64,000 nucleotides of DNA from Candidatus Poribacteria bacterium. Lineage in GTDB: Bacteria > Poribacteria > WGA-4E > WGA-3G. Of the stretch, positions 1 through 64,000 are shown in pieces (position 1 is the first letter of the stretch; each line of letters begins with the position of its first letter). The notes below the pieces were generated by a model that was not told the origin of the DNA, did no database searches, and saw only the letters and a program-made list of their open reading frames with translations. The stretch spans positions 371,680-435,679 of the forward strand of contig OZ251518.1 of assembly GCA_965242965.1 (NCBI GenBank). Reading direction: 5' to 3'. A program made the position numbers and the translations under genes.

Positions 1-257
1 TTGATGACAGGGTAGAGAATCGGTGTTTCCAATTTTCGGTTTGCCGTGCGAAATTGCAATTCGCCGATGCGTCCGTGTTCCGTGGCGGTGACGGTGCGGA
101 AGATAGTGGGCGTGCTGTCGGTTTTTGTATCGCGGGCGTTTTCGTGTGTGTGCATAAGTTGTTTTTGGTTCCTGTCTGTCGAGGGTTATAGATTATTAAT
201 ATGATACCACAAACGCGAATTTCGTGCAAAGAAAAAAACGCCTCGCTTTCATCGTAG

Positions 258-800
258 GCGGCGAAAATCCCCCTTTCACCGTAGGGCGAGGGCCTGTCCC
301 TCGCCATGCCTCGGTCTACCGAACGTTCGCGGGGGACAGGCCCCCGCGCTACGGAAAAAAACGCCTCCCTGTCACCGTAGGGCGAGGGCCTGTCCCTCGC
401 CATGCCTCGGTCTACCGAACGATCGCGGGGGCCTGTCCCCCGCGCTACGGTAAAAAACGGTCCTTGAGGCTCTGTAGGTCAGGATCGCCTGATCCTGACC
501 TGTTTGTGATCAGGCGATCACAAACTACAGATGGGGAAACACACATCGGGACGATGAGATCGCGGGGGACAGGCCCCCGCACTACGATAAAAAAACGCCT
601 TCCCTTCACGTAGGGCGAGGGCCTGTCCCTCGCCATGCCTCGGTCTACCGAACGATCGCGGGGGACAGGCCCCCGCACTACGATAAAAAAACGGGGCTTG
701 AGCCATCGCGGGGGACAGGCCCCCGCGCTACGGGAACATCGAGACCGGGAGGTCTCGCCTACCGGAAATTGAGCCCCGAGGTCTCGCCTACCGGACACAT
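258..800. repeat. Cluster of small palindromic repeats (REP/MITE-like): family 1 (GCGrGGG-ACAGG-CCCyCGC hairpins flanked by CCGTAG/CTACGG), family 2 (about 60-bp CTGTAG...CTACAG double hairpin at 470-535), family 3 (GAGACCGGGAGGTCTC(G/T)CCTAC at 735-800)
   Basis: Direct reading: repeated stem-loops with a conserved ACAGG/CCTGT loop. ORFs 224..613, 445..798 and 518..706 are translations of these repeats. Confidence 0.85.
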
Positions 801-848
801 CGGAATTATGAAAACCCTCAGATTAATATGATACCACAAACGCAAATT

Positions 849-3800
849 TCATGCAAATTTGATAAACGCCGCGCTGCAAATGACCTTGGGAGGGACACGG
901 ACGGACTGAATAGGTGGCACCTCGTCGCTTGCCAACGCCGACATATTGTAGCGGTGATAGAGGGTTTTCAACGCCGTTAACAACTCTTCGCCCGTGAGTT
1001 CGGCGCGATAGAGGCGGCTGATTTCGCGTTTGAGACGTTCTGTTAAGCGGCCGCGGAACGCTCGTTCAAGCGTCCCTATCGCGCGCTCTTCCGAGGTGCT
1101 GGCCAGCATCCTTAACTCCCGCAAAATGTATCGTTGCGCGCGGGACAACGTCTGTTTTGGAAAGGCGTTTCGCGTCCGACAGACTTCCGCTGCAGACGCT
1201 TTTTGGACTTGGGTGACGCGGGCGTTGTGATGGGCCGGAAGCGGTTTGCCTTGCAATTCGGCATCGCACTGGAGCAAGCGAAGGATTTCGGCAACATCGG
1301 TAGTCCGTTCAACGCCGTTTTCATCAAGCAGGACAAGCCGTCTTTGCTGTTCCTGTTCCCCGCGACAGCAGACGTAAGTGCCTTCTACTTCGGCGGGGAT
1401 GCCGGTGCGAATGCCATCTCTTAACTCGGCGATGCGCTGATATTCCGCTGGGTTTTGCCGTCTCAATTGCCGCAGCAACTCTTCCGCCTCACTTAATCCG
1501 AAGCCCGGTTCTTCGGTTTCTTCTTCCAAGAGGCTGAGTTGTTCGCCGTTCTGTTCATAAATGGCATACATCGCTTTTTCGTTGAGTTGCTCGGTGTTGT
1601 CAAGGATTGCCGCGTCTTCACCGATGGTATCGTGGATTTCCTGAATGCGGCATTGGAGTTTCTCGCGTAGCCCGAGGTTGCGTTCAATTCCCAATTCCGG
1701 CAGGAAATTGAACCCGTGGATTTCGTCAAATTGACTGCCAATCCTATCAATGCGGCCGAAGCGTTGGATTAAGCGCACCGGATTCCAGTGTAAATCGTAG
1801 TTGATGAGCATGCCGCAATCTTGCAGGTTCAATCCCTCGGCGAGGACATCTGTGGCGATGAGCGTCTCTATCTCGGTTTCATCCGACTTCAAGCGATGTT
1901 GATTGGCGTTCGGTGCGAACCGCTCGACGACGCGCCGCTTCCTATCGCTGCCGTGGCTATGGATAACCTCCGTATTCGCTGTGTGCAGGTTTCGGTAGAG
2001 ATAGTTTGCAGTATCAATATATTGTGTGAAGATGAGCCGTTTTTTGCCCTGCAGCGATGGCGATGCCAGCAACGCTTTCAACTTCTGAAGTTTCGCATCC
2101 TGCGCAGGCGTGATATGCTGAACCTTCTCGAAGATCTGGTTTAGAATACCGATGTCGTTCTGAATCGCCGCGCGAAGTTCAGGGACGTTGAAGTCACGGA
2201 TGTCGTATTGCGCGGAGGCTTCGCGGCGTGCTTCCAGAAACTGTGCAATGTCCCGTTCTTCCGGGCTGATGTCGGTTTCATCAGAAGTGCTCGCTTCATA
2301 GAGGATTTTCTGGGCATCGTCACCGGCTGGCACGATCCCATTTTCAAGCGCGCGGAGGAAATCGACGTGGACGTTATAGAACCGGGAGATAGTTGTCTTG
2401 AAGGCGTAAACACTGGATTCAAACCGTTTGAAGAGCAGAATACGCATGAGGCCCCGCAGGTTTCTACCCGCGCTCTGCAAATCCTGATACGGCGGGACAT
2501 TCTGACTCTCCTCCTTCACATAGTGCCAGAGGCCATACCGTGCATAAGTCAACTGCGCAGCGGTATCCGATTTACCGAGGTAATCGCGAATCTGTGCATA
2601 GAGCCCCTGATAGGTATCTTCAATGCTGTATTCAACCGTCTTGAGGGTGCGCTTCGGAAAGAACTGCTTGGTATCGCCGACGCGGACATAGGCGCGGCGT
2701 TCGCGGTTCAGGTAATCGGTGAATTGCGTTGCATCTACGGGTTCATCTGTCTCGGCATCGTAACCGTACCAACGCAAGATGTGGTTTCGCGTTCGGCGGA
2801 TGAGAATGTGTTGTAAAAGCGTCGGGAGGCTCCGTTCCCCGTTCTCAATCAAGCGGAAGTATTCGCGAAGATTTGGCGCGTCCACCGGCAACTGCGTTTC
2901 GTCGTTGAGATGGAAAAGTTTGAGTTGGTGGTAGATATCCCACGCGCTTTTATTGCGCGGTGTCGCTGTGAGGAAGCAGCACTTCTTATCGCCTGTTGTG
3001 AGGAATTCCTGCAAGACGCGGTAGCGTTGCGTAGTGGCATTTCGGAAGTTGTGGCTTTCGTCAACGAGGACAAAATCGCAGTGTCGATAGCGAATATCTT
3101 CAAAGAGCAATTCCCGCGCGTTTTCTTCCCCGCTACTTAAAAGCCCGGTGGAGAGGATTTGCGCGCCGAGGCGGTAGAGGACGTTATAGGATTCCCACAT
3201 GGACATAAGCGCGGGGGGACAGAGGATGAGCGGACGCGCCTGTTCAACTTGTTCAAAGTGCTTGACAATCGCCGAACCGATGTAACTTTTGCCGAGCCCG
3301 ACGACATCGGAGATGAAGACACCGCCGTATGCGTCAATAATCCGAATGGCTTGGGAAACGGCTACCTGCTGAAAATCCGCGAGTTGCGCTGTCAATTCGT
3401 CTGCCGGTGCGATGCGGCTCTCATCCGTTTCTACCCTATCTTTTACCAATTCGTAGAGCGTCTTCATGTAGATGTCATAAGGACGAACAAGCGCGAGGGC
3501 CCAGGAGGTTTGCATCTCGTCCATCAACGCCTTGTCAAAATCCTCTGCTTCGTCCCATAACGCGTCAAACCAGTCGCGGAGTTGCACCTGATTGGCGTTG
3601 CCGTGCACGACGACGTTCAATTCGGTGTTGCTGGTTAACCCTGCCAAGGTAAGATTCGATGAGCCGACGATGGAGATGCCGGATTCATATCCCGCGTTTT
3701 TGCCATAATCGAAAATATACGCCTTGGCGTGGAAACGCTCCTTCGTGTAAACCCTGACTTTCAGTTGTCCGCTAGCAATCATCTCCACGAGAGTTTTGAT

Positions 3801-4160
3801 GAGTTGCGCCGAGTCATCTGTCTGCGGCATGAATTCCATGCAGGCGCGGAGGTTTTGCGCTGTGTCACCGACGCGTGCCTTGCGTTCAACGCCGCGTGAA
3901 TAGCGGCGCGCCGACTGAATCTCGCCTACAGATGCCAATTGTCGATATCCTTCGGCGAGCTGCTCAATCGTCTCGCGTGTACTCGTATTCCCGATGAGGA
4001 GACGGAGCTCGGTGACGTTTTGCAGTGCTTCCGCGATGCCGGTAAAGCCGGTGAGGAAAAAATATCCGACAGCGAAGCGGGCGCGCTCTGTCTCCTCTAA
4101 CATGAGAGTGACGTTGTCGATGAGTTTTTCGGTGCGATTGTCGATAATGTCTTGTGGCAT
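849..4160 (-). CDS. PLD-family nuclease domain fused to an SNF2/SF2 helicase (1103 aa)
   Basis: N-terminal PLD HxK(x4)D(x6)GSxN motif (FHAKAYIFDYG...GSSNLT). Helicase motifs I VGLGKSY, II LVDESHNF, III LTATPRN, V/VI LIATDVLAEGLNL and QRFGRIDRIGS. The ATG lies 10 nt after the stop of the upstream repeat-protein gene, suggesting translational coupling. Confidence 0.8.
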   Translation of the reverse strand: MPQDIIDNRTEKLIDNVTLMLEETERARFAVGYFFLTGFTGIAEALQNVTELRLLIGNTSTRETIEQLAEGYRQLASVGEIQSARRYSRGVERKARVGDTAQNLRACMEFMPQTDDSAQLIKTLVEMIASGQLKVRVYTKERFHAKAYIFDYGKNAGYESGISIVGSSNLTLAGLTSNTELNVVVHGNANQVQLRDWFDALWDEAEDFDKALMDEMQTSWALALVRPYDIYMKTLYELVKDRVETDESRIAPADELTAQLADFQQVAVSQAIRIIDAYGGVFISDVVGLGKSYIGSAIVKHFEQVEQARPLILCPPALMSMWESYNVLYRLGAQILSTGLLSSGEENARELLFEDIRYRHCDFVLVDESHNFRNATTQRYRVLQEFLTTGDKKCCFLTATPRNKSAWDIYHQLKLFHLNDETQLPVDAPNLREYFRLIENGERSLPTLLQHILIRRTRNHILRWYGYDAETDEPVDATQFTDYLNRERRAYVRVGDTKQFFPKRTLKTVEYSIEDTYQGLYAQIRDYLGKSDTAAQLTYARYGLWHYVKEESQNVPPYQDLQSAGRNLRGLMRILLFKRFESSVYAFKTTISRFYNVHVDFLRALENGIVPAGDDAQKILYEASTSDETDISPEERDIAQFLEARREASAQYDIRDFNVPELRAAIQNDIGILNQIFEKVQHITPAQDAKLQKLKALLASPSLQGKKRLIFTQYIDTANYLYRNLHTANTEVIHSHGSDRKRRVVERFAPNANQHRLKSDETEIETLIATDVLAEGLNLQDCGMLINYDLHWNPVRLIQRFGRIDRIGSQFDEIHGFNFLPELGIERNLGLREKLQCRIQEIHDTIGEDAAILDNTEQLNEKAMYAIYEQNGEQLSLLEEETEEPGFGLSEAEELLRQLRRQNPAEYQRIAELRDGIRTGIPAEVEGTYVCCRGEQEQQRRLVLLDENGVERTTDVAEILRLLQCDAELQGKPLPAHHNARVTQVQKASAAEVCRTRNAFPKQTLSRAQRYILRELRMLASTSEERAIGTLERAFRGRLTERLKREISRLYRAELTGEELLTALKTLYHRYNMSALASDEVPPIQSVRVPPKVICSAAFIKFA

Positions 4161-4170
4161 AGAACCTGCC

Positions 4171-6299
4171 TTATTTCAGGAGCTCTAATAGTGCATTTAT
4201 ACCTTTTACGCCGAGCACAGACAAAACTGTTGCAAAAGCGATGCTGACAATTCCGCCAAGGACGATCTTCCAGGGAGTCAGCGCGCCCTTCAATGCCTCA
4301 ACGGATTTTTCAGTGTTCACCAACTTTTCGTTCATATTGTCTAGTTGCACATCCCGTTTTGCGTCGCGTTCGGCACTAGCGGCGAGATGAGCTTCTGTCT
4401 TGGCTTGGAATTTCCCAATCTGCCGGAGGGACTCGTCAATGCTGCCTAAGCGTGCATCGCGTGCAGTGTCGCGTTCCGCACTGGCGGCGAGGAGTGCTTC
4501 TGTCTTGGCTTGGAATTCGCCAATCTGCCGGAGGGATTCGTCAATGCTGCCTAAGCGTGCATCGCGTGCAGTGTCGCGTTCCGCACCGGCGTTGAGGAGT
4601 GCTTCTGTCTTGGCTTGGAATTTCCCAATCTGCCGGAGGGATTCGTCAATGTTGCCTAAGCGTGCATCGCGTGCAGTGTCGCGTTCCGCACCGGCGTTGA
4701 GGAGTGCCTCTGTTTTCGCCTGGAATTTCGCGATGTCATCTAAGCGCGCGTCCCGTTCGGCATCGCGCGCTGCACTGGCATTGAGGAGTGCCTCTGTTTT
4801 CGCTTGGAATTCCCCAATCTGTTGGAATAACTCCCCGAGGTGTTCCAAGCGTGCATCGTGTGCAGCGTCGCGTTCCGCACCGGCGTTGAGGAGTGCCTCT
4901 GTTTTCGCTTGGAATTTCGCGATGTCGTCTAAGCGTGCATCCCATTCCGCGCCGCGTTCTGCACTAGCGGTGAGGAGTGCCTCTGTCTTCGTTTGGAATT
5001 CGCCAATCTGTTGGAACAACCCCTCAAGGTGTTTCAAACGTGCATCGCGCTCGGTATCGCGTTCGGCACTGGCGGTGAGGAGTGCTTCTGTCTTGGCTTG
5101 GAATTCGCCAATCTGCCGGAGGGACTCGTCAATGCGGACGAAGTGTGCATCGCGTTCGGCATCGCGTTCGGCACTGGCGGCGAGATGGGCCTCTGTCTTG
5201 GCTTGGAATTTCGCGATGTCCTCTAAGCGTGCATCCCATTCCGCGCCGCGTGCTGCACTAGCGTTGAGGAGTGCCTCGGTCTTGGTTTGGAATTCGCCAA
5301 TCTGTTGGAACAACCCCTCAAGGTGTTTCAAACGGGCATCGCGCTCGGTATCGCGTTCGGCACTGGCGTGAGGAGTGCTTCTGTCTTTGCTTGGAATTCC
5401 CCAATCTGCCGGAGGGACTCGTCAATGCGACCGAAGTGTGCATCGCGTGCAGCCTCGCGTTCTGCACTCGCGGCGAGATGGGCCTCTGTTTTCGCTTGGA
5501 ATTTCGCGATGTCATCTAAGCGTGCATCCCATTCCGCGCCGCGTGCTGCACTAGCGTTGAGGAGTGCCTCTGTCTTGGCTTGGAATTTCGCGATGTCATC
5601 TAAGCGTGCATCCCGTGCAGCGTCGCGTTCGGCACTGGCGTTGAGGAGTGCCTCGGTCCTGGTTTGGAATTCCCCAATCTGTTGGAACAACCCCTCAAGG
5701 TGTTCCACTCGGGCATCGCGTTCGGTGTCGCGCGCTGCACTGGCGGCGAGATGGGCCTCTGTCTTCACTTGGAATTCTCCGATTTGGCGGAGGGACTCGT
5801 CAATGCGACCGAAGTGTGCATCGCGTTCGGTGTCGCGCGCTGCACTGGCGTTGAGGAGTGCCTCAGTCTTGGTTTGAAATTCGCCAATCTGTTGGAACAA
5901 CCCCTCAAGGTGTTCCACTCGGGCATCGCGTTCGGTGTCGCGCGCTGCACTAGCGGTGAGATGAGCCTCTGTCTGCTCTTGAAACGCCGCTATCCGCTTG
6001 AACAATTCCTCAAGACTATCTAACCGCGTATCGCGTTTGGCATCTAATGCCTCAACTGCAGTCAATCGTGCATGCGTTTGGGTCTGGAGTTCTACAACGC
6101 GTTGGAGCAATTCCTCAGTGCCGTCCAGTCGTGCGTCGCGCGCTGCGTCGCGCTCAGCACTGGCAACGAGATACGCATCTCTTTTGACATCCAGTTCAGC
6201 ACTACGTTCTTGTATCTTCTCGATCCTCTCCAACCGAGGAATGCTTTCGTGACGTGCCGGCTCCGAAGCATTTTTAGGTTGATTATCGGTAGTTTTCAT
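4171..6299 (-). CDS. Tail-anchored coiled-coil protein made of about 17 tandem 35-aa (105-bp) repeats (unit ~RDARLGSIDESLRQIGEFQAKTEALLNASAERDTA). The frame is broken once near 5330-5375 (ORFs 5328..6299 and 4171..5331).
   Basis: 105-bp periodicity is visible in the DNA (e.g. 4441 vs 4546). C-terminal hydrophobic helix WKIVLGGIVSIAFATVLSVLGV. RBS AAGGAGAAACC before the ATG at 6299. One G is missing in the unit at about 5371-5376 relative to other units (cactggcgtgagg vs cactggcggtgagg). Confidence 0.6.
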
Positions 6300-6351
6300 C
6301 GGTTTCTCCTTGCAAATTTATTGTTAAGTATAAGTTTACCATACTTCAATA

Positions 6352-6388
6352 GGTTTGCGCAAGGATTTTTTTACAATCGATGCACCGC
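6352..6388. repeat. 37-bp direct repeat (ggtttgcgcaaggatttttttacaatcgatgcaccgc), left copy. The right copy at 6841..6877 overlaps the 3' end of the Uma2 remnant.
   Basis: Exact 37-bp identity read directly. The two copies bracket the 450-bp REP/MITE cluster. Confidence 0.8.
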
Positions 6389-6475
6389 ACGCGTGTTTCG
6401 CCTGTAATCAAATTAGGGTGTTTCATAAATCCGTGTAGGAGAAACCTCCAGGTCCTGATATCGGCCGCGCAAGCC

Positions 6476-6838
6476 AACGCTCGCGGGGGACAGGCCCCCG
6501 CGCTACGAAAAAAACTTCTCTTAGGTCCGTAGGACCTTAATGTCTATAGCACGCGCGTCTGTGAAGAACCCTAAGGTCCTTTAGGTCCTTAATAGATTTT
6601 GCCTTACCGCGTGGTTTTGATTAAGGACCTAAAGGACCTTGAAAAGGGACCTGCACGTTTTTCTATAGACATATAGGACCTAAAGGACCTAAAACGCGAT
6701 TCTTGATGATGGAGATCGCGGGGGACAGGCCCCCGCGCTACGGGAACATCGAGACCAGGAGGTCTCTCCTACCGGGGAGTCGAGACCGGGAGGGCGCGCC
6801 TACGGAGAGAAATCGAGACCGGGAGGTCTCTCCTACCG
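6476..6838. repeat. REP/MITE cluster: family 1, family 3 (x3), and copy 1 of a composite ~190-bp MITE-like element (6520..6700) with TAGGTCCTTAATGTCTATAG-type terminal inverted repeats and internal AAGGACCTAAAGGACCTT palindromes
   Basis: Direct reading. The same composite element recurs at 29090..29280 and 43105..43295. Confidence 0.8.
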
Positions 6839-6859
6839 GCGGTTTGCGCAAGGATTTTT

Positions 6860-7168
6860 TTACAATCGATGCACCGCGACGAACTCCGGCGTGGCTCCCT
6901 CTTCCCAAACGGCAGACGTCCGCCGGTCTTTTTTGCCAACACCGAAAATAACGAATACGTCAGGGGCAACCGAACGCCTGTTTTCGGGGGTGCCGTAATA
7001 GATGAGCAAATTTCCGGACACATACACATCGGGCGCGTGCCGGAAGTGGTGCTCCAACGTCTGAATAAGGGACATCATTACTCTTCGGTGTTTATCGGTT
7101 TCTGCCATAGGTTTTCCATCTGATTCGGGTAGGGTGAGTGTCGGCGCAGAGCGTATTTGTTGCAACAT
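6860..7168 (-). pseudogene. Uma2-family (DUF820) putative endonuclease, truncated remnant (102 aa; ends where the conserved E-V-L-SP segment should begin)
   Basis: Motifs DGKPMAE...H, LLIYY, APDVFVIFGV, DRRTSAVWEEG, PEFVAV are typical of Uma2/DUF820. The stop lies inside the 37-bp direct repeat. Confidence 0.55.
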
Positions 7169-7276
7169 CGTTCCATCTCCTTAGGTGAAGAAATGCGCGC
7201 ATCCCGCGCAGCATCATTACGATTCATCAGATAGTATACCACATTTTCCTGAAAAATCAAACCTTTTCTTTCGGTT

Positions 7277-7465
7277 TCAACTCCGCGCCTTCTTAAGCCT
7301 AGTTTCAACGAGATTGATAACCGCCTCGTAAACGCCATCACGCTCGCCTTGCGTCAATTCCAAGATGTCAAAGATGACGTTGTCAATCGCGATGCGCGCC
7401 GGTGAAGGCGATAAAACGTCCCATTCTTCGGATGCGAGGAGGGATGCATTTACCCCCCCCCTCAA
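7277..7465 (-). CDS. Probable displaced C-terminal segment of the adjacent methyltransferase (62-aa ORF in an alternate frame, beginning inside the G9 tract)
   Basis: Overlaps the MTase ORF by 83 nt in another frame. Its peptide (…DNVIFDILELTQGERDGVYEAVINLVETRLKKA) looks protein-like, whereas the MTase tail after the tract (KCIPPRIRRMGRFIAFTGAHRD) does not. Confidence 0.4.
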   Translation of the reverse strand: MRGGVNASLLASEEWDVLSPSPARIAIDNVIFDILELTQGERDGVYEAVINLVETRLKKARS

Positions 7466-10400
7466 AATTCATGTCTGTTAAGTTAGGGTTAACACATCGT
7501 AGCTCTCCCAAATCCGAGGTTTGGAGTTCTAACTCCCCATATCCTAGGTTTGAGCGACCGTTCACGTTCACCATCAACTGGAAGAAAGTAGAATTGAGGG
7601 AGAAACAGAGAGGTATCCTCAACTCAAGTGCGCATTGGAGTTCCATAAACTTGCCAGTCACATAACACCCCTCACTGGCATACAATGTTTTTGCCGTTGA
7701 ACGCATCCGGTGCGCAAAACTCATATACGGAGGCGGGCGTTTGCCCACATCATACCATCGCCGTCTAGATCGGATGCTCGGCCGCTGAGGCAGTTTCTGG
7801 CTTTCACCCGATTCAATGTATGCCAACGCAGCGGTGCCTCTTAAGGCTTCTCTCTCCTTTTGACACAGAAAGAGTTGATGTGGTGATTGTTCGGGGCGAA
7901 TCAACAGGCTCTCAGTGACTCTCCTGTCGTTGACAATCGGGTGTAAAAACTCTGGCTCAATATGCCACGCCGAAATCGTCTCCGCATCAAGGATGAAAAA
8001 CTGGTTTGCCCCGCTCATGATTCCTCGCCGAATCTGAGCGATGTCGCCGACACGGACGAGTTTATCCGAGCCTTTTTCTAGTAATGTCCAATAGATGTCG
8101 GGAGCGCGCAGATACTTCGCGCCCCATTTGTTTCCGGTATACTTCGTCTTTGCATCCATTCCGGCGGCTAAAAGTGCATCCTGCGAGAGAAGGTGAATTC
8201 GATATTCAGGCAGAGCATTCCGCTGGATTTCGGTTTCGATTTCGTAAAAGATGACAGGATCCAAAATAGCCTCAAACGGTTCGGTAAAGTTAACAAACCG
8301 CACAATGTCTTGCAAACCTGATGCGCTATCTCTAACCGGGGCGGAGATGAGACAAATAGCAGTGTTGATATTTACGGCTTTGAAGGAACGTCGTGCCGCG
8401 TTGTCCAAAACCAGTTTGAGATGACACCGCTTAAGGAGGAATTCCTGCAAATCTTTGCCGAAGTCCGCATCTAACCACGATCTGGATGTGATAGTGCAGA
8501 AGGTTCCTTTGGGATTTAGCAACGAGAGTCCGTGAAAGTAGAAGTAGACGTAGAGATCGCTGTTGCCATCTAGTTTATGCTTCACGGCAGACGCGGGGTT
8601 TTCCTTCGTATCCTTCTCCGGTTGATACCCGAAGAATGCAGGGAACGCCTGATAAACGGAACGCGCCAACTTGGCTTTATACGCCTTCGTGTTAGCGGGT
8701 GTAACCGCGTCTCGGGCTAGCGTCGGGTCTGTGAGTTTTTTCGTTGAAACGTAAGGCGGGTTTTCTATCACGATGTCAAAACCACCATACTGTTTGAAAA
8801 TCTCAACGAAGGCAATGTCCCACACGAAAGGTGGAACTGCATCTGACGTAAGGGCATGCTGGGCACGTTGGAGGTTGTTGAGATTCGCCTGTTGAAGTGC
8901 CAACTCCTGTTGCTTTTGCCGAGTTGCAAGATCTAATTGCGCTGCCTGGGGTTTCTCAATCCCGTCAAGCGTCAGTTGTTCAGCCGGATCTTCAAGCCAT
9001 TCCTGTAAACCTGCAATGCCTTCCAAAATTTGGCTTTCCTGCGACTGCAGTGTCTCCCGAAAGAGCAAGTTCTCGGCGCGTTGCACATCCGCTTTCTCAC
9101 GATATTTCCGCTCACGTTCGTTGTGATAAAACTTCAGTTTCTCTGTCTGGTGGAATACGATTTTGCGCGAGATGTCAGTCGGCACGCCGCTGCCCAACGC
9201 GCGCGTCTGCGCGAGGTTCATCCCACCGATGTCCTGCACCAGACTATCGCCGTGACGAATGTTAAACGAAAAATCAGGCAGCAAGGGCTCCTCGCGAATC
9301 TGCAGTTCCGCGGTGGAAATCTCTGCCTCAATGATGAGCGCGAGCCAGAGGCGTAACTCGGCAACTTTGCATGCCCACGGCATCACGTCTACGCCGTAGA
9401 GATTCTTGCCGATAATCGCCTTGCGGCGTTCAAACCTTGAGGTAACAGATGCACCGAGGTGCCGTGCGGCGCGTTCCCCCAGGTCATCGAGAATATGGAG
9501 CATGCCGACGAGAAACGAACCGCTGCCACACGCCGGATCCAACACCGTGAGACGGTTCAGATGCGTCGCGATATCACCCCACTGCGCGGCGAGGTGGGCA
9601 TCGGCATCTTCCTTCTCTGTTTCATCGAACGTAAAGAGTGCGGCGTAAAATTGATGCTTATGCGCCTCACCGATGTGATTTGCGAGGTTATCTACGAGCG
9701 CGAGACGGCACATCATATCTATCTCGATGCGCGGCGTGTAGAAGATGCCGGCATCGCCGCGTTCATCGGTTTCAGCGGAGACACTGACGAGACTCTCGTA
9801 GACTTTGCCGATCATCTCGGGGTCTACGGCGACTTCCTGTTCCAGCGGGGTATCCTCGGCGATGGTGAAGTTATATCCCTCGAAGAACTGGAAGATGTCG
9901 CGCCATAAATCATCGGGAATCGTGGTGGCATACTCGGTATCCCATTCGTTTTCTCGGAATAAGCCGCCGTTGAGATAGGGCGCGTGCTGAAGCGTTTCGC
10001 GGATGTTGTCAGGAAAGTAACGATATCCGCCGTGAAACTTCTGATTGAAAGCGGCGAAGAAGAGGACGTTGAGCCACTTTGCCACGAAGGTATCCGCTGG
10101 TTGCGTTGCGTTTTGATACGCCTGCCAAAACGTGTGCAGGAAATCGGTGTCGTTTCCGAGCCACCGTTTTCGCTGGATGAAATAGAGGAAGAGGCAGCGG
10201 CTGAGGAATTGTTGGGCTGCATCGTGCGCCCACTTTTTATCAGCGGTTTGCGTTTCCAACTCGGTTTGGAGGTTTCTGAAGACGCGCTGATAGTCGGCGA
10301 AAAACTGCGCTGTCACGGCATCGACATCGAAGGCGGCATCGTGCTGTTTGGTAATTTGCAGAGGTGTCAGCAGCTCTGGATTTGGGAAGAGGCTCTCCTG

Positions 10401-10886
10401 TTGGCCGTCAATGGCTATCGTCGCCAGATCGAGCATTGCGATACGTTCGGCGGCGGTGCGGAGTTTTTCATCGGGCGCGACAGTGATGCGCCGGAATCGG
10501 TGGCGTGCCTTGTGTTTCTTGCTTGCCTCGCGGACGAGTGTGACGTTGACGAAGTGCCAGTGGTCTTGCGCAATATTGCTAAAGATGTAGAGCGCGTGCG
10601 GGAAGCGCGTCTGCAAGTGCGCGATGACGCGGCGTTCGGCGGTCTTGCGGGGTGTTTCGGTATTGAGGCGCGCGTATATGATGTGAAAGTCGTTATCCCT
10701 ACCCCCGGCGGCAAAGCGTCGCGGTGCCTCGGCGAGGCAGTCGGCGATGGCTTCCGGGATGTTCTCAATCGGTTCATCGATGCGGTGATAATTGAGTTCT
10801 ACCCAAAAGAGTTCGCGCAGGGGTTCGATGCCGCGGAGGTTTTGTAGCAGAGTTAAGATGCGTTCGGTGTTTTCGGGTGTTGGCAT
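7383..10886 (-). CDS. Large gamma-class N6-adenine DNA methyltransferase, 1167 aa (Type IIG / BREX PglX / DISARM DrmMI-like). The true C-terminus is probably in the 7277..7465 frame.
   Basis: Motif X AGIFYTPR, motif I VLDPACGSGSFLV, motif IV IENPPY. A long N-terminal region precedes the MTase core. The C(9) run at 7453..7461 sits at the frame junction. Confidence 0.75.
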   Translation of the reverse strand: MPTPENTERILTLLQNLRGIEPLRELFWVELNYHRIDEPIENIPEAIADCLAEAPRRFAAGGRDNDFHIIYARLNTETPRKTAERRVIAHLQTRFPHALYIFSNIAQDHWHFVNVTLVREASKKHKARHRFRRITVAPDEKLRTAAERIAMLDLATIAIDGQQESLFPNPELLTPLQITKQHDAAFDVDAVTAQFFADYQRVFRNLQTELETQTADKKWAHDAAQQFLSRCLFLYFIQRKRWLGNDTDFLHTFWQAYQNATQPADTFVAKWLNVLFFAAFNQKFHGGYRYFPDNIRETLQHAPYLNGGLFRENEWDTEYATTIPDDLWRDIFQFFEGYNFTIAEDTPLEQEVAVDPEMIGKVYESLVSVSAETDERGDAGIFYTPRIEIDMMCRLALVDNLANHIGEAHKHQFYAALFTFDETEKEDADAHLAAQWGDIATHLNRLTVLDPACGSGSFLVGMLHILDDLGERAARHLGASVTSRFERRKAIIGKNLYGVDVMPWACKVAELRLWLALIIEAEISTAELQIREEPLLPDFSFNIRHGDSLVQDIGGMNLAQTRALGSGVPTDISRKIVFHQTEKLKFYHNERERKYREKADVQRAENLLFRETLQSQESQILEGIAGLQEWLEDPAEQLTLDGIEKPQAAQLDLATRQKQQELALQQANLNNLQRAQHALTSDAVPPFVWDIAFVEIFKQYGGFDIVIENPPYVSTKKLTDPTLARDAVTPANTKAYKAKLARSVYQAFPAFFGYQPEKDTKENPASAVKHKLDGNSDLYVYFYFHGLSLLNPKGTFCTITSRSWLDADFGKDLQEFLLKRCHLKLVLDNAARRSFKAVNINTAICLISAPVRDSASGLQDIVRFVNFTEPFEAILDPVIFYEIETEIQRNALPEYRIHLLSQDALLAAGMDAKTKYTGNKWGAKYLRAPDIYWTLLEKGSDKLVRVGDIAQIRRGIMSGANQFFILDAETISAWHIEPEFLHPIVNDRRVTESLLIRPEQSPHQLFLCQKEREALRGTAALAYIESGESQKLPQRPSIRSRRRWYDVGKRPPPYMSFAHRMRSTAKTLYASEGCYVTGKFMELQCALELRIPLCFSLNSTFFQLMVNVNGRSNLGYGELELQTSDLGELRCVNPNLTDMNFEGGGKCIPPRIRRMGRFIAFTGAHRD

Positions 10887-10961
10887 GCCGTTGTCTCCGA
10901 TTCTTAAGGTTTACGATATTATAGGAGAAAAGCGGATTTTAAGTCAAGGAATTTCATGATC

Positions 10962-11140
10962 GGCATGGCGAGGGACAGGCCCTCGCCCTACGGGAAAACG
11001 GACCGTTCCGGATACCGTAGCGCGGGGGCCTGTCCCCCGCGAGCGTTCAGTAGACCGGAGCCTGGCGAGGGACAGGCCCTCGCCCTACGGTGTTCGATGC
11101 GGTTTCAGCATGGCGAGGGACAGGCCCTCGCCCTACGGGG
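10962..11140. repeat. REP cluster (family 1, four or more hairpins)
   Basis: GGCGAGGGACAGGCCCTCGCCCTACGG units read directly. Confidence 0.85.
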
Positions 11141-11142
11141 AA

Positions 11143-12333
11143 TTAGAAGACCTCGCCCATCGATTTTTCGACGATGTTCACCGCTTCTTCAACATGCCCT
11201 GTGTTGATATTGAGCGGTGGCAGGAACCGAAGGACATAATCGTTGGTGCAGATGGTGACGAGCCCGTTTTCGATGCACTTGGCGGCGAGAGGTTTCGCGT
11301 CCACTTCCATCACCATGCCGCGCAGCAACCCTTTCCCGCGCACTTCCTTGACAGGATATTTCCCCTTGAGTTCCAGCAACCCGCCGGCGAGGTAATTCCC
11401 CATTTTCACGGCGTTGCTGGCGAGATTCTCGTCCAAGATGGTCTGCACGGTTGCGCGAGCCGCTGCTGTGACAAGCGGGTTTCCGCCGAACGTCGCTGCG
11501 TGTGTGCCGGGGACGAAGCTGGCGGCTATCTCACGTTTCGCGAGCATTGCGCCGATAGGGACACCGCTGCCGAGTGCCTTCGCCATCGTGATGACATCGG
11601 GGACAACGCCGTAACTCTGGTAGCCGAAGAAGGTGCCGAGTCGCCCCATCGCCGTTTGCACCTCGTCGAAAATGAGGAGCAGGTTATGTTTATCGCACAG
11701 TTCGCGGAGCCCCTGCAGGTAACCGTCGCTAGGGATGTTGACTCCACCTTCGGACTGAATCGGCTCTACCAATATCGCGCAGGTTTTCTCGTTGATAGCG
11801 GATTCGGTTGCGGGCAAATCATCAAACGGCACGTAGGTGAAGCCTTCCAGCATCGGTTCAAACCCGACGTGGTATTTCGTCTGCGCCGTGGCGGTGATGG
11901 TTGCCATCGTTCGCCCGTGGAACGAATTCTCCATCGTGATGATTTCGTAGGCATCCGGTCTGCCGCTGTCTTTGGCGAATTTGCGCGCCAGTTTAATGGC
12001 TGCTTCGTTCGCCTCCGCGCCGCTGTTGCAGAAGAACACCTGGTCCATGTCGGAATTCTCCACTAACATCTTCGCCAATTCTGCCTGCGGTTGGATGTAG
12101 TAGAGGTTGGAGGTGTGCAGCAGTTTGCCTGCCTGCTCCTGAATAGCGGCGACGACGTTCGGATGGCAGTGCCCGAGTCCGTTGACGGCGAGTCCGCCGA
12201 GGAAATCGAGATACTGCTTGCCTTCGGCATCCCAGAGATAGGGTCCTTCGCCTTTGACGAAAGCGAGGTTTCTGTCGCCGTAGGTATTAATGATGTATTC
12301 TGTCGCCATCGTTTTGATTTCAGCGGTTGTCAT
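11143..12333 (-). CDS. argD: Class III (acetylornithine/ArgD-like) PLP aminotransferase, 397 aa. The ORF-caller extension to 12741 is not coding.
   Basis: MTTAEIK start with RBS AGGAGA. LGHCHP, VFFCNSGAEANEAAIKLARK and DEVQTAMGRLG motifs typical of ArgD-type aminotransferases. Confidence 0.7.
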   Translation of the reverse strand: MTTAEIKTMATEYIINTYGDRNLAFVKGEGPYLWDAEGKQYLDFLGGLAVNGLGHCHPNVVAAIQEQAGKLLHTSNLYYIQPQAELAKMLVENSDMDQVFFCNSGAEANEAAIKLARKFAKDSGRPDAYEIITMENSFHGRTMATITATAQTKYHVGFEPMLEGFTYVPFDDLPATESAINEKTCAILVEPIQSEGGVNIPSDGYLQGLRELCDKHNLLLIFDEVQTAMGRLGTFFGYQSYGVVPDVITMAKALGSGVPIGAMLAKREIAASFVPGTHAATFGGNPLVTAAARATVQTILDENLASNAVKMGNYLAGGLLELKGKYPVKEVRGKGLLRGMVMEVDAKPLAAKCIENGLVTICTNDYVLRFLPPLNINTGHVEEAVNIVEKSMGEVF

Positions 12334-12375
12334 GAAAATTTCTCCTTCGGGACCTGCAGGTCCCGTTGATAAAAA

Positions 12376-12410
12376 ATGTGCGGGTAGGCGCGCGTGGAAA
12401 GCGCGCCCAC
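12376..12410. terminator. GC-rich hairpin CGGGTAGGCGCGC-GTGGAAA-GCGCGCCCAC. It belongs to a small hairpin family also seen at 17720..17745 and 37515..37545.
   Basis: Read directly. Lies between the argD-like start and the dehydratase stop. No T-run, so its terminator role is uncertain. Confidence 0.3.
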
Positions 12411-12424
12411 GGGCTGAATCAGTT

Positions 12425-13561
12425 CTACCAGTTGGTATAGGCACCGTCGTCACGGTGATAGCCAGTCGGCGGGCCATATTCTTGGGTTGAGACGTTCGTG
12501 ATCGCGTCTTCGTTGAATTCAATGCCGAGCCCCGGTGCTTCGGGCGGCAAGAGATGTCCCGATTCAAACGGCACTTGCACCGGAAATACATCGGTGAGAT
12601 CGGACATCGGTGCGCGCGGCAATTCTTGCACGCCGACGAGTGAAGAGGACAGACAGAGATGCAGACACGCCGCTGCGGATACTGGCCCCAACGGGTTGTG
12701 CGGTGCGAGGTGGATGTAGTGCGTTTCACACCAGCCTGCAACTTTCTTCGCTTCTGTTAACCCGCCGACGATGCACACGTCAACGCGGCAGTAATCGAGC
12801 AGTTCTTCCTCGATTACCTCTCGGAATGCCCACTTGCTGTCGAATTGTTCACCGATGGCGAGTGGCACCGAGGTTTGCTGTCGTATGCGCCGGAGACTAG
12901 CGGGGTTTTCGCTGCGAAGCGGGTCCTCGATGAAAAACGGGTGGTAAGTTTCCACCTTATTGCAGAATTCGAGACTATCCACCGGATCGAGGCGGGTATG
13001 CACATCGATAAGGATTTCCACATCGTCTCCGAGTGCTTGCCGCACGGCTTGCGCCTGCGCGAGTCCGTGTTGCACGGCGCGTCGCGGTTCAAAGTTGCCG
13101 GCGGCACCGGTATCATCGGCGAGTCCCCATCGGACGAATTTCCAGCCGGCGGCGTGGGTTTGGCGGCAGTTTTCGACGAGTGCGTCAATTGAGCCGCCGC
13201 CGTTGTGCGGATAGCAGGCGACTTTATCGCGTGTGCGCCCGCCGAGAAGTTCATAGACAGGGACGTTCAGGGCTTTGCCTTTGATGTCCCAAAGGGCAAT
13301 ATCGACGGCACTGACAGCGGCGGATTGAACGACACCGCCGGGGAAGAAGCCGCCTCGGAACATCACCTGCCACAGGTGCTCAATCCGAAACGGATCTGCG
13401 CCGATGAGGAACGGTTCAAACGAGCGGACAACTTCTGCGAGGGCGAGTGAGCGTCGTCTTAAGCCGCCTTCGCCGACTCCGTAAATGCCGGCATCCGTTT
13501 CGACTTTGACGAAGAAATGTCCGGATGCCGAGACAAAGGATTTGACGTTGGTAATTTTCAT
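12425..13561 (-). CDS. Enolase-superfamily dehydratase (D-galactonate/D-mannonate dehydratase-like)
   Basis: N-terminus MKITNVKSF...FVKVETDAGIYGVGEG resembles DgoD/ManD. Enolase-superfamily metal-ligand region IDVHTRL...FIEDP. Confidence 0.65.
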   Translation of the reverse strand: MKITNVKSFVSASGHFFVKVETDAGIYGVGEGGLRRRSLALAEVVRSFEPFLIGADPFRIEHLWQVMFRGGFFPGGVVQSAAVSAVDIALWDIKGKALNVPVYELLGGRTRDKVACYPHNGGGSIDALVENCRQTHAAGWKFVRWGLADDTGAAGNFEPRRAVQHGLAQAQAVRQALGDDVEILIDVHTRLDPVDSLEFCNKVETYHPFFIEDPLRSENPASLRRIRQQTSVPLAIGEQFDSKWAFREVIEEELLDYCRVDVCIVGGLTEAKKVAGWCETHYIHLAPHNPLGPVSAAACLHLCLSSSLVGVQELPRAPMSDLTDVFPVQVPFESGHLLPPEAPGLGIEFNEDAITNVSTQEYGPPTGYHRDDGAYTNW

Positions 13562-13603
13562 CAATTTTCCTCCTTAGTTAATCAGTGTGTTTCATAAATC
13601 GTT

Positions 13604-13790
13604 CAACGGCGCGGGGATAGGCTCCCGCGCTACGATAAAAAACGCCATCCCTCACCGTAGGGCGAGGGCCTGTCCCTCGCCATGCGTTTTGCTGTCAGAC
13701 CGCCTCACCCCTGTAGGTCAGGATCGCCTGATCCTGACCTGTTTGTGATTAGGCGATCACAAACTACAGAGGTGGGCCCGATGCGCGCCT
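13604..13790. repeat. REP cluster (family 1 plus family 2 double hairpin 13706..13767)
   Basis: Direct reading. Confidence 0.85.
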
Positions 13791-13834
13791 CCAAGGGAGA
13801 TAACTACCGAAACGGAGTTAGGAAACACCCCCAG

Positions 13835-14563
13835 TTAATCAGTATGTGCGAATTGCGGTGCCGTTTCCAATTCCGATGCTTTGGTTTGCGTGTTGACATC
13901 TTCACATCCCGGTGGTTGTGCGCCGCGTATCCAGGGTTTCGGGCGTTTTTCCCATGGCAGTTTCGTGAAGCCGAGCCATCGGCAGAGGCGCGGGATATGT
14001 CCAGGGCGCGCAATACGGAGATGCTCAATCTCCGGCACGATGATAGGCACTACTTCCCAGCGTCCATCGGGATAGGCGGCATTTTCCCGGTGTCGCGCGA
14101 TGGGGTTAGGTTTCGGTATGTCGGTGTTTTTGAGCACCAAGGTTTCTATGTGTCGTTCGATGGCGAGTGCTGCTTTTGCATGGACTTCCATTGCGGTTTT
14201 GCCGTGTGCGGTGCAGCCGGGCAAATCTGGAACGCTGAGCCGGTAATGCCTCCGCCGTTTGCGGGTTATCAAGACCGGATAGTGGCGTAGTTCGGGCATC
14301 GTTATCGTCACGGTGTCCCACTGCAGTGCATCGGCATATCCCGGGTCGTTCTGATGGTAGGCGATGTCCTGGGGTTCAGGAATCGGATCATCTTCAAGCA
14401 TCATGCTTTCAAGATGTCCTTCGATTGCTTCCACGGCGCGCGTCAGCACCTGCTCTACGGTGTCTGCTGCAGTAATGCACCCTGGCAAATCGGGGACGAC
14501 GATGCCGTAGATGCTGCCCGGGTCTTTGAAAATCGCAACAGGATATTGCATAAAAGTTTTCAT
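13835..14563 (-). CDS. hicB: HicB-family antitoxin with two tandem HicB/UPF0150 domains (copy 1)
   Basis: YPVAIFKDPGSIYGIVVPDLPGC..A.TVEQVLTRAVEAIEGHLE repeated twice within the protein. Three paralogous copies in tandem. Confidence 0.75.
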   Translation of the reverse strand: MKTFMQYPVAIFKDPGSIYGIVVPDLPGCITAADTVEQVLTRAVEAIEGHLESMMLEDDPIPEPQDIAYHQNDPGYADALQWDTVTITMPELRHYPVLITRKRRRHYRLSVPDLPGCTAHGKTAMEVHAKAALAIERHIETLVLKNTDIPKPNPIARHRENAAYPDGRWEVVPIIVPEIEHLRIARPGHIPRLCRWLGFTKLPWEKRPKPWIRGAQPPGCEDVNTQTKASELETAPQFAHTD

Positions 14564-14632
14564 ATCTCCAACTCCGAGTTTCTAATTTCTTGTCTTAAGG
14601 TAGACAGTTTGGTAGAGACCTCATCAGTTGTT

Positions 14633-14863
14633 TTAGTTCCACTTCCATCCGGCTTGTTCATAGATACTTCGCACCGTCCCGATCGGTATGTCTTTGTTTG
14701 GATGTGGAACAGATACCGTGCCTGACTTGTCGGTGTGCCTGAATTGATGGTGAGATCCTTTGATGCGATGTAGGAACCATCCTTCGCTTTCAAGCTGCTT
14801 TATCATGCGTCGCGAGTCTCGGAGACGTTTCCAACTGGGCCGCTTCGATTTGCGATGTTTCAT
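14633..14863 (-). CDS. hicA: HicA-family mRNA interferase toxin (copy 1)
   Basis: LESEGWFLHRIKGSHHQFRHTDKSGTVSVPHPNKDIPIGTVRSI matches the HicA/YcfA signature. Confidence 0.8.
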   Translation of the reverse strand: MKHRKSKRPSWKRLRDSRRMIKQLESEGWFLHRIKGSHHQFRHTDKSGTVSVPHPNKDIPIGTVRSIYEQAGWKWN

Positions 14864-14875
14864 CTGTCCCCGGCG

Positions 14876-15589
14876 TTAAGCCTTGGCGTGTTCCGGTAGC
14901 ATCCCTTCGTTTTCGGCGGTGCTGTCGGTTTCCGGTGGTTGTGCGCCGCGTATCCAGGGTTTCGGGCGTTTCTCCCATGGCAGTTTCGTGAACCCGAGCC
15001 ATCGACAGAGGCGCGGGATACGGCCAGGGCGCGCAATACGGAGATGCTCGATCTCCGGCACGATGATAGGCACCACTTCCCAATGTCCATCGGGACATGC
15101 AGCATTTCCTCGGTGTTGCGCGATGGGGTTGGGTTTCGGTATGTCCCTATTTTTGAGTATTCGTGCTTCCATGTGTCGTTCAATGGCGAGTGCTGCTTTT
15201 GCATGGACTTCCATTGCGGTTTTGCCACGCGCGGTACAGTCGGGCAAATCTGGGACGCTGAGCCGATAGTGCTTCCGCCGTTTGCGGGTTATCAAGACAG
15301 GATAGTGGCGCAGTTCTGGAAACGCTACCGTTACCTCCTCCCACTGCCCCCCAGCATATTCTGGATATGCCGGATTGTTCTGATGGTAGGCGATGTCCTT
15401 AGGTTCGGGAATCGCATCTCCATCAATTAACATGCCGCCGAGATGACATTTAATCGCTTCCACGGCCTGGGTCAGAACGTCCTCGACTGTATCGCCCCAG
15501 GTATAACACCCAGGTAAGTCTGGAACAATTACGCCGTAGTCGCTATCCGGGTCTTTGTGGATGACAATCGGATACCTAAAGATTTTCAT
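14876..15589 (-). CDS. hicB: HicB-family antitoxin, tandem-domain (copy 2)
   Basis: Paralog of 13835..14563. Confidence 0.75.
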   Translation of the reverse strand: MKIFRYPIVIHKDPDSDYGVIVPDLPGCYTWGDTVEDVLTQAVEAIKCHLGGMLIDGDAIPEPKDIAYHQNNPAYPEYAGGQWEEVTVAFPELRHYPVLITRKRRKHYRLSVPDLPDCTARGKTAMEVHAKAALAIERHMEARILKNRDIPKPNPIAQHRGNAACPDGHWEVVPIIVPEIEHLRIARPGRIPRLCRWLGFTKLPWEKRPKPWIRGAQPPETDSTAENEGMLPEHAKA

Positions 15590-15626
15590 AATTCTAACTC
15601 CTGTTCCTACTTGGCATTTAATGGCT

Positions 15627-15857
15627 TTAGTTCCACTCCCAGCCGGTCTGCCGATAGATATTCCGCAATGTGCTTATTGGGATATCTTTGTTTGGATGCG
15701 GCACCGAAGCTTTGCCCGGTTTGTCGGGATGTCTGAATTGATAGTGATCTCCGTTGGTTTGGACCCAGAACCATCCTTCGCTTTTAAGTTGTTTTATCAT
15801 GCGCCTTGAGTCGCGGAGGCGTTTCCAACTGGGCCGCTTCGATTTGCGATGTTTCAT
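15627..15857 (-). CDS. hicA: HicA-family toxin (copy 2; motif NGDHYQF instead of KGSHHQF)
   Basis: First 25 aa identical to copy 1, the rest divergent. Confidence 0.7.
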   Translation of the reverse strand: MKHRKSKRPSWKRLRDSRRMIKQLKSEGWFWVQTNGDHYQFRHPDKPGKASVPHPNKDIPISTLRNIYRQTGWEWN

Positions 15858-15869
15858 CTGTCCCCGGCG

Positions 15870-16568
15870 TTAAGCCTTGACGTGTTCCGGTAGCATCGCT
15901 TCGTTTTCGGCGGTGCTGTCGGTTTCCGGTGGTTGTGCGCCGCGTATCCAGGGTTTTGGGCGTTTTTCCCATGGCAGTTTCGTGAACCCGAGCCATCGGC
16001 AGAGGCGCGGGATACGCCCGGGACGCGCGATACGGAGATGCTCAATCTCCGGCACGATGATAGGCACCACTTCCCAATGTCCATCGGAATAGGCGGGATT
16101 TCCCCGGTGTTGCGCGATGGGTTTGGGTTTCGGTATGTCGGTGTTTTTGAGCACCAAGGCTTCCATGTGTCGTTCAATGGCGAGTGCTGCTTTTGCATGG
16201 ACTTCCGTTGCGGTTTTGCCGTGCGCGGTGCAGCCGGGCAAGTCCGGGACGCTGAGTTGATAGTGCTTCCGCCGTTTGCGGGTTATCAAGACCGGATAGT
16301 GGCGCAGTTCGGGTAAGGTTATGGTAACCCAATCCCACCGTTGGAAGTCGGCATAGTGCGGATTGTTTTGATGAGCGGCGATGTCCTGGGGTTCAGGAAT
16401 CAGGTCTCCATCAATCAACATGCCGCCGAGATGACATTTGATGGCTTCCACGGCTTGGATAAGCACTTCCTCAACGGTATCCGCTGCGGTAATGCATCCG
16501 GGTAAGTCCGGAACGAGGATGCAGTAATCACTATCCGGGTCTTTGTCAATCACGACAGGGTAACGCAT
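15870..16568 (-). CDS. hicB: HicB-family antitoxin, tandem-domain (copy 3)
   Basis: Paralog. RBS GGGAGGA upstream. Confidence 0.75.
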   Translation of the reverse strand: MRYPVVIDKDPDSDYCILVPDLPGCITAADTVEEVLIQAVEAIKCHLGGMLIDGDLIPEPQDIAAHQNNPHYADFQRWDWVTITLPELRHYPVLITRKRRKHYQLSVPDLPGCTAHGKTATEVHAKAALAIERHMEALVLKNTDIPKPKPIAQHRGNPAYSDGHWEVVPIIVPEIEHLRIARPGRIPRLCRWLGFTKLPWEKRPKPWIRGAQPPETDSTAENEAMLPEHVKA

Positions 16569-16638
16569 GAAACTTTCCTCCCTCTAATCATCTGTCTTGG
16601 TGTGGCCAACTTGGCATAAAGATGCCATCAATTGTGAT

Positions 16639-16869
16639 TCAATTCCACTCCCAGCCGGCCTGTCTATAGATGCTCCGCACCGCCGTTATTGACAAGTCTT
16701 TTTTAGGGTGCTGAACAGAGACTTTGCCCGGTTTGTCGGGGTGTTTGAATTGGTAGTGATCTCCGTTGGTTTGGGCCCAGAGCCATCCTTCGCTTTTGAG
16801 TTGCTTTATCATGCGCCTTGAGTCGCGGAGGCGTTTCCAACTGGGCCGCTTCGATTTGCGATGTTTCAT
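16639..16869 (-). CDS. hicA: HicA-family toxin (copy 3)
   Basis: Paralog. Its N-terminal 25 aa are identical to the other two copies. Confidence 0.7.
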   Translation of the reverse strand: MKHRKSKRPSWKRLRDSRRMIKQLKSEGWLWAQTNGDHYQFKHPDKPGKVSVQHPKKDLSITAVRSIYRQAGWEWN

Positions 16870-16887
16870 CTGTCAAAATGTTCGCGC

Positions 16888-17703
16888 CTACCCCGTCTCC
16901 AGCGTTGGAACGTTGTCCTGACAGTAAACCGGTCGGAAAAGCGTCTGGCGTTTGAACGGCATCTCAGCGAGGTGCTGCGGGTGCGGTTCCCACTTGTGCC
17001 ACTTGTTACCGACGGTATTGTAGCAGTGGAAAATCGCGACGCGGTCTGCCATCTCATCTGTCCATCTCGCGCCAGTGTGCGTAATGGCTTCCGTGAAGAC
17101 TAGCATGGAGCCTGCTGGGCACGTGTAGTCCTCCCACAGCGGCGAATCGCGGTTTTCTGTCGATTTGGGTGCGGGGAACGCGCCTTTGTGGCTGCCCGTA
17201 AGGAACATCGTGCCGCCGCGGCCTTTTTCGACAGGGTTCAGTTCCCAAACGACCCGAGTTAAGCCGCTGTGCGCCTTGTCATGGTGCAGATGATACGTAT
17301 GCGAATTGCCGGGAAAGTTGAGCATCCCGCGGCCGCCGTGCGGCCGGAAGTTATCATGTCCGTTTTCCCGAATCGTGAGAAACGTTCCTTCCAACCGAAA
17401 CCCGTAGCAATTTTCATTGGCATACCCGGATGTCAAAAACTCATTCATGAACCCGAGGACAACGGGATGATCGATGAGCGTTTCCAAAGGCCCGCCGATT
17501 GGAGAACGATGGTGTTCTGGAATCGCTTGTGGTTCTCGCTTGAGTTGATAACAGAATTCGCGCATTTCCTCGATTTCTGTTTCGCTCAGCACCGCCGGCA
17601 TCAGGAGCCAGCCGCGGGTATCAAAGAGATACCGTTGCTCCTCTGAAAGCGGCATCGGAGGTAGATTGTCTGCGTTCGTCGTCGGATGTGGCATCAGTTT
17701 CAC
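16888..17703 (-). CDS. Phytanoyl-CoA dioxygenase (PhyH) family Fe(II)/2-oxoglutarate oxygenase
   Basis: PhyH-like sequence with the HxD...H facial-triad context (HLHHDKAH, TGSHKG). Confidence 0.65.
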   Translation of the reverse strand: MKLMPHPTTNADNLPPMPLSEEQRYLFDTRGWLLMPAVLSETEIEEMREFCYQLKREPQAIPEHHRSPIGGPLETLIDHPVVLGFMNEFLTSGYANENCYGFRLEGTFLTIRENGHDNFRPHGGRGMLNFPGNSHTYHLHHDKAHSGLTRVVWELNPVEKGRGGTMFLTGSHKGAFPAPKSTENRDSPLWEDYTCPAGSMLVFTEAITHTGARWTDEMADRVAIFHCYNTVGNKWHKWEPHPQHLAEMPFKRQTLFRPVYCQDNVPTLETG

Positions 17704-17743
17704 CTTCTATTTTTTCTCAAAGATGCGCGTTCTGAAAGCGCGC

Positions 17744-18907
17744 CTACCCGGCATTGTCCAACCGTTCCGTTTCTTTCGCTAACCATGTGCCATAATCGCG
17801 GGGCATTTCTGGCATGTCGCCCAATCCAACTTCGGCGCGCCACTGCAATAAGGGATGCTCCCGATTTTTCTGGGGCAACTCCACACGGGTGCCACGGACA
17901 GCGGACTCGAAAATGCCCATGAGCACCTCAAGCACGTGTCGTCCTTCTTCCCCGCTGCATTCATGTTCGCGGTTTTCGTCAAGGGAGTTGACGTATTCCT
18001 CAACGATGCCATAGTCGTCGGCATCCGCGCCTTTGCTAGCATCAAAGTGCGGGGGATAGATAGGTGCGAGTTTTTCCCATCTGTCATGCGTTCCGTCCGG
18101 CACAAAATGCGGCGTTGGCAGCCACCACGCGCCTCGCAATTCTGACCAGAAGAGTCGCCCCTCGGTGCCGTAGAGTTCCATCGCATAGGCATCGCTATCC
18201 ACCTTTGGGCACCGGTGTTGGAGCAGCGTACCGGTAACATGTCCATCGAATTGAAGTGTGGCGGTGACGTATTCGCCCGCGATGATGCCCATCCCACTCG
18301 GCGAAGGGAGAACATCGTTTGGCGTGATGGCACGTCCCCCGGTAGTCGCCTGCGTCACGACGCTCCGGCAATGCCCGCCGAAACGGAGCATGTTGTTGAT
18401 GACATGCGTCCCGATGTTCATGAGTCCATAGCCTGCGTAATACCCCTTGCCGCTGGCGTAAATGTATCGGAGTTCGCCGATTTTGCCTTCGTTGAGGACT
18501 TTGGCGACAGCCTGCATCGTCGGGCTAACACGCCGCTGATGATGCACGACGACGCGCGCGTTTTTCTCCTTCGCTTTCGCCAGCACTGCATCGGCTTGAA
18601 CCAGATCGATGCAGATGGGTTTTTCTACCTCAATGTTCACGCCGTGTTCCAGCACGCGCATGGCGAGCGGGTAGTGCGCGTCTGTTGCTGTCGGAATAGC
18701 GACGATGTCGGGTGAAGTCTGCCGGATCATCTCATCTAAATCGGTGAACTGCGCGGAGACGTTTACGATGTCGCCGAGTGCGTCTAACCGTTCTTGCACC
18801 AGATCACAGAGTGCGACGATTTCTGTGCGTGGGTGCGCGTGGTATGCTTTCGCGGCTGATGTGCCGCGGCTGCGGCAGCCTAAAATGGCAACGCGATAGG
18901 TTTTCAT
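17744..18907 (-). CDS. Gfo/Idh/MocA family NAD(P)-dependent oxidoreductase
   Basis: N-terminal Rossmann RVAILGCRSRG...EKP motif. Confidence 0.8.
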   Translation of the reverse strand: MKTYRVAILGCRSRGTSAAKAYHAHPRTEIVALCDLVQERLDALGDIVNVSAQFTDLDEMIRQTSPDIVAIPTATDAHYPLAMRVLEHGVNIEVEKPICIDLVQADAVLAKAKEKNARVVVHHQRRVSPTMQAVAKVLNEGKIGELRYIYASGKGYYAGYGLMNIGTHVINNMLRFGGHCRSVVTQATTGGRAITPNDVLPSPSGMGIIAGEYVTATLQFDGHVTGTLLQHRCPKVDSDAYAMELYGTEGRLFWSELRGAWWLPTPHFVPDGTHDRWEKLAPIYPPHFDASKGADADDYGIVEEYVNSLDENREHECSGEEGRHVLEVLMGIFESAVRGTRVELPQKNREHPLLQWRAEVGLGDMPEMPRDYGTWLAKETERLDNAG

Positions 18908-19039
18908 GATTTTTCTCCTCTGTTTTGTGTTATTTTAACGTCTTTTGGATTTTAATGTCAAGTTTTTTTGGTGATAAGGCCATTTTTGGGGAGGCGGCGG
19001 TTTTGCAGGGTTCCGATGTTTCAGGAGTGTCAAGGACGG

Positions 19040-19320
19040 GAGGTATTGCATTGAGACCAGGAGGTCTCTTCCCTACCGGAAGGCATCGGGCCCATCTCTG
19101 TAGTTCGGGATCGCCTGATCCCGAACGGTTCAGGATCGGGCGATCCTGACCTACAGAGGTGAGGCGGTCTGACTCCAAAACGCATGGCGAGGGACAGGCC
19201 CTCGCCCTACGGTGAAGGGGGGGGCTTTCTGCCGCCGCGGCCCCGGTAGGCGCGCCGCCCTATTGCATCGAGACCGGAAGGTCTCGCCTACTGAGGCGGA
19301 TATAAGCGCGAATTCGTTTC
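19040..19320. repeat. REP cluster (families 1, 2, 3)
   Basis: Direct reading. Confidence 0.85.
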
Positions 19321-19325
19321 ATGGT

Positions 19326-20063
19326 TTACCGCCTTTGTAAACCTAAGAATTCGTAGGGGTCGATGCCCCCTTCTTCAAAAGGAACAATTTTTATGTCCGA
19401 GGGAATATCAGCCTCGGTAAAATCGTCTCCTTTTGCTTCTTGAATGGCTTCGATACGATTGCAAGCCGCCGGATCGCCTATCATTGTACCGATATATCTA
19501 ACGATGCCAGGCGGTCCGAGATATTCCTCCCATTTGATATGGACGGTGCCTGGGATCATCGGATATACCAAACCGTTATCCATCACGGAGCCCCTGACAT
19601 CTATTCCTTGATGTGCGAGTTTTATCTCGACGCGCATCATTAATTCATGCGTCGCAGATTGGCGCGGCCAGATATCGGCTGGCCACCCTGCCGGCAACGG
19701 CGGATAGGGCCCGAAGCCGTAAGGCGACACAGGAACAGCCTCTGACTCCGCCAAGGGAAGTTCGGCATCCGAGTTAGGAGTGCCCTCTGTCTCTTCGGCT
19801 TGTTCCGTGGCCGCCGGTGCCACGTTGAGGGTGTCGGCGGGTTGCGAGAGGCGTTCAACAAGCTGTGGGTTTTTGATGACCTGAGGGGTGACAATAGGTG
19901 CGCTGGGATGCGTTAGATTCCGTTCTTCTTGTAACTGCTTGAAGGCTTTGTCTTCCGCAGCGAGTTTTTTCATCTCGTGGTGGTACCAGAGCGTGAAGCC
20001 GCCAGCAATCACGCAGAAGAGGAGGAGCGCGCCGAGGAGCACCCGGACATCATGGGTTCTCAT
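19326..20063 (-). CDS. Hypothetical single-pass membrane-anchored protein (245 aa)
   Basis: N-terminal TM LLGALLLFCVIAGGFTLW. No recognisable catalytic motif. Confidence 0.5.
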   Translation of the reverse strand: MRTHDVRVLLGALLLFCVIAGGFTLWYHHEMKKLAAEDKAFKQLQEERNLTHPSAPIVTPQVIKNPQLVERLSQPADTLNVAPAATEQAEETEGTPNSDAELPLAESEAVPVSPYGFGPYPPLPAGWPADIWPRQSATHELMMRVEIKLAHQGIDVRGSVMDNGLVYPMIPGTVHIKWEEYLGPPGIVRYIGTMIGDPAACNRIEAIQEAKGDDFTEADIPSDIKIVPFEEGGIDPYEFLGLQRR

Positions 20064-20149
20064 GTTGAGGGCCTCGTCGGTTGTGAGGTTACCTTTTTAA
20101 AAGGAGAACCTCAGGCTGAATTTAAATGAGGGGGTTTCATAAATCGATG

Positions 20150-20620
20150 CACACCCGTAGGAGAGACCTCCTGGTCTTGATGTTCCCGTAGCGCGGGGGC
20201 CTGTCCCCCGCGAGCGTTGGATTGCACCGACGATGGCGAGGGACAGGCCCTCGCCCTACGGTGAGGGAGGGGCGTTTTTTTCGTAGCGCGGGGGCCTGTC
20301 CCCCGCGATCTCCATCGTCACGATGTGTGTTTCCCCCTCTGTAGTTCGGGATCGCCTGATCCCGAACGGGTCAGGATCAGGCGATCCTGACCTACAGAGG
20401 GGATGCGGTCTGACTCCAAAACGCATGGCGAGGGACAAGTTTTCCCACCGCCCCACGGCGAAAGGGACCGTTTTTTACCGTAGCGCGGGGGCCTGTCCCC
20501 CGCGATCGTTGCATGGCGAGGGACAGGCCCTCGCCCTACGGTGAGGGGAGGGTTTTTGTCGTAGCGCGGGGGCCGGAGGCAATCGAGACCAGGAGGTCTC
20601 TCCTACCGGGGAGTGCCGCT
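20150..20620. repeat. REP cluster (families 1, 2, 3)
   Basis: Direct reading. Confidence 0.85.
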
Positions 20621-20674
20621 GCGTTCAAATTCATCGTTTATTTATCACGCGTCCGCCGCGGGTAATCGCGGCAT

Positions 20675-22597
20675 CTACGGATAAAATTGATACATCGTCG
20701 TATTCAAGAGGACATTCAGTAAACTCCACATGCTGCCCATAAGATAATCGCCGAGGACGAGCCCGAGGAAAAAGGGAATCACGCGCCGATAACTTTGGAT
20801 GCCGCCGTGGCGCAGAATCAACCATTTTAAGAACAAGGCAATGACGAGCGGTATCCAGAGATCAGACATTTCTTGGTTGCTTGCCATGACGTAGCCGAGC
20901 GGATGCAATGGCAGCCAGAAGAATTTGACGCGCAGATAGGACAATGCCATCATCACCGTAAATCCGATGCCGATGAAAATAACGCCTATCCAGTCCGTGT
21001 CAAGTGGATAGGTTATCCAATTCGTCAACCGCCCGAAATACTCGCGGCCGTAGCCGAGCGACCAGGGCCCGAAGTAGCCGGAATCCGAGCCGAATTGGTA
21101 ATAGAGGTGCAGTTGCACCCAGAAGGCGACGAGGGCACCGAATACGGTTGCGATGAGAATTGTCCAGAGCATTCGCCGTTGCGATATGCGTGCGACTTCG
21201 GCAATTTTAAACGCTTCTAGTTGATGCGGCATCTGTTGCGGACGATAGTCTCGGTTGAAAAAGCACACCGAGAGTGCGGTGAGATTCCGTGCGCCGAGTC
21301 GGTGCGTGCCTAGCACGGTGTTTAAGATGTATCGCGGTGCTTGCCAGTGGTAAGCATGCACAAAAATGCCGGATTCTGCGCGGATGCGCGTCGTCACTAT
21401 CGGCGTGATGAGGAACAGCACGGCGAATACGAACGCCAGCCACACTGCCATCCCTGCCTTGTAAAGCAGAAACGCGAACAACAAGATACCGAGCACAAAT
21501 CCCCAGACTGCCATCCGATAGGACATCGGTTCGTCGCGGGCTTGCGTTTGAGCCTCGCGTCCAAGAGAAGTCGCGCTTTTCAACACCGAGCGGAAGTGCC
21601 GTTTGCCTGTCCACGCGAAGAAAAAGCATAACCCGATGAACGCGCCGATAGTCTGCTCGTTGAGATAGGGGAAGTTCGGGATGCTGTGCCATCCTACCGC
21701 TCTTGCCAATGCGACTTCGTTCCGATAGAGGAAATAGAAAAAGGTGGTTGAGAACAGCACGTCTAACGGCATGAGGAACATGATGCCGATGGCGAACGGA
21801 TAGAAGGCGGTGATAATCGTCCCATAGAGACTAAACGGCGGCTCGTGAAACGTGAAAAATCGGCGCGTGACAGGGATGTGCGGAATGACCGGGTAGAGAT
21901 GACTTAATCCGTTAAAGAGACTGATACCGGCGGCAATGCTAAACCCTATCCACATCCGTTTATTCCGAAAGAAGCGGGAAGTAGGGTTTGTCATCGCAAG
22001 CGGCAGTTGGATGATGGGGAACGTGAGGCGTTCGCGTTCTGCCCACTGTCGGCGCAGGATAGTATTGAGGCAGAGAAAGATGAACGCCGTGACGAGGAAT
22101 AGCAATATCCACGCTGCGACAACAGGAACCCACACTCGCAGGTGTTGCGATAGATACAGGCTAGATTCGCCGAGGTAGTAACCGCGCAACGCGTCTCTAT
22201 CTGAAACGGTGAGCCATTGCGGGAGGTGATGCCAAAATAGCGTCCGCCATTCGTTTTCTTCCGTGGCGAACCAAGTGCTGTGTCCAAGCACCGACAAGAT
22301 GGCTTGCAAGACATCGCATCCGGCTAGAGTTGTGGCGAGGCTGAGCGTGACATAGAGGAATAGCAGTTCGCCTTGTCCGAATGCGAGACTGCTTTTCAGT
22401 AGGCGGATAACCCCGTTAATCAACATCACGGCGGTGAGGATGAAAATCACGTTGGAGAGCGGCACCACCCATGTCGGAAAGGTGTATCGCACCAATTCCA
22501 TTTGAATGAGGAAATAGCAGTTGATAGGCGCGGTGATAGCGAAAAGTAGCACGACGCGCCAAGTGAGGGTTCTCTGTTGTGGGGATTTCAATTCCAT
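20675..22597 (-). CDS. Polytopic integral membrane protein (641 aa, 12 or more predicted TM helices), function unknown
   Basis: Hydrophobic segments throughout. Start MELKSPQQ at 22597, preceded by a sigma70-like promoter TTGCAT-N17-TATCAT (about 22620..22668, minus strand). The caller's extension to 22711 is rejected. Confidence 0.6.
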   Translation of the reverse strand: MELKSPQQRTLTWRVVLLFAITAPINCYFLIQMELVRYTFPTWVVPLSNVIFILTAVMLINGVIRLLKSSLAFGQGELLFLYVTLSLATTLAGCDVLQAILSVLGHSTWFATEENEWRTLFWHHLPQWLTVSDRDALRGYYLGESSLYLSQHLRVWVPVVAAWILLFLVTAFIFLCLNTILRRQWAERERLTFPIIQLPLAMTNPTSRFFRNKRMWIGFSIAAGISLFNGLSHLYPVIPHIPVTRRFFTFHEPPFSLYGTIITAFYPFAIGIMFLMPLDVLFSTTFFYFLYRNEVALARAVGWHSIPNFPYLNEQTIGAFIGLCFFFAWTGKRHFRSVLKSATSLGREAQTQARDEPMSYRMAVWGFVLGILLFAFLLYKAGMAVWLAFVFAVLFLITPIVTTRIRAESGIFVHAYHWQAPRYILNTVLGTHRLGARNLTALSVCFFNRDYRPQQMPHQLEAFKIAEVARISQRRMLWTILIATVFGALVAFWVQLHLYYQFGSDSGYFGPWSLGYGREYFGRLTNWITYPLDTDWIGVIFIGIGFTVMMALSYLRVKFFWLPLHPLGYVMASNQEMSDLWIPLVIALFLKWLILRHGGIQSYRRVIPFFLGLVLGDYLMGSMWSLLNVLLNTTMYQFYP

Positions 22598-22804
22598 CTG
22601 TCGCTCGATTTTCGTTGGAGTGGTTTTCTGAAAACGCAATGTTTTTGATGATAACAGAATTCCATTTGCAATGCAAGTGAAAATGTGGTATGCTATAAAT
22701 ATGAACAGCAATTTTCGGAATGGTATCAGCGAACTCGCGCGGGCGAGTCGGCATCGTTTAACGGAGGATTTATTGATGAGGGTGTTTCATAAATACCGAA
22801 AGGC

Positions 22805-22990
22805 ATCGAACCCGCCTCTGTAGTTCGGGAGCGCCCGCTCCCGAACGGGTCAGGATCAGGCGATCCTGACCTACAGGAGGGATGCGGTCTGATAGCCAAA
22901 CGCATGGCGAGGGCCTGTCCCTCGTCCTACGTGAAGGGGCGGCGTTTTTTTCATCGTAGCGCGGGGGGCTCGGATGCCACACGCGCCTCC
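22805..22990. repeat. REP cluster (families 2 and 1)
   Basis: Direct reading. Confidence 0.85.
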
Positions 22991-23043
22991 AATCGGGTTT
23001 CCCCCGCGACATTGAACGACTTATGAAACACCCTTGATTTATT

Positions 23044-23307
23044 ATGGATTCTGAAACGGTTAAGCGTCGCATCTACGAGACGCTCAAAGCGGGATATTTC
23101 AACGATGATGACGATTACGTTGATGTCTCCAACGGTTCTGGCGATGATATCGAAATTGTCGTCGTCAGCCGAAAATTTGAAGGCCACAATCGATGGAGGC
23201 GGGTAGATATTATCCTTGATGAACTCGTCAAGCACCTGTCGCCGGCGGAATGGGGACATGTGTTCTTCTCTATCGGCGTGCTTCCGGAAGAGGTCCGCTT
23301 TTTGTAG
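23044..23307 (+). CDS. Small BolA-like protein (87 aa)
   Basis: IEIVVVSRKFEG...RWRRVDIILDEL...SPAEWG loosely matches the BolA family signature. Confidence 0.35.
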   Translation: MDSETVKRRIYETLKAGYFNDDDDYVDVSNGSGDDIEIVVVSRKFEGHNRWRRVDIILDELVKHLSPAEWGHVFFSIGVLPEEVRFL

Positions 23308-23355
23308 TGGATACGGCGGATAATCGAGCCCGGGAGGGCGCGACGAAAGGACAAA

Positions 23356-25059
23356 ATGCACGGCTCAATGATGAACTATCCATTGAATATCGCGCGGATT
23401 TTGGAACATGCACGCCGCATCCACGGCGATAAACGGGTGACGACATACAGTTCCGATGTTCTGCAGAGTTACACTTACGCTGAGTTTTATCGCCGCGTTC
23501 AACGGCTGGCGAACGTCCTCATCCGGCGCGGTATACGGCCGGGGGATAGGGTGGCGACCTATGCCTTGAATACATATCAGCACTTGGAGCTCTATTATGC
23601 GATTCCGTGCATCGGCGCGGTGCTTCACCCGCTCAACGTCCGCCTCACTGCCGCCCAACTCGCCGAAATCGTGCGAGAGGCAGAGGATAAACTTGTCTTT
23701 GTCGATGACAGGTTTGCCTCGCAGTTTGAAGAACTGCAGGAAGAAATCGGATGCCTACCGAGAATCTTTTGCTCCTCTGAGTCGGACGATTATGAGCCAC
23801 TTATCGCCGCCGCAGAAGAAACGGAAACGTGGGATATTCAGGACGAAAACTGGGCGATGGGACTTTGCTATACGAGTGGAACGAGTGGTGAACCACGCGG
23901 TGTCCTCTACACGCACCGCTCCATGTTCCTTCACACGATGGCGGTGAATCAGGCAGATGTGTTCGGCTTAACGGAGGCGGATGTCGTGCTCCCGCTCGTG
24001 CCGATGTTTCACGCGATGGCGTGGGGATTGCCGTATGCTTCGCTGTTTGTAGGCGCGGATTTGGTGCTACCCGGCGATGCTAAACCTGCGCAGATTGCTG
24101 CACTCATCGCTGAAACGGGGGTAACCGTCGCCGCTGGTGTTCCCACGGTCTGGGGAAAAGTGTATCCCGAATTACAGAAGCGCGCGCGAGATATTGCTTC
24201 ACTGCGGCTCATCATCGTCGGTGGGGAAGCGATGCCGATGACGCTCATCAAGGCTTATGAAAAGGAGCTCGGTGTTGAGGTGCGCCACGCCTGGGGGATG
24301 ACGGAGATGTCGCCGACCGGCACGTTATCGACACTCCGCCGCGCACATCAGAACCTGTCTGATACTGAAAAATGGCAGGTGAAGGCACTGCAAGGCAGCC
24401 CGGTGCCGGGGGTTGAGATTCGGCTGGTAGAAGAGAAACGGAGTTCGGATGAACTTACGGGAATGCATCGAGACCGGGAGGTCTCGCCTACTGGGCTGGA
24501 GCATTATGATGACGACGCACAGATCAAAATGCATCGAGACCAGGAGGTCTCGCCTACGGTAGAAGAGAAATGTAGTTCGGATGCACTGCCTTGGGACGGA
24601 GAAACGGTAGGCGAGCTGCAGGTGAGGAGTCCTTGGACAGCGAATAGTTATTACAAAACGGAGCCGATGCCAGAACATTTCACGGCGGACGGATGGTTGC
24701 GCACCGGCGATATCGCGACTATCAACCCGGAAGGCTATGTGCAGATTGTGGATAGGGCGAAGGCACTCATTCGGAGCGGCGGCGAGTCTATCTCAAGCAT
24801 CGCATTGGAGACGGCGTTGATGGCGCACCCACAGGTGCTTGATGCCGCTGTCATCGGTATCCCTGACGAGCAGTGGGGTGAACGTCCGGTCGCCGTTGTC
24901 GTCTGTGAATCTGCGACGGCTGCGCAACTCAAGGTATGCCTCGCAACCCAATTCCCGAAGTTTTGGATACCAGACCGGTTTATCTTTGTTGATGAGCTCC
25001 CGAAAACCAGCGTTGGAAAATCTGATAAGCGAGAGATTCGGAGACGAGTTTTATCCTAA
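23356..25059 (+). CDS. AMP-dependent synthetase/ligase (long-chain fatty-acid--CoA ligase-like). Carries an in-frame 132-bp palindromic-repeat insertion at 24457..24588.
   Basis: AMP-binding motifs (YTSGTSGEPRGV, GEL.VR.PW, TGD.....EGY, final K). The insertion encodes MHRDREVSPTG twice. Confidence 0.75.
   Translation: MHGSMMNYPLNIARILEHARRIHGDKRVTTYSSDVLQSYTYAEFYRRVQRLANVLIRRGIRPGDRVATYALNTYQHLELYYAIPCIGAVLHPLNVRLTAAQLAEIVREAEDKLVFVDDRFASQFEELQEEIGCLPRIFCSSESDDYEPLIAAAEETETWDIQDENWAMGLCYTSGTSGEPRGVLYTHRSMFLHTMAVNQADVFGLTEADVVLPLVPMFHAMAWGLPYASLFVGADLVLPGDAKPAQIAALIAETGVTVAAGVPTVWGKVYPELQKRARDIASLRLIIVGGEAMPMTLIKAYEKELGVEVRHAWGMTEMSPTGTLSTLRRAHQNLSDTEKWQVKALQGSPVPGVEIRLVEEKRSSDELTGMHRDREVSPTGLEHYDDDAQIKMHRDQEVSPTVEEKCSSDALPWDGETVGELQVRSPWTANSYYKTEPMPEHFTADGWLRTGDIATINPEGYVQIVDRAKALIRSGGESISSIALETALMAHPQVLDAAVIGIPDEQWGERPVAVVVCESATAAQLKVCLATQFPKFWIPDRFIFVDELPKTSVGKSDKREIRRRVLS
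24466..24560. repeat. Two family-3 palindromes (ATGCATCGAGACCrGGAGGTCTCGCCTAC) inside the CoA-ligase ORF, flanked by a 30-bp direct duplication (24425..24455 and 24558..24588)
   Basis: Direct reading. The reading frame is preserved (132 bp). Confidence 0.8.
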
Positions 25060-25085
25060 CCAGAAAGCAAACGGAGGAACCGCTC

Positions 25086-26120
25086 ATGAAAATGAAAGCC
25101 GCTATTTACACGGGCATTGAGCAGATTGCGATTCGGGAGGTGGAACGGAACGAACCCCCACCCGGCTATGTGCTTGTGGATACCAAGCAGACCGGGATTT
25201 GTGGCAGTGACTTGCACAGTTATTTCGGGCATTGGGGGCAATCGCATGAACACGCCGCTGGCCACGAAACTTGTGGCACAGTCGTCGCACTCGGCGATGA
25301 CGTTACCGATTTTGAAATCGGGGACAAGGTCGCGGTGGAATGTTTCTCGCACTGCAGCGCGTGCAAGTATTGCGAGACCGGGCAGTATAACCTCTGCCGG
25401 CATCGCGCTTGGATCTCGCCGAAGATGCACGGTGGTTTCGCCGAATACACGGCAACGCACCACTCTGGGCTGTTTCAACTGCCGGCGACGATGACGTTTG
25501 AGGAGGGCGCGCTCGTTGAGCCGCTTGCTGTATCGCACCGGGCTGTCGCGCGCACCGGTGCGAATTCCCGTGATAGCATCGCCATTATCGGCGGCGGCAC
25601 CATCGGACAATTCTGTTTGGCGGATGCCGTTGCCGCGGGGATAAAGGAGACGTTGATTACCGTCAAATATGAACAGCAGGCGGAATTGGCGAGGGCTCTT
25701 GGGGCAAACCACGTCGTGAACATCGGTGACACCGATGTGCGCGAGTATGTGAAGGACATCACGGATGGCATCGGTTTTGACGCGGTGGTAGAGACGGTGG
25801 GCGGCGCGGAGAATTTCAATATCGCTACCACTATCGTGCGGAAACAGGGGGCTGTCGTCCTTGTCGCGGGGTATTACAAACCGCTTGAGGTGAACCTTTC
25901 CACTATCGTCTGGTCGGAGGCGTTTATCACCGGCTCGAACTGTTATGGCTATAGTGGGATGGAAACCGATTTTGAGGCGGCAATCGAACTTATCGCCTCT
26001 GGGAAGGTGGATGCGACGAAGTTGGTAACGCATCGCTATCCGTTTGATGAGATTGAGGAGGCGTTCCGCGTCTCTGCCGATAAAACCTCTGGCGCGATTA
26101 AGGTGCATGTGTGTCAGTAG
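25086..26120 (+). CDS. Zinc-dependent alcohol dehydrogenase (MDR family, sorbitol/threonine-DH-like)
   Basis: GICGSDLH, GHE..G, catalytic and structural Zn cysteines C..C..C, Rossmann GGGTIG. Confidence 0.8.
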   Translation: MKMKAAIYTGIEQIAIREVERNEPPPGYVLVDTKQTGICGSDLHSYFGHWGQSHEHAAGHETCGTVVALGDDVTDFEIGDKVAVECFSHCSACKYCETGQYNLCRHRAWISPKMHGGFAEYTATHHSGLFQLPATMTFEEGALVEPLAVSHRAVARTGANSRDSIAIIGGGTIGQFCLADAVAAGIKETLITVKYEQQAELARALGANHVVNIGDTDVREYVKDITDGIGFDAVVETVGGAENFNIATTIVRKQGAVVLVAGYYKPLEVNLSTIVWSEAFITGSNCYGYSGMETDFEAAIELIASGKVDATKLVTHRYPFDEIEEAFRVSADKTSGAIKVHVCQ

Positions 26121-26134
26121 AAACGTCATGGTTC

Positions 26135-26530
26135 GTAGGGTGAGGGGGGCGTTTTGTTTCGTAGCGCGGGGGCCCTCGGATGCCATACGCGCATGCGAGC
26201 GGGTTTCCCCCGCGATCCCCATCGTCATGATGTGTGTTCCCCCTTCTGTAGTTTGTGATCGCCTGATCACAAACAGGTCAGGATCAGGCGATCCTGACCT
26301 ACAGAGGGGAGGAGGTCTGCTGGCCAAACGCATGGCGAGGGACAGGCCCTCGCCCTACGATGAAGGGGGACCTTCTGCCGCCGCGGCCCCGGTAGGCGCG
26401 CCGCCCTATTGCATCGAGACCGGGAGGTCTCTCCTACAAGAAGGAATCGGGCTCACTCTGTAGTTCGGGAGCGCCCGCTCCCGAACAGGTTAGGATCAGG
26501 CGATCCTGACCTACAGAGGTGATGACGTTG
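26135..26530. repeat. REP cluster (families 1, 2, 3)
   Basis: Direct reading. Confidence 0.85.
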
Positions 26531-26650
26531 AGCAATTTATGAAACACCCTGGACTAAGTCAAAAACTGAAACGTGCCTCCCCATGCCGCGTCAAATTTGA
26601 CACTGAATTATGCTGATGCTATACTATAAACGCGCAGGAGGAAGCAACAG

Positions 26651-26893
26651 ATGAAATTTAGTGAACGGACAAAGGGAGGCGCGTTCAGTGTCGGCGAACT
26701 CATTACATGTGATGTCGAAATTATGAGCGGCACACCGGTGTTCAAAAACACGCGTGTCCCTATAAAAAACTTAATCGATTATTTGGGGACAGGGGAGAGC
26801 CTTGACGAGTTTTTGGAGGATTTTCCTTCTGTCACCCGTGAACAAGCTATCCAAACTTTGGAGTTAGCGAAGACTTTTTCCATTGATTTCTAG
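26651..26893 (+). CDS. DUF433-domain small protein (antitoxin-like)
   Basis: SGTPVFKNTRVPIKNLIDYLGTGESLDEFLEDFPSVTREQ matches the DUF433 pattern. Confidence 0.6.
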   Translation: MKFSERTKGGAFSVGELITCDVEIMSGTPVFKNTRVPIKNLIDYLGTGESLDEFLEDFPSVTREQAIQTLELAKTFSIDF

Positions 26894-26919
26894 TTATTCG
26901 TAATGAGGAGAATACGCTT

Positions 26920-27642
26920 ATGCCACAGAAGAACCATCAACTCAGTGCGGTGGAGATGGAGCAGTTCAGGAAACAGGGATACCTCGGTCCTTACACCCTC
27001 TGCAGTCCTGACGAGATGCGAGGTATGCAACCCGAAATTGTGAAGGTGCTGGAAACGGACGCGCCAGATCACAGCGCGCGGGAACATAATCGCCATCTCG
27101 ACTGCGCACTGATTCACGAACTCGCCACGCATCCCGCTATTGTCAAACGGATGGCGGCACTCTACGGGCCAGATCTCCTGCTCTGGCGCACCAACTTCTT
27201 TGTCAAGGAACCGGGCGCGAAGGAGATTCCGTGGCACCAAGACTTTAACTATTGGCCCCTTGAGCCGCCTATTATCATCTCGGCGTGGATTGCCGTTGAT
27301 GCGGCGACGCTGGAAAATAGTTGCCTCCAGATTATTCCCGGTTCACACCGCAAGGTGGTGCCGCACGTGAAGGCGACATCCGACATGGCATTCGGCCAGA
27401 TGGGCGACTTGGGGTTTATTGATACGGACAGTTGCGTCAATCTGGAGATGCAACCCGGCGAGTTCGTGCTTTTCAACGAGCGGACGCTGCATCATTCCGA
27501 TGCGAATCGTTCCGATAAACGGCGCATCGGCTTGGCGGTGCGCGTCATTGTCCCGATTGTCAAAGTGCTGGATTGGGACGCGCCGAAGCACGAACTGATT
27601 GTTATCCACGGCGAAGATCCGGTTCAATTCAATGTCCGATAA
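26920..27642 (+). CDS. Phytanoyl-CoA dioxygenase (PhyH) family oxygenase
   Basis: WHQDFNYWP...IIPGSHRK motifs. Confidence 0.7.
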   Translation: MPQKNHQLSAVEMEQFRKQGYLGPYTLCSPDEMRGMQPEIVKVLETDAPDHSAREHNRHLDCALIHELATHPAIVKRMAALYGPDLLLWRTNFFVKEPGAKEIPWHQDFNYWPLEPPIIISAWIAVDAATLENSCLQIIPGSHRKVVPHVKATSDMAFGQMGDLGFIDTDSCVNLEMQPGEFVLFNERTLHHSDANRSDKRRIGLAVRVIVPIVKVLDWDAPKHELIVIHGEDPVQFNVR

Positions 27643-27683
27643 GCGCGATGTCCCATCGTGCAAACTTTCATAAGGAGAGAAAT

Positions 27684-28694
27684 ATGAATCGTCAAATTAC
27701 CTTAGCCGCACGTCCTGTCGGCTATCCGAAAACATCTGATTTCAACTTGGTAGAAACCGCGATGCCTACCCCCGGCGAGGGACAGGTATTAGTGAAAAGC
27801 CTCTACCTCTCCGTCGATCCTTATATGCGTGGACGGATTAACCAAGCGAAGTCTTACGCCGCCAATGTCCAAATCGGCGAGGTTATGGTAGGTGGTGTTA
27901 TCGCCGAGGTCGCGGCATCGAAGCATGCCGATTTTGAGGTTGGCGATATTGTGAACGCGCACATCGGCTGGCAAGAATACGGTGTCGCGGGAGGCGATGA
28001 ACTCCGGAAGATCGACCCGGGCCTCGCGCCTATCTCCACCGGTGCCGGCATCCTCGGTATGCCGGGGTTGACAGCCTACTTCGGTTTGCTGGAAGTCGGC
28101 AAGTTGCAAGAAGGCGAGACGGTGTTCGTCTCTGGCGCGGCAGGCGCAGTCGGATCTGTCGTCGGACAGATTGCGAAGATTAAAGGCTGCCGCGTCATCG
28201 GCACCGCGGGGACAGATGAGAAGGTGGCATATATCCTTGACGAACTCGGTTTTGATGCCGCTTTCAACTACAAAAACGTCGGCGATTACACTGCGAAACT
28301 GGCGGAACTTTGTCCCGATGGCATTGATGTCTATTTTGACAACGTCGGTGGCCGCATTACAGATGCAGTCTTCCCGAATCTGCGTATCAAGGGCCGCGTG
28401 GTGATCTGCGGACAGATTTCGCAGTATAATTTGGAGAATCCGGAGGTGGGTCCGCGTTTCCTGTGGAATCTTATCACGAAGCGTGCGCGGATTGAAGGCT
28501 TCCTCGTCTTTGAATTCGCCGAGCAGCATGCCGAGGCACTCGTCCAGATGGGTGAATGGGTGCAGCAAGGCAAACTGAAATACCGCGAGACGATTGCGGA
28601 AGGCGGGATTGCGGCGGCACCGGCGGCGTTTATTAGCATGCTGAAGGGCGGCAATATCGGCAAACAGTTGGTGAAAATCGCCGAACCGAGTTAA
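27684..28694 (+). CDS. NADP-dependent oxidoreductase (zinc-independent MDR; YncB/CurA/prostaglandin-reductase-like)
   Basis: RBS AAGGAGAGA plus ATG at 27684. GAAGAVGSVVGQIAK Rossmann motif. Confidence 0.8.
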   Translation: MNRQITLAARPVGYPKTSDFNLVETAMPTPGEGQVLVKSLYLSVDPYMRGRINQAKSYAANVQIGEVMVGGVIAEVAASKHADFEVGDIVNAHIGWQEYGVAGGDELRKIDPGLAPISTGAGILGMPGLTAYFGLLEVGKLQEGETVFVSGAAGAVGSVVGQIAKIKGCRVIGTAGTDEKVAYILDELGFDAAFNYKNVGDYTAKLAELCPDGIDVYFDNVGGRITDAVFPNLRIKGRVVICGQISQYNLENPEVGPRFLWNLITKRARIEGFLVFEFAEQHAEALVQMGEWVQQGKLKYRETIAEGGIAAAPAAFISMLKGGNIGKQLVKIAEPS

Positions 28695-28704
28695 CATCGC
28701 GCGT

Positions 28705-29570
28705 TAATTCCGTAGGGCGAGGGCCTGTCCGAGTTAAATCGCGTCTTAGTCCGTAGGGCGAGGGCCTGTCCCTCGCCAGGCCGGGGGATATGAATACGTG
28801 CCTTAGTCCGTAGGGCGAGGGCCTGTCCCTCGCCATGCCGGAATATGAATGTTCCTCGCCGTGCGGGAGCGTTAAGCGGCGGTTTTCATGATGCGAGAGA
28901 TCGCGAGGGACAGGCCCTCGCGCTACGGGAACATCGAGCCGTTGGTGGAACGCGAGGGACAGGCCCTCGCGCTACGGGCCGGGAGGCGGTTATTTGAGGG
29001 TGTTTCATATTTCGATGCGTTCGGTAGGAGAGACCTCCCGGTCTCGATTTCTTCCGGTAGGAGAGACCTCCTGGTCTCAATGTTCCCTCTTTAGGTCCTT
29101 TAGGTCCTTAATGTCTATAGAAATACGTGTCATTACGTTGTCAAGGTCCTTTAGGTCCTTAATAGAGAAACAACGCAGCGTGTCAAAATTTATTAAGGAC
29201 CTAAAGGACCTTAAATCTTTTCGTATCGCGGCTGCTATAGACATGCAGGACCTAAAGGACCTGAAGAGGCGTTATTTTCATCGTAGCGCGAGGGCCTGTC
29301 CCTCGAGATCTGTCCCGGTAGGAGAGACCTCCTGGTCTCGATGTTCTTCTGTAGTTTGTGATCGCCTGATCACAAACAGGTCAGGATCAGGCGATCTTGA
29401 CTTACAGGGCCTGACGCGAGAGCGATCGCGAGGGACAGGCCCTCGCCCTACGGTAACATCGGGCTGTTTGCAGATCGCGAGGGACAGGCCCTCGCGCTAC
29501 GGTGAAAGCGCGCCGTTGGTGGAACGCGAGGGACAGGCCCTCGCGCTACGGGCCGGGAGGAGGTTGTTTC
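28705..29570. repeat. Large REP/MITE cluster including copy 2 of the ~190-bp composite MITE-like element (29090..29280)
   Basis: Direct reading. Confidence 0.85.
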
Positions 29571-29573
29571 GTA

Positions 29574-30518
29574 TCAATACCCCTTCTCCTTATCAATAAC
29601 GCTGAGCAGGGGTTTGCCGACTAGGAGGCGTTCTAGATTATCGCAGAAAAGCCCCACCGTCCGGTCCAGCCGAATTGGAGAGCCACCGGCGACATGCGGC
29701 GTGATAATCACGTTCGGCATATCCCACAGCGGGCTATCCATTGACAGCGGTTCTTCTGGCGTGACATCTAACCCCGCGCCGCCGATGCTCCCGTTATTAA
29801 GCGCGCGGAGAAGTGATGGACCGTCGACAATCTTGCCTCGCGTGACGTTAACGAGCAGTGCATGCGATTGCATCGCTTGGAACGCCGCGTCGTCAAACAT
29901 CCCGTGTGTTTCTGGTGTCAACGGCGCGCAAATGGCGACGACATCCGATTGCGCGAGCAGTTCATGGAACCGCTCCATCTGCCACACTTCATGGACGAAG
30001 GAAGGGGCATCGACTGTTTCCGGATCTACGGCGATGACGCGCATATCAAACCCTTGTGCGCGGCGTGCCACGTCAATCCCTGTGCCGCCGAGTCCGACGA
30101 TGCCGAGGGTGCGTTCGCTCAGTTCCCATGTTGCGAGTCTGATGGACATGCGGTTGTCCCATGTCCGTTCGCGCACGGAACGTCCGATGCCGCGGAGTAA
30201 GCCGAGGATGAGTGCCCACGCCTGGTCTGCCAGATGCGGTCCGACGAACCCTTTCGCGCTTGTTAAGATGACATGGCTCTGGACAAATTCGGGAAACAGG
30301 AGTCCGTCAACGCCTGCGGAAAGCACTTGCACCCACTTAAGTTGCTCGGCATTCTCAAACAGTGTGCGGTTGAAGCCGCCGAAGACTACCTCGGTATCGC
30401 CGATTTCGCGAAGTGCCGCTGCAGCATTCTCTGCCTCAATGACATGCAATTGTTCGGATACCGCCTCTATCTGCTGTCGGTGTTCCGAGGTTATCTCGGT
30501 GTTAATCAAAATCTTCAT
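29574..30518 (-). CDS. D-isomer-specific 2-hydroxyacid dehydrogenase
   Basis: GIVGLGGTG NAD-binding motif followed by acidic D, catalytic R/E/H region. Confidence 0.8.
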   Translation of the reverse strand: MKILINTEITSEHRQQIEAVSEQLHVIEAENAAAALREIGDTEVVFGGFNRTLFENAEQLKWVQVLSAGVDGLLFPEFVQSHVILTSAKGFVGPHLADQAWALILGLLRGIGRSVRERTWDNRMSIRLATWELSERTLGIVGLGGTGIDVARRAQGFDMRVIAVDPETVDAPSFVHEVWQMERFHELLAQSDVVAICAPLTPETHGMFDDAAFQAMQSHALLVNVTRGKIVDGPSLLRALNNGSIGGAGLDVTPEEPLSMDSPLWDMPNVIITPHVAGGSPIRLDRTVGLFCDNLERLLVGKPLLSVIDKEKGY

Positions 30519-30639
30519 TTGAATTTTCCTCTGTTTGGTGGTATACTATCTAAAATTCAATGGACAACACGTTTTATCGGATGGACCCGAATCGAAATGA
30601 GGGTGTTTCATAAATCGCCATGCGTTTTGGTGTCAGACC

Positions 30640-30720
30640 GCATTCCCCTGTAGTTCAGGATCGCCTGATCCTGATCCGTTCGAGATCGGGCGATCTCGAA
30701 CTACAGAGGTGGGCCCAATG
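30640..30720. repeat. Family 2 double-hairpin element (single copy)
   Basis: CTGTAGTTCAGGATCGCCTGATCCTGATCCGTTCGAGATCGGGCGATCTCGAACTACAG. Confidence 0.85.
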
Positions 30721-30802
30721 CCTTTTTCTATCGGTTTTCGCCCATCCCCCAAGGGGGAATAAATACCGAAAAGTCCATTGTAAAAAAAGGAGAACACTAT
30801 TT

Positions 30803-31327
30803 GTGATTTACTCACGTTCAACCCATAAATTTCATTCCGTTTGGCTAGTCCTCCTCTGCATGGGACTCGCCGTTTTCATGCTCAGCTGCGGTGACGAAGG
30901 CGATCTGGTTGAGGACGAACCGAGCGGTATGACAGATATCGTCCAACCTGTTGCAACACCACCGCCGCCGCCAACACCTGAGCCGCCTGTCCAACCAGTT
31001 GTTGAGGAGCCGGTCGTTGAGGAGCCGGTTGTTGTGGAACCGAAGGTTTCGTTTGAGGCGGACATATCACCGATTCTTGAGGCGCGCTGTGCAATTCCGG
31101 GGTGCCACGCCGCCGCAGGTGCTGCAGCAAGGCTAAACCTCAGTCAATACGACACCTTTAAAAATGGCGGCAATAACGGTCCCGCCTTTGTTGCCGGTGA
31201 TGGTGATGGCAGCCTCGTCGTCAAGCGCATTGATGGCGGCGGCATGCCTCCCATCCCACCGCCTCTCAATGACGAGGAGATTCAACTCTTCATTGATTGG
31301 ATTGATGAAGGTGCCGAGGACAATTAG
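30803..31327 (+). CDS. Lipoprotein with a Planctomycete-type cytochrome c (PSCyt1-like) domain and a Pro-rich linker
   Basis: GTG start after RBS AAGGAGA. Signal peptide with ...FMLSCG lipobox. ISPILEARCAIPGCH...GG.NGPAFVAG...MPPIPPPL..EEI.LFIDWIDEGA fits the PSCyt1 pattern (unusual C-x4-CH spacing). Confidence 0.55.
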   Translation: MIYSRSTHKFHSVWLVLLCMGLAVFMLSCGDEGDLVEDEPSGMTDIVQPVATPPPPPTPEPPVQPVVEEPVVEEPVVVEPKVSFEADISPILEARCAIPGCHAAAGAAARLNLSQYDTFKNGGNNGPAFVAGDGDGSLVVKRIDGGGMPPIPPPLNDEEIQLFIDWIDEGAEDN

Positions 31328-31372
31328 CCATATCCTAGCATTTTTCCGCTTTTGTGTCAAGGGCGGCAGAAA

Positions 31373-31398
31373 AAACGCCCCGCGGGGCGTTTTTTTAA
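31373..31398 (+). terminator. Rho-independent terminator AAAAAACGCCCCGC-GGGGCGTTTTTTT (bidirectional)
   Basis: Perfect GC stem flanked by A-run and T-run, 45 nt after the lipoprotein stop. Confidence 0.75.
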
Positions 31399-31444
31399 TC
31401 AGGGTGTTTCATAATTCCGTTTCGGTATTTATCCCACCGTGGAG

Positions 31445-31805
31445 GGCAGGCGAATATCGCAAGGCATCGGGCCCACCTCTGTAGTTCGAGATCGGGCGAT
31501 CTCGAACGGGTCAAGATCAGGCGATCTTGACCTACAGGGGTGAGGCAGTCTGACACCAACACGCATGGCGAGGGACAGGCCCTCGCCCTACGATGACGTG
31601 CCGTTTTTTCGCCGTAGCGCGGGGGCCTGTCCCCCGCGATCGTTGGATTGCGCATGCGCGGACGATGGCGAGGGAAACCCGCTCGGATGCGCGTGTGGCA
31701 TCCGAGGGCCCTCGCGCTACGATGAGGGGGGGCTTTCTGCCGCCGCTGCCCCGATAGGCGCGCCGCCCTACCGCATCGAGACCGGGAGGTCTCTCCTACC
31801 CGGAG
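31445..31805. repeat. REP cluster (families 2, 1, 3)
   Basis: Direct reading. Confidence 0.85.
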
Positions 31806-31836
31806 GGCATCGATTTATGAAACACCCTCAAAAAAA

Positions 31837-31884
31837 TTGCATTTTATGCAACCTTTCCCTCTTCAATTCGCGTCACTATATAAT
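31837..31884 (+). promoter_or_regulatory. Conserved promoter module: inverted repeat TTGCATTTTATGCAA, then GCAACC-N17-CGTCA and a strong TATATAAT box. An almost identical module recurs at 34895..34945.
   Basis: Two about 50-bp near-identical segments, each roughly 30 nt upstream of a start codon (31914 and 35019). Confidence 0.55.
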
Positions 31885-31913
31885 GAGGCAAACTTTTTTT
31901 GGAGGAACCAGCA

Positions 31914-34814
31914 ATGAAAAACGTAGATGCTGAACTCATTGAAGCCTTTTTAGATGGCGACGAAGGTGCTTTCACCAAGTTGGTGAGGAAGCATGAAAAG
32001 GCTGTCCATGCGCTTGCGTGGCGGAAGGTAGGCGATTTTCAGGCCGCTGAGGAGATTACGCAAGATGCGTTCGTTAAGGTGTATCACAAGTTGTCCACGC
32101 TCAAAAACCGGAACCAGTTCGCGGGCTGGCTATATGTGATTACAGACCGGCTCTGTATCGAGTGGCATCGCAAGAAACGCGTTCCGATGGGGTCCTTGGA
32201 GGCGATGGCACCCGGTGAGCTTGAGGAGCACTATTACTCCGGGCATCTGGCGGCGGAACGGGAAGCGGCGGTTGCCGAGCGTAAGCGCGAGGCAGTCAAG
32301 CAAATTCTCCGGAGACTCCCGGAGAGTGAACGCACGGTTGTCTCGTTGCACTATCTCGGCGAGAAGACTTGCGAGGAAATCGGCGAGTCCCTCGGCGTGT
32401 CAACGAACACCGTCAAGAGTCGGCTGCATCGCGCGCGGAAGCGATTGAAAGCCGAGGCAGAGTCGCTCCGCGAGATGTTGGGCGATGTCCCCCTTCCAGC
32501 GATGTTCACGGGTAATATCCTACGTGCTGTTGCGCGTGCAACACCGCCTGCGCCGAGCGGCGGTAACCCGTTAGTGCCGTGGGCGGTGTCGCTTTCAACG
32601 GCGGTATTGCTTTTCTTGCTGGCCGGTTTGGGTGCGCAGCACCTGCTCCGTTTCCAGCAACCGTATAGTTTTGTGGCAGACTCGGCAATGACGGTGGAGA
32701 TTGTGGATGCGCCGGTGAGTCTTCCGCAGCAGGCGAAGCCGGCGTTGCGGACGCGGTTCGGCAACACGGCTGAGTCGGGTAAGCACCGCGGTGCTGGTTC
32801 GCGGACGGATGCGTTACTTGTAACCGCTGCTGCGGATGATGCACAGGTCTTGGATGCCGCACAGCGGTGGCATCAAACTAATGGGCCTTCAGGCGGCGCG
32901 GTCACGTCCCTTTTTGTCACCTCTGAAAATGAACTCTATGCCGTTGGAGAGGGGAGCCTTTTCAAGTTGGCTGCCGATAGAGAGACTTGGACTTTCGTCA
33001 CCGGCGATTTGCCTGTTGACAATTTCGGTTCGCCGATGGCAGAGCGGGGTGACACGCTCTATATTGCCTGCGAATCAGAATTGTTTGCGTCAACCGATGG
33101 CGGTGAAACGTGGGATTCTGTCGCGCCATGTCCGCCGGGCAATCGCGCGCTTGCCTTGCTCATTACCGACGATGCGTTTTATCTCGCGCTTGAGGCAGAG
33201 GGGATGTTTCGTTCCACCGATGAAGGTAAAACGTGGCACCCGTTTAATGCGGGGTTAGCGCAGCCGTTGGCAGTGCGTCATCCGTCGACAGCCAACGCGA
33301 TTTTGTCAGCCGCTGTTCTTGGAAACACAGTGTTTGCCGGAACAAGCCAAGGGCTCTATCGCCTTCATTCCAATAGAGAAGTGTGGGAGAAAATGCCGGT
33401 TGCAGGCAACCGCAAGATCTCTTCCATCGCTGTTGTTGAAAACCGCGTCTATTTCTGCGCCGATAAACAGCATGACGAACGTTCGTCGATGCTCTTCGTT
33501 TCAATCGACTACGGGGATTCGTGGGCAGAAATTACGCCTGAACTCCGGCAGAGGATGACACCGCTCACCGTCGGAGGTGTCAAATTAGTAGGCGCAGGGA
33601 AAACGGTCTTGGGACTCGGTGCCGGTGTGATACGTTCTACCGATAATGGCAACACGTGGGCCTATCTCGGTTTCCACCGGGATGCGTTTACCCTCCCGAT
33701 GTTCCCCGCTGTGGCGTTGGACGAAAAGACGTTCTTCTTAACGGGGCCGATGGGAGTCAGGCGTTCAACCGACGGCGGCCACACATGGCATGAATTGATG
33801 AATGGCATTGTGCAGACCCGAGTTTTGGATTTGGCACGGGTTAATAACGTTCTCTACGCCGCAACCTACGGAGGTATCTTCCAATCTGCGGACAGCGGTG
33901 AACGGTGGACAGAAGTGACTATCGTTGGGTTACCGCCGCATTTTGAGGGCCGTTTAGGACATCCGAAAATTATAGTAGCGAACGGCACGCTTTACGTTAA
34001 AGCCTACCACTTGACCGAATGCTTTCTATTAGAGTTAGTTTCGGATGGGAATGTGTTGGTGCCGGTTGAAGGCATTCCACCGTTTGGAGAAGAGTATGGC
34101 GAGTGGTTAAGGAAAAATGCGGAGATTTTCTCCAAGACGAGCCTTGGTGAAGAAGCGGTGAACGAACTCGTGGGACAGAACCGGCGGGCATTTCAGAAAC
34201 ATGCGCGAGCCGGCGCATTCGCTGTCAGTGGGGAGACATTCTACTTTGGAGACGAACAGCGGCGGCTCTTCCGATGGAGGTTTGGCGGCAGTGAATGGCA
34301 CGACACAGGCCTGGAAAATGCCCGCAGTCTTTCTCCCGACACTGACGATGGTTTCCGGTTAGCCGCTTCCAATGACGTTGTCTATGTTGGAAAAGGTGAT
34401 GGACACCTCTTCCAATCGCGGGATAGCGGTGACACGTGGCAGGACATCACCGCGAACCTCCCCGCGTTCGGCAGTATTCAGGAGATAATGTTCGCGGGTT
34501 CAGCCGTATGCGTCGCCACAGATACGGGAGTCGTCACGTCAAGCGATGGCGAAAATTGGTATCCTATCACCGATGCATCGGAAGTCCCGATTGTGATGCG
34601 CGAGTTGGCGATAGACGGCTCTCGTGTTTACGGTGCAGCTGGTGAGGCTGTCTATCGGCTAAAACACGAGACCTTGACGTGGGTGCAGATTGCATCAGAG
34701 CTGCCGGAGGGAGTGACTTCTCTCGTTGCTGATGGGGATGTGTTGTATATAGGCACAGAGGGACGCGGCGTGCTTCGGTTGCAGGTTAACCGCGACGAGG
34801 AGATAGACAAGTAG
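31914..34814 (+). CDS. ECF sigma factor (sigma-70 regions 2 and 4) fused by one TM helix to a large extracytoplasmic BNR/Asp-box beta-propeller domain. A one-component sigma/anti-sigma-like regulator, 966 aa.
   Basis: Sigma region 2 (QDAFVKVY...WLYVITDRLCIEWHR) and region 4 HTH (LPESERTVVSLHYLGEKTCEEIGESLGVSTNTVKSRLHRARKRLK). TM PWAVSLSTAVLLFLLAGLG. Eight or more S-x-D-x-G-x-T-W repeats. Confidence 0.75.
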   Translation: MKNVDAELIEAFLDGDEGAFTKLVRKHEKAVHALAWRKVGDFQAAEEITQDAFVKVYHKLSTLKNRNQFAGWLYVITDRLCIEWHRKKRVPMGSLEAMAPGELEEHYYSGHLAAEREAAVAERKREAVKQILRRLPESERTVVSLHYLGEKTCEEIGESLGVSTNTVKSRLHRARKRLKAEAESLREMLGDVPLPAMFTGNILRAVARATPPAPSGGNPLVPWAVSLSTAVLLFLLAGLGAQHLLRFQQPYSFVADSAMTVEIVDAPVSLPQQAKPALRTRFGNTAESGKHRGAGSRTDALLVTAAADDAQVLDAAQRWHQTNGPSGGAVTSLFVTSENELYAVGEGSLFKLAADRETWTFVTGDLPVDNFGSPMAERGDTLYIACESELFASTDGGETWDSVAPCPPGNRALALLITDDAFYLALEAEGMFRSTDEGKTWHPFNAGLAQPLAVRHPSTANAILSAAVLGNTVFAGTSQGLYRLHSNREVWEKMPVAGNRKISSIAVVENRVYFCADKQHDERSSMLFVSIDYGDSWAEITPELRQRMTPLTVGGVKLVGAGKTVLGLGAGVIRSTDNGNTWAYLGFHRDAFTLPMFPAVALDEKTFFLTGPMGVRRSTDGGHTWHELMNGIVQTRVLDLARVNNVLYAATYGGIFQSADSGERWTEVTIVGLPPHFEGRLGHPKIIVANGTLYVKAYHLTECFLLELVSDGNVLVPVEGIPPFGEEYGEWLRKNAEIFSKTSLGEEAVNELVGQNRRAFQKHARAGAFAVSGETFYFGDEQRRLFRWRFGGSEWHDTGLENARSLSPDTDDGFRLAASNDVVYVGKGDGHLFQSRDSGDTWQDITANLPAFGSIQEIMFAGSAVCVATDTGVVTSSDGENWYPITDASEVPIVMRELAIDGSRVYGAAGEAVYRLKHETLTWVQIASELPEGVTSLVADGDVLYIGTEGRGVLRLQVNRDEEIDK

Positions 34815-34894
34815 TTCTCCGCGTATATTGGGAGGAGTTGTGCACTTGTTTATACTGCGATTTTGATCTAATCCGGTCGATTGTGACTGAATTT

Positions 34895-34945
34895 TTCAAA
34901 AAATCGCATTTTATGCAACCTCTACTCCCTGAATACGCGTCATTA
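34895..34945 (+). promoter_or_regulatory. Second copy of the conserved promoter module (TCGCATTTTATGCAACC-N17-CGTCATTATATAGTGA)
   Basis: Alignment with 31837..31884 gives the same spacing. Confidence 0.5.
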
Positions 34946-35018
34946 TATAGTGACAGCTGAGAAGTGCTCAGCATGTTCGGATATGGAAAAACCAAATGCG
35001 AAAATAAGGAATCCCCCA

Positions 35019-35807
35019 ATGAAACTATTTCAGATATTAACTGTGTGGACGCTCGTTTGCCTCTTGTTTAACTCGGGATGTCTGGACCGGCCCAATGACA
35101 TAGTTGATATAACAACTGAGGCAGCCGACTCGGCGGTTGAGACGGCGGAATCCGAAGATGCCGCAACTCCGCCAACGGCCGAGCAAACATTTGCCAAACT
35201 GCAAACCGCGTTTCCAACCGTTTTCGATGCCGAGTTCAAAACGCTCAGGAAAATCGTCAATTCAAAAACCTATCTCGATTTTCTACGGCGGGAGAACTCA
35301 ATTGATAAAACGGTTCAGGATTTTGATGAACTGTTAGAAGTCGTTCCTCCACCGACGGAGCGTTACTTGCCGTTTTTGGAGGAACATTTTAAGAACCCCG
35401 GTGACATAGACGTAGTCGGCATGCATCGCATGACGATATACACGCGCAACATGTTAGCGCGGCTGTGCGAAAACCCGCAGAACATATTTCTTATCATGAA
35501 CGATCTTGCGCAGGCCTCTGGGAACGATGAGCATATTGACAAATGGATGTCCTTCCGCTTTGGAAATCAGGCTCCTGATGTCATTGAGCTCTTCAGCGCG
35601 ACCGTGGCTGATTTCGTCAAGAAAGTTGAAAGCGAAGATCAGGCACGTATCCAGGAGCACTTTGAACAATATGGTAGGAATGCGGGGCTGTTATGGCTTG
35701 CACTCCGCGAACCTGTTTTAATCGGCCACATCTTGAACGATTTTCCGAATACGGACATTTTCCTGCGTTGGGTTGATGGAAAATGTAATCAACTTGATGT
35801 GCACTAA
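35019..35807 (+). CDS. Hypothetical secreted protein or lipoprotein (262 aa)
   Basis: Signal peptide MKLFQILTVWTLVCLLFNSGC. Same promoter module as the sigma-fusion gene. Confidence 0.55.
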   Translation: MKLFQILTVWTLVCLLFNSGCLDRPNDIVDITTEAADSAVETAESEDAATPPTAEQTFAKLQTAFPTVFDAEFKTLRKIVNSKTYLDFLRRENSIDKTVQDFDELLEVVPPPTERYLPFLEEHFKNPGDIDVVGMHRMTIYTRNMLARLCENPQNIFLIMNDLAQASGNDEHIDKWMSFRFGNQAPDVIELFSATVADFVKKVESEDQARIQEHFEQYGRNAGLLWLALREPVLIGHILNDFPNTDIFLRWVDGKCNQLDVH

Positions 35808-35859
35808 CCTGAGGGTGTTTCATAACTCCGTTTCGGTATTTATCCCTCTTGGGGAGCAG

Positions 35860-36370
35860 GCGACTCCCGCGCCTTCTTGGTAGGAGAGACCTCCCGGTCT
35901 CGATGCAATAGGGCGGCGCGCCTACCGGAGCCGCGGCGGCAGAAGGTCCCCCTTCATCGTAGGGCGAGGGCCTGTCCCTCGCCATCGCTCGCGCAACCCA
36001 ACGATCGCGGGGGACAGGCCCCCGCGCTACGGTATCCGGAACGGCTCCATTTACCGTAGGGCGAGGGCCTGTCCCTCGCCATGCTGCGATCGCGGAGAAA
36101 CCCGCTCGCCTGCGCATATGGAAATTTCCGAGGGCCCCCGCGCGACAGAGCCTGAAACGCTCGCGGGGGACAGGCCCCCGCGCTACGGTAGCCGGAACGG
36201 CTCCATTTACCGTAGGACGAGGGCCCTCGCATGCCACACGCGCATGCGAGAGGGTTTCCCTCGCCATGCGTTTGGCTGTCAAACCTCATCACCTCTGTAG
36301 GTCAGGATCGCCTGATCCTGACCCGTTCGGGTGCAGGCGCACCCGAACTACAGAGGTGGGCCCGATGTTT
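35860..36370. repeat. REP cluster (families 3, 1, 2)
   Basis: Direct reading. Confidence 0.85.
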
Positions 36371-36473
36371 TCCGAATCGTTCGAGGTCTCACGAAATCAT
36401 TTTGACAACAACGACTTATGAAACACCCTCGTTTAATTATAATTCGCACGGTAACTATCACCGCTCGTTTTTC

Positions 36474-36508
36474 GCCGCTATTGTGTTTTCACAATAGCGG
36501 CTTTTTTT
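36474..36508 (+). terminator. Hairpin GCCGCTATTGTG-TTTTC-ACAATAGCGGC followed by a T7 run
   Basis: Canonical intrinsic-terminator geometry. Confidence 0.6.
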
Positions 36509-36510
36509 GT

Positions 36511-36539
36511 TTGACAAAAAAGTGCATTTTTGCTAAATT
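36511..36539 (+). promoter_or_regulatory. Sigma70-like promoter TTGACA-N17-TAAATT upstream of 36648
   Basis: Consensus -35, 17-bp spacer. Confidence 0.45.
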
Positions 36540-36647
36540 GAAAAGAGGATGATTCCGCTGGATAATGACGCTAGCAGAATCCCTTTTCTGGCGCGGGTTA
36601 CCTCAACTCGCGCACGACTTAAACGACTAACCTAAAGGAGAAATACA

Positions 36648-37484
36648 ATGATGAAACGAACCTACCTGATGACGCTCATCGCGTTGTTTTCGATGATTTT
36701 TCTCAGCTACGCGAGCGCGCAAGTTATCTTTTTCGCTGACTTTGAAGCCGATTCTTCCGAGGCTATCCCGGATGCCAGCGTCAATGACCCGGGCAGTTAC
36801 GAACCGGAGAACCCCGGCATGGCATGGGAGGCAGCGTCTGATTTCCCCGAAGGCGGAGAGGGCGCGCTCCACCAGACCGTGGAAGGCTGCGGCAACTCCG
36901 GCAACACGCCGTTACCCGGCGTTGAGGATTTCACCGACGGTATCATTCAGGGTGTTTTCTCGTGGCAAGATGACGATGGCGTTGGATTCCAATTCCGCCG
37001 CGTCGGCGAAGACCAGGGCTATCTCGTCGCTTTCGGCTATAACGAGACACCGCAGATTGTCATCGGCAGCCTCGCCGATGGATGCTGCCCCTCCGGGCAA
37101 TGTCTCGACCAGTGCAGCTGCGAAAACGGCGGCAATGAGCTCCTCGGCGTAGACCACGGTTTAGGCCCAGAGCTCTCGCAAGACAATTCTGTCGCCTACT
37201 TTGGGCGGGTTGAAGTGACTGGCACGCTCATCCAGGTCTGGTATATGCCGCTTGCGGATGTGCCGGATCTGTTTGTCGATTCCGGTGAACTCGGCGATCC
37301 GGTCGCGGAGTTCGATGGGGCAGACCACGGCGGACCCGGCAGTGTCGGCATTTGGCACGAGAGTTGGGGCAACGGCCGCGTCGGCAGTTTGCTTGTCACC
37401 GGTCCGGATGGCTTCTCCACGACAGATGTCGATCCGCGCGCCAAACTCTCCACGACATGGGGCGATGTGAAAAACAGTTATTAA
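36648..37484 (+). CDS. Secreted Cys-rich protein, paralog 1 (concanavalin/LamG-like fold suspected). C-terminal tail AKLSTTWGDVKNSY.
   Basis: RBS AAAGGAGAAA. Signal peptide. ADGCCPSGQCLDQCSCENGG motif. 60% identical to 37658..38485. Confidence 0.65.
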   Translation: MMKRTYLMTLIALFSMIFLSYASAQVIFFADFEADSSEAIPDASVNDPGSYEPENPGMAWEAASDFPEGGEGALHQTVEGCGNSGNTPLPGVEDFTDGIIQGVFSWQDDDGVGFQFRRVGEDQGYLVAFGYNETPQIVIGSLADGCCPSGQCLDQCSCENGGNELLGVDHGLGPELSQDNSVAYFGRVEVTGTLIQVWYMPLADVPDLFVDSGELGDPVAEFDGADHGGPGSVGIWHESWGNGRVGSLLVTGPDGFSTTDVDPRAKLSTTWGDVKNSY

Positions 37485-37657
37485 GACGTGGACAGACGTA
37501 AATCTATCGTTTCCGGTAGGCGCGGTTTGAAATCGCGCCTACTGGTGACGTTCTGCGTCCGTCCTGAAAGTTCAGGCTGCGCGCTTTGCAAGTGCTTCTG
37601 AGCCTGAGCACGGCACGTTTTCGTGCCATCCTTCCTGACATACAAAGGAGCGATTTC

Positions 37658-38485
37658 ATGAAGACGCAACTCATCTTTTCGATTCTGATTTTAGTGCTAT
37701 TTGTTTCTTTTCACGCCGGTGCCCAGGTCGCCTTCTATGCGGATTTTGAGCCCGGCTCAAACGAGGCGAAACCGAACGCCGCTGTGAACGACATCAAGCG
37801 GTATAAACCGGAGAACGCGGGAACCATCTGGGGCGAAGCAGATTTCAAAGGCGGTAAACTCGGCGGGAAAACTGCGATGGCGCAAACCGCCGAGGGCTGC
37901 GGTATCTCTGGCAATACGCCGCTTCCCGGCGTTACAGACTTCTCCGATGGCATCATCCAAGTGATTTTCTCCTTCGGCGATGACGATAGTTTCGGTGTGC
38001 AATTCCGCAGAAAGGGCGATGATAAAGGGTATCTCGTCGTTTTCGGCTATAACGAAACGTCGCAAGTCATTTTCGCCGACCTCGCCGATGGATGTTGTCC
38101 CTCCGGGCAATGTCTCGACCAGTGCGGCTGCGAGAACGGCGGCAAGGAATTGGAAGGTGTTCCCCACGGGTTAGGCGGTGGGTTGGACCAGACGAATGCC
38201 GTCCCCTACTTGGGCCGCGTGGAGGTAAAGGGCAACAACGTCAAAGTCTGGTATATGAAACTTGAGGAAGTCAAGGACCTCCATGCTTCTTCCGAAGACC
38301 TCGGGGCTCCTATCCTTGAGTCGGACAAGGCGACGAACAAGTCGGCTGGGAGTGTCGGTATCTGGCACGAAAGTTGGGGCATGGGACGCGTGGATAGCAT
38401 CCTCGTCACAACCGCCAGCGGCTTTGATGTTCATGTCAAAGACAAATTGACGACGACGTGGGGCGATGTGAAGAGCGGGTATTAG
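37658..38485 (+). CDS. Secreted Cys-rich protein, paralog 2. C-terminal tail DKLTTTWGDVKSGY.
   Basis: RBS AAGGAG. Signal peptide MKTQLIFSILILVLFVSFHAGAQ. Same cysteine motif. Confidence 0.65.
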   Translation: MKTQLIFSILILVLFVSFHAGAQVAFYADFEPGSNEAKPNAAVNDIKRYKPENAGTIWGEADFKGGKLGGKTAMAQTAEGCGISGNTPLPGVTDFSDGIIQVIFSFGDDDSFGVQFRRKGDDKGYLVVFGYNETSQVIFADLADGCCPSGQCLDQCGCENGGKELEGVPHGLGGGLDQTNAVPYLGRVEVKGNNVKVWYMKLEEVKDLHASSEDLGAPILESDKATNKSAGSVGIWHESWGMGRVDSILVTTASGFDVHVKDKLTTTWGDVKSGY

Positions 38486-38494
38486 GCCGTGCCT

Positions 38495-39005
38495 ATGCTC
38501 GGCGCGCGAGGGATAGGCCCTCGCGCGCGCCCCAGTTTGGCGAGGGAAACCCTCTCGGATGCGCGTATGGCATCCGAGGGCCCAAGCCCTACGAACCAGG
38601 AAACGGTTTTTGTCCCGTTCGTAGGTTGGCGAGGGGAACCCTCTCGCCTGCGCGTATGGCATGCGAGGGCCCTCGCCCTCCGGTGCGATGGAGCGTTTTT
38701 TTCACCGTAGCGCGGGGGCCTGTCCCCCGCGATCGCAGCATGGCAAGGGGAACCAGCTCGGATGCGCGTATGGCATCCGAGGGCCCCCGCCCTCCGGTGA
38801 GAAGGAGCATTTTTATCGTAGCGCGGGGGCCTGTCCCCCGCGATCGCAGCATGGCGAGGGACAGGCCCTCGCCCTACGGTGCAAGAGATGGTTATTTTGT
38901 TGCATTCGTAGGCTGGCGAGGGACAGGCCCTCGCCCTACGGTATATTGGCTTGGCGAGGGAAACCCGCTCGGATGCGCGTATGGCATGCGAGGGCCCTCG
39001 CCCTA
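38495..39005. repeat. REP cluster (family 1 variants, about 12 hairpins)
   Basis: Direct reading. The caller ORF 38458..40323 is wrongly extended across it. Confidence 0.85.
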
Positions 39006-39051
39006 CGATTCAGGAGACGGTTTTCAGAAGACGGTTTTTAGGAGGCCCACC

Positions 39052-40323
39052 ATGAAAGTTACAAACGTTGAACGTATTCTCGTAGATGTCCCCTTCACCC
39101 CGCGCCAACAGCAAATTACCACGCAAAGCGTTTCCACTGTCTACAACTGGTCCCTCCTTGAATTGTGCAAGGTGACGACAGATAGCGGGCATGTAGGTTG
39201 GGGTGAGACGGTTATCCACTATACTTATCGCCGTGTGAGCGATGAGAGCGTGGCGCGCGTGCTTGGAGAAAGTCCCGCCGCCCTCATGAACGATGATTCC
39301 CTCGGTGCCGGCTTGCAGATGGCACTTTTCGATGTGGTAGGTAAGATTTTAGAGGTGCCGGTGTATCAACTGCTCGGCATGCAGTGTCGCGAGGCTGTGC
39401 CTATTTCGTGGTGGAGCATTGATGCTTCGCCTGAGAGCTGGGCGGCGGAAGCGGCAGATGCCGTTGCGCACGGCTACACCAGCTTTAAGAATAAACCGCG
39501 CCCGTGGTGGGATATTATTGCGCAGGTGGAGGCAGTCGCGGCGGTTGTGCCGGACAATTTCAAGTTGGATCTGGATCCGAACGCTTCCTTGCGCGATGCC
39601 GATACAGCCATCCCGATTTTGCAGAAATTGGCGGCCTATCCAAACGTGGCGATGTTTGAGACACCGATTCCACAGAGTGATGTAGCGGGAAATAAGCAGA
39701 TTCGGCAGGCTGTTGACAGGCCGATTGCGATGCACTTTGGTTCGCCGCCCTATACCACTTGCGTTCGTGAGGATGTGTGCAGTGGTTTCGTCATCGGCGG
39801 TGGGAAATCGCAGGTAATGCGCGAGGGGCAACTCAGTGCAGCAGCGGACATGCCGTTCTGGCTCCAGATCGTCGGTAACGGCTTGACGACGACGTGGGCA
39901 GGGCATTTGGGGAGTGTGCTGACGCATGCCACCTGGCCGGCGATTACCTGCATCAATCTTTATAGTGAGCACCTCATTACGCAACCGGTTCAGGTTTCGG
40001 AAGGCGTTCACAAGATTCCCGATGCGCCGGGGTTAGGCGTTGAGGTGGACGAAGACGCTGTTGAACGCTTCCGCGTCCCCGCCGAAAAGTTGGATGCTGA
40101 GGGTTACACGATTCATCCCGTGCCGGAGATAATCAAAACCGCTGTTTATCCTGATGGCAGTTGTATCCATATGGCGGGTGATGGGTTGGGTTATTTCAAC
40201 GCTGGCAACGGCGAGGCGCAGGTAGAAGGCGCGCGTTTGGCGTTGACATTCAACGACGGTTCTGATGCGTGGGCAAAATTGTTTGCGCAGGCGGGCGAGG
40301 CACCGGTGCATGGGGAGTGGTAA
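39052..40323 (+). CDS. Enolase-superfamily enzyme (mandelate racemase / muconate lactonizing enzyme-like), 423 aa
   Basis: RBS AGGAGG plus ATG at 39052. KLDLDPN...D...MFETP...D metal-ligand pattern. Confidence 0.65.
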   Translation: MKVTNVERILVDVPFTPRQQQITTQSVSTVYNWSLLELCKVTTDSGHVGWGETVIHYTYRRVSDESVARVLGESPAALMNDDSLGAGLQMALFDVVGKILEVPVYQLLGMQCREAVPISWWSIDASPESWAAEAADAVAHGYTSFKNKPRPWWDIIAQVEAVAAVVPDNFKLDLDPNASLRDADTAIPILQKLAAYPNVAMFETPIPQSDVAGNKQIRQAVDRPIAMHFGSPPYTTCVREDVCSGFVIGGGKSQVMREGQLSAAADMPFWLQIVGNGLTTTWAGHLGSVLTHATWPAITCINLYSEHLITQPVQVSEGVHKIPDAPGLGVEVDEDAVERFRVPAEKLDAEGYTIHPVPEIIKTAVYPDGSCIHMAGDGLGYFNAGNGEAQVEGARLALTFNDGSDAWAKLFAQAGEAPVHGEW

Positions 40324-40384
40324 TGCCGCGAAGCGCGTCTCTTTCGTCAAGGAAGTCAATCCAAACGCCGTTTTTTTTATCCTA

Positions 40385-40990
40385 GCGTGATGGCCTGTCC
40401 CCCGCGAGCGTTGGAGCGCGCGGACGATGGCGAGGGACAGGCCCTCGCCCTACGATGAAGGGGCGTTTTTTTCCGTAGCGCGGGGGCCCTCGGATGCCAG
40501 ACGCGCATCCGAGCGGGTTTCCCCCGCGATGGCTCAAGCACCGTTTTTTTTTCGTAGCGCGGGGGCCTGTCCCCCGCGATCGTCCATCGTCAAGTTATGT
40601 TTTTAGGTCCTACGGACTGAAGAGAACAAGAAACGTTTTTTTTCATTCTGTAGTTTGTGATCGCCTGATCACAAACGGTTCAGGAGCAGGTGCTCCTGAA
40701 CTACAGGGCCTGGCGCGCGAAGGATGGCGAGGGACAGGCCCTCGCCCTACGGTAAGGCACGCCGTTTTTTCGCGTAGCGCGGGGGCCTGTCCCCCGCGAT
40801 CGTTGGAGCGCGCGGACGATGGCGAGGGGAACCCGGCAGGCGTTGGGCCCACCTCTGTAGTTCGGGAGCACCCGCTCCCGAACGGGTCAAGATCAGGCGA
40901 TCTTGACCTACAGGGGTGAGGCAGTCTGACACCAACACGCATGGCGAGGGACAGGCCCTCGCCCTACGGTGAAAGCGGCAATCAAGCCTG
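40385..40990. repeat. REP cluster (families 1, 2)
   Basis: Direct reading. Confidence 0.85.
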
Positions 40991-41166
40991 GCGAGGGAAA
41001 CCCGTGCCGTTGGATGATTTATGAAACACCCTCATCTAACAGAGGAACTAGACATGGCATGCAAAATGTTAAAACGCAAAATTTACAATGCTCTCATCTG
41101 ACAAAACTATTGCTTTTTTTTCAACGTATGCTATAATGATGTCAATTCACATGCTTAGGGAGAAAA

Positions 41167-41730
41167 ATGAATAAAAATAGACTCATCTTTGGCATCACGC
41201 TTCTTTTTGTCGGCGCGCTGATTGCGGTGAGCATCAACCGCGCACAGAGTCAAAACGATATGGTGGTGAAGGGAAAATACCTCGTGGATACCGTCGGTGC
41301 GTGCGGACAGTGCCACACGCCGCGCGCGGGCGCAGCATTTGATATGGAGATGTATCTCGCCGGACACCCGGCGAATGCCCCGGCACCGCGCTACGATTTT
41401 AGCATGATGCGACAGGGCATCTTTTTGTTAACGGCTCCGACGATGAGTGCCTTCTCTGGCCCCTTCGGGACGAGTTTCGCCTCGAATCTGACACCGGATA
41501 ATGAGACAGGACTCGGAGAATGGACAGAGGCGATGTTCATCGGCGCGATACGCACTGGGCATCATCAAGGCGAGGAGAGCAATCGGAAGATTCTGCCGCC
41601 GATGCCGACGAAGCATTACGCGGAAATGTCGGACACAGATCTGAAGGCGATTTGGGCGTATCTCCGCACGGTGAAACCTGTGAAAAACGAGGTGAGCCCC
41701 GCGCTCAATCAGCGAGGGCGGCCGTATTAA
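41167..41730 (+). CDS. Membrane-anchored or periplasmic mono-heme c-type cytochrome
   Basis: Single CGQCH heme-binding site. C-terminal PMP...Y..LSD.DL.AIWAYLRT pattern of class I cytochromes c. Confidence 0.7.
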   Translation: MNKNRLIFGITLLFVGALIAVSINRAQSQNDMVVKGKYLVDTVGACGQCHTPRAGAAFDMEMYLAGHPANAPAPRYDFSMMRQGIFLLTAPTMSAFSGPFGTSFASNLTPDNETGLGEWTEAMFIGAIRTGHHQGEESNRKILPPMPTKHYAEMSDTDLKAIWAYLRTVKPVKNEVSPALNQRGRPY

Positions 41731-41759
41731 ACCCGCGCTATTAAATTGGGAGAATCTTT

Positions 41760-42820
41760 ATGACATCAACAAACGGGACGGCGCGCATCGCCGTTGTCGG
41801 CATGGGTATCGGCCGGCCGAACGGTGCTGCGCTTGCACGAAACCCACGCGGACAGGTAGTTGCCCTCTGCGACTTGGTTGAAAACGGATGCAAGCCTTCG
41901 CCGCCGATTTGCCGGACGAAGTCACCTTTTATACCGATTACAAGCAGATGTGCAAGGCGGACGACATTGACGCTGTCTTCGTGGGCACGCCGAATCAGTG
42001 GCACGTGCCGATTGCGTTGGAGGCGGTGCGCAACGGCAAGCACGTCATGGTAACAAAACCGCTCGCGGATTCGGAAGAAGCGGCGCAACAGTTGGTAACC
42101 GCAGCGGAAGCGGCGGGGGTTGTCAACATGATGTCCCTCTCCACCCGCTTCGGTGACAGCTGCCAATATCTCGGTAACCTTGCGCGCGGTGACTACTTCG
42201 GCGAGCTCTACTATGCTCGTGCGCGCAGCGTCCGTCGGAACGGCATCCCGGCTTGGAACCTCGGTTTCATTCAGCAGGGAGGCGGTGCATTCCGCGATAT
42301 GGGTGTGCATGTGCTTGATGCAGTCTGGTGGCTCTTGGGATTGCCGAAGCCGGTTGCGGTGCTCGGTGCCGCTGGCGCGAAGTTTGGCCCGCGCGGACGC
42401 GGCTATTGGAACCGCACCCGGCCCCCGAAAGAGACTTACGAGCAATACGCGGCGGATGACTACGCCGGTGGGTTTATCACTTTTGAGAACGGACTCGGTT
42501 TGCAAGTCGAAAGTTTTTGGGCATCGCACCAACCGGACGAATTTCAGATAGAGTTGTTTGGCACGGAGGCGGGGGCGACGCTAAGTCCGCTACGCCTTTT
42601 CCGTACGGACGATGAGGGCATCTCCGAGGATATCAACGTGAATCTGCCGCCAGGGAAATATAAAGAGGCGTGGGATGCCATCGCTGCGCATTTCATTGAA
42701 TGCATCCTTGACGGTGTAACGTGCAAGGCTCCCCTCCGCCATGGGCTGATTGTCCAGCAGATGATGGAAGGTCTGCTTAAAAGTGCGGAGACTGGGCGCG
42801 AAGTTCAACTTGACGTTTGA
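41760..42820 (+). pseudogene. Gfo/Idh/MocA family oxidoreductase with a frameshift near 41885 (ORFs 41760..42053 and 41888..42820)
   Basis: The Rossmann N-terminus RIAVVGMGIGR is in one frame and the remaining 310 aa are in another. Could be a sequencing error. Confidence 0.6.
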
Positions 42821-42884
42821 TGCCCCTGCAATTCGCGAGCAGTCCGTTAAGACTGAGGGTGTTTCATATCGCGATGCACACCTG

Positions 42885-43300
42885 TAGGAGAGACCTCCCG
42901 GTCTCGATGCCGCCCAGTAGGAGAGCCCTCTGGTCTCGATGTTCCCGTAGCGCGGGAGCCCTCGGATGCCATCCGCGCATCCGAGCGGGTTTCCCCCGCG
43001 AGCACCATCGTCAAGATCTGGTCTCAATGTTCCCGTAGCGCGGGGGCCCTCGGATGCCATCCGCGCATCCGAGCGGGTTTCCCCCGCGAGCACCATCGTC
43101 AAGATGCTGTCTTAGGTCCTTTAGGTCCTACATGTCTATAGAAAAACGTGTCGGCCCTAGTCAAGGTCCTTTAGGTCCTTAATAACACACGCGCGGCCCT
43201 GGTAAAATCTATTAAGGACCTAAAGGACCTTAGCGTTCTTCGCGGGTGCGCGTGCTATAGACATTAAGGACCTAAAGGACCTAAAAGACGTTTTTTTCAT
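42885..43300. repeat. REP/MITE cluster including copy 3 of the ~190-bp composite MITE-like element (43105..43295)
   Basis: Direct reading. Confidence 0.85.
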
Positions 43301-43360
43301 CGTATTTGACAACAACGAGTTATGAAACACCCTCGTTAAGACTGCAATGTTTAGAGAGGC

Positions 43361-44080
43361 GTGACAATGCATCTGGATATACCAACGCTTTGCAATAGTT
43401 TTGCCGAGACAGGGTTCGCCATCGTGCCGAATCTGTTCACGCGAACCGAAGTCCAACGGCTGAAATCGGAGTGTGTTGACATTCTGGCGGCAGTCCAAGC
43501 AGATACGGGTGTGGAGAACGCTGCTGGACACGGCGTTTTCGTCGGTTTGGCTGCACGGAGTCCTGTCTTTCAAGAGGCAGTCGGCGATGCGCGATTGCTT
43601 GCTATTTTAGCGGAAATTCTCGCGCCGGATATTGAATTCTTGAGCGATAAATTCGTCTTCAAGAGCGCGTCCACGGACTTCGCGAGCCCGTGGCACCAAG
43701 ATTGGCCCTATTGGCACGGCGCGCATAAAGTTTCTATCTGGGTTGCCCTTGACGATGCCACCGTGGAGAACGGCTGCCTCAAATTGTTCCCAGGTTCTCA
43801 TAAATCCGCCATTATCCACGATGGTGATGCGAGTGATGGGCACGGGTTCGGCAATCGCCTTCGTTCCGATGCGGTGGATGAAACGCAAGCGGTGACAGCG
43901 GAATTGGAGGCTGGCGGTGCTGTTTTCTTCCACGATTTGACGCTTCACGCCAGCCATCCGAACCGTTCCGGCGCTGAACGCTGGGTATGGATTCCCACCT
44001 ATCGGGATGCAAACGCCGAGGATAACGATTATCCGTGGGCAGTCGCCGCGAAAGTTGTCCGCGGCGAAAAACGAATCTGA
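43361..44080 (+). CDS. Phytanoyl-CoA dioxygenase (PhyH) family oxygenase
   Basis: WHQDWPYW...LFPGSHK motifs. Confidence 0.7.
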   Translation: MTMHLDIPTLCNSFAETGFAIVPNLFTRTEVQRLKSECVDILAAVQADTGVENAAGHGVFVGLAARSPVFQEAVGDARLLAILAEILAPDIEFLSDKFVFKSASTDFASPWHQDWPYWHGAHKVSIWVALDDATVENGCLKLFPGSHKSAIIHDGDASDGHGFGNRLRSDAVDETQAVTAELEAGGAVFFHDLTLHASHPNRSGAERWVWIPTYRDANAEDNDYPWAVAAKVVRGEKRI

Positions 44081-44092
44081 AGAGAAGGAGAT

Positions 44093-44950
44093 ATGATGTT
44101 TAAAAATCTGAGTACCGGTGCTATTGGCATCCGGGCGAACATGCAAGAAGGCCTCGCATTAGCGAATGCCGCGGGGTTTGAAGGACTTGACCTGGGTATT
44201 GACGAGGCGAGCCAACTCGCGCAAGAACATTCTGTCCAATTTGTCAAAGAACTCTGGGCAGAAGCCGGCATCAAAATGGGCGGCTGGGGCTTCGGCGTGA
44301 ATTGGCGCGGTGCCGATGCTGACTATTACGCCGGGTTAGCGCAGTTGCCGGCGCGTGCAGAACTCGCCGCCAAACTAGGCTGCTACCGCACGACTACCGT
44401 CGTCGGGCCCGCCTCAAACGATATGACGTATCAGGAGAATTGGGATTTCTCTGTCAAGCGGCTCCGTCCTGTCGCCGAGATTCTCAAGGAATATGGGCAT
44501 TCGCTTGGACTTGAGTTCATCGGCCCGGCGACGAGTCGGAAGGCAGCCAAGCACCTGTTTGCTTATTCAATGGATGCGATGTTAGGGCTCGCCGCCGCAG
44601 TCGGCACGGGCAACGTCGGCTTGTTGTTTGATACATGGCACTGGTATACCTGCCGTTCCACGATTGACGATGTCCGGAAGTTGTCCCTCGCCGATGTTGT
44701 CTATGTGCATATCAACGACGCGCCTGCAGGCATTGACGCTGACGAGCAGATCGATAATATCCGGTGCCTCCCCGCTGAAACCGGTGTGATTCCACTCACT
44801 GAATTGATGCATGTCTTGACTGACATCGGTTATGAAGGACCGGTTACGCCGGAACCCTTCAGCAAAACGGTGAACGCGATGGAACCGGTAGACGCGGCGA
44901 AAGCCACGGGGGCATCGCTGGATAAGGTATGGGAAAACGCGGGGTTGTAG
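44093..44950 (+). CDS. Sugar phosphate isomerase/epimerase (xylose isomerase-like TIM barrel)
   Basis: LLFDTWHWY and HINDAP motifs typical of the family. Confidence 0.7.
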   Translation: MMFKNLSTGAIGIRANMQEGLALANAAGFEGLDLGIDEASQLAQEHSVQFVKELWAEAGIKMGGWGFGVNWRGADADYYAGLAQLPARAELAAKLGCYRTTTVVGPASNDMTYQENWDFSVKRLRPVAEILKEYGHSLGLEFIGPATSRKAAKHLFAYSMDAMLGLAAAVGTGNVGLLFDTWHWYTCRSTIDDVRKLSLADVVYVHINDAPAGIDADEQIDNIRCLPAETGVIPLTELMHVLTDIGYEGPVTPEPFSKTVNAMEPVDAAKATGASLDKVWENAGL

Positions 44951-45039
44951 GTGACGAAATAGGGGATCTTTGTAAGAGGGTGTTTCATAACTCCGTTTCG
45001 GTATTTATTCCATCTTGGGGGCGGGCGAAAACTGAGCCC

Positions 45040-45340
45040 TCTTGGTAGGCGAGACCGGAAGGGTTCTCCTACCGGAAGGTGTCGGACCCACCTCTGTAGT
45101 TCGGGAGCGCGATGCGCCTGCCTCAGCACAGATTGCGGAGGTTGATGTCGGGCCCACCTCTGTAGTTCGGGAGCGCCTGCTCCCGAACGGGTCAGGATCA
45201 GGCGATCCTGACCTACAGAGCCTGGCGATCGCAGCATGGCGAGGGACAGGCCCTCGCCCTACGTGAAGGGACGGCGTTTTTTATCGTAGCGCGGGAGCCC
45301 TCGGATGCCACACGCGCATGGCGAGAGGGTCCCCCCCCGA
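45040..45340. repeat. REP cluster (families 3, 2, 1)
   Basis: Direct reading. Confidence 0.85.
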
Positions 45341-45430
45341 CGTTGAGCGATTTATGAAACACTATCAACGTAGATATCGGATTACGGAGAGAGACGTTCT
45401 TGCACGAGAAACGCGTGCGAAATAACAAAA

Positions 45431-46234
45431 ATGCAACTTATCAACAAAGAAAACATCCTCGCGATGACAGACAAGTGGGAAGGCGAGAGATTTCCCGATG
45501 GCCGCCCGCGGGTTTCAGATGATATTCTCCAACGGATGAAGGCGATTAGTATTGAACAGGCGTGGGGTGTCCTCCACGGCAGCGGTTATCGGTTTCAGTT
45601 TGCTGGCGATTGGTGGAATCTTCACCCGGAGCGCGTTCTCGTCGGGAGAGCGGTGACGTGCGCCTTCGTGCCTGTCCGTCCTGATTTCAACGATGCCGTT
45701 TCGGCGCAGGGAGAAAAAGAGGGACGCGTCGGTGGACAAAATTCGTGGGTAATCGATACGCTGGTTCAAGACGATGTCATCGTCGTAGATCTGTTCGGCA
45801 AAGTCAAAGATGGCACGTTTGCCGGTGATAACCTCGGCAACTCCATCTACGCCAAAACCGGCACCGGGATGGTAATTGATGGCGGCATCCGTGATTTAGA
45901 CGGCATCTATGAATTGCCGGACTTCGCAACCTTCGTTCGGGGTGTAGATCCGACTGGAATTGCGGATGTCACGTTGACAGGGATTAACACGCCGATTCGC
46001 ATTGGGGAAGCGACTGTTTTGCCGGGCGATGTGGTGCTAGGCAGGCGTGGTGGTGTCATCTTTATTCCGCCGCACTTCGCGCAGCAGGTAGTTGAACGCG
46101 GCGAGGAGGTGCATCTCCGCGACCGGTTTGGGCATCAACGTCTGCGGGAAGGCAAATATACGCCCGGCGAGATAGATAGGAAATGGACAGAAGAGATTGA
46201 GGCGGACTTCGCGCAGTGGCAGGAAAACCAATGA
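45431..46234 (+). CDS. RraA-family protein (RNase E regulator / 4-hydroxy-4-methyl-2-oxoglutarate aldolase-like)
   Basis: GD..V.D..G......G.......A...G..G.VIDGGIRD pattern. Confidence 0.6.
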   Translation: MQLINKENILAMTDKWEGERFPDGRPRVSDDILQRMKAISIEQAWGVLHGSGYRFQFAGDWWNLHPERVLVGRAVTCAFVPVRPDFNDAVSAQGEKEGRVGGQNSWVIDTLVQDDVIVVDLFGKVKDGTFAGDNLGNSIYAKTGTGMVIDGGIRDLDGIYELPDFATFVRGVDPTGIADVTLTGINTPIRIGEATVLPGDVVLGRRGGVIFIPPHFAQQVVERGEEVHLRDRFGHQRLREGKYTPGEIDRKWTEEIEADFAQWQENQ

Positions 46235-47946
46235 CAGACACACTCCAATCCGAAATTCACGCTATTTTACAGGGCGCGATACGAGATGCTATTGCGGCGG
46301 GAGAACTCTCTATCGCTGAGGTGCCAGAAATCCTGTTTTCGCCGACGAAAACGCCGGAACACGGCGATTTTGCTACGCCGGTTGCGTTGGGGTTGGCGAA
46401 ACAGGCAAAAATGCCGCCTCGCAAGATTGCCGAGACGATTGTCGCGCGCGTTAACGTGGCGGCGCATCCGCATATCCGCGAGATTGACATCGCCGGGCCG
46501 GGGTTTATTAACATCCATCTTTCGGATGCGTGGCTTTATGAGACGCTTCGCACGATTGTCGCCGAAGGAGATACTTACGGCACCTGCAGCGAAGGTGCCG
46601 GGCAGCGCGTCCAAGTTGAGTTTGTCAGCGCGAATCCAACGGGACCGCTGAATATTGTGAGCGGGCGCGCTGCCGCTGTAGGCGATACCCTCGTCAATCT
46701 GCTCAACGCTGTCGGCTACGATGCCATCCGTGAGTTCTACGTCAACGATGCAGGTGGACAAGTGGAACGGCTCGGTGAATCGATAGACATCCGCTACCGG
46801 CAGGCGTTGGGGGAAACAGGACTGGAAATTCCCGAAGGCGGTTACGAGGGCGAATACCTGCGGGATTTCGCGCAGGATGTCGTCAAGGCGGCGGGTGACA
46901 CGCACCTGCAGCTTGAGACAACCGAACGGGTATCCCTCTTCCGCGACAGGGGCATTGCGCACATCCGCGCGCAACAAGAGGCATCCTTGGAACGCTTCGG
47001 CGTTCAGTTTGATGTCTGGACAAGCGAGAAGGCAATCCGCGCAAGTGGAAAACCGGCGGAGATTCTCCAACTCTTTCGCGACAAGCAGTATCTCTATGAA
47101 GCGGAAGACGCAACGTGGTTTCGGATGTCTGACTTCGGGGACGATAAGGATTGCGTTGTCATCCGTCGCGATGGGGAATGCACCTATTTCGTGCCGGACG
47201 CGGCTTATCATCGCGATAAGTTTGACCGGGGATTCAATAAAGTCATCAACTTTTTTGGGCCGGACCATCAGGGGCACGTCAGTCGTCTCTACAACTTCGT
47301 GAAGGCACTCGGTTTGCCGGATGACTGGCTGGAGATTGCTATTATCCAACAGGTGAATCTCGTTGATGACGAGGGACAGCGGTTGGATATGTCAAAACGG
47401 CGCGGGAAGTTCTACACGCTAGATGTGCTACTTGACGAGCTCGCGGCGGCGATTGGGGAACGGTTCGCGGTGGATGTCGCGCGCTATTTCTACCTGATGC
47501 GCGCCAATAACACGCACCTTGATTTCAATCTGGAGTTGGCGGTTAGAGAGGCGAATGAAAATCCTGTCTTCTACATTCAGTATGCCTTTGCGCGGTGCTG
47601 GAGTATTTTCCAAAAGACTGCCGAGCATGGGATTACGCCGCTGCCTATTGACAAGGTTTCTTTGGAGTTGCTGACAGAACCGATGGCGCATGCGTTAATT
47701 CGGAAGTTGTCGGAATTTCCGGCATTGGTGCTTTTCAGTGCGGAGTCGCGCGAGGTGCATCGCATCGCGCACTATTTGCATGAGTTGGCGGGGTTATTCC
47801 ATCCCTACTATAATCAGCATCGGGTGCTGGATGCCGAGCATCAGGAACGGACGCAGGCGCGGCTTGTCTTGACGCAGGCGGTGCAGACGGTGTTGAAAAA
47901 CGGGCTGGCATTGTTGGGGATTTCCGCGCTGGAAAAACGGATGTAA
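46231..47946 (+). CDS. argS: Arginine--tRNA ligase
   Basis: SANPTGPL..., DALK-type anticodon-binding C-terminus (ENPVFYIQYAFAR), DMSKRRG. Note that the HIGH signature reads NIVS. Confidence 0.8.
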   Translation: MTDTLQSEIHAILQGAIRDAIAAGELSIAEVPEILFSPTKTPEHGDFATPVALGLAKQAKMPPRKIAETIVARVNVAAHPHIREIDIAGPGFINIHLSDAWLYETLRTIVAEGDTYGTCSEGAGQRVQVEFVSANPTGPLNIVSGRAAAVGDTLVNLLNAVGYDAIREFYVNDAGGQVERLGESIDIRYRQALGETGLEIPEGGYEGEYLRDFAQDVVKAAGDTHLQLETTERVSLFRDRGIAHIRAQQEASLERFGVQFDVWTSEKAIRASGKPAEILQLFRDKQYLYEAEDATWFRMSDFGDDKDCVVIRRDGECTYFVPDAAYHRDKFDRGFNKVINFFGPDHQGHVSRLYNFVKALGLPDDWLEIAIIQQVNLVDDEGQRLDMSKRRGKFYTLDVLLDELAAAIGERFAVDVARYFYLMRANNTHLDFNLELAVREANENPVFYIQYAFARCWSIFQKTAEHGITPLPIDKVSLELLTEPMAHALIRKLSEFPALVLFSAESREVHRIAHYLHELAGLFHPYYNQHRVLDAEHQERTQARLVLTQAVQTVLKNGLALLGISALEKRM

Positions 47947-47964
47947 GCTGTGGGGGGGCATAAA

Positions 47965-48600
47965 TGGTTCAACGTCGCGGGGGACAGGCCCCCGCGCTAC
48001 GGTTAAAAAAACGCCGCCCCATCCCGTAGGGCTTGGGCCCTCGCATGCCATACGCGCATGCGAGAGGGTTTCCCTCGCCATGCGTTTTGGTGTCAGAGCG
48101 CCTCACCCCTGTAGTTCAGGAGCGCCTGCTCCTGACCCGTTCGGGAGCGGGCGCTCCCGAACTACAGAGGGGGAAACCCTCATCGTAACGATGGAGATCG
48201 CGGGGGACAGGCCCCCGCGCTACGGTAGGTGGGGCGTGCGCTCATCACGTCTGTAGGTCAGGAGCGCCTGCTCCTGACCCGTTCGGGAGCGGGTGCTCCC
48301 GAACTACAGAGGGGGAAACCCTCATCGTAACGATGGAGATCGCGGGGGACAGGCCCCCGCGCTACGGTAGGTGGGGCGTGCGCTCATCACGTCTGTAGGC
48401 AGGAGCACCTGCTCCTGACCCGTTCGGGAGCGGGTGCTCCCGAACTACAGAAGGGGAAACCCTCATCGTGACGATGGCGATCGCGGGGGACAGGCCCCCG
48501 CGCTACGGTAGGTGGGGCGTGCGCTCATCACGTCTGTAGTTCAGGAGCGCCTGCTCCTGACCCGTTCGGGAGCAGGCGCTCCCGAACTACAGAAGGGGAA
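47965..48600. repeat. REP cluster. From 48107, a tandem array of 3.4 copies of a 143-bp composite unit (family 2 double hairpin + linker + family 1 hairpin).
   Basis: Units start at 48107, 48250, 48392 and 48535 with near-identical sequence. Confidence 0.85.
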
Positions 48601-48624
48601 ACACTCATCATCCTGATTTTAAAC

Positions 48625-48654
48625 TTGCAATGCATTGCGAATTTAAGGTATAAT
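48625..48654 (+). promoter_or_regulatory. Sigma70 promoter TTGCAA-N18-TATAAT. The ATG at 48661 lies 7 nt downstream, so the mRNA is leaderless or near-leaderless.
   Basis: Consensus -10. No RBS before the ATG. Confidence 0.5.
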
Positions 48655-48660
48655 CACATT

Positions 48661-51600
48661 ATGACAACACTTAACCTGAAACCAACTCACAAAGCGATAA
48701 CCGCCTATTATGCCGCACTCAACAGGTATCAACAGCACGGGGTAACCCACGAAACCGCCGTGCGCGCCGCCTTTCAAGCACTCCTCGAAGCCTGCACGCG
48801 ACAACTTGACTGGACGCTGATTTGTGAACAGACACTACGCCTCCCCGATAGAAATCCTATCCGCCTCGATGGCGCGCTGCTCGACGAACATAGTTTGCCC
48901 CGCGGCACCTGGGAGGCAAAAGGCGTTAAAGGAGCTCTCCGCGCCGAAATCAATAAGAAATTCGACGCAGGCTATCCCCAGGACAACATCCTCTTCCAAA
49001 CACCGGAACGCGCCATTCTCTATCAAAACGGACGCGAAGTGATGGACGCAGACATCACCGCACCGGAAACGCTTGTCACGGTGTTGCAGACGTTCTTTGC
49101 CTACGAGCGCGCGAACGCCGCCGAATGGCGCGCCGCCGTCGCACGCTTCAAAGAACTTGTCCCCGAACTCGGGGCGGAGGCGGCGAACCTTATCCAAACG
49201 CAGCACGAAACAAACGCGCAATTCCGCGCCGATTTCACCGCGTTTCACGAACTCTGCAAAACCGCCATCAACCCGAATCTCTCGGCGGCGGCTGTCCAAG
49301 AGATGCTCGTCCAACATCTTCTCACCGAACGGATGTTCCGCACTGTCTTCGAGGATCCGGATTTCGCCCACCGCAATATCATCGCCCGCGAAATTGAAAA
49401 AGTCCTCAAGGGAACACTGGCGAACTTCCTCAACCGCGGCCAACTGCTCCAAAAACTCACGCCGTTCTATCGCGAAATCGAACGCGAGGCAGCTACACTC
49501 GTCGATTTCTCGCAGAAACAGCACTTCCTCAACACCGTTTACGAGCAGTTCTTCCAAGGCTTCTCCGTGAAGCAGGCGGATACGCACGGCATCGTTTACA
49601 CCCCGCAGCCTATCGTCGATTTTATGGCGAACAGCGTCCAGCATATCCTCCAAACCGAATTCGACCACGCGCTGGCAGATGAAGGCGTTCACATCATCGA
49701 TGCGTTCGTCGGCACCGGCAACTTCATCGTCCGACTCATGCGCGACATCCCCAAGACGAAACTGGAGGCGAAATACCGAAACGAACTCTGGTGCAACGAA
49801 GTGCTGTTATTGCCTTATTACATCGCCACGCTCAACATCGAGCACGAATTCTACGCCGCCACCGGCACCTATCTGCCGTTTGAAGGCATCTCCCTCGTGG
49901 ATACGTTCGAGTTAGCGGAAGACCGGCAGTTGTCGCTCTTAACCGCTGAAAACACGGCGCGTGTGGCGAAGCAGCAAGCCTCGCCGATGTTCGTCGTCAT
50001 CGGAAATCCGCCCTATAACGCCGGGCAAATCAACGAAAACGATAACAACAAAAATCGGAATTATCCGACGCTGGAGGCGCGCGTGCGAGAAACCTATGCG
50101 AAAGACTCCACCGCAACGCTCAAAAATTCGCTCTATGACACTTACGTCAAGGCACTTCGTTGGGCTTCCGATAGGATTGGCAAACAGGGGATCGTCGCGC
50201 TCGTCACGAATAACAGTTTTCTTAGCGGCACCTCGTTTGATGGCATGCGGAAACACCTCGCTGAAGACTTTGATGCCATCTATGTCGTCGATTTGGGCGG
50301 CAATGCGCGGCGTGATAAACTTGTCGCTGATGCAAGCGTTTTTGGTATCCGCGTCGGGGTGAGTATTAATTTTTTCGTGAAAAACCCTTCCCGGCGATCG
50401 CGGGGGACAGGCCCCCGCGCTACGGTGCCTTCCGGTCTCGATGGGATCGCGGGGGACAGGCCCCCGCGCTACGGTAACGGGGAAAATTCCGCGCGCATCT
50501 TCTATTACCGCACCGATGACGCGTGGAACAAACACCAGAAATTCGATTTCTTGACGCAAACTGAACACGTTGGGAATGTGGACTGGCAAACGCTAGAACC
50601 CGATGCACGAAATACCTGGCTCACCGAAGGACTCAACCCTGAATTTTTGACGTTCATGCCGATAGGGAGCAAAACGGCAAAACGGGAAAAAAAGGAGCCC
50701 GCCGGGGTGATATTCCACCAGTTCAGCAACGGTTTGAAAACAAACCGGGATGCATGGGCTTACAACTTCAACCGCGATGCGCTCGCTGAAAACATGCAGC
50801 GCATGATAGGTGCCTATAACGCGCAGGTCTCCCAGTGGCGCGATAGGGACGACAACGCGGAGATAAGTGTTGACGATTTTGTCGATGCCGACTTGCGGAA
50901 AATCAAATGGAGTGGCGATTTGAAAACCGCTCTCAAAAAAGGGGTTTTCGCGGCGTTTTCCAATGAAAAATTGCGAACGTCTCTCTACCGTCCTTTCACC
51001 CGTTCTTTTCTGTTCTTCGACCGGCTCATGAATAACGGCACCTTTCTTCAGCCCTATATCTTCCCTACGCCGGAGACAGAAAAGGAAAATCTCGTTCTCT
51101 CTGCCGCGGGAACTGGGCATCGGACGGGATTTGGCTGTCTCGTCTCAAACGTCATTCCCAATGTAGATCTTGCCTATGAAAAAGGGCAGTGCTTCCCGTT
51201 CTACTTTTACGATGAAGATGGCACTAACCGCCGAGAAAACATCACCGATTGGGCATTGGAAAACTTCCGCAAGCACTATGGCGACGATACCATCACGAAA
51301 TGGAACATTTTCCACTACACCTACGGTATCTTGCATCATCCTGCGTATCGCGAACGTTACGCCGCTGATCTCAAGCGCGATTTACCGCATATCCCCTACG
51401 CCGACGATTTCTGGGCATTTGCAAACGCCGGCGCACGGTTAGCGGAACTTCATGTCAACTACGAGGCGCAGCCGGAGTATCCGCTCACGTTTGTCGAAGA
51501 TGCGACGCGGCAGTTGGATTTCCGCGTGGAAAAAATGAGGTTGTCCAAGGACAAGACCTCGCTTATCTATAACGAGTTTCTGACGTTGGAGGGGATTCCT

Positions 51601-51813
51601 GCGGCGGTGTTTTCGTATCGCTTGGGTCAGTATTCGGCGTTGGAGTGGGTGGTGAAGCAGTATCGTGTGAAGGCGGATGCGCGGAGTGGTATTGTGAACG
51701 ATCCGAACGATGCGTCGAATCCGCGTTATATCGTGGAGCTCATCGGTTCGGTGGTTACGGTGAGTTTGGAGACGTGTAAGATTGTTGGGGGTTTGCCATC
51801 GTTTCGTTCGTGA
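48661..51813 (+). CDS. Type IIG/IIL (MmeI-like) restriction-modification enzyme: N-terminal PD-ExK nuclease motif + gamma-class N6-adenine MTase + C-terminal TRD. Has an in-frame repeat insertion at 50395..50470.
   Basis: D76...E85-A-K87 (LLDEH...TWEAKG), comparable to MmeI D70/E80/K82. Motif X VYTPQ, motif I IIDAFVGTGNF, motif IV GNPPYNAGQ. Confidence 0.65.
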   Translation: MTTLNLKPTHKAITAYYAALNRYQQHGVTHETAVRAAFQALLEACTRQLDWTLICEQTLRLPDRNPIRLDGALLDEHSLPRGTWEAKGVKGALRAEINKKFDAGYPQDNILFQTPERAILYQNGREVMDADITAPETLVTVLQTFFAYERANAAEWRAAVARFKELVPELGAEAANLIQTQHETNAQFRADFTAFHELCKTAINPNLSAAAVQEMLVQHLLTERMFRTVFEDPDFAHRNIIAREIEKVLKGTLANFLNRGQLLQKLTPFYREIEREAATLVDFSQKQHFLNTVYEQFFQGFSVKQADTHGIVYTPQPIVDFMANSVQHILQTEFDHALADEGVHIIDAFVGTGNFIVRLMRDIPKTKLEAKYRNELWCNEVLLLPYYIATLNIEHEFYAATGTYLPFEGISLVDTFELAEDRQLSLLTAENTARVAKQQASPMFVVIGNPPYNAGQINENDNNKNRNYPTLEARVRETYAKDSTATLKNSLYDTYVKALRWASDRIGKQGIVALVTNNSFLSGTSFDGMRKHLAEDFDAIYVVDLGGNARRDKLVADASVFGIRVGVSINFFVKNPSRRSRGTGPRATVPSGLDGIAGDRPPRYGNGENSARIFYYRTDDAWNKHQKFDFLTQTEHVGNVDWQTLEPDARNTWLTEGLNPEFLTFMPIGSKTAKREKKEPAGVIFHQFSNGLKTNRDAWAYNFNRDALAENMQRMIGAYNAQVSQWRDRDDNAEISVDDFVDADLRKIKWSGDLKTALKKGVFAAFSNEKLRTSLYRPFTRSFLFFDRLMNNGTFLQPYIFPTPETEKENLVLSAAGTGHRTGFGCLVSNVIPNVDLAYEKGQCFPFYFYDEDGTNRRENITDWALENFRKHYGDDTITKWNIFHYTYGILHHPAYRERYAADLKRDLPHIPYADDFWAFANAGARLAELHVNYEAQPEYPLTFVEDATRQLDFRVEKMRLSKDKTSLIYNEFLTLEGIPAAVFSYRLGQYSALEWVVKQYRVKADARSGIVNDPNDASNPRYIVELIGSVVTVSLETCKIVGGLPSFRS
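50395..50470. repeat. Two family-1 hairpins (CGATCGCGGGGGACAGGCCCCCGCGCTACGG) inserted in-frame in the RM gene
   Basis: They encode ...RSRGTGPRATVPSGLDGIAGDRPPRYG... Confidence 0.8.
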
Positions 51814-51824
51814 AAAAAACGCCG

Positions 51825-52270
51825 TCATGTTACGTAGGGCGGGGGCCTGTCCCCCGCCATGCTGCGGTCTACCGGAAACTCGCGAGGGACAGGCCCTCGC
51901 GCTACGGAAAAAAACGCTGCTACGTTACGTAGGGCGGGGGCCTGTCCCCCGCCATGCTGCGATCTCTAGGCTCTGTAGTTCGGGAGCAGGCGCTCCCGAA
52001 CTACAGTGGGCCCGATGCGCGCCCCCCCAACGGGGATAAAGCATCCGAGCGGGTTTCCCTCGCCATGCAACGATCGCGAGGGACAGGCCCTCGCGCTACG
52101 GTGAAAAAACGCATCCCCGCCATCGCGCGCGCCAGTTTCTGTAGTTCAGGAGCGCCTGATCCTGACCCGTTTGTGATCAGGCGATCACAAACTACAGAGT
52201 GGGCCCGATGCGCGCCAGGTTCTGTAGGTCAGGATCGCCTGATCCTGACCTATTCGGGAGCAGGTGCTCC
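51825..52270. repeat. REP cluster (families 1, 2)
   Basis: Direct reading. Confidence 0.85.
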
Positions 52271-52308
52271 CGAACTACAAACCGAGGAATTGACAATAGG
52301 ACTACGTT

Positions 52309-53673
52309 ATGCAAGAAAACAGACACAATCAAACGCCACGCGAAATCCGAAAAATTGATAAGGCGCATGTGTGGCATCCGCTTTTTCAACATCAACGGCT
52401 TGAAGAGACAGACCTGCTCGTCATCAAGTCGGCGCACGGGACGACGCTTGTGGACGAAGAAGGCAGGGAATATTTAGACGCATACTCGGCACTGTGGAAC
52501 GTCAACGTCGGCTATGGCAGGCAGGAGATTGCGGATGCAGTCTACGCGCAGATTCAGCAGTTGCCGTATTATCCGCACTCGCAGATTAACGCGCCGGCGA
52601 CGATGCTGGCGGAGCAGTTATCGGCGTGCTTGCCGGGCGATCTGAACCACGTCTATTTCTGCAACAGCGGTTCTGAGGCGAATGAGACGGCTATCAAGAT
52701 TGCGCGCCAATACGGGAGGCAAACCTACCCGGGTGAGAATCGCTATAAAATCATCAGTCGGTATCGCGGGTATCATGGATTCACTTACGGCGCGTTGTCG
52801 GCGACGGGACAGGCGCGTCGGCGGAAGGCGTTTGAGCCGCTCGTCCCTGGTTTTTACCACGCGCAGCCGCCTTACTGTTATCGGTGTCCGTTAGGCTTAG
52901 CATCTTCTACTTGCAACGTCGGTTGCGCCGAGGACATCGCGCGGATTATTCAGTCTGAGGGCCCCGAGACGGTGATTGCCGTTATCGCGGAACCTATCAT
53001 CGGTGGGGGCGGCGTGATTGTGCCGCCGGCTGAATATTTGCCGAAACTCCGCGAAATCTGCGATGCTTATGGGCTGCTGCTTATCCTTGACGAAGTGATT
53101 ACAGGGTTTGGAAGGACCGGGAAGATGTTCGCATGTGAGCATTGGGGGGTCCAACCAGACCTGATTACGCTTGCCAAGGGGTTGACGAGCGGCTATGTCC
53201 CCCTCGGTGCGTGTGTTGCATCGACGAAGGTGTTTGAGGCGTTCCTCGGTGGGCCCGATGATAATAACGAGTTCGCGCAGGTTTGCACCTATGGTGGACA
53301 TCCTGTCGCTTGCGCCGCCGGTGTGGCGAATCTGAACATTTTGCAGGAAGAACGTCTCTGGGAAAACGCCGATAAGGTGGGGAGTTATCTCCTTGAAAAA
53401 CTGACGACGTTGAAAACTTTGCCTATCGTTGGTGATGTGCGCGGCAAAGGTTTGATGTTGGCGGTGGAGTTAGTTCAGGCTGATGGCGCGCATCTGGAAA
53501 CGGCGCACACGAACCGTATCGTCGGTGCATTGCGCGAGAAAGGCGTTATCGTCGGTAAGATTGGACACGCCGTGGACGAACCGGAGAACATCATTTTCAT
53601 CGCGCCACCGCTCATTCTCACTGAGGTTGAGGCGGATAGAATTTTTGAGACGCTCCGTGCTGTTCTCCGGTAG
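52309..53673 (+). CDS. Class III PLP aminotransferase (omega-transaminase/BioA-like)
   Basis: [33 protein letters not shown] motifs. Confidence 0.8.
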
Positions 53674-53727
53674 CAGGACGCTTGCAAACGTCTGCAAACG
53701 TTCAGGGTTTTCCCGAAAATCGGGGTG

Positions 53728-54591
53728 TTACGCGAGGTATTTATCGAGCAGGAAGCTGAGCCGTTGTCGCGCGGCAGGCGAAATTTTATCGGGCTGCGTG
53801 GCAATCGCGCCTTCAAGCGCGTTTTCACAGCTGCACGTTCGCTGAGTCTCGGTAATCTTCGCCACGGCACTTCGCACTGTCTGTTTTGATACCTCAACGT
53901 TGGCGCGGACATTGCCGAGAACCATATCGTTGGTGACAGCATCGTGTTCGGGATGCCAGCAGTCGTAATCGGTGGTGCAGGCGAGGAGCGCGTAACACAT
54001 TTCCGCTTCGCGTGCGAGTTTCGCTTCCGGTGCCGCTGTCATCCCAATGATGTCAAATCCGAAGTGCCGGTAGACTTCGGATTCGGCGCGGGTTGAGAAG
54101 GCGGGGCCCTCCATACAGAGATAGGTGCCGCCCCAATGCACAGTCGCGCCTGCTTCCTCTGCGGCGGTATGTAAACACGTGCTCATAAGTGGACAGAAGG
54201 GGTGCGCGAGGCTCACATGCGCAGTGACACCCTCACCGAAAAAGGTGCTGTTGCGGTGTTTCGTGTTGTCATAGAGTTGCTCTGGCACGACGAAATGCCG
54301 CGGTTCGATCTCCAGTTTCAGACTGCCGACGGCACTGACGGAGATGAGATTTTCGACACCTAGGGTTTTCAAGGCGTAGATATTGGCACGGGCATTCACC
54401 TCTGAGGGGAGCGTCCGGTGCCCGGCACCGTGGCGCGGTAGAAAAACCACCGGAATTCCATCAAGGCTGCCGACGATGAGCGCGTCGCTCGGTTTCCCGA
54501 AGGGGGTTTCTACTTCGGTTCTTTCGATGTCGGTTAAGCCGTCCATTTGATAAAAGCCGCTGCCGCCGATAATTCCGATTTTAATAGACAT
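53728..54591 (-). CDS. mtnP: S-methyl-5'-thioadenosine phosphorylase
   Basis: KIGIIGGSGFY...VGSL..E..P..FV.P.Q.....H..TFF...V.HVS...PFC, PNP/MTAP family. Confidence 0.8.
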   Translation of the reverse strand: MSIKIGIIGGSGFYQMDGLTDIERTEVETPFGKPSDALIVGSLDGIPVVFLPRHGAGHRTLPSEVNARANIYALKTLGVENLISVSAVGSLKLEIEPRHFVVPEQLYDNTKHRNSTFFGEGVTAHVSLAHPFCPLMSTCLHTAAEEAGATVHWGGTYLCMEGPAFSTRAESEVYRHFGFDIIGMTAAPEAKLAREAEMCYALLACTTDYDCWHPEHDAVTNDMVLGNVRANVEVSKQTVRSAVAKITETQRTCSCENALEGAIATQPDKISPAARQRLSFLLDKYLA

Positions 54592-54639
54592 ACGTTCTCC
54601 TAAAAAGCGTTGGGATTGTGAGGTTCATCCTATTGTTTG

Positions 54640-54805
54640 TCGAGACCAGGAGGTCTCTCCTACTGTCTTTCAAGACTCCGGAATCCGTAGGGCGAGGGCC
54701 TGTCCCTCGCCACCTTGCAAGCCCCCGGGATCCGTAGGGCGAGGGCCTGTCCCTCGCCACCTTGCAAGCCCCCGGGATCCGTAGGGCGAGGGCCTGTCCC
54801 TCGCC
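54640..54805. repeat. REP cluster (family 3, then 3 tandem copies of GGGATCCGTAGGGCGAGGGCCTGTCCCTCGCCACCTTGCAAGCCCCC)
   Basis: Direct reading. Confidence 0.85.
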
Positions 54806-54834
54806 ACCTTGCAAGACTAATTGAGAAACGAAAC

Positions 54835-55656
54835 ATGGCACTTTTGCACTGTGGCAATTTAACACTTGAAGGCAAATCCAGCTCCGCTGTGGCCACCTAT
54901 ATCCGAGTGAAAGAGCTCGATCTGGTTTTCGATTTAGGCAGGTGTCCGATGCATTTTATCGGCACCAACAACGTCTTCATCTCGCATTTTCACTTGGACC
55001 ACTATTTCGGGCTGCCCATCTATATCAGCCAACGGTGGCTTTCTGATATACCGCCGGGGAACATCTATGTGCCTTCAAGTGGGTTTCGCCAGTTGACACA
55101 CATTTTGGATATGATTTCTGCACTGGATATGGGGCGACGCTGGGCATATAGCGTCACGCCGGTGCATGTGGGCGATGCGATTCCGTTTCGGCAGAATCTC
55201 ATGGCGCACATTCTACCGGGCAACCACAGTGTTCCCGCTGTCTCTTACCTCATTTGTGAGGTTCGCAAAAAACTCAAGCCTGAGTTCCATGCATTGCAGG
55301 GGCATGAGATTGCCGCCCTCAAGCATTCCGGCACCGAGGTGACGACAGAGGTGCAGTTGCCGCTCATCGCCTATCTTGGTGACACGCGCGGGATTCCGTT
55401 GGATGCGCATCCGTTGCTTAAACAGTGCCAGGTTCTGATTTGTGAATGCACGTTTGTCCTGCCGGAGCATCGCGCGCGTGCGAAAAAGACGATGCACCTG
55501 CATCTCGACATGCTGCTGCCGATGTTAGCCGAACTTGAGAGTGAACATGTCGTGTTGACGCACTTCTCCCGCCGCTATACACCGGAACTTATCCGGCAGA
55601 CAGTTTTCAACCGTTTGCCAGTGAAGGAACGTTCACGCGTTAAGTTATTCCTGTGA
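54835..55656 (+). CDS. MBL-fold metallo-hydrolase (RNase Z/ElaC-like)
   Basis: HFHLDH zinc-binding motif. ATG at 54835 after the repeat cluster. Confidence 0.65.
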   Translation: MALLHCGNLTLEGKSSSAVATYIRVKELDLVFDLGRCPMHFIGTNNVFISHFHLDHYFGLPIYISQRWLSDIPPGNIYVPSSGFRQLTHILDMISALDMGRRWAYSVTPVHVGDAIPFRQNLMAHILPGNHSVPAVSYLICEVRKKLKPEFHALQGHEIAALKHSGTEVTTEVQLPLIAYLGDTRGIPLDAHPLLKQCQVLICECTFVLPEHRARAKKTMHLHLDMLLPMLAELESEHVVLTHFSRRYTPELIRQTVFNRLPVKERSRVKLFL

Positions 55657-55700
55657 GGGAAGTTCTGGCAGGCGCGTTTTCCTTTCCCGTGAGGTTGTCT

Positions 55701-56450
55701 CTATTTCAAGGCACGTTTCATTTTCCCCCACGTCGTTGTCAATTTATGTGTCGCTTCGACGGCGAGTCCTTGCGTAGCGAGCTGCAAGAGTTCATCTTCA
55801 GACAACGCCCGGTCGAATATCATCACCTCATCAATAATTCCTTTGAAATAGCGATTTCCGCCGCAACAATCCACCCATGCGATATTCAGCGCGCCGATTT
55901 CTTGCTCAACGTGCGGAATATCGTTGACTCCCTTATCCAATCCGTTGGCATCGGTATAGATGTAAAGCGTCGCCTGCTTGGGTTCAATTGTCATCGCGGC
56001 GAGTGCCCATTCGTCTTGCGGAATTTCGGGTCCGCCGTCCCACCGCCATGTGTCAGCGGCGTTGTTATTCCAGACGTAGTGCAGGAAATCGTTATCGCCG
56101 AAGATGAGTTCGGTGGCAGTCGGTGTGCGCGAACCGACGATGCCTGCCCAGTCGTTGGCTTTCCAGCCGTTAATCCACGCGGCGTAAGTCGTTGTCGTGG
56201 TGATAAGGTTATAGTCGGGGATTTGGATTTTCTGTGAGCTGCCGTCAAACTTCGCGCCTTTCCCGACGCGTGCGTCTACCCAGGTCAGTTTTCCGACAGC
56301 TTCGCCATCGTCTTTACCGATGCTATCGGTTGCATCTCCATCGAGGGGCCAGTAGTTGACGAGGCCATCTTGCAGGTCCGCGGCGATAGCGATGTTGAGT
56401 GCCATGCAGAGGCAAATGATAACAAAGCCGGTGGTTTTAAGCGTTAACAT
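55701..56450 (-). CDS. Secreted LamG/concanavalin-like domain protein. C-terminal tail HKLTTTWGKMKRALK.
   Basis: Signal peptide. YWPLDGDATD...GKGAKFDGSSQKIQIP...DEVMIFDRALSEDEL LamG pattern. Confidence 0.6.
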   Translation of the reverse strand: MLTLKTTGFVIICLCMALNIAIAADLQDGLVNYWPLDGDATDSIGKDDGEAVGKLTWVDARVGKGAKFDGSSQKIQIPDYNLITTTTTYAAWINGWKANDWAGIVGSRTPTATELIFGDNDFLHYVWNNNAADTWRWDGGPEIPQDEWALAAMTIEPKQATLYIYTDANGLDKGVNDIPHVEQEIGALNIAWVDCCGGNRYFKGIIDEVMIFDRALSEDELLQLATQGLAVEATHKLTTTWGKMKRALK

Positions 56451-56499
56451 AAGCGTTCCTCTCTGTTGTTCTGAGTCAGAATTTGTGGTGGGCCCCTCC

Positions 56500-56800
56500 T
56501 ACAGTAAGATATCGGTTCCACCTCTGTAGTTCGGGAGCGCCCGATCTCGAACGGATCAGGATCTGGCGATCCTGATCTACAGAATCAGCGTGGCGATCGA
56601 ACGATGGCGAGGGACAGGCCCTCGCCCTACGTGAATGGGCGGCGTTTTTTTCATCGTAGCGCGGGGGCCCTCGCATGCCATACGCGCATGCGAGCGGGTT
56701 TCCCCCGCGATCGTTGCATGGCGAGGGACAGGCCCTCGCCCTACGGTAAGCAGCACGTTTTCCCTCATCCCGCGATCGTTGCACGGCGAGGGACAGGTTT
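56500..56800. repeat. REP cluster (families 2, 1)
   Basis: Direct reading. Confidence 0.85.
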
Positions 56801-56832
56801 TCACACCGCCCTACGTGCTGTCCGAACGAGGC

Positions 56833-58206
56833 TTAGCTGCCGCTGCTGCCGGGATATGAATTCGCGTCCTGGTCAGATGTTCCTTCTTCTTGTTCTTGGT
56901 AGAAGAGGTATCCATCCTGGTCCTGGTCGAGTTCAAACTGCCGGACGATTTGTTCTGCTTCGCGGAGGTAAGGCGTGTCGCCCTTGGTGATGCTCATATA
57001 TGCCTTGAACCCCTCGTAAGCGGAACCGAACTCCCGGATTGCGCGGTAGCAGATAGCCTGCTGGTAAACGGCTTCATTGCGCCATGTGGATTCAGGCGCG
57101 TTTTCAAAGAGGCTGTCGTATGCACGGATGGCGCGTTCGTATTCGCCGTTCTGCTGGTAGAGCGTGCCGGCGCGGTAGAGCGCGTCTGCGGCGGCGAACT
57201 TCTTATGCGATACCTCCGTGGCTAACGTTTCGTATGCCTCAATGGCCCTGGGATAGTTTCGGAGTTTCTCCCAGTTGCTCGCTACCTGTTGGAAACTCTG
57301 GACAACCAGGTCAGCCATGCCCATGCGCCATCTATCCGCCGGTGTAATCTTCCTGCCGGATTTTTCGTATTCCACCGCTTTCTTACTGCGATTCTGCTCA
57401 ATTTCGTCCATCAGCTGCTTAATATCTGTCAAGACATCGGCTGTCTGCTTCAGGAGTGTTGAGGCTTGCGATGCTTCGTAAGATTCGGGGAACTTTTCGG
57501 TGACAGCGACGAATGCGGGCCAGCCGCCGGTGTAGTCGTAGAGTTCGTAAAAATAGATGTTGCCGATCTGGAATTGCGCCTGCGGTGCTTTGGCGTGTTC
57601 CACGAATTCCTCGCCCATCCGTTCGTAATTTCGGATGGCTTCGGGATAGTTTTCCAACGCTTCGTATGCCCGCGCGACTTCGTAGAGTGCATCGGCAGCG
57701 ATGTTAAAGGTTTCGTCCTTCGGATCCGCGTCATAGAGTGCCTTGTAGTTCTGGTATTCGGCACGCTTATCCTTAATGATTTGGCGGTTCTTCCGGATGT
57801 TCGCCGTTCCGCTTTTCGCCTCGTTGGCGTAATAGCCGGTGGGTGCAAGCGCGACGATTGCCTGATAATGCTCGGTGGCTTTATCCCACTCATACTGCCG
57901 TTTATAGATTTCCGCAATCTGGTAGTGGGCGCGCTGGGCATATTTGCCCTTGGCATCACGTTCGATGACTTCGAGATAGAGTTGCATCGCGCGAGCGTAG
58001 CGTTTCTGCTGCTCGGCACGGTTTTTCTGCATTTTTCCCGGGTCTTCGTCCTGCACTTTCATCGATGCCGCTTCGTTAAAAGCGTTATCGGCGTTCTGCA
58101 GTTTCGCGCCGAGTGGGACGATGCTCACACCGCCTGGCCCACAACCGACGAACAGCGTCGCAGTCAGCAAGGCGATGATGAGGAACATGGGGGTAAACCG
58201 GTTCAT
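56833..58206 (-). CDS. TPR-repeat lipoprotein
   Basis: Signal plus LFVGCG lipobox. Multiple TPR-like A..Y..A......Y.EA units. Confidence 0.65.
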   Translation of the reverse strand: MNRFTPMFLIIALLTATLFVGCGPGGVSIVPLGAKLQNADNAFNEAASMKVQDEDPGKMQKNRAEQQKRYARAMQLYLEVIERDAKGKYAQRAHYQIAEIYKRQYEWDKATEHYQAIVALAPTGYYANEAKSGTANIRKNRQIIKDKRAEYQNYKALYDADPKDETFNIAADALYEVARAYEALENYPEAIRNYERMGEEFVEHAKAPQAQFQIGNIYFYELYDYTGGWPAFVAVTEKFPESYEASQASTLLKQTADVLTDIKQLMDEIEQNRSKKAVEYEKSGRKITPADRWRMGMADLVVQSFQQVASNWEKLRNYPRAIEAYETLATEVSHKKFAAADALYRAGTLYQQNGEYERAIRAYDSLFENAPESTWRNEAVYQQAICYRAIREFGSAYEGFKAYMSITKGDTPYLREAEQIVRQFELDQDQDGYLFYQEQEEGTSDQDANSYPGSSGS

Positions 58207-58364
58207 TGTTATCCTCCTTAAGGTTTGCGTGCCAGCATTTTTCAGCTGGCGTTTATCGAATTATATCAGCATTCCGTTCATTATTTTATTTATTATACCA
58301 AATGTGCAAAAATTGTCAAGAATTTTTTTGAGATTTTTTGTCTGCATCAGGATTTTAAAGTGCT

Positions 58365-58393
58365 TGACAATTTTTTGAAAATATGTCAAAATA
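58365..58393 (+). promoter_or_regulatory. Sigma70-like promoter TTGACA-N17-CAAAAT (weak -10)
   Basis: Consensus -35 upstream of 58423. Confidence 0.35.
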
Positions 58394-58422
58394 GAGATAT
58401 CTTGAATATAGGGAGGCGAATT

Positions 58423-59325
58423 ATGGAAAATAGTGCATACAATGTCGGCGTTGTCGGTGTTGGAAGGATGGGCGCGAATATTGCCCGGCATCTGAACGAT
58501 GATGGATTCAATGTCACCGTCGTTTACGATGTGGCCAGTGAACGCGCGCAGGAGCTCGCCGCGGAGCTCGGCGCAGTTGCGGCGGATACGTTAGCGCAGG
58601 TTACGGCGCGCGCCGACTATATCATCACCGTTGTTACGGACGATGCGGCGATGCGCCAGGTCTTCGCCGAAAATGCGGATGACAGCCTGCTCACCGGTTC
58701 GTGCTGCAAACTCTTCATTAACTGCGCCACGATTAGTCCGCATGTTCACGTTGAGGTGGAACAACTCGCGGAAAGGCACGGTGCGGAGAGCCTTGAAGGG
58801 TGCATGGCGAGTAGCATTACGCAGGCGCGGGAAGGCACACTCTATCTGATGTGCGGTGGAAAAAAAGAGACGTTTGAGAGGGCACGCGCCATTCTCGATT
58901 CGATGAGCATCTCCCTCCGTTATATCGGCTCGGCGGGACAGGCGGCGCAAGTCAAGGCACTTGTCAATATGGTGATGAACATCAACACGGCTGGGCTCGC
59001 TGAGGGCCTCGGCTTGGGTGCCGCGCTTGGGTTGGACCTGGGGATGTTACAGCAGGTCTTCGCGCAGACCGGGGCAAACTCTCGCGTGTTGGAGACAGAT
59101 GGCGAAGACATGGAGTCCCGGGACCACGAGTGCTATTTTTCGGCGGCGCATGCATCGAAAGATTCGGGCATCGCGCTGGATTTAGCGGACGCGGCTGGCA
59201 TTGCTCTCCCACTGGCGCAGGCGACGAAAGCGCAGTATGACAAGATGATTGAAATGGGATTAGGCGAATTGGATAAATCCGGTGTCGCTGAATTGACGTT
59301 CCCCGGTCGCGGAGGACAATCGTAA
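58423..59325 (+). CDS. NAD(P)-dependent oxidoreductase of the 3-hydroxyisobutyrate/6-phosphogluconate dehydrogenase family
   Basis: RBS GGGAGG. VGVVGVGRMGANIA Rossmann motif. Confidence 0.75.
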   Translation: MENSAYNVGVVGVGRMGANIARHLNDDGFNVTVVYDVASERAQELAAELGAVAADTLAQVTARADYIITVVTDDAAMRQVFAENADDSLLTGSCCKLFINCATISPHVHVEVEQLAERHGAESLEGCMASSITQAREGTLYLMCGGKKETFERARAILDSMSISLRYIGSAGQAAQVKALVNMVMNINTAGLAEGLGLGAALGLDLGMLQQVFAQTGANSRVLETDGEDMESRDHECYFSAAHASKDSGIALDLADAAGIALPLAQATKAQYDKMIEMGLGELDKSGVAELTFPGRGGQS

Positions 59326-59439
59326 GTGTGGATGTAGGCAATCGTGCCTCAAGCAAGAACGTAGTCAACGTAATCTGAGGGTGTTTCATAAGTCCGTTTC
59401 GGTATTTATTCCGCCTTGGAGGGCTGGCGAACACCAGAA

Positions 59440-59705
59440 GGCATCGGGTCCATCTCTGTAGTTCGGGCTCGCCTGATCCCGAATGGGGCATGGAGAGGAG
59501 AACCCCTCCCTGGCCCGTAGCGCGGGGGCCTGTCCCCCGCGATCGTTCGATCTGCGCGAAAAACGCACACTGGCCAAAGCCGTTTCCCCAATCGAGGCAC
59601 GGCGAGGGACAGGCCCTCGCCCTACGGGCCAGGGCGGCGTTTTTTCACCGTAGCGCGGGGCCCTCGGATGCCACACGCGCATCCGAGCGGGTTTCACCGC
59701 GACGT
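59440..59705. repeat. REP cluster (families 2, 1)
   Basis: Direct reading. Confidence 0.85.
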
Positions 59706-59770
59706 TGAGCGAGTTATGAAACACCCTCAACGTAATCTGGCAGTGTCAATAATGGCATCGGTGGAGAGAC

Positions 59771-60523
59771 ATGCAACGACAAGAAGTGTCCGCTGAACGC
59801 ATTGGGAAAGACGAAAAACTCAGAGGCGTAATCCTTGCCGGCGGTTTAGGCACGCGCCTGCATCCGCTTACCAAAGTGACGAGTAAGCATCTGCTGCCGG
59901 TGGGTAACGAACCGATGATTTTTCATTGCGTCAAGCAGTTCACCTCGGCAGGCGTTACGGATATCCTCATCGTGACGAATCCGGAGTATGTCGGCGATTT
60001 TGCGAGGGTTCTTGGTGGCGGTGCCGAGTTCGGGTGTGAGTTCACCTATCGCGTGCAGGAGGAGGCTAAGGGCATTGCGCACGCGCTTGCACTAGCGGAG
60101 GGATTCGCTGCCGGTGGCAGGATTGTCGTATTTCTGGGCGATAACGTTTTTGAATCGCCTATTCAGCCCGCGGTTGCGGATTTCCTTGCGCAACGAGAGG
60201 GTGCGCGCGTCATGCTCAAGCAGGTGCCAGATCCTCGGCGTTACGGCGTTGCGGTTCTGGACGACAATCGCATCGTTGCGATTGAGGAGAAACCGCCGCA
60301 TCCGAAAAGCGATTACGCGGTGGTAGGTGTCTATTTTTACGATGGGGCTGTTTTTGACATTATCCGCACGATTGAACCCTCGGCGCGCGGTGAATATGAG
60401 ATAACGGCTGTCAACAACGTTTATCTCCGCCGTGGGCTGCTTGAATACAGCGTCGTGCAGGGAAGGTGGGTTGACGCTGGCACGTTTGATTCGCTAAATG
60501 AGGCGCATCATATTTTGTTGTAG
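59771..60523 (+). CDS. Sugar-phosphate nucleotidyltransferase (RmlA/G1P-thymidylyltransferase-like short form)
   Basis: GVILAGGLGTRLHPLT...K motif. Confidence 0.7.
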   Translation: MQRQEVSAERIGKDEKLRGVILAGGLGTRLHPLTKVTSKHLLPVGNEPMIFHCVKQFTSAGVTDILIVTNPEYVGDFARVLGGGAEFGCEFTYRVQEEAKGIAHALALAEGFAAGGRIVVFLGDNVFESPIQPAVADFLAQREGARVMLKQVPDPRRYGVAVLDDNRIVAIEEKPPHPKSDYAVVGVYFYDGAVFDIIRTIEPSARGEYEITAVNNVYLRRGLLEYSVVQGRWVDAGTFDSLNEAHHILL

Positions 60524-60539
60524 GTGGGCATCGGGACCG

Positions 60540-60660
60540 GGAGGGGAAGTCGGGAGCGGGAGGTTTCGCCTACCCGTTCGGGAGCAGGTGCTCCCGAACT
60601 ACAGTCATATTGCATCGAGACCAGGAGGTCTCGCCTACGGGACCGGGAGGTCTCTCCTAC
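60540..60660. repeat. REP cluster (family 3 x3 plus family 2 half)
   Basis: Direct reading. Confidence 0.85.
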
Positions 60661-60690
60661 GGTAATTTTGATAATGGCATTGGTAAATAA

Positions 60691-62001
60691 ATGGTGAATC
60701 ACTCAGAAACTTTGTCCGAACACATTGCGAGAGAGGAAAACCCGTTTCTCTCGATTGTTGTGCCGGTTTACAACGAAGAGGAGAACGTTCGTCCGCTGTT
60801 TGAAAAAATTCGGGCGGTGTGCGAGGAAATCTACGTAACCTACGAGGTGTTGTTCGTAGACGACGGTAGCCGAGACGATACCTTCGCGGTGCTTTCTGCA
60901 TTGCACGAGGAGCTGTGCTCGCGCTTCCAGAGTGAGGCAGCGGGTGAATCTTATCCGGTAGGCGCGATTTCCAAGCGCGGCATCTTGCGAGTTCTGCAAT
61001 TTGAGAAGAATGCGGGACAGACGGCGGCGATGGCGGCAGGGTTTGAATATGCCCGCGGCGAATACATCGTCAGTATGGACGGTGATTTGCAGAATGATCC
61101 GGTTGATATTCCGCGCATGCTGCGGGAGCTTGACAAAGGCTATGACCTGGTTTGTGGCTGGCGGAAGGACCGGCAGGATAAGTTTTGGACTCGGCGCGTG
61201 CCTTCTGTCGCAGCCAATTGGCTTATCGCCAAAATAACGGGGATTCCGATTCATGACAATGGGTGCTCGCTGAAGGCATATCGGGCATCGATTATCAAAC
61301 AGGTGCCGCTTTACGGCGAGATGCACCGATTTATCCCGTTGATGTCGCGGTTCGCCTGCGCGATAATCACCGAAGTGGCAGTCACACACCATCCGCGTCG
61401 TTTCGGGGAAAGCAAGTATGGGCTCGGCAGAGTATGGCGTGTGATTTTGGATATTATGGCGTTCGTGTTTATCCTCATCAGTTTTCCGGTCCGTTCGGAA
61501 GACCCGAGGTTCAGCGCACTGCGGCGTAAAAACCCGAAAACAAATGTGTGGTTAGTCACGGGGTGCCTCAGTATCCCTTTTTTGATTTTCGGTGGTAGAA
61601 TCGCGCTGACAGATCCGTTTCTCCTTCCGATGGCGGTGACGCTTTTGGTCTACGGGTCCTGCATGATTCTCATCGGTTTGATGACGAGCCGGGCACTCAC
61701 GCGGGCGCAACGTTCGGCGGATTTGGGCATGCTTGCGCGGTTCTTTAAGTTTTTCTGTAAGCGGCGGCCAATCAGGGTTTTCGGTCCCATCGGTGTGCTA
61801 CTGTTCGTGTCAGGTTGCATTCTCCCGCTGCTGTCCGGGGGAACGCTGATCATCTATGTGATTAAGATGCTCGTCCTGCTGATAGCGTTGATAAAAGCGA
61901 GTATCGTGGTGTTCTGGTTCGGCTTGTTCGGTGAGCTCGTCTCGTTTGCGAATGCGGATAAGGTGAAGGATTACAAGGTGGCAACGTTGCTTGGTTCGTA
62001 A
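60691..62001 (+). CDS. GT2 polyprenol-phosphate glycosyltransferase (ArnC/GtrB/DPM1-like) with a C-terminal multi-TM extension
   Basis: LSIVVPVYNEEENV, FVDDGSRD, DGDLQNDP motifs. C-terminal hydrophobic helices. Confidence 0.8.
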   Translation: MVNHSETLSEHIAREENPFLSIVVPVYNEEENVRPLFEKIRAVCEEIYVTYEVLFVDDGSRDDTFAVLSALHEELCSRFQSEAAGESYPVGAISKRGILRVLQFEKNAGQTAAMAAGFEYARGEYIVSMDGDLQNDPVDIPRMLRELDKGYDLVCGWRKDRQDKFWTRRVPSVAANWLIAKITGIPIHDNGCSLKAYRASIIKQVPLYGEMHRFIPLMSRFACAIITEVAVTHHPRRFGESKYGLGRVWRVILDIMAFVFILISFPVRSEDPRFSALRRKNPKTNVWLVTGCLSIPFLIFGGRIALTDPFLLPMAVTLLVYGSCMILIGLMTSRALTRAQRSADLGMLARFFKFFCKRRPIRVFGPIGVLLFVSGCILPLLSGGTLIIYVIKMLVLLIALIKASIVVFWFGLFGELVSFANADKVKDYKVATLLGS

Positions 62002-62009
62002 ACGTTGAT

Positions 62010-62170
62010 TGCATCAAGACCAGGAGGTCTCTCCTACCGAGGGATGCATCGAAACTTCTGTAGTTTGTGATCGCCTGATCACAAACATGTCAGGTCTCTC
62101 CTACCGGGGGGAGAATCGAGATGCGGGAAGCTATTGCATCGAGACCGGGAGGTCTCTCCTACCGGGACGT
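62010..62170. repeat. REP cluster (family 3 x3, family 2)
   Basis: Direct reading. The caller ORF start at 62134 lies inside it. Confidence 0.85.
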
Positions 62171-62193
62171 TGAGACTGGACGGGAAGGAAAGG

Positions 62194-63339
62194 GTGGATG
62201 TTTTGGATACGCATGCCGATAATTGGCGCGCCGAATTTCCGGTAACCGAAAACTATATCTATATGAACCACGCCGGGGTCGCGCCGTTATCGCGGCGGGT
62301 GCGGGAGGCGATGACAGCGTTTGTGGAAGATGCCACCGTGAACGGTGCGGTTCATGCTGACATTTGGGCAGAAACGGCGGAAGAGTGCCGTGTTGCAGCG
62401 GCGCGCTTTCTTAATGCCGACGCGGCTGAGATTGCGTTCATGAAAAATACGACGCAAGGGATTCTCATCGCAGCGAACGGTATTGATTGGCGCGCCGGGG
62501 ACAACGTCGTCACAACGGCGGTTGAGTTTCCGGCTAATGTTTACCCTTGGTGGAGCTTGAAGGAACGCTACGGCGTTGAGACGCGCATGGTGCCGGAACG
62601 CAATGGATGCATCGACATTGCTGATATTGCCGATGCCGTGGATGCGCGCACCCGCGCCGTGACGATTAGCCACGTTGAATTCGCCTCCGGGTTCCGCAAT
62701 GACATTCGGGCCATCGGCGAGTTGTGCCGAGCGCGCGATGTCTGGTTCATCGTTGACGCGATTCAGAGCCTCGGTGCAATTGAGGTTGATGTCAAGGCGG
62801 CGCACGTCGATATCCTCGCCGCCGATGGACATAAGTGGCTACTTGCACCGGAAGGAGCGGCGATTTTCTATTGTGCCGCCGAGAAATTGGAACGGCTCAT
62901 TAACACCAACGTCGGATGGGCAAGCGTTGTGAATCCGCGCGATTTTCTTAACTATGAACTGACCCAAAAACCGGACGCGACTCGGTTTGAAGAGGGCTCT
63001 TACAACAGCGTTGGTTTGTATGGGCTCAAGGCGGCGATTGAATTGTTGCTGGAGGTGGGCATCGCTAATGTTGCGGCGCGCGTTTTGAGGCTGACAGCAC
63101 ATTTAATGGCGGGGTTAGAGGCGAAAGGGTATCGCGTTGTCACGCCGAAAGCAGATAGTTCGCGGGCGGGGATTGTGATTTTTGAAAGTCCGCGGCATGC
63201 GCCTGCTGAGATTGAGGAGCTGCTTCGCGATGAACGTATCATCACGGCGGCGCGCGGGAGCGGTGTCAGAGTCTCGCCGCATTTTTACAACACGGAATTG
63301 GAAATAGCTCGTTTGTTAGAGGTGCTCCCCGTTTTGTGA
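62194..63339 (+). CDS. Class V PLP aminotransferase / cysteine-desulfurase-like (start uncertain: GTG 62194, or later)
   Basis: IYMNHAGVAPLS N-terminus, HVEFASG, ILAADGHKWLLAPEG (PLP-lysine region). Confidence 0.7.
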   Translation: MDVLDTHADNWRAEFPVTENYIYMNHAGVAPLSRRVREAMTAFVEDATVNGAVHADIWAETAEECRVAAARFLNADAAEIAFMKNTTQGILIAANGIDWRAGDNVVTTAVEFPANVYPWWSLKERYGVETRMVPERNGCIDIADIADAVDARTRAVTISHVEFASGFRNDIRAIGELCRARDVWFIVDAIQSLGAIEVDVKAAHVDILAADGHKWLLAPEGAAIFYCAAEKLERLINTNVGWASVVNPRDFLNYELTQKPDATRFEEGSYNSVGLYGLKAAIELLLEVGIANVAARVLRLTAHLMAGLEAKGYRVVTPKADSSRAGIVIFESPRHAPAEIEELLRDERIITAARGSGVRVSPHFYNTELEIARLLEVLPVL

Positions 63340-63394
63340 AACAGGATGTATGCAAGATGCGAGTTGGAGAAAAACAAGCAAGGAAGGGTAAAAA

Positions 63395-64000
63395 TTGATT
63401 AGACAGAGACAAAATAACGTTCGCGGTTACGCGTGCTCCTCGTTCTGGGTGATGCTCGGTTTTCTGGTGATGCTTGGGAGTTGCACGGTGCCGGGTGGCA
63501 ACCAGAAGATTAGCAAGATCCGCCTCTCCGTCCAAAATCCGCTGCCTATCCATCGGCAGAATGTTCCGATCGTGCTAACGGGCGAGTATCTCCGGAAAGT
63601 CAATTCGGATTTTTCCTTTAAGGCGTATTCCGTGGTTGTTGGGAAAGCCCCTCAGGAACGGATGCTTTCGTCACAAGCCGATGACTTGGACTACGATGGT
63701 GAGCGCGATCAGCTCAGTTTCTTGCTGGATTTGGAACCGGAGGAGACAAAGGAGATTTCCATTCTTTATGACGCTACCGTGGAGGCGGCATTAACGTTGG
63801 AACTCAATAAACAGACGCGGGCGGGCATTTTTCCGGAACTTAACGCCGTGGCGGCGATGGAATCCAACCTCATTGCGTATGTTTTGAAACCAGACGGTGG
63901 TATCGTCGCGTATGGCAAAAAACGGGCGGAACTCTTCAGCATTGATTCGGTGTTTCAGTATGAGTTGGACTCGGGGCAGCCGCTTTCCCCCGACTTTCGT
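63395..64000 (+). CDS. Partial (3'-truncated by the window end) lipoprotein, function unknown
   Basis: RBS AAGGAAGGG. Signal FWVMLGFLVMLGSC lipobox. Open frame runs to the end of the window. Confidence 0.5.
   Translation, partial: MIRQRQNNVRGYACSSFWVMLGFLVMLGSCTVPGGNQKISKIRLSVQNPLPIHRQNVPIVLTGEYLRKVNSDFSFKAYSVVVGKAPQERMLSSQADDLDYDGERDQLSFLLDLEPEETKEISILYDATVEAALTLELNKQTRAGIFPELNAVAAMESNLIAYVLKPDGGIVAYGKKRAELFSIDSVFQYELDSGQPLSPDFR

Follow-up and report, generated by a model that had tools for sequence, protein, structure and literature searches.

A probably autoregulated, membrane-anchored ECF sigma factor and its predicted cognate promoter in Candidatus Poribacteria

Here we describe a fusion gene of the sponge symbiont Candidatus Poribacteria whose product is likely a membrane-anchored ECF sigma factor that regulates its own gene from a cognate promoter. 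The gene lies in a stretch of 64,000 nucleotides of contig OZ251518.1, referred to as the window. A common and deeply conserved promoter precedes both the fusion gene and its neighbour, so the fusion probably switches on both. Autoregulation with an adjacent target is the most economical reading of these sequences, and the computational support for such a local regulon is good. The promoter accompanies the fusion family throughout the phylum, and hardly any other bacterial genome contains it. The sigma2-sigma4 module of the fusion is complete and most like SigW, and the protein differs from known fused ECFs in having no recognisable anti-sigma domain and in carrying a GH74-like sensor.

The sigma-fusion gene occupies positions 31914..34814 of the forward strand, from the ATG at 31914, with GGAGG 8 nt 5′ of it, to the stop at 34814. 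In its 966-aa product, an ECF sigma domain (regions 2 and 4) is followed by a conserved linker, a single TM helix, a stretch of disorder and finally a tandem Asp-box beta-propeller that resembles GH74. Sigma2 (aa 23-89, 31980-32180) matches Pfam Sigma70_r2 with 50 bits and sigma4 (aa 126-178, 32289-32447) matches Pfam Sigma70_r4_2 with 58.6 bits; region 1 and region 3 of sigma-70 find no match in Pfam or NCBIfam. The family cutoffs are passed as well (Pfam Sigma70_ECF scores 28.2 bits where 21.1 are required, and NCBIfam TIGR02937 sigma70-ECF 101.8 bits where 42.9 are required), which together with sigma2 and sigma4 marks an ECF (group 4) domain. All specific NCBIfam equivalog models, that for SigW included, score under their cutoffs on the fusion; among solved sigma structures, SigW of B. 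subtilis comes nearest (5wuq, E 1.6e-23). A conserved cytoplasmic linker of 35 aa (aa 186-219, 32469-32570) joins sigma4 to the TM helix, the one hydrophobic peak of the protein (aa 220-243, 32571-32642). Behind it come a conserved juxtamembrane motif, RFQQPY..SEMTVE, with the disordered stretch (aa 244-315), and the tandem propellers (aa ~320-960, 32871-34793). The protein has the layout of ECFs with a fused extracytoplasmic extension: one hydrophobic segment, then ~720 residues with Asp-box propellers.

The first-pass annotation had proposed an ECF sigma factor, a TM helix and an Asp-box propeller in one polypeptide, and Pfam and NCBIfam HMMs, the AF2 model and Foldseek agree on this architecture. 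The "eight or more" Asp boxes are about right, with seven strict S-x-D-x-G-x-x-W boxes and one degenerate SSDGENW. An anti-sigma function had been assigned to the same chain. The sigma factor and the sensor are borne out, but no anti-sigma domain of the FecR N-terminal or zinc-finger (ZAS) type is found by Pfam between sigma4 and the TM helix (residues 181-319), even at E <= 10, and the same residues have no relevant match among PDB sequences. The gap from sigma4 to the TM helix is only ~35 residues, and the AF2 model (mean pLDDT 74) leaves residues 187-315 unstructured and is uninformative there. The fusion lacks the recognisable anti-sigma domain that characterises fused sigma/anti-sigma hybrids.

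A Foldseek search with the fusion model is headed by GH74 xyloglucanases (E 6e-23), and the best 18 matches are all GH74 (E 6e-23 to 4e-20, ~800 aligned columns). The top fold matches among the xyloglucanases (E 6e-23 to 1e-20, TM ~0.5 on the target) share with the ectodomain the two tandem seven-bladed Asp-box beta-propellers typical of GH74, as judged from Foldseek and the Asp boxes. BT4663 and BT4673, periplasmic sensors of Bacteroides hybrid two-component systems (HTCS), also match (E ~1e-18 to 1e-16), with low TM-scores (0.23-0.31). Sequence identity to the GH74 and HTCS matches is only 11-16 %, sequence searches do not reach GH74, and an NCBIfam glycosylhydrolase family stays sub-threshold on the fusion (123.5 bits vs a cutoff of 175). 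As the HTCS domains demonstrate, tandem propellers can act as glycan sensors in transmembrane signalling, although these domains signal via a kinase and not a sigma domain.

Two copies of a 56-nt module, direct repeats of family D1 on the forward strand, lie 5′ of the sigma-fusion gene (copy 1, AAAAAATTGCATTTTATGCAACCTTT...CGCGTCACTATATAATGA, 31831..31886) and 5′ of the next gene, gene 2 (copy 2, 34898..34953). They are 82 % identical without gaps; conservation runs in blocks, and the spacer between -35 and -10 is variable. The near-identical segments first reported are real, but the partner of 31837..31884 is 34904..34951 rather than 34895..34945; of the distances of about 30 nt given for both genes, that of copy 1 holds (its end is 28 nt before 31914) and that of copy 2 does not (66 nt before 35019). 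For a core of 19 specified bases, GCATTTTATGCAACC-N16-GCGT, the window has exactly two occurrences, where 0.00 would be expected. No extra copies of TATGCAACC-N16-GCGTY are present in the window at one or two mismatches, and matches with three mismatches are at chance level.

The predicted -35 of copy 1, TGCAAC followed by the T-tract CTTT, lies at 31847..31852 and matches the 'AAC' -35 of ECF promoters; the predicted -10, CGTC within CGCGTCA, follows at 31871..31874, 18 nt after AAC. The corresponding predicted elements of copy 2 are at 34914-34919 and 34938-34941. AAC and CGTC are 18 nt apart in every instance, and not 17 as originally annotated. Published ECF promoter rules call for AAC at -35, a proximal T-tract (tGAAACnTTTt) and CGT(C/A) at -10, and the spacing range quoted for characterised ECF promoters is 14-17 bp, which the module exceeds by 1-2 nt (PMC5758882). 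By its sequence, the module reads as an ECF-type promoter (TGCAAC, T-tract, CGTC), so that an AAC -35 and a CGT-type -10, as in group-specific ECF promoters, stand 5′ of the fusion's own gene with a spacing longer than usual.

Orthologues were picked by protein alone and have the common synteny PhyH / ADH / 2-Hacid_dh / PSCyt1 / fusion. The exact core stands 5′ of orthologues with 96, 77, 68, 63 and 52 % protein identity, in flanking DNA that is unrelated and unalignable, and one copy at 47 % identity has a one-mismatch variant of the core upstream. The exact copy-1 core is found in orthologues L001, L002, L004, L005 and L006, and TGCAAC-N18-CGTC precedes the fusion's own gene in the window and at five of the seven protein-selected orthologous loci. 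The exact motif is missing at the other two loci: at L008 a variant stands 5′ of the second fusion copy, and the motif is absent 5′ of the first L008 copy and of the fusion gene of L007, so autoregulation would not be universal. When the promoters of orthologues, paralogues and downstream copies are aligned, CGT is invariant; the -35 TGCAAC is retained in orthologues and paralogues, and paralogous fusion genes are preceded by TGCA[AC]C-N18-CGTCA.

Scanning the core pattern across 185,579 species genomes yielded 40 loci: 38 in named Poribacteria, one in an uncultured MAG that contains a fusion gene as well, and one chance match in Hymenobacter. Poribacteria genomes of 5-6.7 Mb hold one to three copies. 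About half of all copies lie 72-160 nt 5′ of a fusion gene, with a few at ~480 nt, and most of the others share an 8-kb stretch with a fusion gene. Each copy is oriented like the gene that follows it, and those before fusion genes stand at promoter distance with a Shine-Dalgarno site. Being almost confined to Poribacteria, so few per genome and mostly ~8 kb or nearer to a fusion gene, the core is best explained as a specific promoter and not as a generic one or a repeat. This rarity agrees with the ECF-like promoter that had been proposed, as do the block structure and the retention of the module at orthologous positions across the phylum.

The module could instead be a housekeeping sigma70-type promoter joined to an ordinary regulator's operator, its link to the fusion being mere synteny, but this is unlikely. 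A perfect TATAAT (31879-31884) lies just 3′ of CGTC in copy 1 and TATAGT (34946-34951) in copy 2, and these would be the -10 of such a promoter, yet no -35-like hexamer is found 16-18 nt 5′ of TATAAT, and scanning both modules for the sigma70 consensus gives no promoter call. In distant orthologues TATAAT is lost (CTTAAGTAC in L006, TTTATAAGTTAC in L013), whereas TGCAAC and CGT stay at fixed spacing, and housekeeping use would sit poorly with the near restriction of the motif to the phylum with the fusion family. In favour of a sigma70 role, the gene-2 orthologue of L004 has a clear sigma70-like promoter, TTGACA-N17-AAATTT, in place of copy 2.

The operator would be the 6-3-6 palindrome TTGCAT-TTT-ATGCAA (31837..31851, direct reading), whose right arm overlaps the -35. 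It is perfect in copy 1, as first described, but copy 2 has the arm TCGCAT. Among 49 distinct instances, GCA is preceded by TT in 39, by TC in 7, by AC in 2 and by AT in 1, and left-arm variants comprise TC, AC, AT, TTACA and TTTCA. Within this orthologue group the left arm is as strongly conserved as the -35, and the whole 13-nt palindromic unit is repeated 21 bp upstream, without its own -10, in sigma-54-activator promoters of five genomes; both points suit an operator. Paralogous fusion-gene promoters, however, drop the left arm and hold -35 and -10 (TGCA[AC]C-N18-CGTC), which argues against the operator and against the sigma70 explanation, and the variation of the arm also speaks against an operator. 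The palindrome may plausibly serve a second regulator as an operator.

Gene 2 (35019..35807, forward strand) encodes a probable 262-aa lipoprotein with a signal-peptide-like N-terminus. In 18 of 21 homologues the hydrophobic N-terminus is followed by Cys (LFNSGC / LFFAC), with non-canonical -3 and -2 positions, and the mature part is an all-alpha domain with no assigned function. Gene-2 homologues are linked to fusion genes in distant genomes too, and copy 2 stands at the equivalent position in L001 and L005/L045. The autoregulated two-gene regulon envisaged at first is supported as to autoregulation and the neighbour; the pairing itself is looser, since in two close relatives the partner promoter is reduced to its -35 half (L002) or replaced (L004), and the partner gene differs between clades, its product being a lipoprotein, SNase, LamG protein or sigma-54 activator.

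The sigma factor had been called unusual, and it does differ from known types, but the word needs qualifying because fused sigma/TM/sensor ECFs have been described (IutY, ECF52/48/53; PMC8999054). IutY of Pseudomonas putida (ECF243) likewise holds an N-terminal ECF sigma, one TM and a C-terminal extracytoplasmic sensor in one chain; its release by Prc and RseP has been shown experimentally and is the model adopted here for the Poribacteria fusion (PMC8999054). IutY has a FecR-type anti-sigma domain, a TonB-dependent transducer and iron signalling, whereas the fusion has no detectable anti-sigma domain, a GH74-like tandem propeller, a SigW-like rather than FecI-like sigma, and no TonB receptor near its locus. 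SCO4117 of Streptomyces coelicolor and ECF52, ECF48 and ECF53 of Actinobacteria also combine an ECF sigma, a TM and an extracytoplasmic carbohydrate-binding part, with proteolytic activation proposed (PMC8999054, PMC5826349). In these proteins the anti-sigma domain is of the zinc-finger (ZAS-like) kind and the extension reaches at most ~400 residues; the fusion, from another phylum, has no ZAS, a ~780-residue extension and a tandem Asp-box propeller. ECF57 of Planctomycetes, compared by description, joins an ECF sigma to beta-propeller-type repeats, WD40-like C-terminal extensions proposed to act by protein-protein interaction (PMC8999054), whereas the Asp-box/GH74-like propeller pair of the fusion sits behind a TM helix. 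SigW-RsiW of Bacillus subtilis offers, besides the closest solved sigma, the same promoter grammar, xGxAAC and T-tract ... CGTx (PMC5758882). In B. subtilis, sigma and anti-sigma are two distinct proteins, the anti-sigma RsiW containing a complete ZAS domain. SigW-RsiW is the textbook example of a sigma set free by site-1 and site-2 cleavage, and the SigW consensus spacer is 16, against 18 in the module by the same counting.

It is distinctly unlikely that the sigma acts while anchored and unproteolysed, with RNA polymerase recruited to promoters near the membrane through co-translational insertion of the sigma's own product. There are established one-component regulators that act from the membrane, those of the ToxR/CadC type, motif copies nearly always lie within ~8 kb of the fusion gene, and there is no anti-sigma domain requiring destruction, all of which would fit. 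A sigma must, however, sit buried in the RNAP holoenzyme, for which ~35 residues between sigma4 and the bilayer would be sterically demanding, and the TM helix is Ser/Thr/Gly-rich, as would be usual for site-2 protease substrates. IutY is moreover activated by Prc/RseP cleavage, and its truncation leads to constitutive activity (PMC8999054). By analogy, we infer that the sigma is released by proteolysis.

That the N-terminal sigma is no longer functional, the protein being in essence a GH74-type glycoside hydrolase or binding protein anchored in the membrane, is very improbable: the GH74 structural matches and the sub-threshold NCBIfam match speak for it, but sigma2 and sigma4 belong to the best-conserved portions of the family and hold many invariant residues, those of the region-4 HTH among them, at least 35 clusters at 50 % identity retain the whole sigma domain, and a matching ECF-type promoter co-evolves with the fusion gene.

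The window is rich in MITE/REP-like repeats, the two genes lie between the arms of a 102-nt inverted repeat, and tandem fusion-gene arrays occur in L008, L028, L048 and L049. Copy 1 begins directly where an unrelated repeat element ends, other copies of which diverge past their CCCT end. Such repeats and arrays, and the flanking of the sigma-fusion gene by module copies as direct repeats, would suit the idea that the copies are non-regulatory, coming from or serving duplication or mobility of the fusion cassette or belonging to the genome's abundant intergenic repeats, but this is scarcely credible given that the module starts past the element, whose remaining 19 ends lead into unrelated sequence, is kept at orthologous loci free of those repeats, always points to a downstream gene, at promoter distance and with a Shine-Dalgarno site for fusion genes, and is conserved as two short blocks around a free spacer.

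For the autoregulated membrane-anchored ECF sigma factor we propose the following sequence of events. At rest the sigma domain would be idle because it is tethered, and the 35-aa linker helix (LPxxxTxNIxRxVAR) may additionally mask it. The propeller would bind an extracytoplasmic ligand, most likely a glycan, and upon this signal the ectodomain would be clipped near the RFQQPY..SEMTVE juxtamembrane segment, after which a site-2 protease would cut the Ser/Gly-rich TM helix. The released sigma domain would then, with core RNA polymerase, drive transcription from both modules, and a DNA-binding protein at the 13-15-nt quasi-palindrome that overlaps the -35 may provide further regulation. The outcome would be positive feedback on the fusion gene and induction of the adjacent lipoprotein gene, or, in other clades, of a neighbouring SNase, LamG protein or sigma-54 activator gene.

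Here we establish in silico the architecture of a membrane-tethered sigma factor, its cognate promoter and a mostly autoregulated, local regulon. A first-pass annotation had read the fusion ORF (31914-34814, plus strand, 966 aa, start preceded by GGAGG) as an ECF sigma domain, a transmembrane (TM) helix and Asp-box repeats in one polypeptide, and all three parts are recovered. By both Pfam and NCBIfam, the first 185 residues make up a complete ECF sigma module: Sigma70_r2 (aa 23-89), Sigma70_r4_2 (aa 126-178) and Sigma70_ECF each score above the Pfam cutoff, and TIGR02937 reaches 101.8 bits against an NCBIfam cutoff of 42.9. Among solved structures, B. subtilis SigW (5wuq, E 1.6e-23) is nearest in sequence to the sigma domain. 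Residues 220-243 are the sole strongly hydrophobic segment and are followed by seven strict Asp boxes and a degenerate one. The AlphaFold2 model, built with 42 family members as input (mean pLDDT 74), is confident for sigma2/sigma4 and residues ~320-960; residues 187-315 are unstructured. The top 18 Foldseek matches in the PDB are all GH74 xyloglucanases (E 6e-23 to 4e-20, ~800 aligned columns, TM about 0.5 on the target), enzymes that consist of two tandem seven-bladed Asp-box propellers. Periplasmic tandem-propeller glycan sensors (Bacteroides hybrid two-component systems) match more weakly.

Only ~35 residues lie between sigma4 and the TM helix. An anti-sigma domain was sought in residues 181-319, where Pfam returned no family even at E <= 10 and the PDB no relevant match; with both searches silent, we reject a recognisable anti-sigma domain in the linker. 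The linker is nevertheless highly conserved (consensus LPPTLTENIMREVARIKP..PS..KPWLPW), as is the motif RFQQPY..A.SEMTVE.VDAPV after the TM helix. The LPxxFTxNI(L/M) stretch of the linker presumably resembles the pre-TM segment of RsiW, which we treat as a lead only. What silences the tethered sigma in place of an anti-sigma domain may well be this conserved linker helix, the obvious candidate.

The nearest proteins are 96-44% identical, all of 940-1000 aa and matching at full length, and every named source is Candidatus Poribacteria. The 966-aa protein itself had no exact match in a look-up, and its source is inferred from these relatives of 96% identity and lower. With the TM-plus-propeller part as query, at least 35 clusters at 50% identity have the same architecture, query residue 1 aligning to residue ~187 of proteins of 945-1044 aa. 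The best 150 of 41,510 matches include no stand-alone anti-sigma relative; those with a short N-terminus, candidates for this role, are truncated fusions still carrying sigma4. Several genomes have two or three fusion genes in tandem. Family members are named 'sigma-70 family RNA polymerase sigma factor' or 'hypothetical protein' at NCBI, and our literature search found no paper describing this fusion family or Poribacteria sigma factors of such type. An extra fusion copy lies just upstream of the full-length gene in the related locus L005 (2570-3548; the same locus as L024, contig PYJE01000099.1). It is truncated to a sigma domain and TM helix without propeller (called as 301 aa, ORF up to 363 aa) and has an exact promoter module of its own. 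It may represent either a pseudogene or a natural form without ectodomain, perhaps constitutive.

The predicted promoter of the fusion gene is a 56-nt module (31831-31886, plus strand) that recurs at 34898-34953 (plus strand) ahead of the next gene, here called gene 2; the two copies are 82% identical without gaps. Most of the identity falls in two blocks, AAAAAAT.GCATTTTATGCAACCT and AAT.CGCGTCA.TATATA.TGA, separated by a 10-nt spacer that varies freely. The core GCATTTTATGCAACC-N16-GCGT occurs twice in the window against 0.00 expected. Further regulon members are absent from the window, TATGCAACC-N16-GCGTY having no other match within two mismatches in the 64 kb. The first-pass annotation was right that the feature is real, and its interpretation was mostly correct; several details change. 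The second segment, placed at 34895..34945, is at 34904-34951. The palindrome TTGCAT-N3-ATGCAA, ascribed to both segments, is perfect in copy 1 but not in copy 2, and the proposed distance of about 30 nt to both genes fails for copy 2, which ends 66 nt before the ATG at 35019. An Rfam scan of 31000-36800 gave only sub-threshold matches to miRNA models, on GC-rich hairpin repeats.

Seven loci picked by the fusion protein alone (L001 96%, L002 77%, L004 68%, L005 63%, L006 52%, L007 48% and L008 47% identity) have in common the order PhyH / ADH / 2-Hacid_dh (minus strand) / small PSCyt1 protein / fusion gene and are therefore positional orthologues. Their upstream sequences are unalignable outside the module. 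In L001, L002, L004, L005 and L006 the fusion gene is preceded by the exact core, at a distance of 72-75 nt. L008 has two fusion copies with a one-mismatch variant (TGCACC) before the second. The core is missing upstream of the first L008 copy and of the L007 gene; in each of these loci it does occur shortly after the fusion gene. A small RNA following the module in L007 and L008 was considered and dropped, as in L021 an SNase ORF begins 133 nt after the same module.

Some neighboring genes are also worth recording. Directly upstream of the fusion gene, 30620-31327 encodes a small PSCyt1-domain (planctomycete cytochrome c) protein, as in close relatives; every orthologous locus down to 47% identity has a small gene at this position, with no PSCyt1 match on record in L006-L008. 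With relatives of 173-181 aa, the listed ORF of 235 aa has probably been given too early a start. Further downstream, adjacent genes (36648-37484 and 37658-38485) encode secreted proteins of 278 and 275 aa that are mutually 59% identical, have no Pfam family, are unrelated to gene 2 and are syntenic in all close relatives.

The intergenic regions of the window contain 28-38 copies of a GC-rich hairpin unit, GGCGAGGGACAGGCCCTCGCCCTACG. Arrays of this unit lie within composite elements bounded by inverted ends AGGGTGTTTCATAA ... TTATGAAACACCCT, with 18-20 ends in 64 kb (31401-31828, 35812-36429, 22779-23034, 42856-43333, 59378-59727 and others). Module copy 1 begins immediately 3' of one element end (31815-31828), and the 102-nt inverted repeat bracketing both genes (31707-31808 / 35871-35972) is two copies of the composite element. 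We reject the module as part of these MITE/REP-like repeats: unrelated sequence follows the other 19 element ends, and element-free orthologous loci still have the module. Bounded elements are found in the window and its 96% relative L001. They are absent from L002, L004 and L005, which keep the hairpin unit, and L006-L008, L049 and L050 have neither. The bounded elements look like lineage-specific MITE/REP-like invaders.

In promoters read by B. subtilis ECF sigmas, the -35 has a conserved AAC and is closely followed by a T-tract (tGAAACnTTTt), and the -10 elements are CGT(A/C) (PMC5758882). The module fits this ECF pattern as TGCAAC-C-TTT ... CGTC. CGT shows no variation among orthologue, paralogue and downstream-copy promoters, and the AAC-CGTC spacing, first given as 17, is 18 in every instance, one or two nt above the 14-17 quoted for ECFs studied so far. 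In L049, two paralogous fusion-gene promoters read TTATGCA[AC]C-N18-CGTCATTAAT. Paralogue promoters keep the -35/-10, and thus the pair belongs to the whole protein family; the L049 variants point to possible paralogue-specific promoter dialects. A sigma70 reading could draw on the TATAAT 3' of CGTC, which is lost in distant orthologues; there is no sigma70-type -35 at the right distance, and a consensus scan called no sigma70 promoter at either module. Read directly, TTGCAT...TGCA is no sigma54 promoter (GC-to-GC distance 9 not 11, no GG), and the left arm yields no divergent minus-strand promoter, having no CGT at the required distance.

Gene 2 (35019-35807, plus strand) encodes a 262-aa probable lipoprotein without a family in Pfam or NCBIfam and with only 20 homologues in 5.8 billion clusters. 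In 18 of the 21 gene-2 sequences the signal h-region is followed by a Cys, and the model is a confident all-helical domain (pTM 0.71). Distant homologues (32-35% identity) again adjoin fusion genes, and the linkage is thus genetic as well as via the promoter. The L050 homologue is 3 kb from a fusion gene and that of L049 lies among three (983, 968 and 999 aa, inside 10 kb at 1-10123). The gene-2 module is intact in the window, L001 and L005; L002 has a repeat insertion in place of the -10 half, and the L004 orthologue has a sigma70-like TTGACA-N17-AAATTT. Judged from these sequences, the gene-2 promoter is evolutionarily labile. The sigma70-type promoter of the gene that follows gene 2 (36511-36539, TTGACAaaaaagtgcatttttgcTAAATT) has CAAAAAA..GCATTTT in common with the upstream half of the ECF module, and a near-identical one drives the gene-2 orthologue in L004 (~8960-9000). 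This suggests that promoter type may switch through a few mutations and a deletion.

The module is not a generic promoter and the N-terminal domain passes the ECF HMMs, so that neither ground named in the first-pass annotation for refuting it holds. A 19-base pattern scanned against one genome for each of 185,579 species gave 46 matches at 40 loci, almost confined to Poribacteria. Named Poribacteria account for 38 loci and an uncultured MAG, likewise with a fusion gene, for one more; the last, in Hymenobacter without a fusion gene, is about the chance expectation. Copies number 1-3 per Poribacteria genome with a match: one or two per complete 5-6.7 Mb chromosome and three at most in any genome. 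About half lie directly upstream of a fusion gene, and most others in the same 8-kb stretch as one. Non-self targets vary by clade. The 262-aa lipoprotein is the target in the window, L001 and L005/L045; other clades have a 94-98-aa SNase-domain protein, a LamG-domain secreted protein, or a sigma-54 enhancer-binding protein with Sigma54_activat, AAA_lid_14 and HTH_8 domains, a gene absent from the window.

The left arm of the palindrome, TTGCA, is as conserved as the -35 within the orthologue group. TT precedes GCA in 39 of 49 distinct instances, and variants are TCGCA, ACGCA, TTACA and TTTCA. In five genomes the sigma-54-activator promoter has a second full unit copy 21 bp upstream without its own -10, the CGT being present only at the downstream copy. 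This double unit, CCGCATTTT(A/G)TGCAA-N8-GCATTTTATGCAACC, also written CCGCATTTTRTGCAA-N8-GCATTTTATGCAA, places GCATTTT(A/G)TGCAA twice, 21 bp apart, in L010 (1228-1283), L021 (7367-7422), L037 (5366-5421) and L038 (7223-7278). Phasing of 21 bp is typical of cooperative protein binding. The activator of this clade has GAFTDA in place of the canonical GAFTGA loop. The left arm is missing from paralogue promoters, and no candidate palindrome-binding protein is encoded in the window. A separate operator function is to us possible but less likely than not; alternatively, an extended upstream contact of the holoenzyme, instead of an operator, would account for the left arm.

IutY is cleaved by Prc and RseP and is constitutive when truncated, and comparable proteolytic activation has been proposed for ECF52/48/53 (PMC8999054). 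By analogy, the propeller pair would bind a ligand, probably a glycan, upon which the ectodomain may be clipped near the conserved juxtamembrane motif. A site-2 protease would then cut the Ser/Thr/Gly-rich TM helix, and the freed sigma domain would exert positive feedback on its own gene and induce the neighbor. Quite improbably, the sigma is never released and works as a membrane-bound one-component regulator; it would act in cis, its target promoters being held at the membrane while its own product is inserted co-translationally. Such action would explain why every motif copy is within a few kb of a fusion gene. The same improbable reading extends to the palindrome: both halves of TTGCAT-N3-ATGCAA are copies of the -35 sequence, and a dimer might place its two sigma4 domains on them or on the 21-bp-phased double sites. 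If true, the sigma domain would, ahead of activation, act like a repressor or poise the promoter.

Fused sigma/TM/sensor ECFs are already established (IutY/ECF243, SCO4117/ECF52, ECF48/53), and propeller-type extensions are known in ECF57. Unlike IutY and ECF52/48/53, the Poribacteria family has no recognisable counterpart of their defining anti-sigma domain. It further differs from known fused ECFs in its GH74-like tandem propeller of ~640 residues, in being restricted to Poribacteria and expanded there, and in an unusually long, deeply conserved promoter signature. A fused ECF without recognisable anti-sigma is a natural case for asking whether a sigma factor can be silenced by tethering alone or by a single linker helix. 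The cognate promoter, TGCAAC-N18-CGTC with its conserved upstream extension, allows the system to be tested in a heterologous host without cultivation and, paired with the sigma domain, might find use as an orthogonal expression part. Poribacteria are abundant symbionts of sponges that are known to degrade glycans and have not been cultivated; to our knowledge, almost nothing is known of how they sense their host. In this phylum we find a large, restricted family of single-protein transmembrane signaling devices, often with several genes per genome, in which a sigma factor is coupled directly to a glycan-binding fold of GH74 type.

What the first reader, a model, noticed from the sequence alone, without database searches (positions are those of the whole stretch)
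36648..38485. Tandem paralogous secreted Cys-rich proteins, plus a third LamG-like protein at 55701..56450, share a conserved C-terminal KL[ST]TTWG[DK][VM]K tail
Two adjacent genes encode about 275-aa secreted proteins that are 60% identical and share the cysteine cluster ADGCCPSGQCLDQC[SG]CENGG. Both end with (A/D)KL(S/T)TTWGDVK(N/S)(S/G)Y. An unrelated LamG-like secreted protein 17 kb away ends with HKLTTTWGKMKRALK. A short conserved extreme C-terminal motif on otherwise different secreted proteins is the hallmark of a C-terminal sorting or processing signal (compare PEP-CTERM, T9SS CTD, LPXTG). This particular motif is not one I recognise.
Basis: seen in the sequence. Interest (0 to 1): 0.55.

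Follow-up and report, generated by a model that had tools for sequence, protein, structure and literature searches.

The report
Poribacteria-wide C-terminal tag on secreted proteins
Three secreted proteins in this window end in the same roughly 20-residue tail (…V-E-P-x-x-K-L-T-T-T-W-G-x-L-K…), which turns out to be an apparently undescribed C-terminal tag carried by many unrelated exported, mostly sugar-binding, proteins throughout the sponge-symbiont phylum Poribacteria, implying an unknown sorting or docking partner.

Summary
The codons for K-L-x-T-T-W-G occur three times in the window against 0.00 expected, each 10-11 residues before the stop of a signal-peptide protein. Conservation is at the protein level, not the DNA level.

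Of these, 107 are named Poribacteria, and 128 of 133 matches lie 11-18 residues from a stop. The module is about 20 residues: φ-[AP]-V-[ED]-[PA]-x-x-K-L-[ATS]-T-T-W-G-x-[LIV]-K-x(2-5).

It sits on at least 19 unrelated families, including LamG, DUF1080, CBM9, discoidin, a PD40 propeller, a lamin-tail protein and an ankyrin/HExxH protein. Signal peptides were found on 103 of 109 complete carriers. A profile of the tail finds 1,135 representative proteins among 1.84 billion.

AlphaFold2 models it as a low-confidence appendage. Pfam and NCBIfam have no model that matches it, and no paper was found.

It has no membrane helix, so it is not of the LPXTG or PEP-CTERM type. At 20 residues it is also not a T9SS CTD or a dockerin.

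The best reading, which is inferred, is a shared recognition tag that docks or retains anchor-less glycan-binding modules at the cell envelope. The partner is unknown. The leads are DUF6785 membrane proteins and TPR–FG-GAP cassettes.

The parts
36648..37484 (+). Secreted Cys-rich protein A (278 aa). Its fold is unknown but beta-rich. It carries the C-terminal tail.
   Evidence: ORF. About 200 homologues, those that carry a name being Poribacteria. No Pfam or NCBIfam hit. AF2 mean pLDDT is 61.6. hhalign to the LamG profile gives only 77% probability.
36648..36719 (+). Signal peptide of protein A (MMKRTYLMTLIALFSMIFLSYASA|QV).
   Evidence: Read directly from the sequence. The cleavage site is inferred from the A-x-A rule.
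37428..37481 (+). Tail of protein A: VDPRAKLSTTWGDVKNSY.
   Evidence: AF2 pLDDT is 30-41 over residues 254-278.
37655..38485 (+). Secreted Cys-rich protein B (276 aa), a tandem paralogue 59% identical to A, with the tail.
   Evidence: An AAGGAG sequence lies 7 nt upstream of the ATG at 37655.
38429..38482 (+). Tail of protein B: VHVKDKLTTTWGDVKSGY.
55701..56450 (-). Secreted LamG (concanavalin-like) carbohydrate-binding-type protein (249 aa) with the tail.
   Evidence: Pfam Laminin_G_3 E=3.5e-18. AF2 pLDDT is 97-99 for the domain. The best PDB match is the arabinan-binding domain 4 of AbnA, E=1.3e-10.
55704..55763 (-). Tail of the LamG protein: AVEATHKLTTTWGKMKRALK.
   Evidence: AF2 pLDDT is 52-57 over residues 230-249.
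39055..40323 (+). Enolase-superfamily (MR_MLE) enzyme, a conserved downstream neighbour of the Cys-rich pair. It is context, not part of the tag.
   Evidence: Pfam. The same order is seen in L021, L200, L202 and L203.
20675..22711 (-). Polytopic membrane protein DUF6785+DUF6784. In other Poribacteria its orthologue lies directly after the Cys-rich pair and the enolase gene. It is a candidate functional partner and only a lead.
   Evidence: 88% identical to the L021 copy. Pfam assignment of that family. Synteny. Adjacency statistics.

Best explanation
The tail is a phylum-specific, protein-level C-terminal recognition tag. Its form is φ-[AP]-V-[ED]-[PA]-x-x-K-L-[ATS]-T-T-W-G-x-[LIV]-K followed by 2-5 variable, often basic, residues. 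The minimal core is K-x4-W-[GA]-x-[IL]-K. It is appended as a flexible extension to proteins that Poribacteria export through Sec with a cleavable type-I signal peptide. Most carriers are small, single-domain beta-sandwich modules of carbohydrate-binding type (LamG, DUF1080, CBM9, discoidin) with no lipid anchor, membrane helix or catalytic domain.

The proposed mechanism runs as follows. After export the tag stays disordered until a shared trans-acting partner of the cell envelope binds it. This docks or retains these otherwise anchor-less glycan-capture modules at the cell. In logic it resembles a dockerin or a short linear targeting motif, not a sortase substrate.

Shown here: the tag's existence, its strict C-terminal position, its link to signal peptides, its spread over unrelated folds, its restriction to one lineage, its greater conservation than the domains that carry it, and its lack of a membrane helix. 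Inferred: that a partner exists, that the outcome is docking or retention rather than outer-membrane export or cleavage, and where in the envelope this happens.
For: - **Above chance and protein-level.** There are 3 matches in the window against 0.00 expected. Synonymous sites differ and no similarity continues past the stop.
- **Strictly C-terminal.** 128 of 133 genome matches lie 11-18 residues from a stop. Nearly all of the top 150 profile hits end within about five residues of the protein end.
- **Independent conservation outside the search pattern.** V at -5 occurs in 122 of 125 tails, P/A at -3 in 112 of 125, and L/I/V at +8 in 122 of 125.
- **Lineage.** 107 of 118 loci are named Poribacteria, out of 185,579 species scanned.
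- **Export.** 103 of 109 complete carriers have a signal peptide. With the same heuristics the rate is 92-98% for carriers and 34-42% for neighbouring ORFs. 116 of 133 are of SPI type, and only 2 have any further TM-like segment.
- **Unrelated carriers.** There are 19 sequence clusters with at least seven different Pfam folds.
- **Scale.** 1,135 representatives at 50% identity score E<=1e-3.
- **More conserved than its domain.** Mean pairwise identity is 0.59 for the tail and 0.26 for the LamG domain, and the best 18-column window inside the domain reaches 0.43. This set was chosen by the core pattern, so its core columns are biased. LamG orthologues selected by domain alone keep the tail down to about 45% identity.
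- **Flexible appendage.** pLDDT is 52-57 for the tail against 97-99 for the LamG domain, and 30-41 in the Cys-rich family.
- **Module replacement.** In P0408, 45% identical to the window's LamG protein, a cohesin plus dockerin stands exactly where the tail would be. LamG relatives labelled Planctomycetota and Hodarchaeota lack the tail.
- **Glycan-use context.** Carriers lie in loci with enolase-superfamily, GFO/IDH/MocA, PhyH, FG-GAP/ASPIC and DUF6785 genes.
Against: - No partner has been identified.
- No gene restricted to tail-bearing genomes was found next to tail genes. Recurrent neighbours belong to families that are generally expanded in Poribacteria or widespread outside the phylum.
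- Nothing shows whether the tail is kept or cleaved in the mature protein.
- The strict invariance of T-T-W and of two Lys would suit an enzyme recognition or modification site equally well.
- The docking inference rests largely on an argument from need (lone binding modules with no other anchor) and on a single cohesin-dockerin replacement case.
- The AF2 low confidence is expected for any short terminal extension and does not discriminate between the readings.
Confidence: 0.5

Rival explanations
1. The tail is a cleaved secretion or sorting signal. A dedicated, still unknown envelope machine recognises it, moves the protein across or onto the outer membrane, and removes it. This is functionally like the T9SS CTD, with a possible cut at or near the conserved V-[ED]-P.
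For: It has the same distribution logic as known C-terminal sorting signals: many unrelated signal-peptide proteins in one lineage, strictly terminal. A conserved V-E/D-P lies upstream of the core. Kamke et al. 2014 (PMC3909097) already noted TIGR04183-like hits in Poribacteria with no T9SS genes, leaving an open secretion question.
Against: The tail is only about 20 residues and is not a folded domain. No TIGR04183, TIGR04131 or other NCBIfam model hits it at E<=1. No protease or translocon gene recurs next to carriers. There is no evidence of cleavage.
Confidence: 0.25
2. The tail is a site of post-translational modification or covalent cross-linking. Candidates are O-glycosylation of the invariant Thr pair, modification of the Trp, or use of an invariant Lys for attachment to the cell wall. 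The enzyme would be a membrane protein acting in the periplasm.
For: K0, T3, T4, W5, G6 and K9 are invariant or nearly so, which is typical of enzyme recognition. Large polytopic membrane proteins (DUF6785/6784) sit next to tail genes of three different families. An STT3-family oligosaccharyltransferase gene lies 2 kb upstream of the Cys-rich pair in L202 and L203.
Against: The tail has no N-x-S/T sequon. STT3 is near the carriers in only one orthologous locus and is absent from this window. DUF6785 is widespread outside tail-bearing lineages (473 relatives in metagenomes, most loci without tail genes). Its adjacency enrichment is modest: 16 observed against 10.6 expected, p≈0.012. Its conserved synteny with sugar-acid enzymes suggests a transporter instead.
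Confidence: 0.12
3. The tail is a self-association or membrane-binding element. Either it is a foldon-like beta-hairpin that oligomerises lectin modules for multivalency, or it is a short cationic amphipathic helix (L1-W5-L8 on one face, flanked by Lys/Arg) that lies in a membrane surface.
For: AF2 draws a short helix over the core in both models, at low confidence. The i/i+4/i+7 hydrophobic spacing and the basic residues after K9 are visible in the sequences. Lectins commonly need multivalency, which is general knowledge.
Against: Lipid-binding helices tolerate substitution, whereas this motif keeps specific polar residues (T-T, G, two K) across hundreds of families. Thr-rich sequence and Gly are poor helix formers. 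No oligomer prediction could be run.
Confidence: 0.08
4. The tail is not a signal at all. Either it is an integral last strand of one domain family, or it is a by-product of a DNA or RNA element at gene ends (a terminator, or one of the abundant palindromic repeats).
For: Most carriers are LamG-like jelly rolls. The window is full of intergenic palindromic repeats that start just after genes.
Against: The tail is carried by unrelated folds, including a beta-propeller, an ankyrin/HExxH protein, a lamin-tail protein, discoidin and CBM9. It is not packed in the models. Homologous LamG domains outside the phylum lack it. Codons differ at synonymous sites and similarity ends at the stop codon.
Confidence: 0.02

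Closest known systems
PEP-CTERM / exosortase, LPXTG / sortase and related tripartite C-terminal sorting signals (GlyGly-CTERM, MYXO-CTERM, PGF-CTERM)
   Same: These are lineage-restricted short conserved motifs at the extreme C-terminus of many unrelated signal-peptide proteins, with many copies per genome. LamG proteins are frequent carriers of PEP-CTERM in other phyla (from my own knowledge). There is a superficial A-V-E-P versus V-P-E-P resemblance.
   Different: The defining tripartite build (motif, hydrophobic transmembrane helix, basic cluster) is absent. After V-E-P come about 15 polar residues with two Lys and three Thr. No NCBIfam model hits the tail, and no sortase-like gene was seen nearby.
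T9SS C-terminal domain (TIGR04183 type A, TIGR04131 type B)
   Same: It is a C-terminal signal on Sec-exported proteins of diderm bacteria that has no membrane helix, is used by many unrelated cargo proteins, and has a phylum-level distribution. T9SS CTDs end in a Lys-rich last strand (from my own knowledge).
   Different: The CTD is a folded Ig-like domain of 70-100 residues. This tag is about 20 residues with low pLDDT. No HMM hit was found. T9SS genes are reported absent from Poribacteria (PMC3909097).
Dockerin-cohesin docking (cellulosome-type)
   Same: It is a C-terminal add-on that brings many different secreted glycan-active modules to a common scaffold without covalent chemistry. A close LamG homologue (P0408) carries cohesin plus dockerin exactly where the tail sits.
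   Different: A dockerin is a duplicated Ca-binding module of about 60-70 residues, and Pfam PF00404 does not hit the tail. No cohesin-like receptor for the tail is known.
Short linear C-terminal targeting motifs read by a receptor (PTS1/Pex5 TPR, KDEL, encapsulin cargo-loading peptide LTVGSLK-type, OMP beta-signal/BamD)
   Same: These are short, flexible, near-terminal peptides recognised by a shared receptor. TPR proteins recur beside tail genes.
   Different: PTS1, KDEL and the OMP beta-signal need the very last residues, whereas here the last 2-5 residues vary. Encapsulin cargo is cytosolic, whereas these proteins have signal peptides. Carriers are soluble beta-sandwiches, not beta-barrels.

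Membership tests
PEP-CTERM / exosortase substrates | P-E-P motif followed by a hydrophobic transmembrane helix and a basic C-terminal cluster | tested here: not met
   Tails read V-[ED]-P-x-x-K-L-T-T-T-W-G-x-L-K-x(2-5) with no hydrophobic stretch. NCBIfam shows no hit at E<=1.
PEP-CTERM / exosortase substrates | Exosortase (EpsH-family) gene in the genome | not tested
None was seen in about 1 Mb of tail-bearing loci.
LPXTG / sortase substrates | LPXTG-like motif plus membrane helix plus basic tail | tested here: not met
   There is no LPXTG and no helix.
T9SS C-terminal domain | Folded beta-sandwich CTD of 70-100 residues matching TIGR04183 or TIGR04131 | tested here: not met
   No NCBIfam hit, including for the last 113 residues of the 968-aa carrier and for the 22-residue tail alone. 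The tail is about 20 residues with pLDDT 30-57.
T9SS C-terminal domain | T9SS core genes (SprA/Sov, PorV, PorU and others) present | not testable with these tools
   Whole genomes were not available. Kamke et al. 2014 report the structural genes absent (PMC3909097).
Dockerin | Duplicated Ca-binding F-hand repeats (PF00404) | tested here: not met
   Pfam gives no dockerin hit on any of 23 carriers. PF00404 does hit P0408, where it replaces the tail.
Outer-membrane protein beta-signal | Terminal aromatic residue on the last strand of a beta-barrel | tested here: not met
   The last residues are variable and mostly R/K/Q. Carriers are soluble jelly rolls.
Encapsulin cargo-loading peptide | C-terminal peptide on cytosolic cargo next to an encapsulin shell gene | tested here: not met
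   103 of 109 carriers have Sec signal peptides. No shell gene recurs among the neighbours.
Laminin_G_3 / concanavalin-like lectin (protein at 55701..56450) | Match to PF13385 and a jelly-roll fold | tested here: met
   E=3.5e-18, 66.6 bits against a cut-off of 27.6. AF2 pLDDT is 97-99. Foldseek probability is 1.00 to carbohydrate-binding jelly rolls.
Concanavalin-like fold (Cys-rich pair at 36648..38485) | Profile or fold similarity to a jelly-roll lectin or CBM | tested here: inconclusive
   hhalign to the LamG profile gives 77% probability over 62 columns. The AF2 model is poor at 61.6. The only plausible Foldseek hits, CBM66 and galectins, have E>0.1.

The most novel reading that the evidence does not exclude
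The TTWG tail is the address label of a previously unknown envelope system unique to Poribacteria. This would be either a new outer-membrane export route or a non-covalent surface scaffold. It would assemble perhaps around a hundred (a rough, unmeasured estimate) different lectin-like modules into a cell-bound glycan-capture coat, a functional counterpart of the cellulosome or the Bacteroidota Sus/T9SS surface. It would use a 20-residue linear tag with no membrane helix and no folded domain.
Probability: 0.4. Interest if true: 0.8.

Novelty: new variant of a known kind. Interest (0 to 1): 0.62.

Why it matters
Poribacteria are among the dominant, uncultivated symbionts of marine sponges and are thought to feed on host matrix glycans. 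How they display or secrete their very large set of binding proteins is an open question. A 2014 paper noted sorting-domain-like hits with no matching secretion system.

A phylum-wide tag on more than a thousand protein clusters gives three things. First, it is a direct handle for finding the missing machinery, through peptide pull-downs, AF-multimer screens and phylogenetic profiling. Second, it is a simple sequence rule for listing the exported glycan-capture proteome in any Poribacteria genome. Third, it is a candidate new HMM for annotation pipelines, because the carriers that have a name here are called 'hypothetical protein' or 'LamG domain-containing'.

It also widens the known designs of bacterial C-terminal signals beyond the tripartite sortase type and the folded T9SS domain.

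Tried and rejected
- **Short tail profile in the search for homologous proteins.** The 44-residue version returned only 33-79-aa gene fragments, because candidates are chosen by shared words. That search was largely wasted, but its fragments allowed the later full HMM search.
- **P0155 and P0295.** These are the only internal, multi-copy hits of the profile. They are repetitive junk translations ('QQKLTTTLQNLG') and not tail relatives.
- **DNA-level repeat or terminator origin.** Rejected.
- **T9SS CTD on neighbouring WD40 proteins**, the class flagged by Kamke 2014. Their C-termini show neither a tail nor a CTD.
- **Lipoprotein versus tail exclusivity.** Only 5 of 121 tail signal peptides look SPII-like, against 20 of 175 for non-tail ones. 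These are probably false positives, and the contrast is too weak to use.
- **Fold of the Cys-rich family.** The model is poor and no significant PDB match was found.
- **DUF6785.** There is no PDB relative, no NCBIfam model and no paper.
- **Neighbour enrichment for a dedicated sorting enzyme.** Only generally expanded families turned up: PhyH, GFO/IDH/MocA, TPR, FG-GAP/ASPIC, WD40 and ECF sigma.
- **Literature searches** for the motif and for Poribacteria with LamG, sorting or secretion found nothing relevant.
- **Exact-sequence look-up of the window's LamG protein** found no record.
Full report
**1. Observation**

The three ORFs are present as described. They lie at 36648..37484 (+, 278 aa), 37655..38485 (+, 276 aa counted from the ATG that follows an AAGGAG) and 55701..56450 (-, 249 aa).

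The two tandem proteins are 59% identical. They share the LADGCCPSGQCLDQC[SG]CENGG cluster, and six cysteines are invariant in 64 homologues. They end in AKLSTTWGDVKNSY and DKLTTTWGDVKSGY.

The third protein is a Laminin_G_3 protein (E=3.5e-18) ending in HKLTTTWGKMKRALK. All three begin with classic Sec signal peptides.

'TTWG' occurs only three times in the six-frame translation, each time 10-11 residues before these stops. The codon pattern for K-L-x-T-T-W-G gives 3 matches against 0.00 expected from 100 shuffles.

The three DNA stretches differ at synonymous positions (CTC/TTG, TCC/ACG/ACA, GGC/GGG), and similarity stops at the stop codon. What is conserved is therefore a peptide, not a DNA or RNA element.

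**2. Source organism and spread**

Among homologues of the Cys-rich and LamG proteins, those that carry a source name are almost all called Candidatus Poribacteria, and several sit on contigs of 4-10 Mb.

- 107 loci are named Poribacteria.
- 7 are unnamed 'uncultured bacterium' MAGs.
- 1 is a sponge-derived bin labelled Pseudomonadota that has two C-terminal tails.
- 3 (Muribaculaceae, Bacteroidaceae, Synechococcus) are internal chance matches.

Of 133 matches, 128 place the first Lys 11-18 residues before a stop. Carriers include a MAG whose isolate name refers to 3000 m depth (L085). The trait is therefore probably not confined to sponge symbionts.

**3. Anatomy of the tag**

I aligned 125 distinct tails on the motif. 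This showed conservation at positions that were not part of the search pattern.

- Val at -5 in 122 of 125 tails.
- Pro or Ala at -3 in 112 of 125.
- Gly at -1 in 59 of 125.
- Leu, Ile or Val at +8 in 122 of 125.
- The stop codon at +12 to +14 in 112 of 125.

The module is φ-[AP]-V-[ED]-[PA]-x-x-K-L-[ATS]-T-T-W-G-x-[LIV]-K-x(2-5).

Family members that failed a strict regex still carry degenerate versions such as RRVTTTWGKIK, KLPLTWGSLK and KATTTWALLK. The minimal core is therefore K-x4-W-[GA]-x-[IL]-K. No hydrophobic helix and no cysteine follow the motif.

**4. What carries it**

Of 109 complete carrier ORFs, 103 have a signal peptide. The six without one are fragments of 52-140 aa. With the same heuristics the rate is 92-98% for carriers and 34-42% for other ORFs of the same loci.

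Signal peptides are almost all SPI type. Only 2 of 133 carriers have any further TM-like segment.

The 103 carriers of 150 aa or more fall into 19 sequence clusters. Their Pfam matches are:

- Laminin_G_3
- CBM9_1
- F5/8 type C
- 3-keto-disaccharide hydrolase/DUF1080
- DUF3108-like
- a PD40 propeller
- a 968-aa lamin-tail-domain protein
- a 622-aa ankyrin protein with an HELGH motif
- several clusters with no Pfam hit

Most carriers are 230-300 aa, that is, one binding module and nothing else.

An HMM of the tail was searched against 1.84 billion representative proteins. It found 1,135 at E<=1e-3. In the top 150 the match ends within about five residues of the protein's C-terminus in nearly all cases. 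A few gene fragments read on past the tail, and two junk repeat translations are the only internal hits.

**5. Relation to the domains it follows**

LamG orthologues selected by the domain alone keep the tail down to about 45% identity. Variants of the form KLA[IVM]TW[GA]xLK occur. V231, K236, W241 and K245 are nearly invariant in that alignment.

In 78 LamG carriers the 18 tail columns have a mean pairwise identity of 0.59, against 0.26 for the domain. The best 18-column window inside the domain reaches only 0.43. That set was selected by the core pattern, so its core columns are biased. The flanking Val was not part of the selection.

AlphaFold2 models the LamG domain at pLDDT 97-99 and the last 20 residues at 52-57. 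In the Cys-rich family the tail scores 30-41.

The LamG model matches carbohydrate-binding jelly rolls. The best match is AbnA domain 4 at E=1.3e-10, followed by sialidase lectin domains and clostridial HCN domains.

LamG relatives labelled Planctomycetota and Hodarchaeota lack the tail. In P0408, 45% identical to the window's LamG protein, the sequence leaves the family consensus at '...RLATVGIKRS' and continues into a cohesin and a dockerin. A recognised docking module thus occupies the tail's position.

**6. Comparison with known signals**

Pfam (2025) and NCBIfam 20.0 (June 2026) have no model that hits the tail. This was tested on whole carriers, on the last 113 residues of a large carrier, and on the 22-residue tail alone.

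Full-text searches for the motif, and for Poribacteria together with sorting, LamG or secretion, found nothing on it. The only related remark is in Kamke et al. 2014. They report that some poribacterial proteins hit the T9SS CTD model although T9SS genes are absent (PMC3909097).

The tail fails the defining features of each known class considered:

- LPXTG and PEP-CTERM-type signals, because it has no membrane helix or basic cluster.
- The T9SS CTD, because it is not a folded 70-100-residue domain.
- Dockerins, because it has no Ca-binding repeats.
- The OMP beta-signal, because the last residues vary and carriers are not barrels.
- Encapsulin cargo peptides, because the carriers are exported.

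**7. Genomic context and leads**

Recurrent neighbours in 118 tail loci belong to families that are broadly expanded in Poribacteria: PhyH, GFO/IDH/MocA, TPR, FG-GAP/UnbV_ASPIC, WD40 and ECF sigma factors. Two patterns stand out.

(a) Operon-like TPR – FG-GAP/ASPIC – tail gene(s) – cupin cassettes occur with about seven independent tail families. The propeller gene is directly adjacent to the tail gene in 9 of 12 loci.

(b) A roughly 640-aa polytopic membrane protein (DUF6785+DUF6784) is the second pattern.

- It lies beside tail genes of three different families (L021, L066, L069, L082), with at least three paralogue groups.
- The order Cys-rich pair → enolase-superfamily enzyme → DUF6785 (→ GFO/IDH/MocA) is conserved in L021, L200, L202 and L203.
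- In this window the orthologue, 88% identical, has moved to 20675..22711.
- As a reverse test, I fetched 80 DUF6785 loci from metagenomes. With a strict tail pattern 17 of them hold tail ORFs, and with a relaxed pattern 20 do.
- The tail gene is often the very next gene, 50-160 bp away on the same strand.
- The enrichment of adjacency within those loci is modest: 16 observed against 10.6 expected, p≈0.012.
- Most DUF6785 loci have no tail gene. DUF6785 is therefore more likely a transporter of the same catabolic loci than the tail's reader.

No sortase, peptidase or translocon candidate emerged.

**8. Interpretation**

The following are shown:

- The tag is real and conserved at the protein level.
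- It occurs across the phylum Poribacteria and is almost absent from the other genomes sampled.
- It is strictly C-terminal.
- It sits on Sec-exported proteins of many unrelated folds.
- It is more conserved than the domains that carry it.
- It is structurally unpacked and has no membrane anchor.

The rest is inferred. Such conservation across unrelated carriers requires a common trans-acting reader. Most carriers are lone binding modules with no other way of staying with the cell or with an enzyme, and a homologue carries cohesin-dockerin in the same place. I therefore favour non-covalent docking or retention at the envelope (confidence about 0.5).

The rivals are a cleaved export signal (about 0.25), a modification or cross-linking site (about 0.12), and an oligomerisation or membrane-surface element (about 0.08). 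A structural-strand or DNA-element origin is effectively excluded.

**9. Novelty and limits**

The tag belongs to the known general kind 'lineage-specific C-terminal signal on exported proteins'. Its design is not among the described ones, being short, polar and without a helix or a folded domain.

Three things were not measured: the number of carriers per genome, whether the tail is retained in mature proteins, and the identity of the partner. For the first, the window has 3 in 64 kb and other unselected Poribacteria DNA about 1 per 25-50 kb, so around a hundred per genome is only a rough guess.

Noticed in passing
window, nearly all intergenic regions (e.g. 261-765, 19059-19293, 35939-36367, 38656-38960, 40372-40985, 48060-48609, 56498-56830): The intergenic DNA is packed with short palindromic repeat families. 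One is a hairpin, GGCGAGGGACAGGCCCTCGCC / CGCGGGGGACAGGCCCCCGCG followed by CTACGG, with at least 40 copies. A second is an ~86-nt double hairpin, CTGTAGTTCGGGAGCG…CCTGACCTACAG, with 21 copies. A third is ATCGAGACCGGGAGGTCTCGCCTAC, with 16 copies. They create spurious long ORFs such as 35617..36282(-) and the false N-terminus of 38458..40323.
   Followed up: partly
window 20675-22711 (-); L021, L066, L069, L082, L200, L202, L203; L119-L198: A large polytopic membrane protein family (DUF6785+DUF6784, about 640 aa, at least 11 hydrophobic segments) has several paralogues. It lies in conserved clusters with tail genes, an enolase-superfamily enzyme and a GFO/IDH/MocA oxidoreductase. It has no PDB relative, no NCBIfam model and no literature.
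   Followed up: partly
L020, L027, L061, L065, L068, L078, L086, L100, L104, L106, L107, L113: Operon-like cassettes recur in the order TPR protein – FG-GAP/UnbV_ASPIC propeller (~560 aa) – one or two tail-bearing proteins – small cupin. Tail proteins of several different families take part.
   Followed up: partly
L202 5083-7083 and L203 2733-4733: An STT3-family oligosaccharyltransferase gene (PF02516, 666 aa) and a sigma-54 activator lie just upstream of the Cys-rich tail pair in two Poribacteria contigs. They are absent at that position in this window.
   Followed up: no
L199 6001-7293 (P0408): This protein is 45% identical to the window's LamG protein and has the architecture signal peptide – LamG – cohesin – dockerin. 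It sits on a 272-kb contig with Poribacteria-like neighbours (PhyH, GFO/IDH/MocA, xylose-isomerase-like TIM). No tail ORF lies within 13 kb.
   Followed up: partly
L204, L205, L207, L209 (IMG/VR contigs): Four of six matches to the tail pattern in the viral-contig collection are genuine C-terminal tails, three of them on LamG-like proteins ending KLKLTTTWGEVKK/R. Whether these contigs are truly viral was not checked.
   Followed up: no
window 4171-6299 (-): Two adjacent ORFs (386 and 323 aa) are built almost entirely of 105-nt (35-aa) tandem repeats, with some 84-nt spacings. At least 14 copies are present.
   Followed up: no
window 13835-16568 (-): Three tandem paralogous genes (232-242 aa, N-termini '…DPDSDYG.VVPDLPGC…') have 90-93% identical DNA cores.
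   Followed up: no
window 31899-34814 (+) and L202 1-1801: A 971-aa protein fuses an ECF sigma factor (regions 2 and 4) to a BNR/sortilin-type beta-propeller. It lies upstream of the Cys-rich pair here and in another Poribacteria genome.
   Followed up: no
window 48625-51813 (+); L200 2290-7143: The window ORF (1062 aa) has the coupler, methylase and C-terminal specificity domains of a Type ISP restriction-modification enzyme, with no nuclease or helicase domain hit. The related locus has a 1617-aa version that also carries Mrr_cat_2 and helicase domains.
   Followed up: no
P0121-P0154 and many of P0156-P0299: Public gene calls contain very many 30-100-aa 'proteins' that are just the last part of a tail-bearing gene. 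This suggests frequent truncated calls or pseudogene remnants of this gene class in Poribacteria assemblies.
   Followed up: no

Follow-up and report, generated by a model that had tools for sequence, protein, structure and literature searches.

Which enzyme is encoded between argS and a class-III aminotransferase gene in this poribacterial DNA, and do the repeats and the promoter-like sequence in front of it belong to the gene? In the window, by which we mean the whole 64,000-nucleotide stretch analyzed here, an initial annotation had placed at this locus an MmeI-like Type IIG restriction-modification (RM) enzyme with a leaderless promoter, directly downstream of a tandem array of composite repeats. 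The joint explanation that we hold with good confidence combines a DrdV-family enzyme, a promoter near the ATG that is probably leaderless, an amplified REPIN+REP array, and in-frame REPs that the protein would tolerate.

Gene and Enzyme Family

The coding sequence (48661..51813, + strand) runs from ATG 48661 to TGA 51813 and encodes 1050 aa; the open reading frame is real, although 1051 aa had been claimed for it. The start codon aligned with 48661 is ATG or GTG in 76 of 80 homologous loci. TTG 48625, given as the start in the ORF listing, was rejected; that TTG belongs to the −35 hexamer itself.

A sequence search of the PDB aligned residues 27–579 and 610–1047 with DrdV (PDB: 7lo5/7lvv) at E 5.8e-192, and DrdV was also the sole PDB match when the N-terminal domain was queried alone (E 2.2e-23). 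The PADLOC model REase_MTase_IIG (PDLC03621) matched at E 7.5e-171, and Pfam returned ISP_coupler, N6_Mtase/Eco57I, and Type_ISP_C. The locus holds no partner genes, as had been stated, because its neighbors, argS upstream and the class-III aminotransferase gene downstream, are housekeeping genes. Judged by its sequence, the protein is an intact single-chain bifunctional RM enzyme of the known DrdV family of Type IIL (IIG) enzymes and not of the MmeI family, and it would be expected to be enzymatically active.

Membership of the MmeI family, which we consider hardly tenable, would agree with the shared domain order and Type IIL logic, with a PD-ExK motif near residue 80, gamma-class methyltransferase (MTase) motifs, and a single chain lacking partner genes, as well as with the grouping of DrdV, MmeI, and BpuSI as Type IIL enzymes by the DrdV authors (bioRxiv 10.1101/2021.01.06.425610). 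However, the Pfam models MmeI_N, MmeI_hel, MmeI_Mtase, MmeI_TRD, and MmeI_C gave no match even at E ≤ 10, whereas the positive control, ORF 7383..10886 of the same window, matches MmeI_Mtase, so the models work. The PDB search returned DrdV, LlaGI, and LlaBIII and no MmeI chain, the nuclease motif is spaced D-X14-E-X-K and not D-X9-E-X-K as in MmeI, and the TRD matches Type_ISP_C. "MmeI-like" is thus valid for the architecture and the mechanistic class (Type IIL) only; the profile similarity it implied was absent, DrdV being matched instead.

The enzyme family comprises 3 to at least 5 paralogues per genome in sponge-symbiont MAGs, which are most likely from Candidatus Poribacteria; the host genome of the window is probably also that of a sponge symbiont.

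Domain Organization and Active Site

The predicted order of domains, borne out by the Pfam and PDB matches as first proposed, is PD-ExK nuclease, helical connector, gamma-class MTase, and C-terminal TRD, all on the + strand. The nuclease domain occupies aa 1 to ~170 (48661..49170). The active site of DrdV consists of E25, D64, E79, K81, and K94 (bioRxiv 10.1101/2021.01.06.425610), and these align with E31 (48751), D70 (48868), E85 (48913), K87 (48919), and K100 (48958), all five being invariant in 49 homologues. The E85-A-K87 part of the motif had been read correctly, but the residue called D76 is a Glu; the catalytic Asp is D70, aligned with D64, the metal ligand of DrdV. D75 is conserved as well.

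The connector (ISP_coupler, Pfam PF22240, E 8.3e-14) covers aa 174–279 (49180..49497) and is followed by the N6-adenine MTase (Pfam N6_Mtase, Eco57I) at aa 286–575 (49516..50385). The latter carries the gamma-class motifs named in the initial annotation, namely motif X YTP (aa 313–315, from 49597), motif I DAFVGTGNF (aa 347–355, 49699–49725), and motif IV NPPY (aa 449–452, 50005–50016). The TRD extends over aa 611–1050 (50491..51810), with Type_ISP_C (Pfam PF18135, E 8.9e-103) at aa 684–1027 (50710–51741). Connector, MTase, and TRD are all of the Type ISP kind.

By analogy with DrdV, the enzyme would bind a short asymmetric site, methylate one adenine on one strand for self-protection, and cleave at a fixed short distance on one side, cutting only once several site-bound molecules have assembled and swapped nuclease domains.

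The Upstream Array and the Cassette

A solitary REP-A, GCGGGGGACAGGCCCCCGCGCTACGG, lies at 47977..48002 (+ strand), 31 nt after the argS stop codon, with 0 mismatches to the consensus. Read on the opposite strand, REP-A is a GTAG followed by a GC-rich palindrome. The window contains 55 REP-A copies compared with 0 in shuffles, and the REP density of the genome is ~60 per 64 kb. Downstream of the solitary copy, TRF delimited a 142-bp unit repeated 3.5 times in tandem at 48109..48609 (+ strand; 96% matches, score 918); the array reported earlier is real, with slightly different limits from the claimed 48107..48600 and 3.4 copies of 143 bp. Each unit consists of a 59-bp REPIN-like inverted REP dimer (CTGTAG...CTACAG; at 48109, 48251, 48392, and 48534), a 31-nt linker, REP-A (at 48200, 48342, and 48483), and a 24-nt junction. 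The junction is found only inside the array, REPIN-like elements are scattered over the window, and a lone REPIN+linker+REP composite occurs at 20281–20397 (− strand). Other REP arrays in the window adjoin unrelated genes. In this genome saturated with REPs, a dispersed GTAG-type REPIN+REP composite has been amplified in tandem to give the array, whose earlier description as unusual does not hold. The window yielded no RAYT gene.

Copy number does vary between related loci, a point on which the earlier reading had asked for comparison: there are 3.5 copies here, 2.8 in the syntenic locus L083, ~1.8 in L081, and 1 in both L082 and L084. On the 3' side, a cluster of REPs and REPIN-like elements (51832..52280, unstranded) fills the spacer to the aminotransferase gene, and 51880–52279 is 97.8% identical to positions 7249–7649 of the paralogous locus L081, which adjoins different genes. 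Two different genomic contexts share the whole set of array, promoter, gene, and 3' REP cluster, and the array travels with the gene in a cassette of ~4.2 kb made up of these parts.

Because array and promoter are conserved as a pair in two paralogous loci, a cis-regulatory role of the array is conceivable. It could be a dedicated regulatory or structural element of the RM cassette, acting as an insulator or terminator against argS read-through, as an expression-tuning mRNA or DNA structure, or as a recombination handle by which the cassette moves from locus to locus. In keeping with this, the flanks are 97–99% identical and so more alike than synonymous sites in the gene (dS 0.24), a single unit folds very stably (−81 kcal/mol, z = −5.1), and the window copy combines, as a mosaic, sequence of the syntenic and the paralogous lineage. 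The mosaic breakpoint, however, lies near 50949 and not at a REP, the number of copies is free to vary (1 to 3.5), and the array is missing from a 75%-identical paralogue whose promoter is the same. Moreover, no U-tract follows the array hairpins, and similar arrays stand beside unrelated genes across the window. We consider a dedicated element improbable; most likely the array has only the generic effects of REPs, with no function of its own, and is presumably neutral.

In-Frame REPs and Selection on the Gene

REPs occur both in the upstream array and in frame inside the gene, which is itself ordinary. The two intragenic copies, within 50400–50474, had been missed in the initial annotation. 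Both are exact copies of REP-A (50400–50425 and 50449–50474, + strand), and they are read in two different frames, as RGTGPRATV and AGDRPPRYG. Two insertions of the array's REP have, without breaking the frame, lengthened by ~28 aa the hairpin that joins the last MTase strand to the first TRD strand. This hairpin has only 2–5 residues in DrdV and LlaGI, and insert-free homologues have an 8-aa loop.

Comparison of 121 close homologues marked the loop as a hot spot of insertion: its length varies from 8 to 132 aa, and REP inserts are present in 90 of the 121, with full-length ORFs kept. Across many paralogues, insertions of up to 132 aa pile up at two fixed loops; REPs of at least three types contribute, and all four stop-free frames and orientations are used. 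Of the 16-mers in the insert of the present gene, 36 of 81 recur in the flanks. We infer that the MTase–TRD hairpin tolerates extra residues and that the insert is neutral. A predicted structure of the enzyme (mean pLDDT 43) was too poor a model to judge the effect of the 28-aa insert.

The gene is under purifying selection, dN/dS being 0.10–0.18 for the whole gene, 0.11–0.13 for the nuclease domain, and 0.03–0.22 across all domains. These values bear on the idea that this is a decaying or restriction-dead copy, an orphan methyltransferase or future pseudogene. Two REPs interrupt the MTase–TRD junction and their 28-aa product could impair the enzyme, there are several paralogues per genome, and premature stops in 4 of 83 related loci indicate that some paralogues decay. 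Yet the ORF is intact, the five nuclease residues and the MTase motifs are conserved, the dN/dS values are low in the nuclease domain as elsewhere, and the frequency of inserts in the same loop of full-length homologues fits a permissive site. Decay of this copy is decidedly unlikely.

Promoter and Start of Translation

A sigma-70-like promoter (48625..48654, + strand) combines TTGCAA (48625–48630), an 18-nt spacer, and TATAAT (48649–48654); as originally described it abuts the ATG, the last T being at −7 with 6 nt between the −10 box and the A of the ATG. It is the only + strand promoter-like site in 47900–52400 (10/12 matches), but such a match alone is at chance level (2 sites in 4.5 kb; shuffle mean 2.0), and its weight rests on position and conservation. 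The promoter is conserved in L081–L085 at 6–8 nt from the ATG, and the arrangement is kept in a paralogue of only 75% identity. Among 80 family loci, 23 have a −35/−10 pair whose −10 box ends 5–8 nt before the start codon (mode 6), any other offset occurring in at most 2 loci, and the sequences between the boxes are unrelated among the 23. The same geometry was present in 4 of 384 neighboring ORFs (Fisher p = 1.5e-15).

Transcription would probably start from TTGCAA-N18-TATAAT to give a leaderless or nearly leaderless mRNA; because 8 nt separate the −10 box from the ATG in L081–L084, a short leader of 2–3 nt and none at all are equally likely. The leaderless reading is supported by the geometry and weakened by the chance-level match and by an AAGG at 48645–48648, which precedes the ATG by 12 nt (by 14 nt in L081–L084). 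This AAGG could be a weak Shine-Dalgarno (SD) sequence on a leadered mRNA begun farther upstream, whether through argS read-through or at a promoter within or ahead of the array, the TATAAT being incidental. AAGG or AGGG is indeed conserved directly before the −10 box in L081–L085, no T-tract terminator follows argS on the + strand, and a GGAG-type SD is clearly used in ~21 of the 80 family loci. A distance of 12–14 nt, however, exceeds functional SD spacing, and SD motifs are missing from the loci with the promoter–start geometry, the overlap being one, the window itself, under a lenient pattern. A leadered mRNA is a realistic possibility that we nevertheless regard as doubtful, given how often the geometry recurs in the family; leaderless translation is plausible, with the TSS placed from sequence.

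Comparison with Known Systems

DrdV (Deinococcus), a Type IIL single-chain RM enzyme, is homologous over its full length and has the same domain order, a similar size (1029 compared with 1050 aa), the same five active-site residues, NPPY and FxGxG motifs, no ATPase domain, and no partner genes. It recognizes CATGNAC, a site that should not be assumed for the enzyme described here, and has a turn of ~5 residues where the present protein carries its REP-encoded insert of ~28 aa. The multi-paralogue family and the promoter abutting the start codon are further differences.

[quoted passage not shown] In contrast to them, it lacks the Mrr-like nuclease and the RecA-like ATPase/translocase and is ~500 aa shorter, so that cleavage would be expected at a fixed distance through oligomerization and not through translocation and collision, a distinction drawn in the DrdV paper (bioRxiv 10.1101/2021.01.06.425610). 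MmeI, the Type IIL/IIG prototype, likewise has an N-terminal PD-ExK nuclease, a gamma-class MTase, and a C-terminal TRD, and resembles it in enzymatic logic (single-strand methylation, multiple sites required), but the two have no detectable sequence-family membership in common and differ in TRD family and nuclease spacing.

In the AhdI and PvuII RM systems, the C genes have documented leaderless mRNAs, and it was proposed that a low rate of translation assists safe establishment (PMC2275141). As here, these RM-system genes have a −10 box ~7 nt ahead of the first start-codon base; there, the product is a small C regulator and the TSS was mapped, whereas here the product is a bifunctional enzyme and the TSS is predicted.

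GTAG-type REPs are GC-rich palindromes of 26–30 bp with a GTAG tag, present in very many, mostly intergenic copies; they form inverted dimers and tandem clusters, and now and then a copy lies in frame in a gene that is otherwise normal, where it encodes 20–30 aa or more (Di Nocera et al. 2013, PMC3733652). The elements described here share these features with GTAG-type REPs, REPINs, BIME-like clusters, intragenic REPs, and Rickettsia RPEs. Replication and repair genes were stressed in that study, whereas here it is a defense gene family in which at least three REP types, in inserts of up to 132 aa, pile up at two fixed loops.

Identity of the enzyme

The ORF listing called a long plus-strand ORF at 48625..51813, whose TTG start is the TTG of a -35 promoter hexamer. 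Since homologues have ATG or GTG at the position aligned with 48661 (76 of 80 related loci), ATG 48661 was taken as the start, which gives a product of 1050 aa. The gene lies between argS (46216..47946) upstream and a class-III aminotransferase gene (52309..53673) downstream; R, M or S partner genes are therefore absent, in agreement with the initial annotation.

A PDB sequence search identified DrdV (7lo5/7lvv, 1029 aa) as the best solved relative of the protein, with query residues 27-579 and 610-1047 aligned at an E-value of 5.8e-192, and PADLOC assigned it to the Type IIG restriction-modification (RM) enzymes (PDLC03621, E 7.5e-171). Pfam matches comprised ISP_coupler (aa 174-279), N6_Mtase/Eco57I (aa 286-547), and Type_ISP_C (aa 684-1027). 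Beyond these three, Pfam returned no match even at E<=10, including no helicase family and no ATPase or translocase domain, while NCBIfam gave sub-threshold matches only. A single chain thus carries the full-length DrdV-like layout of nuclease, helical connector, methyltransferase (MTase), and TRD, in that order. The N-terminal 175 aa on their own had DrdV as sole PDB match (E 2.2e-23), and the family defined by this segment contains about 1500 representative clusters with full-length members of about 1010-1045 aa.

Residues E31, D70, E85, K87, and K100 align with E25, D64, E79, K81, and K94, respectively, the active-site residues of DrdV (bioRxiv 10.1101/2021.01.06.425610), and all five are invariant across a 49-sequence alignment of homologues. 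The nuclease motif had first been read as D76, E85, and K87; of this, E85-A-K87 is correct, but residue 76 is a Glu and the metal-binding Asp is D70. The gamma-class N6-adenine MTase motifs were found as described, in the order X, I, and IV (YTP at 313, DAFVGTGNF at 347-355, and NPPY at 449-452).

The initial annotation had assigned the enzyme to the MmeI family, and this assignment has to be withdrawn. None of the Pfam models MmeI_N, MmeI_hel, MmeI_Mtase, MmeI_TRD, and MmeI_C matched the protein at E<=10, and no MmeI chain appeared among the PDB matches of the full protein or of its N-terminal domain. The MmeI models are present and working, as the ORF at 7383..10886 on the minus strand of the same window, used as a positive control, matches PF20473 MmeI_Mtase. 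The catalytic residues of MmeI are spaced D-X9-E-X-K near residues 70-82, whereas those found here form D70-X14-E85-X-K87. On these grounds membership was rejected. By analogy, the protein may be called MmeI-like in architecture and mechanistic class only, and at this level the mechanistic comparison stands.

Pairwise dN/dS values against five related genes were 0.10-0.18 over the whole gene and 0.11-0.13 in its nuclease domain, which indicates that both activities are under purifying selection. Judged from its sequence, the gene is genuine, intact, and under selection, and it encodes a Type IIL RM enzyme belonging to the DrdV family. AlphaFold2 prediction of the full protein with the 49-sequence alignment gave an unusable model (mean pLDDT 43, pTM 0.36); the alignment is shallow because all available homologues are at least 70% identical, and the readings of the REP insert presented below draw nothing from the model.

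REP elements inserted in frame at two loops

Two exact copies of REP-A, a GTAG-type palindromic repeat, lie within the RM gene at 50400-50425 and 50449-50474 and were missed in the initial annotation. These copies explain why the DrdV alignment is interrupted, with query residues 579-610 opposite DrdV 582-587, and translation passes through them in two different frames, as RGTGPRATV and AGDRPPRYG. The insertion site is the turn from the last MTase strand (VSINFFVK) to the first TRD strand (ARIFYYRT), at which LlaGI has 2-3 residues. Across the query and its 120 closest homologues, the length of this loop ranges from 8 aa (the insert-free form, RGEGQREP) to 132 aa, and it reaches at least 14 aa in 90 of these 121 sequences. 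The inserts represent at least three REP types, with all four stop-free frames and orientations in use. A second hot spot follows aa 66, four residues before the catalytic D70 (position ~48858). It is empty in the window gene and occupied in 28 of the 121 sequences, with 8-54 extra aa in the occupied homologues (among proteins P0053-P0120).

The content of the first site differs even between near-identical genes. Where the window gene has two forward REP-A copies, the site is occupied by a decayed REP and a reverse REP-A in the related loci L081, L082, and L084, and by five elements belonging to three types in L083. By contrast, L085, only 75% identical, has an 81-nt insert nearly the same as that of the window (2 differences; region 50395-50484) although dS between the genes is ~1.0, so that their synonymous sites are saturated. 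Together, these observations indicate that the inserts change, through turnover or homogenisation, independently of the gene around them. The near-identity of the L085 insert and the conservation of the REP-rich flanks could possibly result from recent insertion, homogenisation, or constraint at the DNA or RNA level. In distant GTDB loci, few 16-mer matches were found between the inserts and their own 4-kb flanks; a REP origin is thus firmly shown only for the close clade, which covers the window, L081-L085, and, through peptide motifs, the 120 homologues.

At <=4 mismatches, REP-A has 63 copies in the window, and the only supported coding region hit is the RM gene. The ORF at 38428..40320, which stays open through four REPs (38705-38941), was not counted as intragenic; its Pfam domains begin at aa 224, and the REPs probably precede the real start of an enolase-superfamily gene, the called start being likely mis-extended. 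This ORF also shows that several REP frames are free of stops.

The upstream array is a local REP amplification

Tandem Repeats Finder located an array at 48109..48609 with a period of 142, 3.5 copies, 96% matches, and a score of 918, so the tandem array of composite hairpin repeats described in the initial annotation is real. Each unit begins with a 59-bp element, CTGTAG-hairpin-hairpin-CTACAG, in which two GTAG-tagged REPs are inverted in a REPIN layout. It continues with a 31-nt linker, then REP-A (GCGGGGGACAGGCCCCCGCGCTACGG, the other strand being GTAG plus a palindrome, CCGTAG-CGCGGGGGCCTGTCCCCCGC), and ends with a 24-nt junction. The 59-bp element can fold as one long hairpin, and its minimum-free-energy fold pairs both halves.

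These components are common in the window. REP-A and a close variant are present in 55 copies at <=3 mismatches versus 0 in shuffles, the REPIN-like element is dispersed in ~20 copies, and the REPIN, linker, and REP composite also occurs alone at 20281-20397 (minus strand); the 24-nt junction is confined to the array. Because REP-A, the REPIN-like element, and the composite occur elsewhere, the array represents local tandem amplification of a dispersed composite. Array and intragenic insert alike show the characters of GTAG-type REPs, namely a GC-rich palindrome, a GTAG tag, high copy number, and a mostly intergenic location. Further REP arrays lie at 271-459, 29424-29551, 42929-43105, 52127-52279, and 54667-54815. 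The array, which had been regarded as an unusual regular feature, is REP amplification and ordinary for this genome.

Copy number at the homologous position varies between relatives, a point raised in the initial annotation, from 3.5 units in the window through 2.8 in L083 and ~1.8 in L081 to 1 in L082 and L084. A CRISPR-like reading was rejected, since unique spacers are lacking and every unit is nearly identical to the others. Rfam at gathering thresholds gave no match over the whole window, so that the array corresponds to no known RNA family; no T-tract terminator follows its hairpins, and Y1_Tnp (RAYT, TnpA_REP) was not found among the 30 window ORFs scanned. In L081, an extra hairpin element of ~70 bp (…GGAAAAATCGAGACCAGGAGGTCTTTCCTAC…) separates the array from the promoter (L081 3863-3945). 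This element belongs to a third REP type, with further occurrences in the coding hot spot of L083 and at window positions 6734-6839.

Promoter geometry and a possible leaderless transcript

On the plus strand, a -35 hexamer TTGCAA (48625-48630) is followed after 18 nt by a -10 hexamer TATAAT (48649-48654) that ends 6 nt before the A of the ATG. This arrangement had been noted from the sequence and taken to imply leaderless translation. The match alone is at chance level, with 2 sites in 4.5 kb versus a mean of 2.0 in shuffles. Comparison of its position relative to the start codon, scored as TTGnnn-N16-19-TAnnnT in 80 family loci, gives stronger evidence. The -10 ends 5-8 nt before the start codon in 23 of the 80, in 15 of them at exactly 6 nt, while the same pattern at any other offset (0 to 79) occurs in at most 2 loci each. 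In the same test, 4 of 384 neighbouring ORFs (>=200 aa) served as the control count (Fisher p = 1.5e-15 versus the family). Many of the 23 loci have TTGAC-N17-TGCTATCAT, an extended -10 box, and these promoters are otherwise unrelated in sequence to that of the window. Within the 64-kb window, the geometry is found at two candidate starts, that of the RM gene and 61375 (7 nt), and the RM gene alone has the modal 6-nt spacing of the family. The layout is also kept in L081-L085, including the 75%-identical paralogue, with 6-8 nt from -10 to ATG.

The -10 is placed as predicted for a transcript starting at or within ~3 nt of the start codon, and the leaderless proposal now has family-specific comparative support. 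The alternative is conventional initiation on a transcript reading through from argS. It could draw on AAGG, 12 nt upstream of the ATG and the sole string there resembling a Shine-Dalgarno (SD) sequence; GGAG-type SD sequences occur in ~21 other family loci. We consider a leaderless or nearly leaderless transcript somewhat more probable than not. In the AhdI and PvuII systems, the C genes have documented leaderless mRNAs (PMC2275141). If the prediction is true, a leaderless mRNA would offer a built-in means of keeping a self-toxic bifunctional RM enzyme at a low level.

Paralogous cassettes and a mosaic gene

The nearest named genomes are sponge-derived MAGs of Candidatus Poribacteria, plus some Caldilineaceae and Latescibacteria MAGs. 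Over 575 related stretches were identified in species-representative genomes, and paralogues number from 3 to at least 5 in a genome. The syntenic orthologue is L083 (protein P0002), located on a 5.74-Mb ENA contig in the order RraA, argS, RM, aminotransferase, and PNP, with flanking genes ~93% identical to those of the window. L081 (protein P0001), from the same genome, is 94% identical in nucleotides and 95% in protein; it was rejected as an orthologue because its neighbours, adh_short and DUF6785, differ. Premature stops are present in 4 of 83 related loci (L007, L052, L055, and L064), with products of 371-801 aa, so some paralogues are pseudogenes.

Besides the gene, L081 has the array end, the promoter, and the entire 3' REP cluster in common with the window, in which 51880-52279 is 97.8% identical to L081 7249-7649. 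The shared segments mark the duplicated or exchanged unit as a cassette of ~4.2 kb, roughly window 48100-52280. Its REP-rich flanks are more conserved than the synonymous sites of the gene.

The window gene itself is a mosaic. A scan placed the best breakpoint near 50949 (Fisher p = 5e-6, uncorrected for scanning). The last 864 nt of the gene are 95.5% identical to the paralogous L081 versus 92.0% to the syntenic L083, and the 3' flank (to 52280) is 97.8-99% identical to the L081 locus versus ~73% to the syntenic argS locus. The rest of the gene is as close to the syntenic locus as to the paralogous one, or slightly closer. This pattern suggests exchange between paralogous cassettes. A role of the intragenic REPs as a TRD-shuffling breakpoint is unsupported, since the best breakpoint at ~50949 falls inside the TRD and not at 50400-50474.

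A more ambitious reading, which we consider very unlikely, is that the in-frame REPs are more than tolerated debris. REP/RAYT activity would repeatedly remodel two fixed loops in this expanded DrdV-like family of sponge symbionts, and the loops and the REP-rich flanks could act jointly to generate diversity or to regulate. The loops would be the MTase-TRD hinge and, in other paralogues, the loop four residues before the catalytic Asp. A changed hinge length might alter cleavage geometry or oligomerisation, and nuclease activity might be tuned. REP hairpins in the mRNA could throttle translation, and the elements could also serve as homology patches for exchange among paralogous cassettes. The near-identity of the L085 insert, the conserved flanks, and the mosaic gene fit such a device and do not prove it.

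Other features of the window

A second defence-like gene cluster occupies 849-10886 on the minus strand. It includes a 1102-aa PLD(HKD)+SNF2 helicase (849..4160; PADLOC 'HKD+Snf2' E 1.9e-83, DrmD-like matches) and the 1166-aa Eco57I/MmeI_Mtase-type Type IIG-like methyltransferase at 7383..10886, with two ORFs without family matches between them. Long coding-strand tandem repeats at 4363-6037, with periods of 105, 210, and 294 bp (multiples of 3), fall inside these ORFs, 4171..5331 and 5328..6299 (minus strand), neither of which matched a Pfam or PADLOC model. The repeats may specify a repetitive protein, possibly a coiled coil, of the adjoining defence system.

Two adjacent paralogous ORFs at 14876-15589 and 15870-16568 (minus strand) each contain two HicB-like antitoxin stretches; no obvious HicA partner was seen among the window ORFs scanned. 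In a 971-aa ORF at 31899-34814, an ECF sigma factor (regions 2 and 4) at the N-terminus is joined to BNR/Sortilin-type repeats at the C-terminus; this is an unusual fusion unless the mechanical ORF call has run two separate genes together.

Comparison with known systems

DrdV is a Type IIL enzyme with nuclease, helical connector, MTase, and TRD, the last two described as "highly similar" to their Type ISP counterparts; its recognition site is CATGNAC, where it methylates a single strand, and it cleaves 10/8 bp downstream in multi-site assemblies only (bioRxiv 10.1101/2021.01.06.425610). [quoted passage not shown] In contrast, their Mrr-like nuclease and ~500-aa RecA-like ATPase motor are missing from it, and no homology precedes query aa 189 (residues 582 and 746 of the two Type ISP proteins). 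The gene adds a routine member to an enzyme family that is already structurally characterised. Its main practical value lies in the paralogues, 65-95% identical and several per genome, which together with methylome data could map TRD re-targeting of DrdV-type enzymes, as done for MmeI.

The most interesting feature of the locus is the in-frame REP hot spot. It is relevant to how selfish palindromes coexist with host proteins in sponge-symbiont genomes, which are rich in both repeats and defence genes. Intragenic GTAG REPs encoding 20-80 aa have been reported in other bacteria (Di Nocera et al. 2013, PMC3733652). The REPs found here are a new instance of this known phenomenon, notable for its recurrence at fixed loops of a defence-gene family, and offer a clear natural case in which such elements have built up in frame within the permissive loops of a defence enzyme.
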